Assembly (NCBI GenBank): GCA_003344405.1
Contig: NOWV01000011.1
Span: 620,001-684,000 of the forward strand
From: Trichoplax sp. H2
Lineage: Eukaryota
Direction of reading: 5' to 3'
DNA: 64,000 nt
Part shown: positions 1-64,000 of the stretch, piece by piece
Position numbering within the stretch: position 1 is the stretch's first letter
How the letters are laid out: each line of letters opens with the position of its first letter
Made by a program: the position numbers and the translations under genes
Notes under the pieces: model-generated
The model's input: the letters and a program-made list of their open reading frames with translations, nothing else
What the model was told of the DNA's origin: nothing
The model's database searches: none

Positions 1-1842
1 TTAGAATCAATCCATATCAGTATTTCGGAAATAAATAGGCGTTCTACTCGAAATTGGTGATACTTCATAGTTTTATTCAGCCATTTTTACAGTTTGTATT
101 TAAATTAAATTAATTTTTAACTGCATACGTCATCAAGAATCGATATGGCTTTGTTGTTTATTTCGACTGCGAATGTTATAAATCGTTAGAATCTGCTTAA
201 AAATGATAATCTATGGTGCAAGATTTATACTTTAGAAAAAAACTTGGAATTTCATATCTCGTTAGTATCAATATCAAATTTATAGTTGCTAAGACTTGTT
301 TAAGCGTCTAAGATACTAGAGTTATTGGACGATATTCATAATATTGTTAGCCAAAAATAGCAAAGTAAAGGTCAAAGGTTGAAATTTATAGCTTGAATAG
401 CATGACATAAAGATTACCTGTACTTTATAGGAAATTTATATCGATATTTGGCCTATAGAATACTATACAAAAATGTCAATACCTACATGAGAGGCTGTTA
501 TTCAGTTTATGCGCAAGCTAGTAGAATAGTCAATGAGTATAATGAAGATGGAATTAAACGGGTTATTACTTTCTTTAGTAATTCCATCTTAAGATGTTAT
601 ATCATATTTTTGGTGTAAATATTATTATAGACTACAAATAAATTGATAGGGAACCGTCTTGTAGGCTGTTACAGGTTAAATGGAAAATCATATGGACTAT
701 TTACAAAATGAAATGCTTAGTTTTCGGTCTAAATATCGCGTTACTAGCAATCGATGCTTTATATAACTACCGATATGTAATATGAAAATTTTTGGTCTAA
801 ATCGGCAGGCATTGATATACTTAATCGGAATACCGGTATAGGATCGCACATTTGGTCTTGATGGCACAATACGTAATTACTTACATTACTTTATGCTATA
901 ACCATTTTAGCCTGAATAGAATAAAATTCAGAGATTGCTTTCGCTGATCGGTTTCGCTTAAATTGAGATGTTTTACTGTATCTGTTGTATTAATCCACCT
1001 CACACGCTTGGTATGTGATAACAATAATAGATTAAATTATACTTTACAATTTCTTAAATACCTTTTTGACTAAAATTATTATGGCATACCGTATGTACGA
1101 GTATTAAGGGATGATTATCAATTATAACTTCTGGCCTCATGTATCGTGTACTGCCTCGAAAACCTAAATAGTGACGTACAACGCTACGGTAAATTGTTAA
1201 CTTTGTAATTATAGAATAAACACGAAACCGATTTATACGTTACAATTGAAAGCATACCTTGGAATTGAGCAAATATTGAATTGATATTGCTACAATACGA
1301 TATTATATTAAAAATTTTTTCCCTTTCCGTTGTAGATACGACTAATTGAATACCATAAGAAGTGCAGAAGTTAAAACGACCACTAAGATACAGTAACCAA
1401 GTTGCTAATGACAATATTTAATTATGGTCCTAAATTTACTGTTGGCATTTATGTTCACGATTAAAGTAGAGATCTTATTAGGATTTACGTAGATGAGATT
1501 GGGTGCGAAAGTTCGAGCAATTCAAGGTCATCGTGATAATACCGATCATTTCTCATATTAAGTTTTTATCTCTTTACTGGCGTAAAAATGAGCAAAGCCT
1601 CATCATATCCATAGAACTAAAGAGAAATCTAAATTTTATGCTTCCTATTACTTCTGATTTTAAAATTTGTACTATCGACTTTCTATAATAGTGGGCTAAT
1701 TGCTGTAGTAATTTAATGGTATCTTTTGAAACATAGCAGATGTAAAGGTAGAAGAAATGGCGAGGCGCAAATTTATATTGTTATTTGGAACAAGAGTTCA
1801 TAATATAATCATTCAACTGTGCCTGTACCTGTACGTTAGACG

Positions 1843-2042
1843 GTAAATCTAGACAACACCATAAAAATGATGAGCAATAATTTAAACTCGTCATCGATAA
1901 GTTAATAAGTCGATATTGTATGATAGAGGTGGAATGGAGCATGAGCTTCGTAAGATAATTGTTAACTATATCTGTACAGTAAATCTAGACAATACCATGA
2001 AAATTCGGCGTAATAATTTAAACTCGCTATCGATAATTAAGT
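1843..2042. repeat. Diverged direct repeat of about 62 bp (2 copies) in the paralog D intron
   Basis: gtaaatctagacaa(c/t)accat(a/g)aaaat...aataatttaaactcg...atcgataa at about 1843 and about 1979. Confidence 0.8.
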
Positions 2043-2439
2043 TACGGAATCATTTCATACAGTTGGAACGATATACCGTAAGAAATAGTTTCTTATCTAA
2101 CTTACCACGAGATAATGTTGTCATATATATGTAATAAAATTTAAAATATACTGGTAAAGTACAACGATGGAAACAGTGAAAAAAATGGTAATGGATCTGA
2201 TAATAATTACAAATGATAAAGAATTGCTGTTTTATCTGATCTGGAAGAAGATTTCGAAGAATCAAAACTTAGATTTTGATAGCTAGATTGGCTGATGCTA
2301 TTAGTAAAACTTTGGTATAATAGAAAAAATAATATGATAATAAGGACTATGATAGAACGGTTAATCTGATCACTTTTTCCTACTGAAAGAGAGTCTTTAT
2401 ATTTTTATAAAGGGGCATAAAATTTTGGTAATGACTTAC

Positions 2440-3004
2440 TTAGCATATTGGCTACTGGCAAGGTGATCGCGCTTGAATCAGGTCCTACAACTCCTATAAC
2501 TCCTCTGCTGTCATCCGCTACTAAATGTTCTAGAAGAGTTTGATTACAACCATGTCGAGTTAGTTCGTGATAGTCTACAAGATGAAATTTCTTTTCCGAC
2601 CATGGTAGAAAATTAATTGATTGTTGTAGTGTATGCTTAACGTTCGAACAAGTATCCCGAATATCGTATCCTAACGTCACTCCAGGTAGAAGATTTTTAT
2701 CTCGATTAATTTGATCCACAGCATAAATCATTGCCATCATTTTGTATAACCCTCTAAAAGCAAATTCATCACATTGACCAATAGATTTATTGTAACTGTA
2801 ATGGGCAAAAAATAAACCTCCTAGAATATAATCGCCGTCATGATAAATTGCTAATGGATTCGTTTCCAAGATTTTATATTTCTTTTGATTATTAAGGCCA
2901 TTAACTGGACATGATGATGTTATACATATCAAGCAAATTATCAATAGAACTACCCTTATTTTGATAGATTGCATGTAATCTACTTGATCATATTTTACTG
3001 CCAT
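2440..3004 (-). CDS. Class C GPCR (CaSR/mGluR-like), paralog D, first coding exon only; the rest lies beyond the left edge
   Basis: Hydrophobic signal-like N-terminus, then Venus-flytrap motifs GDYILGGLF, AMIYAVDQIN, LLPGVTLGYDIRDTC and VIGVVGPDSS. Phase-1 donor A|GTAAGT at 2439, the same position as in the three paralogs. No exon 2 found in 1-2439. Confidence 0.88.
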
Positions 3005-6000
3005 GATTTATTTTTGGTTTCCAGTTTTTTCGTCGTGCATTTCTGTCAGGTAATATTTATCGATTGACAATTGTCAGTATTTAATACTGTGGAATACAAC
3101 AAGATGTACGACGGCACAATTAGCCAAAACAATTGCAGGAATACTTTGAAATAATCAATCAATCAATTAGTTGAAGCTGAAAGCTACAAAACTAGAAAAA
3201 AACTATATCATGAATAATAAATGATTTCATATTGAATAAAGTTTGCCTCGCTATTTTATTAGTATGGAGCCTTGTTCCTATAGAAATAGTATCTAAAGTA
3301 TTTATTGAGAAAAAAGCAGTTGTATCTCCGATATTTTACGACAATAGAGCTACGTTACCATTTTATTGTAGTAGCCAAGTTCACGAGAGTTATATTTCAT
3401 ATTTTGACGAATTTGCGTTTGTCTATTAAAAAAGAAAATAAAAAAAATGATATAGATCAATTGAGAATTAAAAAATGAATAACGTAGAAATTTTACTTTC
3501 GTAAAATTACCTTATAATGTTTGTTGGATTCAATTAATGAATTATACAATTTTTACACGAAGATTTTCATTTATTTATGAACATCTCTATGTTCAAGTAC
3601 ATTATTTTATCTTGTACTCTAAAATTGGAATAAGTTACATTTATTAAATATTTGATCAATATTTCAGAGTACACCTTTTATGTCACACAACCTCAATCTA
3701 GGTTGTTATGGTGATGCCAATCTTGGAATAAAGCCAGCTTTCAATTCTTCACGAGCTCATTTGATGATATTAGTTTCTTAGACTTTTCATGCATTGATAC
3801 AATGCGAAATATTATCCCAGGGTATCATGATATTTGCAAAATGTATTTTGCCTTATTTCTAGACTCTGTGTCTGGAATATTGTAATTTCTTAGTTAAATT
3901 GAGGAGATCATAATTATATTGACTATGAAATCGATGCCAATGTAATGGTATAGATATCAATGTTTAATGATTAACAGGATATAGCAATTATGATTGAGTA
4001 CACGATATTATTCTTTAACTTCCTTATAAAATCGGCCGATAATGAATCATAATGAATCTCCTTAGCTATTGGCTTAGGAGTTATCGAAGTTATCCATTAG
4101 CGTGATTAACTGTAGAGATTAAGTCTTCATCACGGCTGCATTATGAAGAAAATGAAGTATTACAGCACTTTGTTAGCAAATTCTAAAAGAAATAGTGCGT
4201 AACAAAACAACAACATCCGATTCATTATACGTAATTACAAATTCAATTATTTCACTTTTGATATAAAAAAAAATAATATCAGTAAAATACCAAACGAGAA
4301 GCTAAGACTGCCAATTTGTTGATGTCGATGAATATTGTATTGATGAGTCGAGGTGATAATGAAATGTAGGATTTCGAAGTGTAGTCAAAGCATGTTTTAT
4401 TAAATGGATCTATTTAAGTTCTATTATCCTCGCATTTTGGTAATATTTTAGAGGATGAGTAAGATGATATTTCTGAAACTATTAATATTTTTGTATTTGG
4501 GACTAATGTTAGGGCCATTACTATTACATTATATAACACTGAATGTATAGCAGATACCATTCAACATTTGCGCATTATATTTTTTAGGTCAAAGTGGTTA
4601 ATATGTTCAATATCAATATCGGATATTAATCAAGCGCTTTGGGAAATTAATTGTTTATTCCAGTACAGGACATTGAAAAGTTACTTCCACAAATTAGAAT
4701 GTTCATGTCATTATTCTAGAATGTTATCAAATAATGATAAGAGTATCTGTACGAATAACTAAGTTAGCGCATGTTATCAGAGCTGTTATGCTCATTTCAA
4801 TGTTTTAGAAAATCTCTCTAGATGTAGAATCACAATATAAAAGCTGGGCAAAGCTTTTATTAAAGGTATTTGAAGTAAATAGATTAATAATATATAAACA
4901 TTTACTCGAATAGACAATTAAATTAAATTACTTCATTACTGAATTGACGCAAATTTCCTGTCAACATCATTATCAACTTAAGAATAAAATACAGTAATAG
5001 TTTTATTTATACTTTAGTTAATTGAAAAAATAACTTTTGACAGAAACGTGTTTGTTTTTTTAATTATTTAGTGCCATTTATACATGCTGCATCCATAAGT
5101 GACAACAAATAAATGGCATCAATAAATTTTAAGCAATTTTATTGACCATCGGTAAATAAAATTTCTGAATACTCAGTACTGCATTTAATGTTGTAACCTA
5201 GACCTGCCCCAAAATCATGACTTAATTCCACATTTTAGCAACTAATTATATACAAGAGTGGATGTACATGTACAATTTTAATAAAGATTCAATTTTTTCT
5301 TTTTACATATTACTATAGACCTGTACTACGAAATAATAATTTGCTTGGGAAAAATACTCTAAACATTAGGTTATTATGTTTAATCTCTATAAGTTTATAG
5401 TATCTAATATTGGGTTTAAATCAAATAATGCAGTCTCTTTGCCCTTTTTACTAAATTGAAATCAAGATTTTCTTCCTTAAACAGCAACTGATATAGAAAT
5501 TCTACGTGTATAGTTTAGAAATTGCTGAAGTATCACGGCGGAAAATGCTATGAGGGTTCATCAAATATCAGCAAGACTTATTTCTCTACTTTTTATCTAC
5601 ACTATTTCTTATTTGAGCCATTAAATTATTATTATTATTCAAGATAATGCTTTGTAATCTCCAAGTTTCTTGAGATTAATAAAACCAAAATATTAGCGAA
5701 TGATCTTAAGCGCTTTTGCGAATATAGTAGCGATTACTCTCAGATATTCAATTTATCAACGATAAATATTCAAATATTGTAGATTATCACGCAAGAAGAT
5801 AATATGGGTATATTTAACATGCTGATTAGATCAGGTAGAGCTACAACTTGAAAGGTACTTCGAATTTAGTAACAGTTATTAATCTGCCTACCAACTGATC
5901 TCAAAACTGATCACTTCTACGCTAATACGTTCTATTTTCTGAAAAAGATATAATTCTATTCCATTGATGGATGGTTGGATAATTTAATGCACTTGGTATT

Positions 6001-6429
6001 TAAAAATTTGCTAACCAAGTTTAGGTGCATTTACTAACTATCAGTGAAAATTCATTTACTCAAAATTATTAACAGCGTTCAAACATGAAAAAAATCAAAA
6101 TTCCAGTAATAGTTTACACACATGTTTAGATATAATCTATCAGGCTATTTATTTAATCCTATTAATAACAATAAAATGCCATATAATTTATATATTATTC
6201 ATTAAAGAAACATGAGATTCTATAGCTTTTCCGTAACTGCAATTTTTGTCTTAATTAGCAAACATTGCAATGTGAATAGTTGCTATCAATAATAAAAAAC
6301 TTTAAATCACCCCAAATATCATAAGTTTATAAGGTTAAGGAGAGAAGAATAGGAATACTTCATCTACACTTTCTTATTAGACAATATATTCAATCTATTC
6401 TGTGAGTATTGAAATTATTGCATACCGGT

Positions 6430-6765
6430 AGTGAATAACTTGTTTTATTCTTAAGTAGTAGTATGTAGTATTGTCAGTTCCACTAAGAAATTTCCACGCT
6501 TACATTAATATTGACACTGAATAGTTAGTGACTTGTTTTATCCTCAAGTAGTGCTAGGCAGTATTTTCAGTTAAATTAAGAAAATTTTACATGTACGCTC
6601 GTATATTAATAGTGATAATAAGCATATGTACGTAGACATGTTTCCCGCATTTTTTCACATTGTTACATATACTTCTATACATTGAAATTATTGCGTAGTT
6701 AGTGACTTGTTCTATCCTCTAGTAGTGGTATGCTATATTATCAGCTACATTAAGAAAATACGCAC
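6430..6765. repeat. Three diverged copies of a unit of about 60 bp
   Basis: acttgtt(t/c)tat(t/c)ct...agtagt...tatt.tcag...taagaaa at about 6438, 6531 and 6704. Confidence 0.75.
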
Positions 6766-7321
6766 ATTTCCTTTAATTTTTCAGAATACCACATATACTT
6801 CTAGGCATCTGCAGATATGACCTAAAGTTTATATGTTAAGGTCAATCCTAGAATTTACCTCAACTATGCTATCTGGCTAATAATTTTCTATTTACCACCA
6901 TACCGTAGCTCTGGCGCATTAATGCTTTGAAAATCAATTCAAAATATCTTAAATAGAGATTCCGTCGATGAATGAAATCATGCATTATAGTAAGAAGAGG
7001 AACAACACCATAAGAAATCAGGAGTGATAGTTTCTTAGTTGCTTGCAAGGTCATATTACTGAAATTTCAAGAGCTATTATTCTCGCCAAACTTTAATAAT
7101 TATTACCTTAATCAGAGATATATATTCTTTTCATCCTGTATTAGTTCTACTATGAAAGGTTTCAGAGAAAAAGGATCTGTAAACCATATTTCACTAGTAT
7201 CTATTTTCTAAGTATTTCGATAGATTAACTGCATATTCGCAAAGGTATGTAATTTATACAAGTATTGGCGGAAATAGATAAGGCGAATCCTACTTTAGAT
7301 GAAAAAGACTGAAATAAATGT

Positions 7322-10300
7322 TTATTTTGGTTTAGTATGAATTCGTGTATCAGCGCCAAATGTAAATTCCTGGATAGATCGAAGCATCGCTTCTTTAGTA
7401 TTCAGATCTGGCCTAAATAAAATTGTGTAGATTTTGGGAATAAACAGTAACAGTAATATCGATAATCCAAATGTAATAACGGCTATGGATGCAAATGTTG
7501 CTTGTAATAATCCTACCGTACTATAATAACCGGGCACACTTAAAGCAACTATGACTAATGTGCTAAAAGAACAAATAAAGATATAGCGAGCTTCACTGAA
7601 GTTATCGGGCAATTTTCTAGTCTTCCATGCTAAGATAGTGCAAATTATTGCCAAGACTAATGTAAAACCAACAACAAGGCCTAATCCAAGATGCAATTTA
7701 CTTGAACATAAGATATGGACTTCATTTTCGTATCGATAATCAGGTATAGCATTTGGTGGATCAATAATAGTGAATATTAACCAAATAATTATGGGGATAG
7801 CTGTAATAGAAAGTACAAAGAGAATCGGAATAAGCGATTTACACCATCGACTTTGCAATCGAGAACTCTTGTCAACTTTCTGAATGCGTGAGCTAAGGGT
7901 AAATACATTAGCTACGTGTTTGGTTTTAGCAAGTAAACATGCTTCGCATAACGGGAAAGAAACACTACAAATTGCAAATTGGAACCAACATAGGCTTGTT
8001 GTCACTGCAAATTGGTAAGATCCACCTAGAATAAATAGTAGGGCAACGCTAAGTAGCTGTATGTGGGACATAATCTTGTTGGATGCTTTAACTATTGGTG
8101 TATTACTATACTTGAAAAAAATGATGACAATAAATAAAAGTGTTAACATGGAGAGGAGAGTAAAAATTAAAATTGTCAAATTGACTGGGTTACGCCAATC
8201 AAGTTTTGTTGGAGGAATTTCTTGACAGGCTGATCGATTATTTGTGGGCTTAAACCCAGGAGAACATTTAAAACATTGGGATGTAGTACCATTGGAAACT
8301 AGGCTTGGACCGCATTTCAAGCAGACGTAATAACAAGATTCTTGATCAAAGCTATGTTTGCGATCTCCAGGAGTACATGCTGTTTCATAAACTTCTGTAG
8401 GGATAGTTGTACTTTCACCATTACGCCAGCGAATTTTGTTAGTGTCCATTATCATTTCACTTTCAAAAGGATTCCACCTAGCCACTTCAACAAAATGAGA
8501 GCAATTGTCGTCATGATGCAAATTTTGGATTAAAATATGTCGTACGCCTTTATTTTGCTGAAATTCCACCGGCTGGTTAGCGTGATTGCTAAATTCAACC
8601 CGTTGAAGGTGATAATTAAAAATTGTATGATTGAATGTTTCAACGGAATTGCAAAATTCAATAGTACAATTTAATGTCTGATGCAGTGCATGAGCGATAG
8701 CATAAACTGCATCGATAACATAAATGATATCCTCATTCAATTCTGATTGATAATATTCACAGGAAGATTTCTTTTCATCGATGATTTCATAACTACCTAA
8801 TCTGACTTCACAGTTTTCTTCATTTGGCGTACAGTTGTATAATTTTTTCCATAACTGATCTAAATGTACATTTCTAGTATCACTAGTAACATAATTCTCA
8901 AGATGCTTTGTAATTAAAACTGATCGAAAAGTTTGCGTTGATACAGCCAGTAGGCCGCCCATCACTTCTTTCCTGATGGAGTAAATTGCTGGCGATTTAA
9001 CCCACTCACCAGCACCAATCCAAGTTCTACCAGTTAAATTTTGCCTTTCTGCTTCTTTCATAAATCTTATACCTTTTTCATAGGGTCCAAGCAAGACAAC
9101 AACTTGAAGCTTATTATTTGCTTTTAAATTTTGAATTACTCGCGCCATTGCCAAAGACATCCGATCACCAGTAATGGAGAATTCCTGGGCGATACAAATT
9201 TTGGCATCTTGTAATATAGTCCTAAGTAGATCCATTCTGTAGCTTGTTTCTGGAGGTTCAATAGTTATAAGACAAATTCGTGTCATGTCTAATGCTATTA
9301 TTATCTTAGAAATCACTACTAAATGATCATAAAACGAAGGCTGAGTTGAATATAAATTAGGAGGTTGATTGTCTGATTGTGTAACGGCCAAAGCACTTGG
9401 AGTAATTTCGATAACACCAAAATTACCTATATTAAAAATAAGACCGATAATTAAGCAATAGCGATATGAAATATAAATAGTATTCATTTATTGTACGTAG
9501 ATACCACTTTAATCTATTATATATATAATCGATTTTTAAAATAATTTCTCTCTGATTTAGCCAGCATACACCATACTAATGTTAGTTGGATTACATGGCT
9601 TACTATTATAGTATACAAATGAAAACGATATTTAATTCAGGTTATGCTTGATTAACGAGATCGATATACGTGTTTATCCAATCTATTATATCATTGATCT
9701 TTTAAACAATTTCTCTTCGATTTCACCGGTAAGCATCTTACCAGCAACAGTTAAATTATATAATTTACTATTATAGCATACAAATGGAAACGATGTTAAA
9801 TTCAGGCCATATTTAATTGACGATATTAACGTATGTCCAATCTATTATGAATGTTGTTCTAGCTCATAAAATGCTTACATATATACTGCTGAATTCTTTA
9901 CTATTTTTTTAAACATATATACTTATCCATCGGTCATTTTCGATCGATCAATAAATTTATATATTAGCCTAAGGATTGGTGGTAATTTAAAAAAATGATG
10001 TTGATATTTTGTTGTGAATTTAGGTTACATTTGTTCTTGCTCGCCCTATTATCTTATTGCATGATCCTCTGCATTCATTCTTGTCGGTTACTATTCGGTA
10101 AGAGTTTGATTGCCTATCGGATAAGCATAGGTATATAAGAGGTTGAAAGAATCCATAATGGGAGATATTCACGTGGAAACATAGTTCCTAGTCTCGCCCC
10201 AGTTATCTGAGAGTCTAGAAGTATTTACAAGCTACGATCGAACATATATTTAATGCTTGTAGTCGTTAAGCCTTCCATTTACTTAAATAGTTGTTATGCT

Positions 10301-11565
10301 TAGTAAAATGAATGCAATTTTATACAATAATTGTAACTTTTATACTGTCAATAACCCAAATTGAGTTAATACTTTAGTGCTATATGCTATTGATAAATAA
10401 AATTTCTTGATAGACAGGTGAATTGGATATAGTTACACCTAAATTGCGACAATAAAATCATTAAAACTTAAATAAGGATGAAAAAACGAAAGAGACTCAA
10501 ATTCTTTCGCCGTTACAAGTAGGTTAGATTCATTACACATTAGTGTCAAAAGTTCATAATTGCTATAGCGCAGTAACTTCATGCCAAACTTATCGCATTC
10601 AAAATGAGCCTGAAAAGCTCACTCATTTGGTAGTCGTTATTTTAACCTTGTGGAACGAATGAGCAAGTACGATATTGTTTATTATTTATCTTTATGACTG
10701 GTATCAAGATGGAAATAGCACGTAGGATGTTGTCTAATTTAGAATTCTCTGATTTGCAAAACGCTTCAGAATAAGTCTTACCAATAAGGCATTAATTTTT
10801 ACTGTTACTAGCAGATAGACATTTCTATAAAAGCTCAAGCTCTAGCGCTTATATTCGAAGTTATTTCGAATGCATAAAACAAAGACTTGATAGGACATGG
10901 AGTAATTGTTCAAAACCGTAGCTTATGCTATATAAAATGGATAATAAATATCACCGACTTTCTATAATTCGTTTCAGCTTCAGATTTGACTTAAAATCAA
11001 ATGTCTTCTAACTCACTTTCTTACCTATCGTATTTGCAGTGGCAATGGTAGAATCACTCATCGTTGTGCCAATAACACCAATAATAGGTCCATAAGTTCT
11101 GACTGTTTCTTCGTTAGCCTCATCATATTTAATTTTTTCACAGAAAAAACCGTCATACTTGCCTTCCTTAAATGGTAAGTATTGCATCAATAATGCCATA
11201 ATCTCTTTAGATACACGCAAACTATTATGACATGTATCTCGTATATCATAGCCTAGTTTCACATCAGGTAAAAGATTAGATTGCTCGTTGATATCGTTAA
11301 TAGCAAATATCATGGCCATCATAAGATGGATTCCATAAGTATCGAGTTCAGAGCATTTATGCTTGCCATCTTCGTAATTATAATGAGCTGGTAGAAGGCC
11401 AGCTATTATTGCATCTCCATTAGTACTTATCATGACAGCGTTTTGAGTTTGTTGTTGTTCTAAGACGCTAAATAATGTCTTTTGAGCATTGCAAATACTA
11501 TGTGATAATATGGATGCAAAGAGTATCGCGTAAATATAGCAATTTTTTTGAGCTGTAGCTACCAT
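7322..11565 (-). CDS. Class C GPCR paralog C (Venus flytrap + cysteine-rich domain + 7TM), 2 exons: 11025-11565 and 7322-9426, about 881 aa
   Basis: Exon 1 has GDAIIAGLLPAH and LLPDVKLGYDIRDTC. Donor G|GTAAGA at 11024 and acceptor TAG| at 9427 join in frame (IG|NFGVIEITP). Exon 2 has DAVYAIAHALH, a Cys-rich domain, TPIVKASN, KTRKLPDNFSEAR and FIPKIY. Confidence 0.93.
9510..9850. repeat. Diverged tandem repeat of about 165 bp (2 copies) in the paralog C intron
   Basis: aatctattat (x3), aatttctct and ttactattatag(t/c)atacaaatg(a/g)aaacgat...aattcagg recur with a period of about 165 bp. Confidence 0.8.
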
Positions 11566-12706
11566 AATGACTCTATTTCTTGCGATTACTAATTTGCGGT
11601 AAAATTACTTTCCAGTGATGAATAAGTCTGACACGAAAAATGACCAATTGACTTTATCGTGATAATTGCGTCGATCAGTATTACAAACAGTTTAACTTCT
11701 TCGCTTTCTAAAAATCTTCCATGCACCTATTTGTTTTAATTCTGTTTGCTACGATGCAGGTATAGTGTGCTACGAACATCAACTTCTCAGTCCAGAGATA
11801 AACTCTATAATTGTAATTATTGAGGGAATGCTTGAGACACTAATACGAAATAATTGATTTTAAACCGAAGGGAATAATCCAACAACCAAAAATTTAGACA
11901 ATCAGTTTGCATTCCGTGCAGAAAACATATGTTCTATAGTTATTACTAGCCTTTAACAGTAGAGTAATAAAATCTACTAATATGATTAACATTAGACAGA
12001 AAGCACTGACATAGCTGGATCAATAACACTTTGGCATGCATATTCACATTTACTGGATTATCATTTCATTTAAATAGGATAACTTGCTACCTGATTCTCC
12101 TCTTTGATTTATTATATGATCGAGCGTAAACTCAGGCTTAAAATTTTTACTGTATATACCGTAGATAGCATTCAAATTAATGACAGGCTCGCTAGATAAA
12201 TAGATTTATTAAAAATTTGCTCTAAACAAATCTATCTTTAGTCAAATCAAAAACGGTCTTTAAAAAGTTAATAGAGAAACATTATACGGTATCTAAAGTC
12301 AAAAATGATTTAGCAAGATGAATTATAATACTAAAAGACCGATTGTACTACATACTCTACAATATTAGCACTATATCTATAAAAACTTACTAACATCACT
12401 TATTAACTCTAACACATACCGGGCTTTATAATTATTTGAAATATGCGAATATTCAATCTATGTATTAAACTCTATTTGAAGTTAATGTGGAAGTTCTTGG
12501 CTATTTCTTTATCTTAAAAGCAGCCGGCTGTGTAATAACCCTGATATACATTTCGCACTCTATCCATTAAATAGATTTAAGCCTGAAATTAGATAGTTTC
12601 TTTCCTAATGTAATCCCAAACAGCGAGGATAACAACATCTCTTGCATCCAGAATGATCGGAAATTATAACTAGCTGATAAGTACACTAGAATGCAAGAAT
12701 CTAAAG

Positions 12707-13336
12707 GATATTGTTTAACTAAAGCTATATTACTTAATGTACTAGGTAGTATTCTAAAGTTTTTCCTTTATTGAAAAACGCATAATAATCGTGAAAATTA
12801 ATATAAGGATTCAATATAGGAAGATGTTCTTGGATCATATTTATAGATAGCTTCGGATAAAACTTAATTCATACAATATAAATGAAAACATAATTAATAC
12901 TGATAGGAGAGCCTTGCAAATGAGAGATTACTGTATTATCATGCCATTAAATGAAGACATATTACTACCTGATACTCCTATTTGATCTATTATACGATAC
13001 TATTTAAATTAATCGCAAGTTCGCTAGATAAATATGTTATTTTTATAATTAATCTATACGTCCAAAATAAGTGGAAGTTATTACTATTTGATAAGCGCAC
13101 TGAAATATAGGCCTCTACAAGACATTGTTTACCCGAAGCTATACTATTTAATGTACTCGGAAGCGTTCTAATGTTTTTCCTTTATTGATGAACGCATAGC
13201 AATCGTGGAAACTAATTGAGATTTTAGTATAAAAAACTATTCTTGGATCATATTTACAGGTAACTTCAGATACGACTTAATTTATGTCAATAAAATTGAA
13301 AGCACAATTAACATTAATAGAAGAGCCTAACAAATG
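12707..13336. repeat. Diverged direct duplication of about 215 bp (12707-12922 and 13121-13336)
   Basis: Colinear shared blocks aagctata, ttaatgtact, gtttttcctttattga, aacgcata, aatcgtg, ttcttggatcatattta, acttaatt and agagcct...caaatg. Confidence 0.88.
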
Positions 13337-13617
13337 CAAAAGTAAAACATCAACATTCTAAATTGTCAGGTATGCTACATTCTTTTATTACGTTTGTATT
13401 GAATAGAATACAACGATATATTACCATAGGAATCATAATTTATATTTTTCATAGCCAACTAAAGCTACCCACGGAAAATAATAGCTTGTGCAGTTGATAG
13501 GCTTCAAATATGAATTAAAATTTATTCAATTTCAGTAAGAAGTTACGATAGATTAACAGGATATGGATTGTCGTTTTCAACTTTCACGATCTGTATTATT
13601 GATATTGACACTTTAGC

Positions 13618-13694
13618 TTGATTATTAAATAGCTAAACCTCTTTACTCGTATTTATAATGGTATCATGACTGCTACTAAAGTGTTGTTGACGAA
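13618..13694 (-). pseudogene. Degenerate fragment of the paralog B C-terminal tail coding sequence
   Basis: ttgattattaaatagctaaacctctttact and atcatgactgctactaaagtgttgttgacgaa match 14362-14391 and 14440-14471, with an internal deletion. Confidence 0.7.
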
Positions 13695-14271
13695 AAGGTT
13701 ATTCAATTTCAATAATAGAATATGATAAATTAACAGGATGTTGATTTGTCTCAATTTCACTTCTGCGACAAGGTAACGTACAGTAAAAGCCTATAAGTAG
13801 CTACTAACTTAAACGCCCTTTTACTTAACGTTAAACAAACACAGCAAAAGACTGTAAAGATGAAACTTTTATTAGCAAAGATACATCTACAACTTTTTAC
13901 CATCACTGAACTCAAACGTTCCCGTTTATATAGGTACCGTCTAATTCGTAAACAACAACAGTATTATCTTTATACCTTACTAGGAGAAACATCTTGAACT
14001 GAGATGTTCCTTACATAGCTTTCCTATCAGTAAATATTTTGAATCTCTTACTCATACTTAATCTTAATCTAAGCTCGTAGGTTGTCTAATTCAACTATCA
14101 TCAACTAGAACTTGAATCATCTTACTGCTATCTGTTACACAATAACAATCAATATCAAGTATGTAATGAACTGTTGCAAACAACATCCACGTTAAGGCAT
14201 TACTTATCTTACCTAGCATTACAAATATAAATATTCTCCATAATAGCTACTACTGTACTTATTAAACTGTC

Positions 14272-17200
14272 CTAATGACAAGGCAACACCGTAATATGAT
14301 TGTCATTTTTAACATTTACAACCTGTATCGATGATGCTGGCATTGTAACTTGATGATCTGATTGATTATTGAATGATAAAACCTCTTTACTTTCGTTGAA
14401 GGTCTTATCGACTTGCAAATAAGACACATTCGTTATGCCATCATGGCTGCTATTGAATTGTTGTTGACGAAGGGGAACCTCGCTGTTATAGCTAGAGAAA
14501 CTAGCGTGATGAGATGCTGGACTCGATTTTGCTATAACCCGTGAATCAGTTTGAAAACTAAATTCTTGAATGGAACGGAGTACAGCTTCCTTAGTATTTA
14601 AATCAGGTCTAAACAGAATTGTATAAATTTTAGGAACAAACAGTAATAGTAAAGTCGATAGCCCAAACGATATCACTGCTATAGACGAAAATGCAGCTTT
14701 TACTAATCCTACTGTACCATAAAAGCCTGGTATAGCTAGAGAAACGATTGCTAAAACAATAAATGAACATATAAATATATAGCGAGCTTCATTAAAGTTA
14801 TCGGGTAATTTTCGTGTCTTCCATGCTAATATGGTGCATATACAAATTAAAATTAATGTATAACCAATAATAATACCCAATCCGATATTTAAATCAGTCG
14901 TACAATGCACATGGACTTGATTCTCATATCGGTAATCATAGGTAGCATGTGGTGGATCGATAATAGCAAAGATTAACCAAATAATCATTGGTATAGCGGT
15001 AAGCGAAAATACAAATAGTATCTGAATAAAAGATTTATACCATAGACCGCAACTTCGGCCATTTAGTCGTCTAATATTTGAACTAGCCCTAAATACATCT
15101 GCAATATGTTTAGTTTTAGTTAGTAAGCATGCACTCCATAACGGAGAAGCGATGCTACTTAAGAATCCTCGAAACCAGCACAAGCTTGTAGTAATCGTAA
15201 ATAGATGAGACGCGCCTTGAATAAACAATAAAGTAACGGCGAATAGCTGTAGATAAGACATTGCCTTATTCGATGCCTTAACGATAGGCGTATTATTATA
15301 TTTGATATAAACACCGACAATAAATACAAGTAATAACATACTTAGCAGACAAAATGCTAAAATGGCGAGACATGCAGGACGACGCCAATCGACGATTGTG
15401 GGAGGAATTGGCAGACAATCTGAACGATTTTCATTAGCTATAAATCCAGATGAACATTTAAAGCATTGAGACGTAGTGCCGTTAGAAACTAAACCAGGGC
15501 CACATTTCAAACAGACGTAAAAACAAGTTTGTCCATCTAAGCTATGTTTACGCTCGCCAGTCGCACACGATGTATCGTAGACTTCTTGAGGTATGGACGT
15601 TGTTTCGCCATTACGCCAACGAATATCGTTATCAGCCATTTGTATTTCATCCTGATGAGGATCCCAAGTAGCAACTGTAACAAATTGTAAACATCCACGA
15701 TTATACTGCAGATTCCGAATATCGATTCGATGTAATACTTCATTTCCAGTAAATTTGATGGTATTGCCAGCAGCGTTACGAAAATGAACTTGTTTAAGAT
15801 TATATTTGTAAAGTGAATGATTATATGTTTCAATCGAATTACATTGCTCGCTAGTACAATTTAGTGTACGATGTAATGCATGAGCCATTGCATAGATTGC
15901 ATCTGCTAGATATAATTTATCTTCATTAAAGTTAATTTGATAAGCTTTGCAAGATGAATTATTTTCATCTATTTCCGTATAGTATTCCAAGGTTTCGATA
16001 CATTCTGGCTGAGCAGGTGTGCAATTATATAATTTTAGCCATAGATCGTCAAAATGCGGATTATGTAATTGGCCAGTCACATATTTTCGATAGTACTGAT
16101 TGTATATGGTTAGATTAAACTCTTCTGTCGATATTGTTAGTAAACCGCCGATAACTTCTTTCTTAATCTTATAAAGATGGGGCGAATAAATCCAATCACC
16201 AGCGCCAATCCAAGTCCTATCCGTTAAGTTTTGTTTTTCTGCTTCTTTCATAAACTTAAGTCCTTGTATCAAAGGACTAAGTAAGACAATGACTTTGATG
16301 TTATTACTTAATTTTAATTTCTGTACCGTTTCCACAGTTAATTGATCGATTCGAGTACCGCTAATTGTAAATTCTTGAGCGATACATACACCAGATTCTT
16401 GTAATTTTGAGCGTAATATCTCCATATTGTAACCTATTCCAGATGGTTCGATCGCTATCAAGCATATTCGAGTCATTTTATAATAGTTTATTAACGAGGC
16501 AATTGCAGACAGATGAGATTGAAATGAGGGTTGTGTCGAAAATAAGTTAGATAATTTCTCTTCTGATATAGAGGAGGCTATAGCGATAGGTGTAATCTCA
16601 ATAACGTGGAAATTTTCTAGAAATAGTAATACAGAAATTCATTATAACATTACGATATTTTACATTTTTGTTTGTACGATACCGTACTTGTTACTTTTAC
16701 TAAAAGTGTAATATAGTCGATCTTTGTACGATAGCAATTTAAGTACCTTCCATATTGATGCTAGAAAGCTATTTTAATTGTAAAGTTATTTAATCTATAC
16801 CATTTTATTTACAAGTAATGCAAGATAGTTCTATCTTATGGAAAATCAGATATGAAAATAATAGGAAGAGCTTATGCTAAATGTTTCTGATTTCGATACC
16901 GATAATTTAATATATAAATTTACGTAACGGCATTTAAATATTTTCATTGAAAATTTTTAATATCTTCAATAACCATCGACGGAATTAGTCGCTAATGTAT
17001 CGGCTCTTTAAAGGAAACATCAGTACGATAATTAAAACGGTATTTACATATTTACATCTGATTATACGGATACCGTTAAAATTATTTTTGTAGTTTTTCG
17101 ATCGATACTCTAGAGCATGAAGCAAATATTTATCTCTTAGCATATCTATTTAAAAGCTGATTATACGGATACTGTTAAAAATTATTTTGTTGACTTTTGT

Positions 17201-18831
17201 TTAATGCTTTAGAGCTTGAAACAAAAGTTTATCTGGTTATCATATTCATTTAATAGCGCTTTGTTTGCTAAGCAATTAATTCATAAAGTAAACTAAGATA
17301 TTTGTGTATAACCATAGGTGAACTGGGTATGTTTATGACGCAACTGTAAGAATAGCAATTTCTACATTCCGTAACTACTTCAAGGCTGTCCGTATAAGCT
17401 GTTTGAAATACACACTCACAATAAAATGCATTAATAGCTATATCATAAAGTGATCAATTTATCGCAATTCGGTCAGCCTTCAATTTATATAATTATAAGT
17501 TGAATTTCATATGTAGCTACCATGATCGCACAAATGATACTAAATCCCTTAACCCAATCTATCAACCCATATGCTGTACATATGGTTTGTAAACAACAAT
17601 ATGCTGCACTTGTATAACTGTTCGTAGCATCTTTTACATGTCATTTAATAAATTTGTAAGATATAGTGTTAAAGCGATTTTAAAGCCTAGAAAACTGAAA
17701 AGCTTTTACATTATCTTAAAATTCTATTAAATATCCGTCATTGTAGATCACGTTGTTTTAGTAGCTTTACAAATATGTCTTACTATAATAATATTATTTA
17801 CGCTTACGTTAAGTATCATAATTACTTAGTCAAATGCTGATCAGTGATCACGGACATTCTGTGAGAGAACATCAGCTTTCTTTCTGATTTTTATTGACAA
17901 TAACCTATTTACAATATTAAGTAAAATGGTTTTATTGTGCTTTGATTAATTTTCGTGTGTAGTACGAAAAGTTGACAGAGTTACAATAAGTTTTGTCCAT
18001 GGATTAAACGAAAACGGAATTTTTGCTTATGGATAGAAGATTCCTATGACAATCAAGCAAACTACTATAGTTACAGCTATCGGGAGAATTCTAATTTGTA
18101 AGACCAATTCGCAAGTTTACGTACTTTGACAAAAAGAGTAAAATTTAAAAAAATGAATCGATAGCTAGAATCCGATTTTGATAAAGTTTTATTATTATAC
18201 ATAAAAACGGATATACATTCCATCAATTTATCCTTTGAGTCTCGACTTTCCACCTATACACTATAAATATTGTTTTTTACTTACCTAAAAAACCAGCTGT
18301 AGCTTTGACATAGCTACTCGTTGTTGGACCAATCATTCCCAGAAAGGGTGAATAATGCGATTTAGATATTTCCGACTCAGGCGATTTCTCATCATTGCAA
18401 GAATATTGATTGCATATGCCTTCTTTAAAGGGTAATAAACGGAATAACAATTCCATTACTCCCCTGGAAGTGCGTAAGCTACTATAACATGTATCACGAA
18501 TCTCATAGCCTAGAGTAATATCTGGTAAGAGTTGAGAATTTTGATTGATACTTGTTATAGCTAATATCATGGCAGCTACTAAATGAATGCCTTGTTCGTT
18601 AAAGTCCTGACATTTTCGAAGATGTTGATCGTAAGCATAATGAGCTGGTAAGAGACCAGCAATGATAGCATCGCCGGATTTGCTTAAGCTAAGAGCATTT
18701 GCAACTGGTTGCTCAGTAAATACTTGGCTTACTAATATCTGAGCATCGATTGTAACGTCAAATATAAACAGTAAGATATAAAATAGTAAAAACTGGGCTT
18801 TGAATTTTCTAACCATACACCTGATCTGCAT
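14272..18831 (-). CDS. Class C GPCR paralog B, 2 exons: 18285-18831 and 14272-16616, about 963 aa
   Basis: Donor G|GTAAGT at 18284 and acceptor TAG| at 16617 join in frame (FL-E-NFHVIEITP). Motifs LLPDITLGYEIRDTC, DAIYAMAHALH, TPIVKASN, LPDNFNEAR and FVPKIY. Confidence 0.93.
17058..17257. repeat. Tandem duplication of about 99 bp in the paralog B intron
   Basis: ctgattatacggatac(c/t)gttaaaa...tagagc(a/t)tgaa...tttatct...catat...atttaa.agc occurs twice. Confidence 0.88.
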
Positions 18832-19117
18832 CTTTGCAAGAGTAAAATTATTCCATATAGATTGCAGTAGTAAAGTTCAGTAATTTAAACCAAACAACTT
18901 GCTGAAATATGTCAGTCATGAAGATGTCTATCGAATTATGATCAACTTTTATGCAATTGGATGACTTGTATACCAAAATATTAAGTTTAACCCGATCTTG
19001 ATGAAGTATAATGCTCACGATGCGATAATACTGCTACTCTGGCTATCTATAAATTAAATTTATAGTTAAGCAATAAGTGTATTAGTAAATATATGTAATG
19101 AGAATTGCTAGTCAATA

Positions 19118-19125
19118 TGACGTCA
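19118..19125. promoter_or_regulatory. Full CRE palindrome upstream of paralog B
   Basis: TGACGTCA lies 287 bp upstream of the ATG, followed by TTACGTAA at 19129-19136. An equivalent site lies upstream of paralog A. Confidence 0.5.
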
Positions 19126-20944
19126 TGCTTACGTAAAGAATAGGCTAAACATTTCTGCCAATAAATCACTTATCGAGAAATTTCAATATGATCGATCATC
19201 AAATCGATATCAATATGAAACACTCGTTATAATTATTGGCCTAGAAGAGAACTGTACCCTTATGGATTTCAAGTTGCAAGCGATTTTAAAAATATTTCCT
19301 GCTCGATTCTGATAGCAATGACTAAATATACGTGTAAGTAGATTAAACTAAGAGGATTAGCAATTAGTTTTGCGGTGTAGTCATCGTATATTGACTTTTA
19401 TGCATTGATTGCAATAGTCAGTATAAACAGTATGACCTAAAATACCAAAGATTGGCCCTTACATTTTCTACTTGTATACTCAATTTTCATCTTTCCAAGA
19501 GCGAGTTATTCCATAAAAGAGTTAGTAATTGAAGCCAAACTATTTGCTGCACATAGCTGAATAAAATATAATGAGGATAGGTATAAATCTTCATCCGATT
19601 TCGTTCCGTTAGATGGCCTCTATTAGAGACAGTCCATTTAGCAATGTGATAGCAGATAAATGTGTGAACTACTGAATATATATAATTACAAGCAGTTTTC
19701 AACCGCTCCTTATATTGTGATTGGTAGAAAAAGGATTCTATTATTATTGCCACTCCATATGATGTACGTCATTCACATTCGTTATCACCTTCAAAAACTG
19801 GTTTAAATAATATAATTAATAATCATGAAGCTTACTCTATCTTTTCATATAGTTTGATCATAACAATCATCAGCTGGTAGAAGGCTAGATTTAATTTGTT
19901 GCCAGCTCGGCCAAATAACGGCTACATTTTCCTTTTAACCCAAATTTTAGCCATAGATGCTGTTTACTGAAATGATTTTGCTCAATGCGAATACGATGCG
20001 ATAATAGTAATATGAAAGCACTGTAACTAGCATAGCTTAAAAGTAGCAATGCAATCGAAATGTTGTTACCATTTGCATTTCTCTAGATGGTAACTTTAAT
20101 CTGCAATAAGTCTCTGCAGTGCCAATTTCACTAGCAATATTAAACTATTTATAGTGGAGGTCGTAACTAAGTAGGATAACATATCACCTTTTCGTATTTA
20201 ATGTATCCTGTAACAGAACTACGAAGAATTAAATATATCCGTACTGAAGATTTTATCGTCTTTATTATATAGCATTCTAGCTTGTCCTTGACGTAATATA
20301 TAAATTTAATCTTATCATCATATTATATGCGCGCACATACAGATCGGACTATGTAAAGTATTACCCATAGAATTTAGAAATCTATAGCAAGTTTACAAGC
20401 ATTTGAAAGTTTAAATATCCATCACGACCTCAATCGATTATACTATCAAAGAAAACTTCCCTTTATTAATTAACATATAGCGACTGCAGACGTTAACATT
20501 TAAGAATACTATAGAAAATTTAATTGAAGTTTGGTTAGATTCAATAAACGCAATTTGCGCTTACTAAAGAGCAAAAAGCATTAGCCTCAGAAAATTTAAA
20601 CATATTACTTATCGCATGGACTGTTTTGCAACCAATAATGATAACCAAAGAAATCAAAGTCTAGGTTTTTTAATTATTACTAACTAATACTTTAAAGTTT
20701 TATAGAAAATGAACTGATTGTATATTAAAACTCGAATATTATGGAAACGTATGTATGTCTACGGCGACTACCAAAATAGTTTCTGGAAGTAATATTGCCT
20801 AAGGTATTTTTTTGGTGGCTGAGCGACAAAATTTTTGGCTATTATTGAAGATGTCCAATTATCCGATATTCATAATATTTCAGCTTCTGTTAAAAACTTG
20901 ATCAACTCTTAATAAATTCCGGAAATTCCATTAGTTAGAAATAT

Positions 20945-23900
20945 TTAAGCAACCGACGATAAATTTTCACCTTCAACGTTCACAACTTGTATTAATCTTG
21001 CTGCTGGAGCTTGATGATTTGGTTGATCACTGGATACTAAAATCTCTTTGGTTTCGTTAATACTACGATTAGGGTGTAAGTGTGATGTATTAGTAGCCGC
21101 GTCGTGGCTAACACTTAATTGCTGATGACGAAGAGGAACTTCACTATTAACGCTAGAAAAACTAGTACGACGTGATGTTTGATTCGATTTGGATATTATG
21201 CGTGTATCTGCATTAAAGCTAAATTCTTGAATGGAACGAAGTATAGCTTCCCTAGTATTTAAATCAGGTCTAAATAGAATTGTGTAGACTTTAGGAACAA
21301 ATAGTAGCAATAATGTCGCTAGTCCAAAAGTAATTACCGCTATCGATGCAAACGCCGATTGCACTAATCCCACTGTACTATAATAACCTGGTACTGATAG
21401 AGCGACAATCACTAGAATACTAAATGAACAAATAAATACGTAGCGAGCTTCATTAAAGTTATCAGGTAATTTTCTTGTCTTCCATGCTAATATAGTGCAA
21501 ATGGTGGCTAAGATTAGGGTATAGCCAATTACAATGCCCAATCCAAGGTGTAATCGAGTTGTACAACGCACATAGACTTGATTTTCATATCGATAATCGT
21601 AGATAGCTTGTGGTGGATCAATAATACCAAAGATCAACCAAACAATCATGGCGATAGCCGTGATTGAAAATACAAATAGTATTTGAATAAGTGATTTATA
21701 CCATTGACCTTTGGATCGATTTCTTACTCGTCTAATATTGGAACTAGCACTGAATACATCCGCAACATGTTTAGTTTTAGCGAGTAAGCACGCATTACAT
21801 AAGGGGAAAGCAGTGCCTGTCATGGTATATTGAAGCCAGCATAAACTTGTTGAAATCTCAAATTGATAGGATGCAGCTAGGAAAAATAATAAAATGACAC
21901 TGAAAAGTTGTAGATAAGACATCACCTTGTTTGATGCTTTAACGATGGGTGTATTCTCATATCTGATATAAACAATAAGAATAAATACGAGCAATAACAA
22001 CGATAAGAGAATAAAACTTAAAATGACGATACTGACGGGATCACGCCAATTTAACACCGTGGTAGCAATTGGCTCACAATCTGAACGATTTTGGTTGGCC
22101 ATAAATCCCTGTGAACATTTAAAACATTGAGATGTAGAACCATTAGAAACTAAGCCAGGGCCACACTTTAAGCAGACATAATAACAAGATTGCCGATCTA
22201 AGCTATGCTTTCGTTCGCCTACAGCACATGATGTTTCATAAACTTCTTGTGGTATAGTTATACTCTGGCCATTGCGCCAGCGAAAGTCGTAATCCATTAT
22301 TTCAGTTTCCTCTAAGTTTGGATTCCACATAGCCACTTTGACGTAATGAAGACAACCATCATCATATTGTAAATTTTCCAAGATAATTCGATGCAATACT
22401 TCATTATGGGTAAATTTTACTTGTTGGTCTGCTAAATTAGTGAAACGAATATGCTTGAAATTTTCTTTATAAAGTGTATGATTGTATGTTTCGATTAGAT
22501 TGCAACTTTCTTCCGTGCAATTTAATGTGCGATGGAGTGCATGAGCCATTGCGTAAACTGCATCTAATACATAAAGTGCATTTTGATAAAAGTCACGTTG
22601 ATAAACGGTGCAAGTTGAATTGATACCACCCGTTTCCGCGTAGTGACCCAAATGGCCAGAGCATTCTTCCTGACTTGGTATACAACCATATAATTTTTCC
22701 CATAGAGCATCTAAGTGTGGATTAGGCATTTTACCACTTATGTAACTTTCAAAGTAATGATCATAGACACCTACTTGAGACGATTCTGTCGATACTGCTA
22801 GTAAACCACCAATCACTTCCTTGTTGATCTGGTAAAGATCGAGCGAATGAACCCACTCGCCAGAGCCAATCCAAGTTCTCCCAGTTAAATTTTGTTTCTC
22901 AGCTTCTCTCATAAAAGCAACTCCTTGTACTGCAGGACTAAGCAGGACAATAACTTGAATATTGTCATTGATTTTGAGTTTTTGCACTGTATTAACTATT
23001 TGTAGATCAATATGGTCACCACTGATTGTAAATTCTTGAGCAATACATACACCAGAATCTTGTAAATTTGTCCTTAATACCTCCGTTTTATAGTTTATTT
23101 CCTGTGGTTCAATAGCTATCAAGCATATTCGAGTCATTGAAAAGTATTTAATGATATAAGAAATGAATAAAAGATGGTGTTGAAATGCAGGTTGGGTTGA
23201 ATATAAGTTGAATAAGAGATCTTCTGCTTCTGAGAATGCTATTGCGCTTGGACTAACATCAATAACGTCAAAATTGCCTAGAAATATATAAAATTATCTT
23301 ATTATAATAGTCTTCGTTAAAGGTGCCGTTCTGATACAGCGATAATTTTCAATAATCTTTCTACCTACCATTATACCGATACTGTTAGTAATTTGAATTA
23401 AAAATTAATTAAACATAATGAATCTATTATTTATAAATTTCAGAACTTCATTTGGGGCCTGTTACGGTACTACGTTGCCTAAATTATAGAGTTTAAGAAA
23501 GCATTGTTGCTCACAGTATTTTAGTGATATAGTATAAAGCTGTTTTGCAGATTATAGTACAGCGTGTCTACTGATTGCGAGCCTTTTAGAAGGGTAGTTC
23601 TCAGGCGTTATAGTAGCTGTACTATATTCTTATTAGATCTTTCAACAGATTAGGGTAGTAATTTGTAGAAGCAACTCAAAGTAAGTGATTTACGTTAGAC
23701 TAGTAAAATTGTCAGGAAGTAGTTCGTGACAGGCCACTTTAAAATTTCCAGCTGAAATGATAAGTGAGTTCATATTGGCAATTACTAAGTTTGATACGTA
23801 TATGGAAAGAATAGGTTTGTAGCTTAAATTATATTCATTAGCAATTAAAATTTCAGTTGATCTACTGCATGTTAATGCAGAAGGACAAAGTTAGAATTAT

Positions 23901-26657
23901 GGCTCCATTCTTGGTCTTGATAGTTTTAAAACAGATGTTTACTATTTTAAAATATCTATTTTTAGGGTGCTATCCGTTGCACAATTAGTTCAGAATGAAA
24001 ATGAAAGAGTCTTACGGCATCAATTTAGATTCTGTATACAGTGTATTTAAATGGAGTTATACTTGGAATGTAAAGTAGACTCTCACAACAGCTTCCAAAC
24101 TGTTCTAAATTCCTGAAATTAAGTACCGTAGATCTTTACCGATATACTGTAAAGTTCTAATACTAGATGATAGTTAGGATATAAAACGTGTACAAACGCA
24201 ATAGCCTTGAGCTATTCTCCCTTTTATTTTACTTGTGAAAAACATAGTACGGTAATGTGATAAATTTGTAAAATTATTATTACATCATAAAATTCATTTC
24301 AATAGATTTAAAACTGTATCTAGCTATCAGTGCTATCCAGAATTAGTCATAAACTGTAATAATGTCGGTGTTGTTACACAGATTGTAAATACCATGGCCG
24401 GTAGTGTTGACTATTTTTAAAGTTAGCTACAACAAAGTACAACTATGTTGAAGTGGTACAAAAGGTGCACAAATTTTCAGTTGCGTAGAAAACTGTAATA
24501 GCCTTTAAAAATCAATCTTCTACTAGGTCAAGTATGCTATAATTGATATAATTCAATAATTCTTACTGTATTATGGTCGTTAAATTGTAAATATGCTACA
24601 AATAAGCTGGAAATAGCTAAATTATCATGGTAATTGTTCTTAAAATTGCAATTTGCAACTATAGAAATTTTTTCAATAAGAACTTATAAAAAACTCTGTT
24701 TTACTCTCAATCATTCGCATTTATCAATTGTGAAGAAATTTACGAGCCAGTTTATTACATAAGCTATAATCCATATGCTATCCAATATGGTTAGAAGATA
24801 TTCATACTGTATTATTACTTATGATAGCTTTTGTATGCTATTTATAGCGTATAATATTACTGGTATATGGCAGTTACGGTACTACTTATTCATCTCAGCT
24901 TGTCTAAGACTTTGGAGATAGAAAAGTTTTGAATACAACGTATCTCTCAATCGCATTCAGTATCCATAACGATGGATGGTATTGCTATAGTTGATTCATA
25001 AATCTTAAGTATTTTGGTCTAGAAATAGCATTTAACCTAAAGTATCTTGATAAGTCAATTAAAGCCTGACCTCTGGTATAGATTTGCATTGGAGAATATC
25101 AACCTTCTTTTACAGTACTTGACCTTTTCTATTTTACCGTAAGCTATTAACACTATCAAGCAAAATGATGTCATTCTAATTTGAGTTGAAAGTTGTATTA
25201 GTGAAGATATTAAGAATTAAAATTAAAATAAATCTTTACGTAGAATTATGTGAATACAGAACTGCAGCTGTTGTAAATAGAAAAATGGCAAATCAATAGG
25301 ATACTTATGGGCAGATTTATGACGAGAGTTTATGATTAAGAAATGTTAGCGCCCTAGTTCTTGCAATGGGTCTTGCAAACGATAAATAATTATAAAGCAA
25401 GCAATTTATATCTGATTTTTTGCATAATTTAGAAACGTATACAATCATAAACAGGTGAATGCATTTTTTAAAAGTAAATCGATGATGTCCAGTAATTTCA
25501 TACTAAATTGTTGTAAATGGCGGTAGATTATCTAAGATTAATGCAATCTATTGCCTCGTACTTAAGATTTATACTCAAGAGAAATCTTGGGCGATAAATG
25601 TTGTCGTCAAAGTCGAACATTTGTGATATATTATACATGAGGAAATTAATGATTTTAGATAATTTATTTGTCCATACATTACTTATACCAACTATAAACT
25701 GGCCGATAAAGGGTCACAATAAGTTACTAGTGTAACTTTACTAGAAATAATATTTTATGTAAATTGTTTTCTGTAACCTTGTCATAAATTCCAATCAAAT
25801 CTAATTGCTTAGTCTAATCCTCTACTTTAGCCAATCTTGCATTAAGTAGGTATTATCAATATCAGTTAAATTTGAACGAAATAATTATTTTCCTTGCTGG
25901 ATTATTTTTAGAGAATTGAGTAAATTTCGTCATATAGATCGTGTATGGAACTTACAGTAATCACTATCAGTCTTTTACAACTAAGGAGCTTGAGCTGACT
26001 AAAGCAAGTATTAAAATGAAGTCATGAAACAGGTCATGAAAATAGCATCCCATATTAAAGCCTACAACTGTAGATCTTTTCTGTTAATCTCTAGAACTTA
26101 AAATATTTACACTTACCTAACATGCTTGCGGTAGCTTTTGCAGCATTAGTCATTGTTGGACCAATAACTCCGAGAAAAGGTGAATAAAATGATTCAGTCA
26201 TTCCAAAGTCATGTAATGCAATATTGTAACAGTAATATCCATCGTATGTGCCCTCTGCAAAGGGCAATAAATGCAGTAACAACTCCATTGTTTGTCTAGA
26301 AGTTTGCAAGCTGTTGTAACAAGTATCACGTATATCATAACCCAATGTAATCTCTGGTAAAAGTTTGGGATCGTTATTGACATTGATAATAGCGAACACC
26401 ATAGCTGTTACTAAATGGAGGCCATATTCATCAATGTCTTTGCATTCTCGACTATTTGTATCATAACTATTATGAGCTGGAAAGAGACCAGCAATGACAG
26501 CATCACCAGATTCGCTCAAGCTGAGAGCATTAACAGTTGGTTTTTGCGTATATACGTCGAGTAATGATTTCTGGCAATTAGTTGGAACGGATAATAAGAA
26601 CATCACGGTACAAATTAGTAAAAACTGGCTCTTTAATTTTCCAATTTCACACTTCAT
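20945..26657 (-). CDS. Class C GPCR paralog A, 2 exons: 26117-26657 and 20945-23277, about 957 aa
   Basis: Donor G|GTAAGT at 26116 and acceptor TAG| at 23278 join in frame (ML-G-NFDVIDVSP). Motifs LLPEITLGYDIRDTC, DAVYAMAHALH, TPIVKASN, LPDNFNEAR and FVPKVY. Confidence 0.93.
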
Positions 26658-26970
26658 CTTTCCAAGGATGAAATTGTTTAATAATAGATGGTAGTAATAA
26701 AATGGCTAACTTTAGTCTCGAAAAAATTTCGATACCGCTGTATGATGAAGGTAATTATTTAAAATTTAGGTGAAATTATTCAGTTAAGATGGCTTCTGTA
26801 CGGCAAAGTGGAGATTAGCATGATCTTACTTTGACAAGAGGGTGGCTCTTGCAGTTTTTAAAACCAATAAGCAACTTAGAAATGACTTGCGTAGGTATGA
26901 TTGTAATAAATTTTTCAGCTTATGTTAGTGCAATTAGGTAAATTTAAACGTCCTTCCATTAGCATCAGTC

Positions 26971-26978
26971 TGACGTCA
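26971..26978. promoter_or_regulatory. Full CRE palindrome upstream of paralog A
   Basis: TGACGTCA lies 314 bp upstream of the ATG. Confidence 0.5.
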
Positions 26979-29842
26979 TATATCATCTATCACTTGCTTT
27001 AACGTCAATAGCAACTTTACAGTATTATTTACCGCTACCTTAGGCTACCATATGTCTGATTGCCTAGTGATCAATAATTAATATTCTTCAACCTAGAGTA
27101 AGGAGAAATTTATTAGACTAGTTGAAGCTATTGTCGACATTATATTAGAATAGCTCTAAGAGTAATTTTCTTTTATTTTTTTAATTTTAAAAATTTCTAA
27201 AGGATTGAACTTATTTTAAAGATATCCAAGAATAGAGATTTGCTTTATACACCTGCACAATATTCTTTGTAAATGAAAATATTAATTTATCATACCAACC
27301 ATGTCAAATCCAGGCAGCGATTTAAAGATTCTGTAAGTTAAGACTAGCAGTACTGCATAGTAATTTAAAGTATTATTATTAAACGCAAGCGTCGATATTG
27401 ACATTTTATTTTCAGTGGTGTGAAACGCACTGCAAGAATTTATGATCCAGCCTGACTAATACGTCTTTCATATTAAATTTAGCTTCAATTACAGAATGAT
27501 ATAATTTAATTGATTTATTCAATACTAAATCAGTCCTGTGGTCTAGGTAGCCATTGAACCAGATTAGATAGAATAAAGGCATACTAGTTATAGAGATCAT
27601 ATTTGCAAGTCAATCAAAATGACTTCTGACATTAGGATTCGTAAACTAATTAAGCTGATATTGACATTGTTACCTAACGGCCAATTTACTCGTATATAGA
27701 TTGGTATATTGACTGCATTAATTCTTTTCTTCTAAACGATTTCTGATACTAGGAATAATAAGCTAATTAAGTTGATATCTACACTGTTGCCTAATGATCA
27801 ATTCAAGCATATATTTATCAACTACTCTATTAAATAGATATAATTATTATTAAGCGAATAAAATTTAATTCTGTTAATAACCATTTGTTATGAAAAATTA
27901 CGCTAATTGTTAGTATTCAAAGAAAGACAAATTATAAAGCTTGGATATTCAATTTTAAAACTATCATGTCTCCCAACACTGAATAATAGTAATCATAAGA
28001 AAGCGATGACGCAGAATTTATTTTATTTTAATACCTTTGATGCAATATACCGCAGTGATAGTTAGTATCGAAAATAATCCGGTACCGAGATATTTCATCA
28101 TAGATTATCGAATAATAGATTACATTTTAGTTCGATTTTGATAAATACTGTTTTATTTAAAATAATTAGTGGAACCTTCTAAGTAGAAACAATCAGTCAC
28201 ATATACTTTCGTATCTAAGTCATCGATTAAGTTATTACTACTATGGTAGCTTTTATTAATTGTCACAAAGCACCTTTGGAACAAGATAACGTAATGTACG
28301 ATCAATAAGTCAATTCCTTGAACCATGTATCAAAGAACGATATCTGCACTATCAAGAACACTTTTGCTCTACTAGCAGACAACACAAAGACTTAGACGCC
28401 TCATATTTCACGTTAAATACTAAGTTTAAGAATTAACTTTATTACACGATATACCGCATTTATATACTCTCCCTCAATACTTCATGAGTCATAAAATAAC
28501 TATTAATTTAAGTATATGTAGATATTTCTACTCTAATACAGTATATAACACTGTCACAGTAATACATCTAATGTGGACATTATGTTATAGGCTGCCTGCA
28601 TAGCAGCTAAGAGTAGCTGGACTATCTTAATATCATGTGCTATCTGTAACATAAATGCGTATGAGCTATCAGAAACGTAAGCTAACGTTAACATTTATAC
28701 CTAGTAGCGGGTTAATTACTACACTAATTTCTATAGTAGTTCGATTTCCATCGAATATCTTCGGTAACCTAATCAAATATTGCCACTACTAGAGCGAAGC
28801 TTGTCAAAAATTTAGAAATCTAATGTAGAGTTTAGCATGGCTAAGCTTTAGCCATAAGAGATAACTTTTGAGTTAAAACTAGCTTCTTATTACTGAGAAA
28901 TTTAAGTTAATTTTGGAAATGCAGTAGATGGTTCTACCTGTGATTAAATTTGAATTCATATATCTATGCTCAAAAGCTGTTGCCGTAATTATTAGTAGCA
29001 ATTGGCTATCATCATAGTAATATTCATGCATTGCTTGTGGATAGGAGAGCTAATGTGCGAATATTGCTTTATATAAAATGCGTATTACTATAATGGTTAT
29101 CTTACTAATCTGATCTATATTTGCTAGAGCTCTTTACATTCCATATACAATTAGAACTGCTACTAAAGCTAATATTTGAAAGGAATTTGACTTAATTCAA
29201 GTCTATAGAAATCTCTTATTTACCAGTTTTTTAATCATCTCACCTTAGTAAGAGATCATCATTCTTTACATGTAAGGAATACAAACCTATTTTGTATTAC
29301 TCAACTTGGGTTAAAAGACATAAAGTTTATGAGAAATATCTTGCATGCATAAATGTACCGCTCCATTAACGTATCTAGTATCTGTCATGCCCTTGAAAGC
29401 CGTATGATAATGGTACCATATTAAAGAGACGCACATGATCTGATATATAGGTACAAATTTATTGATTTTTAAACTATTTCAAAATAAAAAGGTTAAGACC
29501 AAATAAATATACAAAATGCTGGCTACGATATTACAATAAATATACAGTGTATGATATTTCTTTAGAGGTATGGAATACCTACATTGATTAAAAAAATGGC
29601 TCAATATTGGCATTAATAATTGAATATCAGGCTATTTATCAACTGTAACAGTTAATATTAACTCTATAGATGAGTTTTGTCGCATAAAATAAAATTAAAA
29701 TCGAGAAATTGCTGTTTTAATATGAGATAAATGTAGACTAAAGGAGTATAGGTTAGCATTTTCCTTGATATCAAACAGCAACCACTTATGTACTATTTTT
29801 TACTATAGTTTTATAAAAGCTATTTGAGGTCAGTTAAGAATT

Positions 29843-32800
29843 CTAATAGTCTAAACTCATAAGAAGAGCCGTTCCACGCTTGATCCAATGGTCTGCAGTA
29901 ACTGATCCCACCTTAATATCAACGGAGACAACAAATGAAGGTCTACCTCCGGAACCTGAACGATTTGGGTAGTAGTAGCAAGGACAAGCATACATTCCTG
30001 ATAGAAACAACAAGGACAGATTATTTAGTCTTTGGCTGTGCGCTTAAATAAAATCGTTAAGTAGGGAGTAAGAACTTTAACAATGTAATAAAAATCATAT
30101 AGAAGCAATGATACCTTTATTTGATTTTCTTTTGTTTTCAACTGGCTTAAAGTGAATAGCCGGAACTGGACATACTAATTCCATTGGATCTGCTTCAATT
30201 AAGCAGGAATTTTTAACGTCCCAACCAGCACCTTCCAAGTATAATCCACGTATCCATACACCATCCTACACAATATAAATTAATTTATGGTAGATTATTA
30301 AATGTTTATATCAGTCACAATTATGCTAGAAGGTATCGTGTCATAGCACCTACAATGACTTACCTTGGGTGCTTGCATTATATTAGAATCATCAACTGTA
30401 GAAACCGGGAATTCCCACGATAAAGAATCGATTGAGACCTATGAAAGATTGAATATTGGACTGGTTTTAGTACATGACGTGATCATTTGCTCGCAAATTG
30501 CCTTCTTACATTATTCTGGCGTGCCGAGGTTTGTAGTACAGCAGTTAAGAAACTGGTTGGAAATGTAAAACCAGAAAGCCAAAACAAGGTTGGTGGATGA
30601 GCAGTAATTGCCCATTTACTAAATTGCTCTACTCGAATCACGAGATCTCTCGTCCAAGCAGCTAAAGGTTTCTGTGATGCATAGGTCTGCAAAACATTGT
30701 TACATTTCAGCTTTAATAACAATTTTATGACTTTTGCTAGTTTTTAAGAAGCTGCAGTACCTTATTCCATAATGGCGGAACTCTTCCATCAAATATGCAT
30801 GAAAATATTTCCTCTAATGCAGCTGACATAACAACTAAACCCTTAATCCCTTTAGCCAAGTCTTGTAGAGATGTCCTTATAGTTTGTAGTAAGCTATTAT
30901 AGCGTGCAACCTAATTCAGAAATGGAAATTAAAACCGTCAACGGTAATACTAGAATTTATTGATCACTATTGTATCTAGTACAAAATAGGATCTTTTAAT
31001 CTACCTCTTGGACTAGTACAACATTGATTGGTGAAGGATCAGATATTAGAATAGTTTCTGCGCTTTCTCGGTCGAGGTCTTCCGGTATACGTTTCAACAC
31101 ATCAGCTGCTAGTTCTTGGACCTGGATATTATCAATCTCATATCAGAAATTTTATTCTTATTACGACTTATTTCATGAGATTATCGTATAAATTGCTTCA
31201 AGATATACCCTATCTTCTCGACTCTCTCCTTGGGCAACCGAAACTTGTGGCTTCAGTGACAGCAAAGTATCAAATAGCATCCTAAGGAAAGTTAATTGTA
31301 AAAATTTGGTTAAATTTAACGGAATTAAGGATAACGTGTTTACCTAAAATCATCATTTCCTATAATTGGACGTGGATTAATATCTAAAATATTACAACAA
31401 TATTTTCTTTATTACCTAGTTTCGATGATTTGACTTGCAATATCAGCATTTGGATGTTGACCAAAAGCTTCTGGATGATCCACATTTGGCAATAAGTTAA
31501 TATAATCCTACGTTAAGAGTTGATAAATATAAATTTGTTGATTGAAATCGAATTTTTCTTAATACTCAATATCATAAAATACATAGAATTTTAGGTTACG
31601 AACCAGATAAGATTGCAATGGTCCGTCTTTGGGAATATAGTATGTGGCCATTGTTGATAACCTGAGAAAGAAGACATTGATAGATAAGTATTAACAATTA
31701 ATTGTGTACATATAATTCATGATAGCTGGTACAAAATAAGATATTTTCTATAGAGAATGATAATATCATTTACGTAGCTAAGACTAACTTATAAAATGGA
31801 TTTTGAGCGGCAGCGTCGCAAAAGATGTCGTTGATATAGGTATGTAATAAACGTCTATCCCAATCGTCAGTAACATGTCCTCCATAATTAACTCCAGCAA
31901 TCAAATATTTTAATGCATCCCATGGTGTCTCATCATATTCATCCAAGTATAATGATAACAAATCGTTTGATACTTCAAAATCAGAATCATTGAATCCATA
32001 AATAACATTCCAGCCCAACATTAAGAATTTCTTCCTTTCCAGTAGAATACTATGGAAAAAGCATAAACCAAATAACAATTTCTTGAATTTTTCCGGTTTG
32101 CGGCAATTATTAAATTGTTCATAGGTGATCGATTGATAGAGACGTTTCATATTGGCTTTTAATCCTTTAGGTGGTTCAGTAGTCATTTTAATACCCGATT
32201 GCAAAATTGATATTGGAAATTCTGGATGTGGACTGCTACTTAGCCATAAGCGAAAATCGGGATGAGGATTTTTAACCTGTAATTGCTCAACTATTTTATC
32301 TAATTGAGGCATCCAACTTAATGATAAATGACAATTGGCTAAGAATACCCAATGGCCTTCCATAATACCTTCACGAATCATTCGTGATGCTATAGGTGAT
32401 TGGCCTTGACCTAATGATAGCGAATTATATCTTTTATTCATGTTATGCTTATCTGCTAATTGAAGTAATGCACCAGATGGATCGACACCAGAAGAGAGAA
32501 CAAATATAAGTGGTGTTTTAGGACTTGAATCATCTAATACTGAATTCATATCGAGTACAGGTGGTTCAACAAATCGTGAGCCAAGATTGTTAATGATAAA
32601 TGATCCAACAGTAAAAGCAACACGATCAGGTCGTAGTGATCTTACAATCAGCATTTTTTGCAATTCATTGCATGCGTTATCCCACTCTCCAGGTAGCAAA
32701 GCATTTTCAGGCTCGGAACTTGTAAACCAAACATGCCAATCTCTTGCATATTGCTCAAATGATGTTACTAAGCCATGGAAGTTGGTTAACTTATCTAATT

Positions 32801-35800
32801 CAGTAATATGATCCCACGCTGCTTCTGATAACCATTTGCATGGATTCTCCATTTGATTTTCACGATCGATTACGGTACCGCCACGTAAGAAGAAATTATA
32901 CTCTTCCATATTGAGTTTACCAGCAGCTTCTAAAATTTTAGCGCACATCTGGAATGAGAAAAGCATTTTATGTCGTTCGAATAATGCCCGACAGGTATAG
33001 CGATAAACGGCATAGGTGTGATAATCATTTAACGATTGAATTCTTTCTTCTAATTTTGAACTACGTGAACTCTTATCAATGGATCCATTAAATAGTTCAA
33101 TGTAGGAATCTAATGAAAATTGATACATTGGATCAATTCGGCCCATATCATTAATGACGAAGAATAGAATGGAAGCACGTTGAGCACATGGACGATAACC
33201 TTCACGAGCTGTATCAATTTTAATTTCAGTTTGTTCGCTAATTTGTAATTGCTCAGATACTTCTTGTGATGTGGTCTTAGATGTTTGCAATGTATTAACC
33301 AACTGTTCATCATCCAACAGTGAACCTTCAGCTGTATTTAATAATTTCAATATTTCATCCTCTAATTCAACTAATTTTTTCTTACCAGCAGCAATACTCA
33401 TGACCAATTTATCTTTTTGCTCTTCAAGATCTGGTCGTTCCTTTCGCACAACAATACCAAGTAGTTGCGCTTGTAGACCTTGTTCTTTAACAGCAAAGTT
33501 GACAATAGTTGTCTTAGTGGAAATCTCCGGTGAGTAATGAGGATTACTTAATTTAGTTGTGATGTAAAATTTAAATTCTGGATTATAATCAATTTCTTTA
33601 TCGGCTAAGCGAATAAAGTACTGGCCACCTTTACGTATAATAGCTTTATTTAAGATAGGCGACAATGATGGATCTAGTTTTTCCTGGACATTATGCAATA
33701 GAACCGGAGTACCAAATTGAATTGAATTCTCTAGAACTCGTATGTAATCGGTTTGCTGTAAATCGATGATACTCAACTTATTCCCTTCCATATTTTTAAT
33801 CCATTTCAATGCTTGTCCTTGCGGATCAATCATTAATGGCCAACGATTGCCGCGAGCTACTATGATACCATTTTCAGTTGAGAACGAATCATTAGGTAAA
33901 CCTTGTATATTCCAATCGCGTACTGTTGTTGGCTTAGCCATAAAATTAGCGAAATTTAACTCTGGATTACATGGTACATGCAATTTGTAGATTTGCGGCA
34001 GCCATATACCATTAACTAATTCTTCACGATAACCCGACAAAAACGATCCAACATAAGATAAAAATGCTGCTGCTACTAAGCAATCACCAGGCAGATAGGC
34101 AATATTAGATTGCAATTCAGTAACACTATTTTCCCATCGCAATTTTTCACCTGATAGACCAGCAACTAATCTACCAGCACGATCTAAACGTAATTCGTTT
34201 AATTCAGCAGTTTTACGTAAATCGTCCTTTTGCGCTAATTTCTCATCGTATTCACGCTTTAATTTTTCCATTTGATCGGTAATTTCTTTCAATTTACTTT
34301 TAGCTGCAGCTAAAGATCTTTCTTTTTCGTGTAATTGAGCACGGGCATGATTTAAACGTTGTTTCTTAGGCTCAACAATACGATAGATGCGTCCATATAA
34401 TTCAGTAGCACGCACCCACATACATAACGATTTAGCTGCTAATGATACACGACCGATAATATCAGGTTGGAAATCCGATTGAGAGCAATAGCCAGTTACT
34501 TTTTTCAACACACGATCAGTCATATGATCTTTATCAAAATTAACTAATGTCTTAATAAAGTTAGTTTCCCCAAGTTGTCGTTTTGCTTCGGCCCATGTTG
34601 GTTCAGCGCCTAACAATATCATAACTGCTTCCATAACTTTTTCCACTAGAGGTGGTGGACGCCCGTAAGAACGAATTTCTGTAATATCTTTCTTATTCAA
34701 TGCTTCTAACGCTTTAACTGCTTCTTCCAACGCTGGCAAGGCTTCATCAAGATCATGTTGTGCAGTCTCTGCTAATTGACGACATCGTTGTTCTTCTTCT
34801 TCGATTTTCTCACTCCGTGCAGCGACTGTTTTTTGATGCTCATCTGTCTCACGTTTTTGCTGTACAATGATCACTAAATATTCTTCACATTGCTTCTGAA
34901 ATTGAGCTACTTTATTCTTGGTTCTTTCCAACTCGATGGACATGGTTTCAACCTTTGTTCTCGTTTCATCAATTTTCTCCAAACCATTGCGTAATTTATT
35001 TGCTTCATTCCCTAACTCTTTCTTTTTCTCATGCAGTAGACTTTTATAACCTGCTACTAATTCTAAATAATTAGTCGGTGTAACATAATTACGACGTTTC
35101 ATTTCTAACCACATCTTTTCCGACATTTTAACCACTGAACTATGAATAGTAACGAATGTTTGAGCAATCTTAGGCTTCATTTCTTCAAGATCGCCCACAT
35201 CAACTGTTTGGAGATATTTTTCAGCCACTTCTTGCAATGCTTCTTCTGGCCATTCTCCAAACCAATCGATGGTAGTGCAGTTAACAAATGCTGGAAACAT
35301 ACGAATTCGATTTCGGAAGGTCTCACCAACTGGACTCATGCATAGTACAATTCTTAAGTTACTACGCACTCGTTCAATTAAGTAAGCGAATAGGCTGTCT
35401 GTAGTATCTGGAATGCCATCAGTTTTAGCGGCTTTTAATAAACTCTGGCGGACTTCCTCGAATTCATCTTGTTTGTATAAATTAGGAACTTCACCGCTAC
35501 TTAAGATATTGTTGATATCTTCCAGGAATGATTCTTGAAGAACTTGAGTATCGGCAAATAGGAAAACTGTTGGTTTATTTTCCACTCCAGTTGTTCGATA
35601 TAATTTTCGGATATCTTCACGGAAATCGGCCGATCGATAATGCCTTGTGACTTCAACTTGGAATACTTGATAATTTAAGATATAAGATACTAGCCGAGTT
35701 AAACTTCGTCGACCACTACCACCTATACCTAATAATAACATATTGCCACGCGGTTGGCGAATAACACGAATAATGCGACAAACATGCTCGACTGCATCAC

Positions 35801-38800
35801 GAAATAAGACTAAATCCATAGCAATCGCGCCTGGTTCCATATTATGATCTTCAAGTTGATTTTCTAAGCATTGCTTTAAATTAGCGAAATCAGTCATATC
35901 TTCATAGATTTGATTTTCCTTCATGAAATCGCCGAAAATAGGTACTTGTCGATTGGGGCAGATGTTATGAAATGGTAAATCAAATAGTGAGCCTAATTTT
36001 TCGGAGATTAATTGCTGAAATTCTTCACGATCTTTTTCATCGACTAAACGATCAGAAAACACTCTAAAGCATTCATGTATCCATAGCCGAATAATACTAT
36101 GCTTGGTATCATGGAAATCACGATGGGAACGCAATAAACCCTGGAATACCTTAGATATATCTCTCAAGTTAAAAAGATAATGTATTTTAGTCGGCGTTGG
36201 CAACATTTTAGATACAATTGAATTATAGATATCAATCGTTGCTTGAGTCATGATATCACCTAATGGTTTAATATCTTCTTCAAAATCTTGTAATTTTTGA
36301 TTGATCATCGTACCGTAGATGCGCTTGATTTGACTTTCTTGTGGGAATGTCATATTAATAAGGTTAAATCGGCTTTGTAATCGACCTGATATAACAGTTC
36401 TACCACCACCAGGTGGGCCCATTGCGGCTAGTAAATACATATCTTTGATATATTTAACAGCTTGTTTAGAACGATCATACCAGAAACCGTAATCGAGCCA
36501 TTGACGAATTAATTCTAGTGGTGGCTGTGAGCCATAGGTATCTTTGGATGATATATTAAAGTCGTCCATAAAGGTTAATAATTTTTTCCCACCAACAGGT
36601 ACATAAACACCTTTGGTGCGCTTTTCAACACGACTTTCGATAATATCCTGGACATTATTGGATGATGTCTGAGCTGACATGTTGATAATTAATTTGCCAT
36701 ATTGCTGTGGGTCAGCTCTTGAAATGACTCCTTGTGCAACGGATGTTTTCCCTGTTCCTACTGGGCCGACTAAAAGTGTTGGTGTTTGCGATAGTAAAAG
36801 TGATTGGACCAAGAAATCATAACGTAATGTATCCACAGTGGGTACAATAATCTTATAGAAAGGTAAATTAGGACTATATTTCCAGCTAGTGTGTAATTTC
36901 GACTCCCATAGTACCCATGTTTTCTGCTTAGCATCGACAAAATATTCATAGATGGTATCTTTGCTGGGAAATTGGCCTTCAATTTCACGTAAATAATTAT
37001 CCATTTTTTTACGACTATGTTCATCGACTGATGCACAGATCGACCAAATGAGAGCAAATAGAAACCATAACTCGATCATTTTAGTATAGTAATCATCATT
37101 GGGTTGGACACCATTTTCAGCTGTTGCTAATGCATCAAATAATCGACATAACGATTTAATATTATTCAATTCAGTAGTCGGAACAAGCTCAGTGCAATGT
37201 GCTTGCTTATAGTCTAATATTTTTTGAACGTATTTGTCAAATAATCGCTGTAATTGTTCAACTGAATTGCGATCTTCTCGTTTTTGTAGCCATGATGTTA
37301 CATAAGGTTGCCAGCCGATATCTCGATAATCTGTATAGACCATACCACAACGACTAATTGTTGCTGGCGAAGCAGCTGCTAAACTATCCACTTCGAATAA
37401 TAATGATACCTGTTCAGGTAATGATATACGCTCACCGTTGATTAAAGTTAAAACTTTATTGTCGTCCATAACAGAATTCATCGATTCGATCCATAATGTA
37501 TCGACAGGGCCATCAAAGACGAGCCATTTCTCATCTAATTTCTCATCAGAACATGTTTGACGCATAACACTGGATAAAACACCATCTGTCCATTCATTTG
37601 TTGATAAATCAAATTCGCCATACAATTCACCCAAAGATAGTGATTTAGGATTAATGGGGTATTCTTTAACAACTTGATAATTAGGGTCATTATGGACTTT
37701 TTTCATTCGTGTCATTGCAGCTTGTAATGTCTTCCAAACGACAGTTTTACCTGATTCAGTTTGACCTATTACCATGACGGCATGGCGTGAATTTTTAGTT
37801 TCATATAGTTGCAGTACTTTCATGATTAATTTCTCATGCGGTTGTAAATTAGATGATTTAAGTTCTTCTTCCACCACTGTACGTAATTGACCATATTCGG
37901 TGGTTGGCGCTTCGATACCAGGGAATAGATCGGATATGATACCGTTAAATAGCGGTGCATCACTTGATTTTAATTTAGCGATATTCATATCTTTCATGGC
38001 TAATAAGAGAACTTCTTCATCGAGCATATCTGTAAATTCTCGTTTCTTTCTACCAGCATATTTTAATACTGATACAAGTGCACGTAGACCGAAATCATAA
38101 TGATCTTGTTTAGATAATTGCTGCACAGCTAACGAATAGAGTGTATGGACTTTTTTGGCTAAGACTTTGGTATTCGAAAAGCCTTCAGCAAATAAGATGA
38201 TTTCAGCAATTTGAGCTGAATCTGGTACTACCATAGCAATGGGTCTAAACATACTCTTTAAATTGTCGGGTAATTCAGTTCGGCCAGCATAGCCAGGATT
38301 CATAGTGATAAAGATACCGCATGAACCAACTAAACTAATTTCACGACCTTCAAATACAAATCGTTGCGCACCATGTGATAGTGCCGTTAATATGGATAAG
38401 ATTTGTTGAGCAACTACAGATAATACTTCGACATTGATACGATTAAATTCATCGAAACAGCCCCAAGCACCCGTTTGTGCCAAACCGCTATACATTCTAC
38501 CCATAGATTTATAATCTAATCCTTCTGAACAGTTAACAACAATAACATAATTTCCCAATGCTTTTCCTAAATCTTTTGTCGTCTCTGTTTTACCCGTGCC
38601 AGCAGGTCCTTTAGGACTGCCACCACGGTGAAGATGGAGCGCGGTAGTTAGTGTAATGTAACAACGATCTGTTAATGGCGTAATAACTAATCGTCCAGAA
38701 TTACCTAGATACTCATAACCATATTGAAAGAGTGTGTTGGTTTGGCGTACAGCACAATCATCAAGTTCTTTCTCCCAGTAGACTCGCAATTGGCTTAGCC

Positions 38801-41800
38801 ATTCGAATGAAGTAATATCATTGCAGCCAGTTTTAATCAATTTCTCAATAACATCACGGGCATGAACTTCAATCGTGACTAAAGCTACTAATTTACTACG
38901 TTGAATTTTTGACAGATTACCTCGAATCATTTCAGAGAATTTATTCAACATCGATATCTGCTTCTTTTTTAAGCTTTTTAAAGCTTTCTTCTCACCACTA
39001 TCTTTAACAGAATTCAATGCTTTAGTCACATCGGCAGTCCATTGCATTTGACTAGCCACAATAACCAATTGGCCAGCCCATTCACGAACCCATTTTTCAC
39101 GCTTATTTAAATTTTTCTTTAATTCATTACGACATCGTTTCAGATAATCTCTTAAATTCATTCTCATAGCACTTTCAATATCGCATAACCATGATTCAAC
39201 TGGCCCTTCTAATATAACTGGTTGGATATATTCGATTGATTCGCCATCAGCCGATGTCATACCTAATGCTTCTGAGCGTGATAAATTAGCTTTATTTAGT
39301 TTTAGTGAGTAGATATTATCAAAGCATTTTTTTAAATGAGGTTGGACTGCATCTGGATTCTTCGATTGGCCAAGTATTTCAAGTAAATCGTCATTCGATA
39401 AGAAATAAAATCGTGGAAATACTTGTCTTTTGGTTTCTAAAAACATATCCAACGATTTTTGGATTTCTTCTAGTTTAACATTCATGTCGAATAATGTTTC
39501 TAACATGCCTGTATGATGAGTTCCTTCTAATGCATTATTTTGCTTATGAAGTCGATCCATGATACTCTTCCAGTTAGAATTAACAATATCGAATTCCGCT
39601 GATTCTTTCGGTAATTGCTTTCGGATATCTTCACCTAAGAATATATTCTCTAAATACATCCATTGACGCTGAACTGTTAAAATAAGTTCGACCACTTCTA
39701 AGATATGTGATAGAGTTCTTTCCCATTTATCAACTTCTTTTTCAAATGCTCGTACATATCGTGATGCTTTTACTGATGATAAAGTGACTTGATTATCTTC
39801 TAATTGCTGGAATAAGTCGTCAGTTGCACGCAATTTAAAATAATTACGATCTTTATGTCTAGCGATATCTAAAGTCATCGCTTTCCAAGTACTAGAGATA
39901 TCTTGCAATGCTAATTCGATAGATAATTCTTTAGATGCAGCAGCCGAAATTTCACTAATAATATCAGAAAACTGATCAAAACCCAAATCAATCATTTTTT
40001 CTAAAGTAAATTCTTTGCTAGTTTGATCAAAAGGTCTTTGCATTTCATTCTTAAGCTGAAACCAATGACGATCTCTCATAGCTGGATTTTTCAAATCAAG
40101 TATTAAAGGAAGTGTTCGCTTAAATTGATCAATTCGACCACGTATTGTATCGCAAATCTCCCAATTTTTGTCTTTTAATTCACGGCATAGTTTGTTGACC
40201 TTTTTCAACAAAGATTGAGATGTATATTCCATTGATTCGGTGACCAATTCCATGAAAATTTCGTTTTTCCAATTGGACCATAATTCTTCCCATTCTTTAG
40301 TATGAGTCCAAATTTGTTCTAGTTGATCGACATCCTTAAAAATGAAGCAAGGAAAGTTTAATCGATTGCCTTCGTGGTGACTTTGAGATTAAGAATTACG
40401 ATTGGTATAAGAGATGAATTGGTAATATTTTATTGGCTTTGCCTATATAAGTTATGTTATATGTGGACATATAGAATGTCCTGCCTTACCTTTTCTAGAT
40501 TTGCAAGTTCTTTGGATGGTGGGTGCTCAATCTTAAAGATACTTAAACCATGCTTTATCATGGATTCTTGTTCTTTAAGAGCTAATAGCTGATCATGGAA
40601 TTTACTAAGAATCTCTAAAGCCTGTAGGATTTAAGAATGAAATTTTTAGAGAGACTTATTGACTGCAGAAGAATATCATTTATACGCGCATATTGATAAA
40701 AGCTATGAAATTTACCGTCTCAATAACTACAGTGCTTAAGAATGGTCCCTTGTTATTGAATTCGTCCCTTAAGTTCAAAATACTTCTCTTAAACTCATCA
40801 GAAGAGTGTAGTAAACCAGCTTTGAATTTTTCCTATATAAATGCCACATTAATACAGTGTTAACCATATATAGCATTACTTTTACTGAAATAAGAAACAG
40901 TTTATGTAATAATTCTTTTAAGTAAATGCAATTAATTGAATAGCTTTAAGTCTTATTTCACATTAGATATGTAATTTCTAAGTTTAGATACCTTATGCTT
41001 TTTAAGCATGATATCAGAATCCATTAAGCATTGTTGGAAGGAAACCCATTCGCCATTAAGATCATTGAGCATCTTCTGAACCTGTATATTTCGTTTTAGG
41101 AAGATCATGAATCATTAAATTTATTTAATGTCTATTAGTCTTAATTATAACTATCTTCTGATACGTACATCAGCAGGAACTTCTACTTCGTACTTTTCTA
41201 ACACGGCAAACTGTTCGTGTAATGGAGGAAACTTCGATTCAATTTTAGGCAAGTCTAGCTGCAACTGTTCTAAAAGCGCTAAACTGTTACTTAGATGTGA
41301 TAGTGATTGAGGTGGAGTCCTTAAATTTTCAGAATTGGTTGATAAGAATTCGTTTAATTCTTTCAAACGTGTTGTCGCCATCTCACTAAGCAATGTTGTG
41401 AATTTATTTTGCCATAAACTGCAATGATGATGAAGAGCAGCCTTTAGTGGTGAACAATCTAACATAACAAATTGGATATTCAACACTGTTTCCTCTTTAG
41501 AAACATTATTCGCAACTTCTGTATATCTAGCGATATCAGCATCAAATGAAGATACTGGTGGATTAAGATTTTGATAGCGGCGAATGAAGGCTTCTTTATT
41601 AACTTCCCATATATCTCTGTAATTATCCCATTTGGCTAAGTAGTTTTGTACATGGGTTTCATTAGTATCCAATCCAGCTAAAATAGCGCTTTGTATCTTT
41701 CGAATTTCATCATCACGTGAAATAATAGCATAGATTGCTTCTTTATCAGATTTTTCAGGTGTTAGTAAATCTGGCAAGCGTTTGATACATTTCATACACA

Positions 41801-44800
41801 CAATTAACTGCTCGGTTATATCTTTAACCATAAGCGCTAATTTTTTAAGTGAGGGTGAAAACTCAATCTTGTCGCCAATTAGTGTAACTTTTACACGGAA
41901 TAGCGGATTAGGTGAACTTTTACCATCGCCATTGATAACACGCGATAATTCTTGTAGTGACCATTTAACGTTTAACCTACAAGCCTCCTCGACCATACGG
42001 TCCATTTTTGCAGTATAACTTCTCCAGGAAGATTGTACCTTAAGTAATAAAAGTATTTTATAGCTATCACTATAAAGTAACGTATTGGATGAAACACCGA
42101 AAGAACTATTACTTACATCAGTACCGTCCCCTTTAAAAACTTCATATACTTGTTCCATTTTCTCGACGATGCCATGATGAATTTGCCTTAATTTTCTTTC
42201 TACAATTAGTCTATGCTGAGCCTAATTACAGAAAAATACTTATGATACAGAATTTATTAATGTAGACTATTTTCTTATTTTTAAATTACCTGATCTTCAT
42301 CGAAATCCAAATCGTCGTATACTCTCTTTTTATCCACTCGGACTAATAGCAATTCACTAATACGCTTACATTGATCTGATATCGAAGCATTAGCATTTTT
42401 GTAGTCACTAACGATAGCTTGTATCTAAATAAAATACAAATAAATATCAATGATAGTTAATTGAAACGGCGATCTAATGCAAGTGTACAAGCATTTCCAT
42501 CTAGCATGAAAGTATAAATTACATAAATTATTGTATGTGTAATTAAGCATATTTTCATAGAGCAAATATTGGTAAGCAAATAACCTTGCTGGCGTGTAAT
42601 CGACATTCACCGATAAAGAAATCGGATATGCCTTTAGTTGCCCAAGTTAACTTTGTAAGACCTGGTTGGATTTTCTTATCTAAGTAGCGGATTCTTTCTT
42701 TAAATAAGCCGCGCTCTTCGTTACTTAACGATAGTATGATTCTGAAATTGAATAAAGTAGCAATCCAGATTATAATTTACTATGTTATTCAAGTGAGAAT
42801 CATGGTATAATATTTCAATTTACCCGTTGTAATCACGAATAACTAATAACACGTTTTCGCGTAGTACACGTAAGTCTTCTCGCTTTTGATAGACTTCAGT
42901 AGCATAATGCGGTATTTCAAACATTAATCTCTCCCAGTAGTGAATTTCTGAGAATAGTTTCAATAGAGTTCTACCGAATTAAAAACAGATGTCATAAATA
43001 TTAAATTTGGTATCTATTCTTTTATTTAATCAACACTATTAACTTGAATAAGGCGTATAACTTAGTTATCAGTATGACTCTTGTCCAAATTTAACAATGT
43101 TTAACTCTAAGTGAATACTATTGTGGTGACTTACTTGTCAAAATTTAAATCAAGCATAGCTGGGTATTCAGCACTTCTATGCATTAGAGGTACTTCCAGT
43201 AATTTCATTAATTCCTAATCACATAATGGTATTACAGTTTAATAATGATGAAATAGGATCAACCTAATTAGCATCTAGTGAATTGCTAGATCAATACTTA
43301 CTCTGTCCACTGTACTTGTCCACTCATTGAACATTTTACGAACATATTCGTCTAATGCCTACGATGATCATAATCATATGTGCGGTAACATTTTAGTATT
43401 ACGAATTAAATTTAGTTCTAATTATAATTTAATAAAGTATCATTTATCAGTCATCATATTTGTTAACAAACTTGGCCTAATTGTTGATATTGAGCCCTTA
43501 TTTCGTCGCCAGTGCCAATTTGGGGCAGGAAGAATGCTTTCTCTAAGATCTAATGTGACCAATAACGATGGAATTATAAAGACCGTAGTATACGTTTATA
43601 CAGTAGTTTTATATCTAGAATTGTTTTTAAGATTGGTCCATCAAGACGATGATAATTTCTTTCATGTAATGTTCTGTAAACTTACCTCCATTGGATAATC
43701 TATTCTCTTTTTTAGAGCTCTTGCCCACTGTGCTGAACCAGCATAACGTGGTTCGAAAGGAGATACTGCTGGAGTCTTAGTGTTAAATTCCTTCTTGACT
43801 AAGTTTAATTCCTCATTAAATAGTCCATAGACTTCCACAGTCTTTTTATCAATGGTACGCCTTATAGCCTATACAAAATATAATCAAAAAGAGTCATAAA
43901 TAAATATCACAGGATACAGTGAACTGCGCTCATTACTTAATTTGTTGTATATCTAACCTCTCGTGATGATAAATGGCGGAAGAAATCAAGTAACTCAACA
44001 CCTTCTTCAACAGTTATAATCGTTTCAAAAGCTGATGTTATCACATTTTGCATCATAACTTCTAAATCTTTTATGCCAGTTTTAAATCTATTAGATAGAA
44101 TAATTCATGTCCATTTAAATGTTAAAAGAGTTATTAAATTCACAAAAGTGAGACCGAGTTATATAATGGGTTGTTGTATACGGAAGTACGTTAGTTAAAT
44201 TGAGAATAAATTGTTAATGTCGTTATATGTAATTTTTATGATGGCGTAGACAAATAATGCGATATTGACTTACCTATTGTAATCATCATGCCACGAAGAA
44301 GCCTACCAATACAATTTAATGTGTATAGTTACATTTAATAGATTATGACTGTAGAGTAGTAATAGATGTGATCTAGCATCAAGCTAACCTTAACATCCAA
44401 GATGGTTTTCTTTACATTGCGTAAGATTTGTAAATTTTTATTAAATGTAGCTTCGATTTCCAACAAACTTCTTGTAATGTCAGGTCCACGCAAACCGTGA
44501 AATTGTGGCATTTGAATTTTGTTGCCGTCATGACATCTTGCAAAATGGACTTGACATTCACAAACCTATTAAGGCAATTAAGATTTGATTAGATAAGGTT
44601 GCGATACTATTTATAGGCGAAATATAAAAATGATAATGGTAAGATATAAAAAGTTACCTCTAGTAAATCTCTACAACGTTGAATAAATGCATCAACTTGT
44701 GCAAAAATACTTGTTCGATCTAATACCCATTTTTGTTCGCTAAGATGGTTATGGACCTTACTTATCTAATCGATTACGTAAGAATTATTCTAGTTGTAAT

Positions 44801-47361
44801 ATCTCTTTATAAGCAGGTAAATGATAAATGAGTGATATCTAATCTAGTTTTAAGCCTATTAAGATGAATAAGGATGCAAAATAACCTTATTGTATGTTTC
44901 TTTCCATGATTCACAGCAACTTATACTTTCATTTAATGCCGACGTAGTTTGAACAATTAAACCATTAAAGATGTCATCCAGCGATATTGTATAGCTACAG
45001 CGCTTAATAATTTCATTGCTAACCTATAAATAATTAGTTTTAAAAAGTGTACATATAGTATCAATATATTGACTCTTTTATGTAACGTTATTATTGTTTA
45101 GTTCTATATACTGCATATTTGAGCTTGACTGCTTATAAAATTAATGGATTTATTAGATTTCTTTTTTAGGCTAGTCATGAAAGGTTCGTGGTTGCTATTT
45201 TTAATAATATAATACGACTACAGAACGAAACTGTTACAACTGTTGAGCAATGTTATTAATTACTTATAACTACTACACGTATTAGATTCGTCTAAGTAGA
45301 GTATAATGAATTTTTAAAATTTATTAATTTTATCATAATTAGAATATGAACAAATCTTACTTTTCTAAGTAAGCCAGTTAATCGTTCACGAGAGTTATAA
45401 TACTCAGAATTGATCCAAATCATCCGTATGATGTTCAGAATACGTGGCAACTGAGAACTAATTTCCGACGGAAGAGATTCTGATAGGGTTAAGCAAGGTT
45501 CTTTTAAGGTTGATAAAAATTTCAGATTACTTTGTGCTTGAGCCGAACCATCCTAATATTGTGGTAATATAATATGAATAGCATAGGGTGGTTGATTTTT
45601 TTATTTTGAACGATTAATCGAGTAATTCCTGTCATTACCTGGATTAACTTTGATAGTCTTATAAATGGAGATACATAGGAGGATTTAGCATGCTCTAGTA
45701 TATCTCGAATTCTCTTAACACCTGGCCTATCTAACTGCTCACTAAGACCGGATAAATCTAAACATCGACTTCGCCAAAATTGGATTTCTTCCAATGGCCC
45801 AGAATTTTCATCAGTTTCAACCGCATCTTGATTGCTTAGAACTTCCTTTATTTGACGAGTCCAGTGGATCATAGAGGCTGTTGTTAATAATAAATAATGA
45901 ATTTGCTTAGATATATTAAACATGGGTAAAAAGTGAATGTCATAATATAGATAAGATTTGCTCTAGTAATTTTCTTATGTGACCTTCTAAACGCTGGACT
46001 AATTCTTTATTCTTGACAGCAGCTTCGGCATCGATGTTTAACCCCTCATCAGGTACATATAATACGGTGTGGCCATCCATCCTGTGAGCTGTATCCGTCA
46101 AACTAGCCATAAATTTGTGTGTCTGCGAAGAAAAGTCATTCTTGATACCTGTTGAGATGTTGTGTTAAGGCTATTCTATCCAATTTTTCGTATCTATCGA
46201 TTCCCATACTAACGTCTAACTAAGACGTACTGTTGTCTAGATATTGATAAAATACTTAAGAATAAAAGGATACTGTCAGGCCATGTAGCATTTCGTAGGA
46301 AGAGTGGAGTATATATACTTGACATTAGTCTCAGCAGGCTTTGTATTGAATTTGCCCTAACGGTTCCATATTGTAGCATAGAGTTGATATTGTGCTGCGT
46401 TAGGGTAACTTTGGATGATCGAATGAAGTATGTCATTTCATCAACCTAATGGAAATAAATTCATATCCATTTCGCTTGGTGAGAAGTATTTATAGGTAAT
46501 GGAAAGGTATTACACACCTGATGAGTAGATATTGAATGGGACAAACAGAGGCCATGTTTAGCATCAATGTATCCAATTAGTAAAGGTGTGTTGGGATCAT
46601 CTAAAAATCGTTCCACAACGTCATCGTGCTTTTCGCTCCACATATCAGGATTAAAGTTTCCAAGCAGAAAACGATCTTTCACATAAGAAATCTGATAAAA
46701 TAGATATTATTAGATATCATAGCTAATATAGTGGTGTGATCGTCACAATATCTCAGACCAACAGTAACGTCTAGGCGCTTACACATCTTAAATTCAAACT
46801 GGTTACTGATGTACTGTAGTTAAAGTATTTTGAAACTTTAGATAGGGTGTCAATTTATCCTGTTGTCTTAAGATTCTTAACGGGCAACAAAATAAAATAT
46901 TTGCGTTTTCGAAACATTATTGCATATTTTAAATTATGGGTACTTTACATTAATTATATTACATTGACCAATAGTTACGATTAAAAGTGGCAGTAGATAG
47001 CTAATCTAAATGGCTGTGTTTGGTAATAGACTCCTTTAGATAGGCTATCACTTCTGACTTCTACCAGAACAGTACTTTACATTATCAAATAATAAAAAAT
47101 TGCTTTATCGTAGAATTGATAAATATAGAAAATGATTACCAAATCGATAGCAGGGGCAGATTCTATATTTCCTTCGTCCATTGAACTGCCATTAAGGTGA
47201 TTACTCTGCTGTAGTGTATCGTCCATATTACTAGATGTATCATGTAATAATCCATTTTCCTTAGGAGTGTCTGCATGTAGCGATTCTTCTTTACTGTCTT
47301 GCTTTACAGGAGTTGAACCATTTAATGTGTCGTGAGTATCCGCTTTTACTTCTGTATCCAT
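29843..47361 (-). CDS. DNAH2: Axonemal dynein heavy chain, inner arm I1/f beta type (DNAH2-like), about 32 exons including one of 8546 nt (31789-40334)
   Basis: P-loops GPAGTGKT, GQTESGKT, GPVGTGKT and GIGGSGRR; CFDEFNRI; stalk coiled coil. Tail motifs WPDSIKNDF and GPLEEIQFWRSRC. C-terminus HWIKRGTALLMSLDY* (stop 29843-29845) matches DNAH2-type chains. Nine small 3' exons and about 22 5' exons splice in frame. The start ATG at 47361 is less certain. Confidence 0.92.
46149..46273 (-). other. U12-type (minor spliceosome) GT-AG intron in DNAH2
   Basis: 5' splice site GTATCCTTT. Branch point CCTTAAC (46164-46170) lies 15 nt before the CAG. Splicing restores WPD-S-IKNDF. Confidence 0.8.
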
Positions 47362-47689
47362 ATTGGCTATTTACTATACGAATACTTGTTCAACTGTAGT
47401 AAAAAAGTGTTCGCGGCCCACTGTCCGCGGTAATGTTATTATAATACTCTAAATTTAAATTTGTAAGCTTTGCTTTGGCAATGTTTGTAGCAAGGACAAT
47501 TTGATTTGTTGTATGACGGTCACTATGACCTGTAATAAACGAATGTTTGTGTGCCGTACGTTATATACTGTAGGCGGTTGTATATATTGAATATCAATTT
47601 GTCATACAATATAACGTAGGGTAGTATCCATCTATCTGCTTTTAAAATGCAATCTTAATGAAGAGCTTTAAAGCGACAAATTACGCACG

Positions 47690-47703
47690 GTTACCTTAGC
47701 AAC
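47690..47703. promoter_or_regulatory. RFX X-box upstream of the dynein gene
   Basis: GTTACC-TT-AGCAAC matches the X-box consensus GTNRCC(N0-3)RGYAAC. It lies about 330 bp upstream of the DNAH2 ATG. Confidence 0.65.
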
Positions 47704-47777
47704 CCATTTCCCTCGACTACATTGCATTACTTTAGGTTAAAACTTTGTGCGAAAAGAAAATCGATGCGGTGCACTGC

Positions 47778-47900
47778 AGTGTGCAGTACAGTACGGTACA
47801 GTACAGTACACGTCCGGTAGTCCAATTTTTTTCAGCTCAAGTGCAGTACACAGTACAGTAGGTAAAAGAGGTTTTTGAACAGTACAGTACAGTACTGTAG
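47778..47900. repeat. (CAGTA)n / TACTG degenerate pentanucleotide tract
   Basis: Repeated cagta units (e.g. cagtacagtacggtacagtacagtac and cagtacagtacagtactgtag) interrupted by unique sequence. Confidence 0.85.
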
Positions 47901-48243
47901 TCGGATAAATTGATGATAAAATATTGAGACAAACTCTTCGTTATGGCAGTACTTGCGTATGCAGACGGTCCATTTTGAAATGACTGATGTTTTCTAAATT
48001 AAGTAATATTACATTGAATCTTATTATCTGTTATAAATTTCTGCTTGAAAGCAGTTACATAAGATCGTAGACGCTATTTAAATTAGTACCAGTGATTTAA
48101 AAAACAGCCATGGAAGATTTATGCTAATCATTTGGTAAGGAAAGTCCGCCTGTCTGGTCTGTACAGTAATCCGCCGTTGAGGGGTTGAAAAGAGTTTTGA
48201 ATAAGGGTGGGTTGGTATGAGAATGACTATCACGGACTACTAA

Positions 48244-48352
48244 AATGGTATTTCAGTAGTCCTACTCCAAGGGGGCTTTTACAGTAAGAAAGTACCAATG
48301 GTATTTCAGTAGTCCTACTCTAAGGGGGCTTTTACAGCAAGAAAGTACCAAT
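48244..48352. repeat. 53-bp tandem duplication (2 copies)
   Basis: aatggtatttcagtagtcctactc(c/t)aagggggcttttacag(t/c)aagaaagtacc occurs twice with 2 mismatches. Confidence 0.95.
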
Positions 48353-48561
48353 TTTTCTTGAGTAGTCTCTGGTATTAGGCATACAACACACTGCACAGGG
48401 TACACGTATGAGCTGTATGAGCTACTGCGTAGACTATACGGTATTATATTGTGTACTTGTGAAGCGCTACAATTTCAGTTTTCCACAAGTAAGAAGCTGC
48501 TCTTATTTATCCTGAGCGCAAACATTGCAAAAGCAAAATCATAATGCTGTTTGATAATGTA

Positions 48562-48712
48562 CTTTCATGCAAAGTAGTCTTTTCTAAAATTGTTTTACTG
48601 ATCTTTTACTCAATTCTTATTACTAAACTATTCCCGCTTTCATGCAAAGTAGTCTTGTGTAAAATTGTTTTACTGATCTTTTTACTCAATTCCTTTGACT
48701 AAAATATTCCCG
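48562..48712. repeat. About 75-bp tandem duplication (2 copies)
   Basis: ctttcatgcaaagtagtctt...aaaattgttttactgatctttt...actcaattc...tattcccg starts at 48562 and again at 48637. Confidence 0.93.
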
Positions 48713-48962
48713 GTGCCGATTGACTCCTTACTTCAGTAAAGTGATATTATTCTTTGATAGCAATTTACACTCCACTGCATTGCATAGCACTCTTGATGAA
48801 TTCTTGACAGAGGATTACGATTATGCTGCTAGGGACTACTAAAAAGAGAGAAAACCTTGTGTATCTTTCTAGCAGACTACCAGGCTTGTTCTTGATCTCG
48901 GCAGATCTCCACTTCTCACCTGATGTCAGGCTATGTTTACGGCATTCATTTTAGAGTGGTGT

Positions 48963-49560
48963 CGAGTAGAGTAGAGTCTACTAGAGTACAGTACTGTACA
49001 GTATCAGAGAAGGATATTGTACGTACAGTACTGTACTGTACTGTACAGAGTACTGTACAGTATGAGAGATTGCTTCCAAGTGGTTGTACAGTACTGTACA
49101 CTGTACAGTACAGTACAGTATGATGCAGCCCAGTACAGTACAGTACAATCGCGTACAGTACAGTACAGTACTGTACTGTAAAAGCGACAATGTACTGTAC
49201 AGTACAGTACAGTATCAAAGAAGGACATTGTACTGTACTGTAGAGGTCATTGAGGTACTGTACAGTACTGTAATGACACTATGAGGCAGCACGCTACAAT
49301 CGCGTAATTACAGTACAGTACAGTATGAAGCAGCCCAGTACAGTACAATCGCGTACAGTACAGTACTGTACTGTAAAAGCGACAGTGTACAGTACTGTAG
49401 TGGTCATTGAGGTACTGTACGTAGCGACTTGGATCAAGTTGTACAGTATGAGAAATTGCTTCCAAGTTGTGGTACAGACTAACCGTACTGTACAGTGTAC
49501 AGTACAGTACAACATAATGACAGTATGAGGCAGCACGCTACAATCGCGTATAAAAGTGAC
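48963..49560. repeat. Composite (CAGTA/TACTG)n satellite with recurring short cassettes
   Basis: Dense cagta/tactg units in both orientations separate recurring 10-26 bp words such as caatcgcgta (x4), ggtcattgagg (x2) and attgcttccaag (x2). Confidence 0.95.
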
Positions 49561-49884
49561 CCCTTACCAAGATTGACTGCTATAGCGTAACGAGTGGCAG
49601 AGCGCTTTTGCCGCGTACCCCCTTGTGGCCATTTCTTCCATCAACCGCCATTGATAAACTGCATTTGCTATTAGTAAGTTTCCATAAATTGACAATAATC
49701 CACACATCAGACTTTGAATTGGATTCATCTTTAATTCACCCTATAACTATTATATGCTTTACAGGAAAAATATTTTAAATGACAAAAAACCAGCCTAAGT
49801 AATATGCTATTTAAACAAGGTTGATATTGTACGTAGGTACATCGATAGAGATTGTTAGTGTATTAATACACAAAGTCAGCCAGT

Positions 49885-49907
49885 TGTGTGTGTAGAGAGA
49901 GAGAGAG
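49885..49907. repeat. (TG)n(AG)n microsatellite upstream of ARGLU1
   Basis: tgtgtgtgtagagagagagagag. Confidence 0.8.
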
Positions 49908-50169
49908 ACAGCACTGTTTAAAGACTACAATTACAATCTGATTCGCTTTTTTAATCGATCAATTTTAACCTCGGATGCAGTAAATATCTACCAAATTAAC
50001 ATGTTACTTTTATGTTTACACCATTATCTACAGGAGGAGGACAGTCATTATCCAGCATAGTAAAAAGTTATTTGTGCTGAACGACACTAGGCACCACAAG
50101 CAACTTTTTTTCTGTTGTTCAAGTCGTCGACGTCGGTGAAAATTATCACCACTATTATCGAGAGTCACA

Positions 50170-53100
50170 ATGCCAAGACCCGGTAATTCCAGTTATCGTA
50201 GTCGAAGTCGAAGTCATAGTCCTGCTCGTCGTAATCATTATCGGGATAGATATTACCGCGATAAGCGGAGAAGCCGTAGTCGGACACCTTCGTCTTCTCG
50301 TGGACGCAGTAATAAGCATAATAAAGAGGAAAGTAGGAGCCGTTCCAAAAGTCGAGATATCTTTGGACGTGATATCAATCGTCGTGATATAACTAATAAA
50401 GACGATGATAGAAAGACGTAAGTATCATTGCTTCGGCGGTTAACAACTTATTTTTTGAAATCACTGGATCAAGTCAATCGGAACAGTCTTCCTTTTCATC
50501 CAAGATACGTTGAGCAAGCGACGACGTAGCCCATAATTCTAGGGTATTCGGACGTCATCATTTCAATATTGCACATTACCGACTAATGATAATGAACGAT
50601 AGTATTTAAGAATGATAATCAGACGTGCCTAGTCTAGTCTAGTCATAGATTTATCTTTTATTCTTCGGTAAACGATACAATACTAGGATTATAAACTGGG
50701 CAAGTATACAGTACGGTAGATGCAGTTCAATATTTTACAATTTCTTCGGTTGGATTATCCAATCGCAAAATCGAATCAACGCTCTAACCCTAAATCCTAT
50801 AAATATACTCTAGATTAACGATAACTTAGGTTCATTCTATTTGGATACAGAATTAAACAATTCCATACAGCGTCGCATGGTAAATTACCAGATCTTGAAA
50901 GAACTAAAATAAGTTCGCAAATCATCTTATGCGATAGTGGTCAAATGTACGTTTATAATTAACTGATACGTCAATGGTATATTAACTTATCCGATTACCG
51001 ATCAATCTTAAATGCGATAACCGCTTGCATTGTACGCAAAATATGATAAAGATGCCTTGACTCTTTTGGTTAATTAATAATCGAATCTACTATAATACTA
51101 AAGGGAGGGGTATAGGAGAGAAGCTTTTCATCTTTCATTTTACTATTTTATCCATTTTTTTCAATAGTGGTAGATAATATAATTGAGCTAGGGACTTTGC
51201 AAGTTTTTCAAGAGCGTCTATACGCGTATACGAGTAGATTGTGCAGTATGTGTTTGAACATTAAGAACTTTTTAAGGAGGGTTTATCCCTTAGTGTTGAT
51301 CTCCGGGGTAGTCCGTTGTTTTTGTAAATGCCTTTCCTGTACTACTCAATTTCTGGGAAAGTCCATTTTCTCTTCTCTTCGGTTCAATATTCAGGAAAAG
51401 TTGCTAATAGTGTACCGAAAGTAGTGTAAAAACAATCTTTACCATTAGTTAAATGTGCCTTTTAATGCATTATCTTACCATATGAAGTGATTGAAGACGG
51501 GAGATCAGGTGTAACACGGTCTATCTTGCTAAATAAATTTGCGATAAAGATGCATATACTTACATAGATTCAATGCCAATGTTATTGATAGTGCAACATT
51601 TTCTATATACGATGTTGATAATGCTTAATGGATACGAAATTATAATATCGATGAAATTCATGTTAGCTTATGTGTTCGAGTTATGGACAACGTAGGACCG
51701 TAAATTAATGGATGCTTATTTGTAATACATTCTACTCTACTAACTGTCTCCTATTTGATTTCCTTCTTGCAATGTAGACTCAGCCGGGCTGAAATAGAAG
51801 GTACGTTTGTTCATATTGTAGTAGATATTTGCTTGATCATCATGCAGTAACAAGATATTGCTTAATTGATTCAATTATCATGGCATAGTTTGTCTTACCT
51901 TAAGGTTATCAAATCACGTGCAATCGACTATTTATGTATGTTAAAAAAATTATGATGCCCTACAACCTAGAAGGATCTTTACGGTTTACCAATTTTTGCA
52001 TAGAGGAAGACATAACACTTCGTAATGTTCAAAAATTTTTCTTAACATTGTAGTATGTAATACGCTTTGAAGGTATTCAAAAGTCATTCTATATAGAAGT
52101 AACCTTAACAATTACCTGTATCGTTAATTACATAGAATTGTAGTAATGCTAAGGATATTACGATACTATTAAGAATCAAATGGTTAGTCGTCAGTACGTT
52201 GTTAGTAAAATAAAAATTTATCTATTTAATTAAATCAAAGGGAATGTCGAAATGGAAGTGATGCGCCGTGTTGCTGAAGCCAAGTTATTAATGGAGAAAA
52301 AACTTCAAGAAGAATATGATAGGAAATACGAGCTTGCTGTATCTGAACTACAAATGAAAGAGGTCATACGATACCATGTTTATAGCTGTTAAATATTTTT
52401 GGTTATAATGTGTAGTCCCAATCTTAACTACAACAATTCGTATGAAGGAGAAGAGCAATTTGTTATTATAGGGTGATTGAAGATATGCGATAATTAACTC
52501 TTTATTGATTACCGTATTTACAGATCCTTGCATCTAGTATTTTTATTTTAATCAATTTCGATAAAGTTTAGATAACATCAAGAGCTGATCGGACTCAGAT
52601 TAGCCAAAGCACAACCCTCTCCATTCACCATTAGTTGGAAGAAAATTTCATTGTTACTATTGTCTGCACAAAAGTGATTGCAGTCATATTAGAACCATTT
52701 TCATTGTGAAATATCAAGACAGGTTTTACTGTACAATTTTCTATCATGTACGTTGTACTCTATACTTATATATTAAATAATAAAGATTTGGTGAGACCAA
52801 CATCGATACTATTGCTCGCTACAGTTATCCAACTTGATAATCATTCTATCATACATTTATAATCTCACTGAAGTTAGCGGAATTATGAGTTGGTTGGTAT
52901 TTAAATTTTTCAAAGTATTTACAGGTAGTAGAATGTAAGTTCATGTAATCGTAAAACTTTTGTGTTGTATTGGCGATAGCACACACGTCACACTTGAGCC
53001 TGAACTCAATTTGCCGACGTTCTGAACTTCAGTAAGGTGGTATGTTGATAAATAGTAGTGCACATACTTACATATTGTATGCTATTGTGCTACTGTAGGC

Positions 53101-53446
53101 AACAGAGCGTGACAAACTCCAGGAAGAGAAACAAGCAGTAGAAGGAGAGAAAAAAGTATTGGAAGAAGCTCAAGCAAAACTGGTAAATAGGCTTTAGTAT
53201 GTATGTTAACCTAAATTTAAATTACCTGAAATGAATAACGATAAAATGTATATTATCATTGTGGTATTTTAGGCGGAAGAACGCCTTGCTCTTTTAGAGC
53301 AGCAAAGACATCTTAATCAACAAAAAGTAAATATAAGTAAAGAAAAGAAACGATTAGAAAAATTAGAGCAGGAGTTAATCCTTAATAAAAGCAAGCAAGC
53401 CCGCCCTAAGTTATCGTTTAACATAAAGCAGAAGAGTATTTTGTAA
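50170..53446 (+). CDS. ARGLU1: Arginine- and glutamate-rich protein 1. Exons 50170-50417, 51778-51800, (52004-52021), 52241-52362, 53099-53182, 53273-53446
   Basis: RS-rich N-terminus ending DIFGR; EVMRRVAEAKLLMEKKL; an 84-nt exon ending EAQAKL; last exon AEERL...EQELILNKSKQARPKLSF, the ARGLU1 C-terminal signature. The two microexons are the least certain part. Confidence 0.88.
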
Positions 53447-54487
53447 TGACGTATTGTTGTTCTGAACTCTCTATATGGATTAAGTCAACGACCAAAAAGG
53501 TGAGCGGCCAATAGATATAGTTAAATCTTCTTGCGTACAATACTACGTATACCGCTTGGATTACTGTGGAGGCTTTACATCGGGATTTTTTCGCAATGGA
53601 TACTGCACTTATTACCCATCGACATACGGTATATCCATTTGAATACAAATACCTTGATGTATTAAATTCAAAATATCATATTTGATACTTTCAAGTAAGA
53701 CAAACATACTTACTTGAATTCCGTTTAATCGACCTGATTGTGTACCATCGACATTATATCTCGACTTCTTCATTTCTCATGTACGTATCCTGTTATATTG
53801 CGATTATTATGTATTTAGAAAAAAATTGACAATGCCTTCACGACTCATAAAAGTTCTGAACGCTTGTGATATATTAGTTAGCTACATTTGTCTTTATTCT
53901 TTGTGTCTCATAATGTACAAAAATGACTGTTTTCAATAAACCTTTACAGAAATTGAAAAGATTGATAAAGATGGTATCGTTTTGCAAATGACTAGTTTTA
54001 ATTTTGCTTAAAGCTGAATGCGAGTACACCGGTATTTACAAGATTGCAGTATGAAGATAAAATTAATTTACAGGACTTTCAACTCTATGCGATTACAGCA
54101 ATATCGTTACAGAGTGTTGACTCCAGTACAATTTAAACATAAGTAAATACGTTGAAAAGATTGATATTGATTAATCTTCAAAATTATAGTGTTTTCAAAG
54201 CGATCGTAGCATTCGCGATAATTTGAGGTGGAGTAGTTTCCTGCTTAGCGTCAATTAGAATATCAAATGCGAATGATAATAGTGATTGCAGGGTTTTAAA
54301 TTACTATTACAGCCAATTCGCTAAAATGATTTTAATTTGACAATTATATAAAATGATATCAGATAGCAATTAACGTTAAATAATGTAGGAGTGGTGATGT
54401 ACAGGATCAATTGGAGAGTAGTTGCATATTAATTAACATGTAATAGACCTGTATTTAAAAGTTTCTTTATGGAGGTAAGTTGATACT

Positions 54488-57382
54488 TCATTTCGGTAAT
54501 ATTAACGAAATTTTTCCCTCAGTTTATGCCATTCACTTGCCACCGCAGTGCGTTTCTGCCAAAGATATTCCTGACCATATAGTATATACGCTCTAGGTTT
54601 GTTATGATAGCATAAAGCTTAAAATTTCTAAAGTTATGAAAACCCAGGTAATGCTTTTTTATTGTGTCTGACTAACCCTCCAAATAGTGCTCCACTTAGA
54701 TGTGCAGAATGACTCAAAAATCTCCACCTAAATAGTAGTCCTAATACATCAATGGCCATTATCGCTAGCATTCCCTAATAGTAAAAAGTGATCCTAAGTA
54801 TATTTGTAATAATGCAGCAATGGATAACATAGGGCATTTGAAAGTTCTTACGTGAGTAATTGGGAAAGAGAAAAATGGAAGAAATATTATAGATAGTTGA
54901 GTATCAGGTCTTTTCAAACATATTACTGCTAATGTTCCCATTAATGCACCAGACTAAAAGAAATCCAACCGTTCAATATTTTTACGTGGTAGTTTATATT
55001 ACATAATTTATGACACTATTCAGATTTACTTACCGCTCCAAGTCCAAACACCCGAGTGCTTCTAATTGCTAGATGATATAAGTTTTGGCCAAGTGAGGCA
55101 AACACGCCTATTAAAACAGAGTCAGATACACTGTTACACGTGTATTGTAATTGTTTACAAAGTTGAACGGATATTTAGCATGATAGCATATTCTTCAACT
55201 CTTAAAATTATCAATATTCTTTTAAGTTTCTAGGTTGTTCAGAACTCATCTACATTACCAGCTGATATGTACGTAGCGAAAAATTGCTCTTTACCAAGTA
55301 TATCTAGTGAATTGAGTCAAAATTGAGAACAGTTATTATCAAAGTAAGAATGTGTACTGAATTGCTTATTCACTTTGAAGACTGAATGAGATACTTGATA
55401 AAATTATTAAATGCTAGTAAAGTATGTGTATAACTCCCATCAAATAGTAGTACCGCATGCTAAAGGTGCAAAATTCCATAAAACAAACATATTCATGCCA
55501 AGGTGCCACCAATCGAAATGGCTGAAGGTGCTTGTTAATAGGGTTATAGATCTGCCTATATTTACGATAAGTAAAGATATTAGCTTTCAATGTTAATTCA
55601 TTTTGTAAGTAATAATAAAGAGATAGTTATCGCTATAAATGAGATTAGTAAATTCATAAATACTTTACCACTAGCAGGGTTGTTTGTAAACCATCGTACC
55701 ATAAATGGAAACAGCTTAGGGATCTTCCACAATGCAAACACTCCAGCATTAATAGCTATGATGGCTGAGTGATAAGAAAGTTCAATTAAGGCTTAGTTAG
55801 AATTAGCTATTAAGGCTAAGTTATTGATAAAATGCACATTTCTAAAGATGCAGCAATAATTGAGTTTTCAACCATCAATTGTCTATTTGCAACCATATTA
55901 ATTCTTTTCGAATTTTATAATTTAAATATGCAAGTAATTTATTTGGCTCTAACTTGTAGCAACTTTGCGACTATCCGGTAAGGAATTCCACCATCGATTG
56001 AGCTGCGAAAATGTGTAGAGACTCCATTGATTAGCTTATACAGTAATGACAATTATAATTATTTATTCTATGATGCATACAGCTAACATAATTTGAAAGG
56101 AATATAAGTTTGTTGATTGATTATACGATATCGATAGCGTTGATTAGTACAGATGTATTTCCAAAAGTGAAGTACGTTTTGTAGTCCTACCTTTCTCCTG
56201 AATTCGCCATTTTTGTATCGTGTAAAATCCTGAAAGAAATCTTTAAAAGGGCCCCGTATCCTGCTTAGCCCCATGATACCCAATGATCTCATTTTCTCAT
56301 ATTCGGCAATGATAGCACCTGTAAAGCTTACGGCACATACCTTTCAAATATAATATTAAATGTAGTTGTTACACTTTTATGAAGGGTAATATAGTAATAT
56401 CACATAATTAAATATTGCAGCCACGCAAGCTTACAGCAACACTGAATATGAACGGTTTCGTTACTAAGTTACGAAAGCTTGCATTCCGGTTCTTCTCATG
56501 CATATAACGGTCCGTAAATTTGTCAGCATTGTCATGTGTGCTACGTCTTAATTGTCCCGGTCTAAACTGATGGCGGACAGCGTCCAATCGGAAGGGATTG
56601 TGCGTAGAGATATTTCTAAAGTAGAATTAAATAGAACTTATTTAGTGACTATTACTTCATTCATTATTAACATATAATCGATTCGTTATTGGAGATTCAA
56701 ACAATAATGTTCAACTTATTTTTGTTATTTGCTACAAGGAATCGGATCGCAAACATACATAAAACTGGCGATATCATGCTATCCACAATGTAGTATACTT
56801 AGGAGAAATCCATTATTAATTATTGGTCTTAAATGTTGAATATGCAGCATCTATTTGACCACTGCGTTTATTATGAGCACTAATCTCAGCAGTAATAGGA
56901 ATTACAGGTCGTGTTGATAAACTAATCATAGCGTCCGTGACAGCCTAAAGTAATGATAATAATCCAGAATGTACAGTAGAATGAATCAGATATCTCTCTC
57001 TATATACAGTACATGAAAGTAGTTCCTTCTGATGCTGCTAATACAAGTCTTGTATCATTATTATTTCTCTTACTTCTGCAGAAAAATATCCCAGTCTCAC
57101 TATTTGATTAATAGAATTACTGCATAGGTACTGTAATGAACACAAATTGCACTCGATCGTCATTGCTAATTTATAGTCATTTGCATGGCATTGGCGCTCT
57201 AGTATTTAGTGAGTTAATTTGTAATGCAAGGTCAAGATTTAGCGCTGATAGCATATAAGATATGCACTTAACGATCAATAATAGAATTGATCATTTATTC
57301 TCAAGGCGTCTACGTACCTGATGCAGAGTCTAGGCAAGCCCCTCGAGATTGCAGTAACCGTTGTTAAACCATTGATCATCAT
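54488..57382 (-). CDS. PARL: Mitochondrial rhomboid protease (presenilin-associated rhomboid-like), about 11 exons
   Basis: Catalytic GA|SGA (Ser) is split by the intron at 54954-55033; HSAHLSGALFG (His) is present. Also TFSHFDWWHLGMNMFVLWNF, ILGKEQFFATYISAG and IFLPFFSF. The first exon, 57318-57382 (MMINGLTTVTAISRGLPRLCIR), resembles a mitochondrial presequence and joins in phase 2. Confidence 0.88.
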
Positions 57383-57729
57383 CGTCGCTTGAACACTATC
57401 GAGACTTCTCCTAAGGGTATACTCTCATGTACTCTACACACCGCCAGTTGTTCAATGAATATACACTGTACAAGAAATGATTGCCTGTGATTCCTTAGCT
57501 CATGTAATTTCCTATTGAGATGTTATTAAAGCTAGTGGATATTGTTATTGATTAATTGAAGATTTGTAGTCTTGTATTATAGGAGGAAGGAGCTGAGTTG
57601 CGTGCAGAGCCGATCGTCGGGTTGTCTTTCACACGCTTGACTACTGTACGAAATGATGGAAGATTTTCATACTAAGTGAGCATCGATTGTACACTTTCCG
57701 GTATTCATGTTTTGGGCTGCATACACGAC

Positions 57730-58320
57730 ATAGTACTGTGCCATTATACTGTAGTACCGTACAGTACAGTATTGCACACTCTATGCACAGTGTACACGTC
57801 AGCTACGTACAGTATAGTACTGTGTGTACTGTAAGCTTCTACCGTACAAAGATATCACGATACAGTACAAATCACTCTGGGAGTATCCCGCCATCTATTT
57901 CACCCATTGCTGTATGCACAGTGTACTGTACAACACAGTACAATGTACTGTACAGTACAAGATGCATGTCGGAGTACTTAGTACTGTAGTACTGTAGTGT
58001 ACAGTATTGCACACTCCATGCACAGTGTACAGTGTACAGTGTACAGTACAAGAGGCATACCGGTGTACTGTACACTGTACGGTACAGTACTGTACTGTAC
58101 TGTACTGTACTACACATACTGTACTGTACAGTACAGTAGTTTACAGCCCGTACTGTAAACTACAGTACTAGAAAACTTTGAATAGCAGTACGCAAACATG
58201 ATGCCATACTGTATTCAGTAGAAAGCTAGATCCAATTGACGTACAGTACAGTACAGTTGCTACCCATATTGGCTAATGCACTGTAGCTAGTCGCCCTAAA
58301 AAGTACTGTACACTTACTGA
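57730..58320. repeat. (CAGTA/TACTG)n degenerate satellite between the PARL and COG3 starts
   Basis: Dense cagta/tactg/tgtaca units. A 33-bp word, gtacagtattgcacactc(t/c)atgcacagtgtaca, occurs at 57764 and 57999. Confidence 0.93.
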
Positions 58321-58412
58321 CTGAACTGCAGTATCAAACGTCATCATAAGCCCAAAACAAAGCCACTGATGCCAAATCAGCCAAAACGCCTGCAAAATCT
58401 GCCAAAGTGAAC

Positions 58413-61400
58413 ATGGCGGCGTTGTCTTCTGTTCGTTCCAAGCAGGGCAATAAGAGCCAAATGGATCAATTGTCCTTATGGAATAGCAAGAATGAATGTA
58501 TTGCTCCTCTAAGCGAGAGCCAAATCGATAGTATTCACCAGTTGGCTTTGCTATCCAGACATTTACCTATGCCATCTGATGTTACTCAGGTAGGTCTAGG
58601 ATTAGCATTATCAGTCAAGGATGGCCATGCAATGGCTGGAAGGAAGCGATCTTATTTTAGCATAGAACGATTGATAATTGTGTTTTGACGCAGTGTTATA
58701 GCTTTTACGATGCATATTAGGTAGTGTAGTATAATTTGTCTTTGTGGATTACATAGAATGTTTTATTTATGATATATAGACGACGATGAAAGCGGAAATC
58801 AAGGATGAAAAAGATCAAGCAAAGTCGATCAGTTCTATACCCGCTTCTCCACGATCGCCTAATATGCCAGAATCGTTTGAAAATCATGGCATGAAACAAC
58901 CTGTCGAAACAGCACAACAGGTATTAATCTGACTAAATTGGAACCAATAGAAACACTTAAATCATTCCATCGTACTCTCTCTTGTCTATAATGATATTAC
59001 AGCGCTGTCGTTGCTTTCTTTAAATTCGTCAATCATCACTATGGCAGCAAGAACTGGATGTCAGAGTCATCATTAATGGCGACATGTAGCAATGCATTGT
59101 AACACTTTATTCCTTTTTCTAGTTCTTTTCTTGGTTCGCAGATGTTGAATTACAGATGGAAAGTGAACAGGAACAAGAATATAGGTCAGTTGCAAGCTAA
59201 GTGGCGTATACAGCCGCCTTCGTACTTGTTAATTTACGGCTACTCTGACGAGTACAATGTTGCTATCAGCAGTGGTAAAACACCTGCGTAGATATAAAGA
59301 TAGACGCATTAGTTACGTTATCAACTTGGACTGCACTTTGACCAATGACAATATTGGAGGTTTTACAGCTTCTTAAAGAATTCTTTTAATATGAACTATT
59401 GTTACCTTTGAAAATAGTAATCATTTCCTTTACAAGTTACCCTACAGTGTTATAGTTTCACTTTTACTGCAAAAGGTGATGTTATCGGGATTGGTTTAGA
59501 AATGAAATCAAATAGAATGATATGTAATTTGAATGATAGAGCATACAGCGATCAACTTGATCAATATTACCAGCTGTGTACGAGCATCGAAGAACAGATT
59601 GATAATGCTTTATATCACTTGGAAGAATTAAAAGATCAGCATGTTACGGTTTCCACTAAAGCGAATACATTGCACGCTGCTTGTGAAAAATTACTAGCAG
59701 AGCAAGTGAGTTAATTCACGCTATTTTATCTTTTCGGCTTATTTGTTCAAGGTATTTTTACTAGGTATTTTAGTGTATAACGCTTACCATTGTGCTAGTA
59801 AAAATATTTTACCATATTCTTACATCGTACTTCGAAACTAAAGCATGCAAATAACTTTGATGTTAGTAGTACATTGCACAATACTGCCTGTTTTAGAATT
59901 TGTAATGTTCGTCAATAGATTAAGTATCTATTATTTTGTGTACTTTAAGACAAAGCTGATGACTGTTGCTGAAAGTATAAATAACAAATTATCCTACTTT
60001 AACGAATTGGAAAAATTAAGTCGGGTATGTAAATGATAATTAAAACAAATTCCATTGTAGTTGGTAAACTATTGAAGATATTAAGGAATGGGGCAATGAA
60101 TTCATTTTTTACTTATTCTGATAGAAATTAAGTTTACCAACACTCTCGGTTACATCTGAGGCGTTTGCTAATATCCTTGCAAGACTTGATGAATGTCTTA
60201 GTTTCCTACAGTTAAATGTAAGTTATGTAAATACCCATCGATGATTATGTACTATTAGATTTATTGATTTATTTCTGTACCTTTATTAATTTTATAAATT
60301 TGTGTTGCTTTTATTTTCTAGCCAAGCTATAAGGAATCACAGATTTATACTCTGCGATTTCGTCAATGCTTACTCAGGTCATTAAATATGATAAAGCATT
60401 ATGTAGTGTCTAGGTTCAAAAATACCACACAGATAATTCTCAAACAGGTACTGTGTACTCTAGTTTCAATTTTAGTGCAACCTATAAGCGTATTTATAGA
60501 CTATGATCTAGTGTATCTTATATGCGAGTATGTACAAGCCTACCGACTTAAAATTTAAATTAAAACAAATTTTATAGACTAATCGAGTAATACCTCCGGA
60601 AAGAGTATTTACTGAATATTACAATAACTTTCGTACGAGCTCAGCGAAAGTGAAGGTATGCAATTCTATTGGATATCCACAACGTTTGGTAATCGTTATT
60701 TTATAATTCCTAAATTGAATATACTTTGTTATTAGGTTGTTACTGAACTAGTGGAACAACGGGCAAATAAAAGCAAAGAGTAAGGACTAAAAATATAAAA
60801 TTGTTCTATGGATGCGCCATGTAACCTTATTATCTATTGATAGGTATTTTGCGCTATTGCAAGACTGCCGCCAGTGTTATACAACTCAACGAATTGCAAT
60901 TATGACAGGCTATATTCAAAGATGGATTCAAACTATTCTACAAGAGCATCTTCGCGATCATTGTGCCCAGGTAGATGATGAAAGTATACTGCAATGATGG
61001 ATACATACTTTGTTGCTTTGGAAAAAGTTTATCATAGTAAAACCAAGTTTCCATCTAATAGGTTCGAGCAGGCTGCAAATTTATGCTGCATGTCTGCCAC
61101 GATGAATACGAGTTATATTTTAATTTCTATGGTATGGGAAGCGATGAAATTAGGTTAGCCAAAAAAGCAATTAGTAAATGTGTTGACACGAGTAATATAT
61201 CGCCCCTTCGTTTACACTTTTCTATCACATATTATAGTCAGCTTTTAGAATACTTTTCGAATTGCTTATACACATCCTTGCGACCTGTTATTATCAAAAT
61301 AAATCACTTGGAAACCCTCGCAGAACTTTGTTCAATCTTAAAGGTAATCACCATTGATATATTGTTAAAGGCGTCTATGTCTGAAATAGTTACATATTTT

Positions 61401-63649
61401 ATTGAACTGCGTTGAAACAGAGTTTCTGATACGAGATAAATTGATACTTGCAGACTGAATTATTGGAAGATCAAATCATTCCTAAAGGTAAACTAGAAAT
61501 ATGAGCTTGTCATTTTAACTGCAAAACTTGATAACTCATTCCTGATATGCCATTTCCAAGGTGACGAGCTAGCAGCGTTCGGTTTAATTGTTTCTAATAT
61601 GCTCGAAGATGTACAAGAGAGGCTTGTATATCGAGCACAGGTAAAATTGTTTGTTGTTACTGTTGTATATTACTAATATAGTATTGGTATATTTGATTGG
61701 ACTTGTATTGACGCTCTTGCTAATTATTTTATTTATTAGGCATATATTCAAAACGATATTGATAGATATAATCCAGCACCAGGAGATTTAGCTTATCCTG
61801 ACAAATTGCAAATGATTCATGACATGGAAGTAAATATCATTTAAGTACAATTTTATGCTAGGGTAATGAAATTATGCATGCAGTACCACATGATGCTACT
61901 AGGGCTATTATTGTATTTTGACAATAGCAAAAGCAAACGCCTGAAGATAAAGAAGGATTAGATGATAGCTTTACTGATCCTGAAATGACTTCTATACCGC
62001 TTGGATCTTCAACCCCAATGAACCGACCAATGCAACCGCTACCAGTAGTTCCAACCGCAGATTCATATGCTATGTGGTATCCAACTGTGCGTCGCACATT
62101 GCTATGCTTGTCAAAATTATACAGATGTGTTGATGTAAGTAGGATGATTTAGTGAGCCTCTGCGAAGATATCGCTTAAATGTAGTTTTCACTTTTTCATT
62201 TAGAAATATATCTTTGAAGGACTATCCCAGGAAGCTATTTCTGTCTGCATCCGATCTTTAATCAAAGCTAGTCAAATGATTATAAGCAAAAAGGTTGCTG
62301 AGATTTTCAATATCATCTGAGTTAGTAACAACGAATTAAAATGCAGAATTATTTTCTTTTTGAATAGAGTAAAACCGATGGCTACCTATTTATTATTAAA
62401 CATATATTAATATTACGAGAACAAATAGCCCCATTTGAAGTCGAATTTGCCGTGAAAGAAACTTCACTTGACTTTAGCCATATTAAAGGTTTAACAATAC
62501 TTTTTAATACTTGAAATATTTTTTAATGTCTACTAACATCGCTTCTTGGTGTAAAATTGTTGTAGATGTTGCGTACGATTTGTACTTGAAGGGTCGCAAA
62601 GGTTTGACGTTGGATAGTAATAACACTGTTCTAAAGTTACTACTGGATGTAAGCTCAACTATAACGATAATTTTTTTTAAAATAAAATTGATTAAAAATT
62701 CGATTTGGAGGGAAATGATCTATAAAATCATATTGTTTTTATCTAGGGTATTCCGCATGTCACTGAAAGTTACGTCGATTCTAAAGAAAATGTGAATAAG
62801 AATTTAAAGGAATATTGTCAACTATTTATAAATCATGTCACAGATCTGTTTGTAGCTCCTATTAAAGCATTTATGGATAGGGTAAGTATTGCATTTTCTA
62901 AACATTGTTCGTATGTAAGAAAATATCTGAGCTACGTTTTGATTTTAAAATAAATTTGTGCGGTAATATAGGCAGAAGTGATTTTGTCAATGGACAAGAA
63001 CAACTCTAAAAATAATAAGGTTTTTCTGGCAAAACAACCTTTCGCGCAACCTGGCAAGTTATTTACAAATACAAACTATAATTTTATGTTCTCAGTTTTA
63101 GCAGTTAATTTATGGTTATATTTTTCTGAAATCCTTTAGAAAAAGTTCGTGAAGTTATTAATGAAACGTATACAGGTATAAAAAGAAAGGTTACCGGCAT
63201 TTTAATGAGTATGTCTATTTATTTGTCCAACAAAGATACCGAATACATTCTATTTAAGCCAATTAAGGTAATAACGAATTAGTTTAGGTTTTTCTTATTG
63301 AATCGTTCGACGTGATTTAAACTATCATGATTTCCTGGATCGCTAAAATTTAATATTTGGCGTATAATTAGGCGAATGTATTACAAACTTTTAAGAAGGC
63401 ATCAGAACTGATTTCGTCAAATTATTCTGATGAAGACCAACAAATTATAGGCTGTCCATCTCAAGATCAGGTAATTACATCGTTAGATGTTATATATATT
63501 AAAGACTTTATCACAAAATTCTTCCATGAGGATGTCTTGAATGTCTTTTACAGTCAACACAACTGTTATAGTTATGCATTTCTTATTTTGTTTACTTACT
63601 AAATTAGGTTACAATGCTACTTGCAACAACGAAAGTAGCAGAAGATTGA
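58413..63649 (+). CDS. COG3: Conserved oligomeric Golgi complex subunit 3 (Sec34), about 24 exons
   Basis: Motifs [84 protein letters not shown] and [16 protein letters not shown]. Ends [13 protein letters not shown]. Confidence 0.93.
63054..63139 (+). other. GC-AG intron in COG3
   Basis: Donor G|GCAAGT gives KQPFAQP-E-KVREV in frame. The nearby GT donor would give a frameshift and a stop. Confidence 0.7.
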
Positions 63650-63874
63650 AACGTTACGAGATTATAATATTAAGAATTCTATTATTAGCAACAGTGTGGC
63701 TTTTATTGCAAACAATGCAATTTGTATATATGTTAAAATTGAAGCTTGCTTCATCATTTTCCCTTTCAAATTAACTTGTCCATAATATAATGTATTGAGC
63801 AGTCTTTATAGCACTAAGATTATATCGATCTGTGATAATTTTTGTTTTGAAACAGCAAAATATGCGGCTATATT

Positions 63875-63900
63875 TAGCAACGGTAGCAACGGTAGCAACG
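63875..63900. repeat. 9-bp tandem repeat (TAGCAACGG) x3
   Basis: tagcaacggtagcaacggtagcaacg. Confidence 0.85.
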
Positions 63901-64000
63901 TGAAGTTATTGCTACTCTCTTTACTGTACTGTATGTATGTCTCTAACTGCTATTACAATTTGGAAACTAAATCAAAATTTTTATTAAACATTTGTAACCT

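Follow-up and report, generated by a model that had tools for sequence, protein, structure and literature searches.

A giant exon in the DNAH2 gene of Trichoplax indicates contiguous loss of ancestral introns in placozoans

The main evidence for the ability of spliced RNA to rewrite genes comes from concerted losses of neighbouring introns. The classical model, with reverse transcription primed at the poly(A) tail, predicts intron loss at the 3' end, and to our knowledge the known concerted-loss cases involve a handful of introns. In Cryptococcus, runs of adjacent and often internal intron losses have been attributed to mRNA-mediated recombination (PMC2395259). Dynein heavy-chain genes of the elephant are reported to have 43–92 exons (PMC3162530). 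As for DNAH2, human residue 4240 already lies in exon 82 (PMC8103034), so dozens of human introns are found where Trichoplax, as described below, has none; an earlier note on this DNA had ascribed many dozens of introns to the vertebrate gene across this region. The human positions c.9004 and c.12720 are 27.5 kb apart on chr17, if the same genome build is assumed for both sources (PMC12076239, PMC8103034).

The window, i.e., the whole 64,000-nt stretch of Trichoplax sp. H2 DNA analysed here, contains on its minus strand the coding span of a DNAH2 ortholog (29846..47361; 33 exons, 4496 codons). Its exon structure was obtained by splice-aware mapping of two public gene models. The longer one, P0123, is the Trichoplax sp. 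H2 protein of 4496 aa and mapped with 0 mismatches; P0003 is an older Trichoplax adhaerens model, which differs from the window in 3 residues and lacks two 5' exons that P0123 has, the giant exon being the same in both. In the 5' part (exons 1–23; 40490..47361, minus strand), 23 introns interrupt 3897 nt of CDS, on average every 169 nt, and a 3574-nt RNA contig from run X19 splices 5' exons together, including the two absent from P0003. In the 3' part (exons 25–33; 29846..31661, minus strand), 1045 nt of CDS are divided by 9 introns, on average every 116 nt. Of the introns on either side of the giant exon, the earlier note had counted about 22 on the 5' side and 9 on the 3' side; mapping of P0123 corrects the first figure to 23 and leaves the second as it was.

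Pfam matches follow the order DHC_N2, AAA_6, AAA_lid, AAA_7, AAA_8, MT, AAA_9, Dynein_heavy, AAA_lid_11, which is the dynein heavy-chain order of linker, AAA1–AAA6 and stalk/MTBD. When the first 578 residues of the giant exon were compared with the PDB, mammalian and human DNAH2 were the best match (884 and 878 bits), while Chlamydomonas I1 1-beta scored 608 bits and the next class, DNAH1, 414. Named DNAH2 orthologs have 69–76% identity to the Trichoplax protein. Judged by its sequence, the Trichoplax gene is orthologous to DNAH2, which encodes the beta heavy chain of the inner-arm dynein I1/f.

Exon 24 (31789..40334, minus strand) is 8546 nt long, accounts for 63% of the CDS and starts in phase 0. 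It is bordered by the acceptor TTTAAG and the donor GTTAGT and sits in a stop-to-stop frame of 2872 codons (40388 to 31770, minus strand). The exon encodes aa 1300–4148 of P0123 (1128–3976 of P0003, or about 1226–4075 of human DNAH2), covering the linker DHC_N2, AAA1–AAA6, the stalk/MTBD and part of AAA_lid_11. The mapping agrees with the original description of one intron-free exon over linker and motor, and literature searches found no earlier report of this giant exon. Compared with 9 orthologs, it shows one 1-residue insertion and four 1-residue deletions across 2849 residues, which leaves no room for a concealed in-frame retained intron. Introns are retained at both edges of the block: intron 23 at the 5' edge (40335..40489, minus strand; 155 nt, phase 0) and intron 24 at the 3' edge (31662..31788, minus strand; 127 nt, phase 2), at the junction of which a 9-residue gap in the lizard gene model P0254 ends. 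Outside the block, 32 introns occur in 4942 nt of CDS (6.48 per kb), with a median exon of 136.5 nt and a median intron of 97 nt. Such a density predicts 55.3 introns in 8546 nt, and the Poisson probability of finding none is 9e-25.

A second, smaller fused exon, exon 20 (41169..42038, minus strand), also picked out in the earlier note, was recovered at 870 nt by mapping of P0123 and carries the DYH2-5-8_CC domain (Pfam). Ctenophore isoforms differ by 10 residues at P0123 position 997, inside exon 20, and a gibbon isoform skips 1101–1151, within the same exon; the view that exon 20 likewise spans junctions used in ctenophores and vertebrates is thereby supported. When 65 flank ORFs were compared with Pfam, 64 had no match and one had a sub-threshold ARGLU match, so neither COG3 and PARL, named as neighbours in the earlier note, nor their intron spacing found confirmation there. 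The window is not uniformly made up of small exons, as minus-strand frames of 2.2–2.4 kb are present at 7322–9487, 14272–16638 and 20945–23293.

The intron-free stretch might, in principle, reflect cDNA contamination or a chimeric assembly. Two DNA contigs of run X3, 2595 and 8710 nt long, cover 31719–43024 gap-free and differ from the window at 10 and 23 positions, respectively. They pass unbroken from the exon into the flanking introns: the contig over 31719–34313 takes in 70 nt of intron 24, and the 8710-nt contig contains intron 23. The two public gene models, derived from different assemblies, agree with each other, the same exon is found under a third organism label, and at least 0.82 of the sampled words are present in 20 of the 24 runs among those listed, which come from 7 studies. 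A relative sequenced in run X21 (organism label C) yielded five abutting or overlapping contigs, one of them 4722 nt long, which cover 31787–40336 at ~84–87% identity (~14% diverged); the longest X21 record is 148 kb. Matching ends at both ends of exon 24, and elsewhere X21 contigs match single exons only, as DNA contigs would. A contaminant common to all data sets conflicts with this divergence, so we regard an artefact as extremely improbable. Such contigs show a ~14% diverged relative to carry the same block with the same ends, and the block is shared among placozoans. Against the assembly chimera with cDNA that the earlier note had considered stand the independent X3 contigs, which are collinear with exon 24 and its flanking introns. 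Some apparent 'joints' inside the exon were rejected as evidence of splicing: their sides measure 20–47 letters, they come from 6–24-kb contigs and they match conserved motifs of paralogous dyneins. The patchiness seen in the cover of run X1 stems from a filter and carries no evidence.

Intron positions in outgroups were read from breaks and ends of genomic ORFs, partly spliced transcripts, isoform differences and faulty gene models; site numbers are P0003 residues unless stated, and window coordinates refer to the minus strand. At six sites (1181, 2102, 2892, 3313, 3676 and 3915), a discontinuity was seen both in sponge/ctenophore and in cnidarian/bilaterian sequences. A 5-residue difference among ctenophore isoforms (Mnemiopsis and Bolinopsis) falls exactly at K1181/D1182 (40172..40173), where a rattlesnake model has a 17-residue insertion. 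At Q2102/V2103 (37409..37410), where the Trichoplax DNA reads CAG/GTA, there is a 10-residue insertion in an old Mnemiopsis model, the start of a partial Porites model, the end of a cave-fish model and the beginning of a 47-residue gap in a woodrat model. Three sponge-cluster ORFs start at about K2891/S2892 (35042..35043), preceded by a 5-residue non-homologous head, and a Stylophora model breaks at the same place. At K3313/L3314 (33776..33777), a sponge ORF has its head, an annelid sequence carries 8 inserted residues and a fish sequence shows a gap. Three sponge-cluster ORFs end in or just after codon G3676 (32688..32690), where capuchin and horse isoforms carry 62–64 foreign residues. Finally, E3914/V3915 (31973..31974, phase 0) is where two ctenophore ORFs, one of them on a contig of up to 708 kb, cease to match and continue with V (GTx); at this site 53 residues are inserted in a cat isoform, and the model of a turtle is interrupted.

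In Trichoplax, the intron is absent at all six of these sites, and five of them are free of indels. The sixth, 3313, lacks one codon, which is one of the four 1-residue deletions of the exon; the residue after the intron in sponge, mouse and cnidarians is missing from both Trichoplax and the ctenophore. An alternative NAGNAG acceptor does not explain the missing codon, because the residue is S or G in intron-keeping species and neither codon ends in AG. Additional sites were seen at 1630 (a hydrozoan and two insects), at about 3198 (a hydrozoan and fish), at 2644 (turtle, fluke and ENA ORFs) and at 3796 (Nematostella isoform X3). As a control outside the block, 35 of 226 such events lay no more than 2 residues from an actual Trichoplax intron versus 21.1 expected (P = 0.002), and 16 of 32 Trichoplax introns were matched by any event, i.e., the method is noisy and its specificity is modest. 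Fragments and isoforms were used since a bulk gap analysis of 120 full-length orthologs gave only 11 events touching the block, too few for the purpose.

Several further sources were set aside. A metagenome scan retained 79 loci, of which the three most similar to the query (74, 67 and 58% identity) are mRNA-like contigs with one long ORF each and are uninformative on introns. All 27 loci from a scan of prokaryote genomes were protist or paralog dyneins misbinned in MAGs, and locus L103, an intron-rich paralog with 30–66% identity, was rejected as an ortholog. Another metagenome locus, L048, a possible ortholog (~48% identity), has ~29 exon-like matching pieces in the region and shares none of the three hydrozoan sites.

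Since at least six sites common to sponge/ctenophore and cnidarian/bilaterian are all absent in Trichoplax, the comparison indicates that the block is a derived, precise and contiguous loss of ancestral introns rather than an ancestral absence, as the earlier note had supposed. The presence of the missing introns in the ancestor is read indirectly, through the six sites. All of the lost sites lie in one uninterrupted exon; the probability that six losses would be neighbours by chance among 38 introns (32 retained plus 6) is 1.2e-5.

The question of whether outgroups also lack introns here, on which the earlier note had let its reading depend, received a mixed answer: ctenophores have no introns over more than half of the region, whereas sponge and bilaterians share introns there. 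Like Trichoplax, ctenophore DNAH2 (a Mnemiopsis and Bolinopsis cluster, P0075, P0145 and P0146; structure inferred from single ORFs and isoforms) has at least 1600 intron-free codons in the motor; this stretch, P0003 2314–3914, lies inside the Trichoplax block. Early animal DNAH2 might therefore already have had a very long motor exon, as ctenophores still do, in which case most introns of this part would be later gains of cnidarians and bilaterians, and few would have been lost in placozoans. An unbroken ctenophore genomic ORF of 1618 codons, which spans 2314–3914 and lies on a contig of up to 708 kb, speaks for such ancestral paucity, as do several eukaryotes with ORFs of 850–1570 codons in their DNAH2 gene and one residue at 3626/3627, which is present in cnidarians and bilaterians, absent from sponge, ctenophore and Trichoplax, and placed where bilaterian models break. 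We nevertheless hold this scenario to be quite unlikely. Sponge-cluster introns at 2892, 3313, 3362 and 3676 fall inside the ctenophore block, and those at 2892, 3313 and 3676 coincide with discontinuities of coral, annelid, fish or mammal; the introns 1181, 2102 and 3915, absent in Trichoplax, are kept by ctenophores and shared by vertebrates. Moreover, published reconstructions put a very high intron density in the metazoan ancestor, inferred at 120–130% of the human one, with 75–80% of human intron positions conserved with other Metazoa (PMC3174169).

The ctenophore stretch is shorter than the placozoan one and has different ends, and the introns 1181, 2102 and 3915 are retained. Because ctenophores keep introns that Trichoplax lost, and because sponge and bilaterians share introns within that stretch, it is best read as a parallel block loss, which is a new point. 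The overlap could still mean that a part of the placozoan block is old; the sponge–bilaterian sharing at 2892, 3313 and 3676 argues against it.

How the introns were removed is a separate matter. At least six removed introns are documented and ~55 are expected from density, so that ~56 exons would have been fused into one. It is conceivable that over a long time the introns disappeared singly or in small groups, through small cDNA conversions or exact genomic deletions, until one block resulted; in a gene so long and so strongly expressed, such losses would have been advantageous or at least tolerated. The fused exon 20 in the same gene, the intermediate-looking ctenophore state with its shorter block, and the missing codon at 3313, which makes at least one loss imprecise, are in keeping with such a course. 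We find it unlikely, though, since random losses would not spare 32 flanking introns (6.5 per kb) yet clear all ~55 between them, genomic deletions are rarely exact and yet only five 1-residue indels are seen, and both block ends are already present in the ~14% diverged relative.

Instead, we favour, with some reserve, the reading that contiguous ancestral introns of the DNAH2 linker and motor were precisely removed in the placozoan lineage, most likely via cDNA. The chromosomal gene would have undergone gene conversion or a double crossover with a spliced cDNA of its own mRNA, either along a single very long tract or in a short series of overlapping tracts, before the split from the ~14% diverged relative. 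The exchange points would have been internal to the cDNA, which is why 9 introns on the 3' side and 23 on the 5' side could survive. As the nine 3'-most introns are retained, the bias of the poly(A)-primed form is absent and only a variant with internal loss fits; the earlier note had drawn the same contrast, and internal priming or an internal double crossover would be possible forms of it. The giant internal exon was probably tolerated because introns of ~100 nt allow splice sites to pair across introns, not exons. A cDNA-mediated mechanism fits best, be it one event or several; that a cDNA took part, how often it did so, and that intron definition explains the tolerance are inferences. Counting against the cDNA route, a single tract would need a cDNA and a conversion tract of at least 8.5 kb, and the elements described in Trichoplax are few and seemingly inactive: 139 putative transposable elements, 11 of them gypsy-like with a recognisable RT, that 'appear to be inactive' (PMC2871265).

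It is tempting to go one step further, although only tentatively, and to suppose that the motor part of DNAH2 is a repeat target of very large, independent block losses in early-branching animals, the placozoan block being a single conversion by a near-full-length cDNA. The placozoan tract, at least 8.5 kb long, may have carried ~55 introns; the tract cleared in ctenophores, which overlaps it, would be shorter (at least 4.8 kb), and the placozoan conversion would then be among the longest known. This may be connected with reproduction by fission, through which ciliated cells of the body that express DNAH2 strongly would also give rise to the next generation. With 32 ancient introns kept at its ends, none over 8.5 kb, and an overlapping but different block in a second phylum, DNAH2 offers a natural test of the length limit of conversion tracts, of internal versus 3'-primed loss, and of whether exon size is freed from its upper bound where short introns are spliced by intron definition. 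An intron absence common to ctenophores and placozoans is also an unsafe phylogenetic character.

The locus can be set against known systems. Vertebrate DNAH2 (NM_020877) is orthologous, with 70–72% identity over the block and the same domain order. A processed retrogene resembles exon 24 in having an intron-free coding sequence derived from spliced mRNA; Trichoplax DNAH2 is, however, a resident gene with 32 introns around the block and no sign of separate insertion, its protein is normally conserved, and it is expressed as one spliced mRNA, the 5' exons being joined in the RNA contig, so a retrogene was rejected. The internal losses of Cryptococcus are similar in that neighbouring introns vanish exactly, both flanks are kept and the loss is not confined to the 3' end; unlike the five genes described there, which lost 'several' adjacent introns, an 8.5-kb CDS and an estimated 55 introns are involved here (PMC2395259). 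The setting also differs, being an animal genome with otherwise dense introns and few retroelements, for which the mechanism is a proposed one. These comparisons indicate that the exon would be an unusually large example of a known process, concerted intron loss.

The ORF scan of the window revealed a stop-to-stop frame of 2872 codons on the minus strand (40388-31770), lying in AT-rich DNA of about 30-40% GC. In Pfam domain order, this frame encodes the linker DHC_N2, the hydrolytic AAA1 site, AAA lids with AAA3-type and AAA4 modules, then the microtubule-binding stalk, AAA5, an AAA6 P-loop-like domain and part of the last lid. When the giant-exon translation was used in a protein search, 2566 of the 2569 scored candidates had E ≤ 1e-50. 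The best match, TRIADDRAFT_23475 from Trichoplax adhaerens (hereafter P0003, 4324 aa), was 100% identical across the aligned block, followed by named DNAH2 orthologs from cnidarians, echinoderms, molluscs, chordates and a ctenophore at 69-76% identity. In a comparison with solved structures, the opening 578 residues of the giant exon gave 884 and 878 bits for mammalian/human DNAH2, as against 608 for the Chlamydomonas inner-arm I1 1-beta chain and 414 for DNAH1, the next class. On these matches, the gene is the placozoan ortholog of DNAH2 (I1/f beta).

Public proteins were mapped on the window with a splice-aware script. P0003 yielded 30 exons and differed from the window at three residues, and thus comes from another assembly or strain. 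The longer Trichoplax sp. H2 model from the same 90% cluster (P0123, 4496 aa) mapped without a mismatch in 33 exons (47361-29846). Exon 24 of this model (40334-31789, minus strand) spans 8546 nt, or 63% of the 13,488-nt CDS, exactly as the earlier note had delimited it. Apart from it, the median exon length is 136.5 nt (32 exons), and the longest of these exons is exon 20 (42038-41169, minus strand, 870 nt). There are 23 introns upstream of exon 24 and nine downstream, close to the approximately 22 and nine given in the earlier note; all 32 are GT...AG introns of 68-448 nt (median 97). At the flanking density of 6.48 introns/kb, the block should contain 55.3 introns, and the Poisson probability of finding none is 9e-25. 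In sequencing run X19, a 3574-nt RNA contig connects the 5' exons in agreement with P0123 and includes three minus-strand exons that P0003 misses: the first coding exon (47140-47361) and two internal ones (44886-45023 and 44658-44765). Relative to nine orthologs, the only length differences within the block are a 1-residue insertion and four 1-residue deletions; it therefore holds no in-frame retained intron. The long terminal "deletions" in this alignment were parts of the open frame that extend into intron sequence and had been wrongly aligned with the termini of full-length proteins.

Elsewhere in the window, three tandem open frames of 2.2-2.4 kb lie on the minus strand (7322-9487, 14272-16638 and 20945-23293). 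The last of them, the one tested with Pfam, is a class C GPCR (7tm_3, ANF_receptor, NCD3G), and an ANF_receptor piece lies at 26091-26705. Long exons are thus also found in this part of the window, which probably contains a tandem receptor array. A weak, sub-threshold Pfam match to ARGLU (E = 0.0027) was also seen at 52234-52389 on the plus strand.

Could the uninterrupted block be an assembly chimera with cDNA, as the earlier note had allowed? Among 24 sequencing runs listed for 31600-41200, 20 contained at least 0.82 of the sampled words, and these 20 came from seven studies and two organism labels. Four runs were aligned to 29500-47500 at ≥80% likeness; one of them, X1, gave patchy coverage, attributed to a filter, and carries no weight here. 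In the DNA run X3 (label B), a 2595-nt contig covers 31719-34313 with 10 differences and an 8710-nt contig covers 34315-43024 with 23, both without gaps; each continues from the giant exon into a flanking intron, one on each side, which speaks against a chimera. The two contigs end one base apart, leaving 34314 unbridged by them, and this base is bridged by the window, P0003 and run X21. The latter (label C, probably DNA, with a longest record of 148 kb) provides five abutting or overlapping contigs across 31787-40336 at about 84-87% identity, one of which (4722 nt) shows 677 differences and 18 gaps across 32047-36755. The X21 match stops within 2 bases of both ends of the giant exon, with 52 and 209 unmatched letters beyond, and outside the block its contigs match single exons only (30505-30693 and 45637-45889), the pattern expected from genomic DNA with diverged introns. 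We conclude that the giant exon is real, common to three placozoan labels and older than their split.

Scans of contigs for ortholog gene structures returned only mRNA-like contigs, protists or paralogs. Among these side matches, a record titled "MAG: bacterium" (L103) holds an intron-rich dynein paralog with at least 20 exons, and L081-L102 are eukaryotic dynein genes in bins labelled bacterial, with protist-like dyneins in many rumen "Bacilli" and "Elusimicrobia" bins; this looks like binning contamination. Outgroup intron positions were instead read indirectly from proteins, through searches and cluster look-ups, using four kinds of marks: single ORFs on genomic or partly spliced contigs that are ortholog-like up to a splice site and then turn to junk; isoforms differing at one point; models in which foreign residues are inserted or part of the sequence is skipped; and partial models bounded at a junction. 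As a control, automatic scoring against Trichoplax introns outside the block placed 35 of 226 events within 2 residues (21.1 expected, P = 0.002) and, in the better-aligned part, 17 of 82 (8.2 expected, P = 0.003), with 16 of 32 Trichoplax introns matched at least once. The bulk signal is thus real but noisy, and the argument for loss rests on sites where several unrelated taxa mark the same residue, every cited one checked by eye, rather than on the 242 raw in-block events.

Six in-block sites (P0003 numbering) are marked both in sponges or ctenophores and in cnidarians or bilaterians. Between K1181 and D1182, Mnemiopsis and Bolinopsis isoforms show a five-residue difference ending in Q, and a rattlesnake model carries 17 foreign residues. 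Between Q2102 and V2103, 10 foreign residues, the last being Q, occur in an old Mnemiopsis model, a woodrat model lacks 47 residues from the site, a partial Porites model begins there and a cave-fish model ends there. At about 2891/2892, three ORFs of a Geodia (sponge) cluster begin after a 5-residue foreign head, and a Stylophora model breaks. After K3313, a sponge ORF begins after a head whose last residue is Q, eight foreign residues starting with V are found in an annelid model, and a fish model is gapped from the site. At G3676, the ends of three sponge ORFs coincide, while other sponge contigs continue across the site in spliced form; the capuchin and horse isoforms contain foreign stretches of 62-64 residues. 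Finally, between E3914 and V3915, two ctenophore ORFs lose the match and carry V next, the residue expected from an intron starting with GT; the foreign stretch in a cat isoform is 53 residues long and readable as V...Q, and a turtle model resumes there. Four further sites have marks confined to Cnidaria plus Bilateria or to one lineage: after G1630 (a hydrozoan ORF, cockroach and ant models); near 3198 (in a hydrozoan ORF and in fish models, with a sponge model beginning at 3205); after H2644 (turtle, fluke and ENA ORFs); and at 3796, where Nematostella isoform X3 diverges. Trichoplax has no intron at any of these ten sites.

Under either current animal tree, an intron shared by sponges or ctenophores with bilaterians was present in the placozoan ancestor; the absence of introns from the placozoan block is therefore, as far as these indirect marks can be read, a derived loss, as the earlier note had proposed. 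The vertebrate literature agrees with introns in this region: residue 4240 of human DNAH2 belongs to exon 82 (PMC8103034), two DNAH2 variants separated by 3.7 kb of cDNA are 27.5 kb from each other on chromosome 17 if their sources use the same genome build (PMC12076239, PMC8103034), and Table 1 of PMC3162530 gives 43-92 exons for elephant heavy-chain genes.

Three further observations concern outgroup gene structure. At P0003 3626/3627 (window about 32836-32840), an extra residue is present in cnidarians and bilaterians but absent from sponge, ctenophore and Trichoplax, and bilaterian models break here; this intron may be a later gain in the cnidarian-bilaterian stem. In a scyphozoan cluster (P0311-P0314, ENA contigs up to 1.2 Mb), the last DNAH2 exon is unbroken across P0003 4201-4323, which contains two Trichoplax intron positions, and so Trichoplax kept or gained 3' introns absent from that cnidarian. 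Moreover, in the cluster of P0053 and P0162 (JGI contigs of 17-22 kb, about 69-71% identity to Trichoplax DNAH2), the whole 4503-codon frame is unbroken on contigs of about 22 kb; this means either a gene without any introns or contigs derived from long transcripts.

The ctenophores deserve separate comment, as the earlier note had named a lack of these introns in outgroups as grounds for refuting the loss, and in ctenophores part of them is indeed lacking. Two ENA ORFs belong to their DNAH2 cluster: P0145 (1618 residues, 99% identity to the Mnemiopsis protein, on a contig of up to 708 kb) and P0146 (1530 residues, 92% identity, on a 6.7-kb contig). The former runs unbroken across P0003 2314-3914, so that 1600 or more consecutive codons of ctenophore DNAH2 are free of introns, up to a phase-0 intron that mammals share. 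Over this stretch, ctenophores have none of the introns at 2892, 3313 and 3676 that are common to sponge and to corals, annelids, fish or mammals, but they have kept those at 1181, 2102 and 3915, all lost in Trichoplax. Given the sponge introns within the stretch, we do not think that the overlap overturns the reading as loss. The simplest reading of the sequences is two independent block losses with different ends, one placozoan and one ctenophore. At 3313, Trichoplax and ctenophore also lack the residue after the intron, which is present in sponge, mouse, Nematostella and Clytia.

Exon 20, which the earlier note had singled out as a second long exon, is probably a second, small fused exon: in P0123 numbering, ctenophore isoforms show a ten-residue difference at 997 and a gibbon isoform lacks 1101-1151, both inside it, and several vertebrate models are gapped there.

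Overall, the loss was exact, contiguous and old. All six documented losses are neighbours among 38 introns (chance 1.2e-5). Exonisation of introns is excluded because the block lacks the corresponding insertions relative to the nine orthologs, and the 32 flanking introns rule out a retrogene. Among known routes, the mRNA-mediated one would fit best, in the variant termed "internal loss"; neighbouring introns have disappeared in runs in Cryptococcus, where recombination is taken as the cause of internal losses (PMC2395259). The simple poly(A)-primed form, or a single event, has three points against it: the retention of nine 3' introns, to which the earlier note had also pointed, the length of tract that one event would require, and the scarcity of retroelements in Trichoplax today, for which PMC2871265 records 139 putative elements (11 of them gypsy-like with recognisable RT), apparently inactive. 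There may have been one event or a few. An exon-definition argument in PMC2614967 holds a giant internal exon to be harmless where introns are short, and we infer that the short introns of Trichoplax would make it so here too.

In the literature, we found no description of the giant exon, of dynein intron loss in placozoans or of the intron-free stretch of ctenophore DNAH2. The gene models are already public, and the kind of event is well known; what sets this case apart is the size of the event, its sharp edges within an intron-dense gene and the parallel in ctenophores.

Follow-up and report, generated by a model that had tools for sequence, protein, structure and literature searches.

Intron 2 of the vertebrate ARGLU1 gene is a textbook ultraconserved element, and the locus described here raises the question of whether the autoregulatory circuit built on this intron is older than the vertebrates. 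In the account of intron 2 given by Pirnie et al. (2017, PMC5389617), an ultraconserved element is found together with intron retention, an alternative exon leading to nonsense-mediated decay (NMD) and homeostatic autoregulation. The human gene is described there as yielding about as much retained as spliced product, with an exon carrying a premature termination codon that lies within the conserved element and has several competing 5' sites, and ultraconserved elements of this kind are said to occur in vertebrates only. The human cassette serves as a positive control in Parra et al. (2018, PMC6097662), where it is presented as a 58-nt decoy exon with multiple 5' sites that promotes retention. 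Unproductive splicing of SR-protein genes, as treated by Lareau and Brenner (2015, PMC4379411), is ancient in SRSF5 and has been repeatedly re-invented. We analysed a gene in a 64,000-nt stretch of DNA from Trichoplax sp. H2 (contig NOWV01000011.1, positions 620,001 to 684,000; hereafter the window), for which a first-pass annotation had suggested a poison exon near the 3' end of an ARGLU1 intron and a circuit dating to the base of the animals. To our knowledge, the retention, decoy-exon and feedback functions of ARGLU1 intron 2 are known from human cells only.

The gene is a placozoan orthologue of ARGLU1, a splicing co-regulator rich in Arg/Ser and in Glu. Of four exon pieces scanned with the Pfam ARGLU profile (PF15346), two gave matches: the last exon alone scored 40.2 bits (cut-off 27, E 3.9e-10) and the exon 3 piece gave a weak match below the cut-off (17.1 bits, E 0.0054). 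The last exon is also 100% identical to P0001, a protein of Trichoplax sp. H2 that is named ARGLU1 and carries PF15346. Word-indexed protein searches with the last exon or with residues 117-248 of P0001 returned P0001 alone, and a full HMMER search produced 24 further matches beyond it. By eye, the translation of exon 1 is rich in Arg and Ser (...SYRSRSRSHSPARR...RRSRSRTPSSSRGRS...SRSRSKSRD) and the C-terminal exons are rich in Glu, Lys and Gln, so that, as in the ARGLU1 family, an Arg/Ser N-terminus precedes a coiled C-terminus rich in Glu and Lys. The spliced coding sequence has 651 nt and encodes 216 amino acids, with one stop, which is terminal. Joints with GT..AG ends were found in RNA contigs for all four introns and confirm every exon border (Table 1), in agreement with the earlier prediction of a 736-nt intron ahead of an 84-nt exon ending in EAQAKL. 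The joint 52362>53099 was present in two of three RNA runs (X19 and X10) and 53182>53273 in all three (X19, X8 and X10).

Table 1. Features of the Trichoplax ARGLU1 gene and of its third intron, in window coordinates
Feature	Position	Strand	Evidence or remark
ARGLU1 exon 1	50170..50417	+	ATG 50170; Arg/Ser-rich N-terminus; donor AC/gtaagt; joint 50417>51778 in X19, X8, X10
Exon 2, 23-nt micro-exon	51778..51800	+	Joints 50417>51778 and 51800>52241 (listed as 51797>52238, cut +3), 3/3 RNA runs
Exon 3, 122 nt	52241..52362	+	Joints; ends ...SELQMKE, phase 0, AAAGAG/gtcata; aligns with vertebrate ...AAQKARE
Intron 3, 736 nt	52363..53098	+	Joint 52362>53099; retained; same position as intron 2 of vertebrate ARGLU1
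Weak donor GTCATA, then 9-codon read-through VIRYHVYSC to TAA 52390-52392	52363..52392	+	Sequence; X21 alignment continues from exon 3 to 52392
Short conserved intronic patch	52463..52485	+	X21 record 19: 1 other letter in 23
Conserved intronic patch with the intron's best polypyrimidine acceptor (52635)	52572..52738	+	X21 record 19: 27 other letters, 10 gap letters in 167; acceptor 14/17
Best-conserved intron region, enclosing the candidate block and two donor-like GT clusters	52886..53073	+	X21 records 20, 21
Donor-like GTA cluster at 52915, 52925, 52935, 52945, 10-nt spacing	52915..52951	+	Scores 6, 6, 8, 6 of 9
GC-rich block, candidate poison or decoy exon of 52, 57 or 60 nt, with in-frame TGA 52995-52997	52980..53039	+	Sequence; GC 0.483
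Three overlapping donor-like sites: TCA/GTAAGG 53032, AAG/GTGGTA 53037, GTG/GTATGT 53040	53032..53045	+	Scores 5, 6, 6 of 9; inside 44/46 piece
Exon 4, 84 nt, ATERDK...EEAQAKL	53099..53182	+	Joints 52362>53099, 53182>53273; equivalent of vertebrate 28-aa EEERAK...AEAQAKL (alignment A1)
Exon 5, last coding exon with stop codon	53273..53446	+	Pfam ARGLU match; P0001 identity

Intron 3 is by position the same intron as vertebrate ARGLU1 intron 2, lying before the 28-aa (84-nt) exon. In alignment A1 the border SELQMKE/ATERDK shares its column with the vertebrate AAQKARE/EEERAK, and exactly at this column P0009, an ARGLU1 isoform from turkey, has 38 inserted residues (25-62). The donor of human exon 2 is given as gag/GTaacg in Table 1 of PMC5389617. 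A pattern search based on alignment A3 yielded at least two metagenome loci out of 594 pattern matches, L001 and L002, and both of these, among the matches listed, keep the ...E/gt border, the 84-nt exon (5789-5872 in L001, 1971-2054 in L002) and the border of the last exon. The equivalence that had been proposed is thus upheld, with the correction that the intron is the third and not the second in this gene because the 23-nt exon 2 is confirmed by joints.

We then considered whether the placozoan intron is retained, using the three RNA runs (X19, X8 and X10) and a fourth run (X21) from a divergent relative, organism C. All are placozoan and consist of assembled contigs rather than raw reads; the RNA status of X8 and X10 was guessed by a tool, and both nevertheless show spliced joints. 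Retention of the intron, which the first-pass annotation had anticipated, was seen in all three RNA runs, each of which covers intron 3 end to end. One contig (X8 record 24, 1892 nt) lacks introns 1, 2 and 4 yet is unbroken across 52238-53181, and a contig path of this kind is not the same as proof of both events on single molecules. Contigs of X10 (record 5) and X19 (record 14) are unbroken over 52334-53126 with depths of 92.2 and 134, and because they begin 29 nt inside exon 3 all three RNA runs span the border of exon 3 with the intron. Contigs with the joint of exons 3 and 4 have depths of 82.8 (X10) and 65.4 (X19), which puts intron 3 at ~53% and ~67% unspliced; no such joint was listed among the contigs of X8, from which its absence does not follow. 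For introns 1-2, intron contigs have depths of 22.5 (X10), 2.5-23 (X19) and also 28.7 and joints of 185.3, 151.4 and 183.8, equivalent to ~7-14% unspliced, against ~53-67% for intron 3, with depth here being one mean per de Bruijn contig and flagged as a poor measure of abundance. Intron 3 is therefore preferentially retained relative to introns 1, 2 and 4 at the level of contigs, for which depth is a poor measure, and it is probably a regulated retained intron.

Organism C allowed us to ask how strongly the intron is conserved, as contigs of this one relative align to it and the comparison gives the number of differing letters in each piece. Record 20 of X21 (52886-53012) has 11 other letters and six inserted in 127 (116/127 alike, 91%), record 21 (53028-53073) has two other letters in 46 (44/46 alike, 96%), and a loose end at 53013-53026 is alike in ~13 of 14 with one extra letter. 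By comparison, exon 1 has 36 other letters and three gaps in 254 (85%) and exon 3 with the following 30 nt has 26 other letters in 156 (83%), so that the intron blocks (91% and 96%) exceed the coding exons (83-85%). Spacing between the conserved pieces is also kept (69 letters for 70, 81 for 86), and intron 3 of X21 is collinear with the window. Flanks of the X21 contigs that hold exons 1 and 2 diverge from the window (share 1; loose ends 50170, 50423 and 51816); X21 gives no cover over exons 4-5 and most of introns 1-2, a gap that carries no meaning. Intron 3 is thus conserved above the coding level in a divergent placozoan relative, and the block together with its surroundings surpasses the coding exons rather than falling to intron background, the outcome that the first-pass annotation had named as counting against it. 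A coding reading of the conserved block was rejected on account of the relative's insertions of 4, 1 and 1 letters at 52933, 52954 and 52958.

The block itself is as the first-pass annotation had described it, with an acceptor at 52980, donor-like sites at 53032 and 53040 and a TGA in phase 0, and has an additional GT at 53037. Its phase-0 reading (CAC ACA CGT CAC ACT TGA) meets a stop after five codons. It is also richer in GC than its surroundings (48.3% vs 32.5% for intron 3); 60-nt windows at or above 48.3% GC make up 1.65% of all those in the 64-kb window, and the GC maximum of intron 3 is at 52971. The candidate acceptor (...ttggcgatag/CACACA at 52979/52980) is mediocre, with 9/17 pyrimidines, and three others in intron 3 outscore it on a crude score, while the intron's best donor-like site is AAT/GTAAGT at 52935. 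At thresholds set to the candidate's own quality (acceptors with at least 9/17 pyrimidines, donors with at least 5/9 consensus matches), 20 acceptors and 23 donors qualify in intron 3, forming 95 AG..GT pairs 30-200 nt long, 90 of which give a stop or frameshift. No excess of such pairs was found over 300 mononucleotide shuffles (75±22 pairs, 72±22 with a stop or frameshift). Further exon-like pairs occur within conserved sequence at 52874-52934 and 52635-52673. The block belongs to the best-conserved part of intron 3 and is possibly a decoy exon.

The original proposal was of a genuine cassette poison exon at 52980-53031 or 52980-53039, whose low steady-state level would reflect removal of the product by NMD. 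We now regard this as rather unlikely. In its favour, the in-frame TGA has two junctions downstream, the block lies within the best-conserved intron sequence with its donors in the 44/46 piece, and a size of 52-60 nt is near the 58 nt of the human cassette, for which PMC6097662 gives multiple 5' sites. Against it, the predicted junctions 52362>52980 and 53031 or 53039>53099 were not listed in any of the four contig runs (X19, X8, X10 and X21), nor was any other joint using 52980, 53031, 53036 or 53039, and in X8, X10 and X19 the contigs that cover the intron pass through 52980 and 53031-53040 without a break; contigs drop rare variants, and absence of the exon is not implied. In addition, the motif pattern is at chance level and the downstream intron would be just 59-67 nt.

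On balance, and with modest confidence, we favour the interpretation of intron 3 as a regulated retained ('detained') intron with a weak donor and a conserved core, in which the block acts as a decoy exon. Under this interpretation, at least about half of the steady-state RNA would keep intron 3, the other three being spliced out. Retention would most likely rest on the conserved weak donor GAG/GTCATA and on conserved intronic sequence with a core at 52886-53073, of which the GC-rich block with its three overlapping donor-like sites would be a part. The most likely role of the block would be to engage the splicing machinery non-productively through its splice sites and so hold the intron unspliced. 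Were the block included from time to time, translation would meet a TGA after five codons, with two exon junctions downstream, which would make the product a target of NMD. If the human gene is a guide, the ARGLU1 protein may feed back on the choice made at intron 3. The role of the block as a decoy or poison exon is our inference, and so are the detention of the RNA in the nucleus, its decay by NMD and autoregulation.

Retention could also be passive, if splicing from the poor GTCATA donor is simply slow, with no feedback and with conserved blocks that serve something unrelated, and we consider this improbable. The donor is weak, as previously noted: it has 5/9 consensus matches, the lowest among the four introns, and retention would need no further element. 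A search with exon 3 and its read-through detected ORFs of relatives, P0005 (..KEVIPYHAYNC) and P0030 (..KEVIPYNVHVNY), that read through the same exon 3 border. The Val-Ile after the border in both corresponds to GTN ATH, and therefore the A at donor position +4 and the T at +5 are kept. The weak donor is accordingly conserved in two further relatives, and a donor that is weak by chance is not expected to remain so in three lineages. Neither is a collinear intron with blocks above coding conservation expected under passive retention, and the same intron is regulated in vertebrates according to the description in PMC5389617.

Alternatively, the conserved sequence may act on the DNA or on another transcript, as an intronic enhancer or promoter, with the intron RNA arising from internal starts. 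Conserved non-coding blocks are often enhancers and contigs reveal neither RNA starts nor strand, but the border of exon 3 with the intron is spanned in all three RNA runs, a single X8 contig leads from spliced exon 2 across intron 3 without a break, and conservation both of the weak donor and of the sequence at the 5' end of intron 3 points to selection at the RNA level, making this explanation highly unlikely. Least probable of all is an intron-hosted box C/D snoRNA, which would explain the conservation and GC content of the block and is suggested by a match of Rfam snoR101 (RF01155) to 52985-53068 (+) over the full model length (E 0.034 in 1.1 kb, 0.0081 in 261 nt) at 30-110 nt upstream of the 3' splice site, a typical place for intronic snoRNAs, but the score is sub-threshold (23.9 bits vs a gathering score of 40) with a model devoid of base pairs, the match requires 21 inserted nucleotides, rests largely on UCUGAACUUCA-GUAAG and aligns the model's terminal CUGA to CACA in the window, a scan of the minus strand gave no C box within one mismatch and the plus strand only ATTATGA at 52882 with two complementary terminal bases, folding is unremarkable (z -0.64 and -0.01; sliding windows all above -1), and the best-conserved piece extends beyond both CTGA motifs. 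A box C/D assignment was rejected, as the block has no RUGAUGA C box, 3'-terminal CUGA D box or terminal stem.

Returning to the detained-intron interpretation, we asked whether the regulatory sequence is shared across phyla. Comparison by blastn of intron 3 with the homologous introns of L001 and L002 gave chance matches only (best E 0.31), as did comparison of the L001 and L002 introns with each other. A tblastn search of turkey P0009, with its 38-aa insertion, against intron 3 likewise gave chance matches (best E 1.6), this isoform being the vertebrate sequence compared. The intron position is old, but the suggestion of a circuit at the base of the animals finds no support in the nucleotide sequence; common descent of the regulatory element is not established because there is no similarity to the L001 and L002 introns or to the turkey insertion. 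A full-text literature search found no paper pairing ARGLU1 with Trichoplax (supplements of splicing surveys aside), and one for the fly homologue CG31712 with 'intron' found only the human ARGLU1 study. We tentatively propose, while holding it to be somewhat more doubtful than not, that a self-limiting ARGLU1 circuit acting through one unspliced intron, with a weak donor and an internal decoy or poison exon, predates the split of placozoans and bilaterians and has been kept for more than half a billion years with its regulatory sequence wholly replaced.

Such a history, if true, would add ARGLU1 to SRSF5 as a second example of animal-wide conservation of unproductive splicing; for a switch that combines a retained intron with a decoy exon, it would be the first. 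Preferential retention and selective conservation of the same intron in a placozoan would allow the regulatory logic to be dated separately from the ultraconserved sequence, making it testable whether ultraconservation was added onto an already ancient autoregulatory intron. The 736-nt intron would also offer a compact natural version of the switch for dissection.

The likeness of the placozoan intron to vertebrate ARGLU1 intron 2, as the latter is described in PMC5389617, extends to the gene family, a position after E (GAG) and before a 28-aa exon, a retained form about as abundant as the spliced one, intron conservation above the coding level, and a short block that resembles an exon, has a stop and offers several donor-like sites in competition. 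It differs in being the third intron, in having no more than 59-67 nt between its candidate block and the 3' splice site and in the lack of detected sequence similarity. Placozoan conservation also falls short of ultraconservation, which is defined by distant species sharing 95% identity or more along 200 nt or more, since the best pieces in X21 are 44/46, 22/23 and 116/127 and none reaches 200 nt at 95%. Exon use, nuclear detention, NMD and feedback are described for the vertebrate intron, whereas the placozoan one is known from sequence and contigs. With the decoy exons of PMC6097662 the block shares a small non-coding cassette, competing splice sites and a highly retained intron, although decoy activity is defined there by minigene tests and U2AF binding and the placozoan block is a candidate by its sequence. 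In contrast to the proteins covered in PMC4379411, ARGLU1 is not an SR protein with an RRM, and its visible outcome is intron retention instead of a cassette or alternative 3' exon; what it has in common with the SR-protein genes is an RS-rich splicing regulator with a non-productive isoform, an event that may persist in very distant animals while its sequence turns over.

Intron 3 of the placozoan ARGLU1 orthologue is a good candidate for a conserved, regulated retained intron that is the positional homologue of vertebrate ARGLU1 intron 2. The last exon of this gene matched the Pfam ARGLU family (PF15346; E 3.9e-10; 40.2 bits, cut-off 27), with a weak ARGLU match in the exon 3 piece, and was 100% identical to P0001, a 248-aa database protein named for Trichoplax sp. 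H2, which assigns the window to this placozoan or to one almost identical to it. Joined, the five coding exons form a 651-nt reading frame of 216 aa whose only stop is terminal. The exon 3 end, the intron and the following 84-nt exon ending EEAQAKL that the first-pass annotation described are all present; the intron in question is the third here because a 23-nt micro-exon precedes it. The P0001 model has an extra 31-aa segment (IKQFH...DSGQ), taken from an ORF within intron 1 at about 50850-50947. In all three RNA runs, 50417 is joined straight to 51778, giving the 216-aa product without this segment, and the additional annotated exon probably reflects either an error of prediction or a rarely made form.

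Features of the ARGLU1 locus, of its alignment to contigs of organism C (X21) and of two metagenome ARGLU1 loci (own coordinates)
Feature	Coordinates	Details
Exon 1	50170-50417	RNA-contig joints, GT..AG ends
Exon 2	51778-51800	23-nt micro-exon; RNA-contig joints, GT..AG ends
Exon 3	52241-52362	ends AAAGAG, then gtcata at 52362/52363; RNA-contig joints, GT..AG ends
Intron 3	52363-53098	736 nt; sequence
Exon 4	53099-53182	84 nt, C-terminal EEAQAKL; RNA-contig joints, GT..AG ends
Exon 5	53273-53446	RNA-contig joints, GT..AG ends
Donor-like cluster 1	52915, 52925, 52935, 52945	GTA motifs exactly 10 nt apart, including AAT/GTAAGT
Donor-like cluster 2	53032, 53037, 53040	
X21 565-nt contig	52237-52392	aligned; then 69 diverged letters replacing 70
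X21 565-nt contig	52463-52485	22/23 alike; then 81 letters replacing 86
X21 565-nt contig	52572-52738	167 positions: 27 mismatched, 10 gapped
X21, intron 3	52886-53012	11 other letters; inserted letters: 4 at 52933, 1 at 52954, 1 at 52958
X21, intron 3	53028-53073	2 other letters in 46
L001 intron	4558-5788	1231 nt, after ...QQMKE/gtgaag
L001 84-nt exon	5789-5872	last exon at 7960
L002 intron	1060-1970	911 nt, after ...NRRE/gtatcg
L002 84-nt exon	1971-2054	last exon at 2122

Four of 24 matching runs were aligned to 50050-54000, all as Logan contigs: X19 (RNA on record), X8 and X10 (RNA by automated guess, from two other studies) and X21 (a differently labelled organism C, rated probably DNA). 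Introns 1, 2 and 4 were removed in all three RNA runs and intron 3 in two (X19 and X10). Retention of intron 3 was observed in X8, where a 1892-nt contig (record 24) is unbroken over 52238-53181 while skipping introns 1, 2 and 4; X10 and X19 each have one unbroken contig over 52334-53126, that is, intron 3 with 29 and 28 nt of flank. Depth per contig is a crude measure, and contig paths do not stand for individual molecules; judged by it, intron 3 was approximately 53% (X10) and 67% (X19) unspliced (mean word depths of 92.2 and 134 for intron 3 contigs and of 82.8 and 65.4 for contigs of the exon 3-exon 4 joint). On the same measure, introns 1-2 were approximately 7-14% unspliced, with depths of 22.5 (X10), 2.5-23 (X19) and 28.7 (X8) against 185.3, 151.4 and 183.8 for the matching joints. 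This contrast within one gene was alike across three studies, and the retention of intron 3 is similar to that of human ARGLU1, for which spliced and retained products are reported to be 'roughly equal' (PMC5389617).

A full HMMER search with P0001 returned 24 other proteins. The proposed equivalence to vertebrate intron 2 is borne out by a protein alignment, wherein the border ...SELQMKE/ATERDK... shares a column with vertebrate ...AAQKARE/EEERAK..., and the vertebrate EEERAK...AEAQAKL segment is 28 aa long, the same as placozoan exon 4. In a turkey ARGLU1 isoform (P0009), 38 extra residues are inserted precisely at this column; the ORF-type fragments P0007 and P0014 (Armadillidium vulgare) pass from intron-like to ARGLU sequence at the same border, and eight others (P0016-P0022, P0025) switch at the next one, ...Q/AEERL. 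Two metagenome loci of other animals, L001 and L002, retrieved with a last-exon alignment and among the matches listed, have the same architecture, so both intron positions around the 84-nt exon are old.

On the suggestion that an autoregulatory circuit may date from the base of animals, the data show an old intron position and similar behaviour in animals as far apart as placozoans and vertebrates. Our cross-animal comparison consisted of the L001 and L002 introns and the turkey peptide, with RNA data from the placozoan runs. No nucleotide similarity was found between intron 3 and the homologous L001 and L002 introns (best E 0.31) or between those two introns, and the inserted turkey peptide had no similarity to the window (best E 1.6). 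Continuity is not yet established, and independent origin at a conserved intron is a real alternative; independent origin of unproductive splicing is documented for SR genes (PMC4379411). Full-text searches, supplements aside, found no literature mentioning ARGLU1 together with Trichoplax and, for CG31712 with 'intron', nothing beyond the human ARGLU1 study.

Within placozoans, organism C had 83-85% identity to the coding exons (over 254 positions, exon 1 differed at 36 and was gapped at 3; 26 other letters in 156 for exon 3 plus 30 nt). Six of its contigs aligned, all continuing into sequence unlike the window, including 399 nt past exon 1 and the sequence on either side of exon 2. Intron 3 differed: a 565-nt contig stayed collinear from exon 3 through the 5' half of intron 3, and two further contigs covered the 3' part; past 53073, a loose end has the same ...TAG/GCAAC acceptor at an equal letter count, with 20 of 30 letters alike. 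The candidate block at 52980-53039 and its donors fall within the best-conserved stretch, which exceeds the coding sequence of the same gene in conservation; on the first-pass annotation's own check of conservation beyond intron background, this result goes against refutation. A coding role for the conserved block is opposed by the frame-breaking insertions in X21. Independent support comes from two database ORFs of close relatives, P0005 (83% identical) and P0030 (86% identical), which run from exon 3 straight into intron 3, reading ..KEVIPYHAYNC and ..KEVIPYNVHVNY, respectively, against ..KEVIRYHVYSC in the window; Val-Ile past the border can only be encoded by GTN ATH, and the consensus +5 G is therefore missing from the donor in all three lineages. 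This G is also missing from the homologous donors of L001 (GTGAAG), L002 (GTATCG) and human (gag/GTaacg, the exon-2 donor; PMC5389617, Table 1), giving a non-G in four of four loci including the window, a sample too small to test. The human donor is nonetheless rated strong by MaxEnt (9.65; PMC5389617). Passive slow splicing caused by a weak donor is a rival explanation that accounts for the retention but leaves the conservation of both the weak donor and intron 3 unexplained. An enhancer or internal promoter, while compatible with the contig data, fits poorly with contigs that span the exon 3-intron border and with a conserved donor region.

The block itself is as first described: the acceptor before 52980 (...ttggcgatag then CACACA) and the donors GTAAGG at 53032 and GTATGT at 53040 are present, joining to exon 3 in phase 0 gives five codons and then TGA, and GC content is raised (48.3% versus 32.5% for intron 3), a value reached by only 1.65% of all 60-nt windows in the 64 kb. 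A third donor-like GT lies at 53037 (AAG/GTGGTA). Using the crude quality of the candidate's own sites as thresholds, intron 3 contains 95 AG..GT pairs 30-200 nt apart, 90 of which introduce a stop or frameshift, as compared with 75±22 and 72±22 in 300 shuffles; introns 1 and 2 have 114 and 70 pairs. Three other acceptors within intron 3 have better pyrimidine tracts. The motif pattern alone is therefore uninformative: the original observation is accurate, yet statistically ordinary, and the block is set apart by composition and conservation rather than by its splice motifs. A box C/D snoRNA is very improbable, as the Rfam match of 52985-53068 to plant snoR101 (23.9 bits, E 0.034 and 0.0081) is below the gathering score of 40, involves a model without pairs, requires a 21-nt insertion, depends largely on the stretch UCUGAACUUCA-GUAAG and aligns the terminal D box to CACA, while a scan found no arrangement of C box, D box and terminal stem, and folding energies were ordinary (z -0.64 and -0.01; sliding windows all above -1). 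Of the poison exon claim, the block and its sites stand; no joint at 52980, 53031, 53036 or 53039 was listed in the contigs of any of the four runs, and intron 3 contigs are continuous across all four positions. As contigs drop rare variants, exon use may still occur, and 52980-53031/53039 is as yet an unproven candidate for a poison exon.

The most likely mechanism behind retention of intron 3 is a decoy exon, in which any of several AG/GT pairs may be engaged, with or without ligation. The conserved core (52886-53073) contains two clusters of donor-like sites with the candidate acceptor between them, and these splice sites may be engaged non-productively, favouring retention. This arrangement fits the human model: within the conserved element lies a short cassette exon, 58 nt long in erythroblasts (PMC6097662), whose annotated donor is weak and competes with several donors downstream, mutation of its 3' splice site relieves retention, and placing it in another intron promotes retention, hence 'decoy exon' (PMC5389617, PMC6097662).

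Other sites in intron 3 also deserve mention. An AG at 52872-52873 and the 52915-52945 cluster could define an alternative decoy, 52874-52934. The best polypyrimidine acceptor (14/17) is at 52635, with AAA/GTGATT 39 nt downstream; by eye, 52635-52673 is open in phase 0 (13 codons without a stop), lies inside the conserved patch 52572-52738 and would form an in-frame cassette, for which no joints were listed in the contigs of the four runs. Reverse-complementing the GTATGT donor (53040-53045) gives ACATAC, which is present at 53062-53067, and ATACTTAC at 53064-53071 is identical to the 5' end of U1 snRNA; both are inside the piece with 44 of 46 letters alike in X21. The segment 53040-53071 could be a donor-masking helix, for which the fold z-score is not significant, or a branch-site region.

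A second contig of approximately 4.4 kb in X19, X8 and X10 matches only 53291-53326 (36 nt of the last exon, 6 differences), is unlike the window on either side, and probably belongs to an unrelated coiled-coil gene in which a similar stretch encodes Glu/Gln/Lys. A 5-nt unit (GTACA/CAGTA) forms long, degenerate arrays at 47784-47819 and 48952-49508, upstream of the ARGLU1 promoter region, and a 53-nt unit occurs in 2.1-2.3 copies at 48244-48367.
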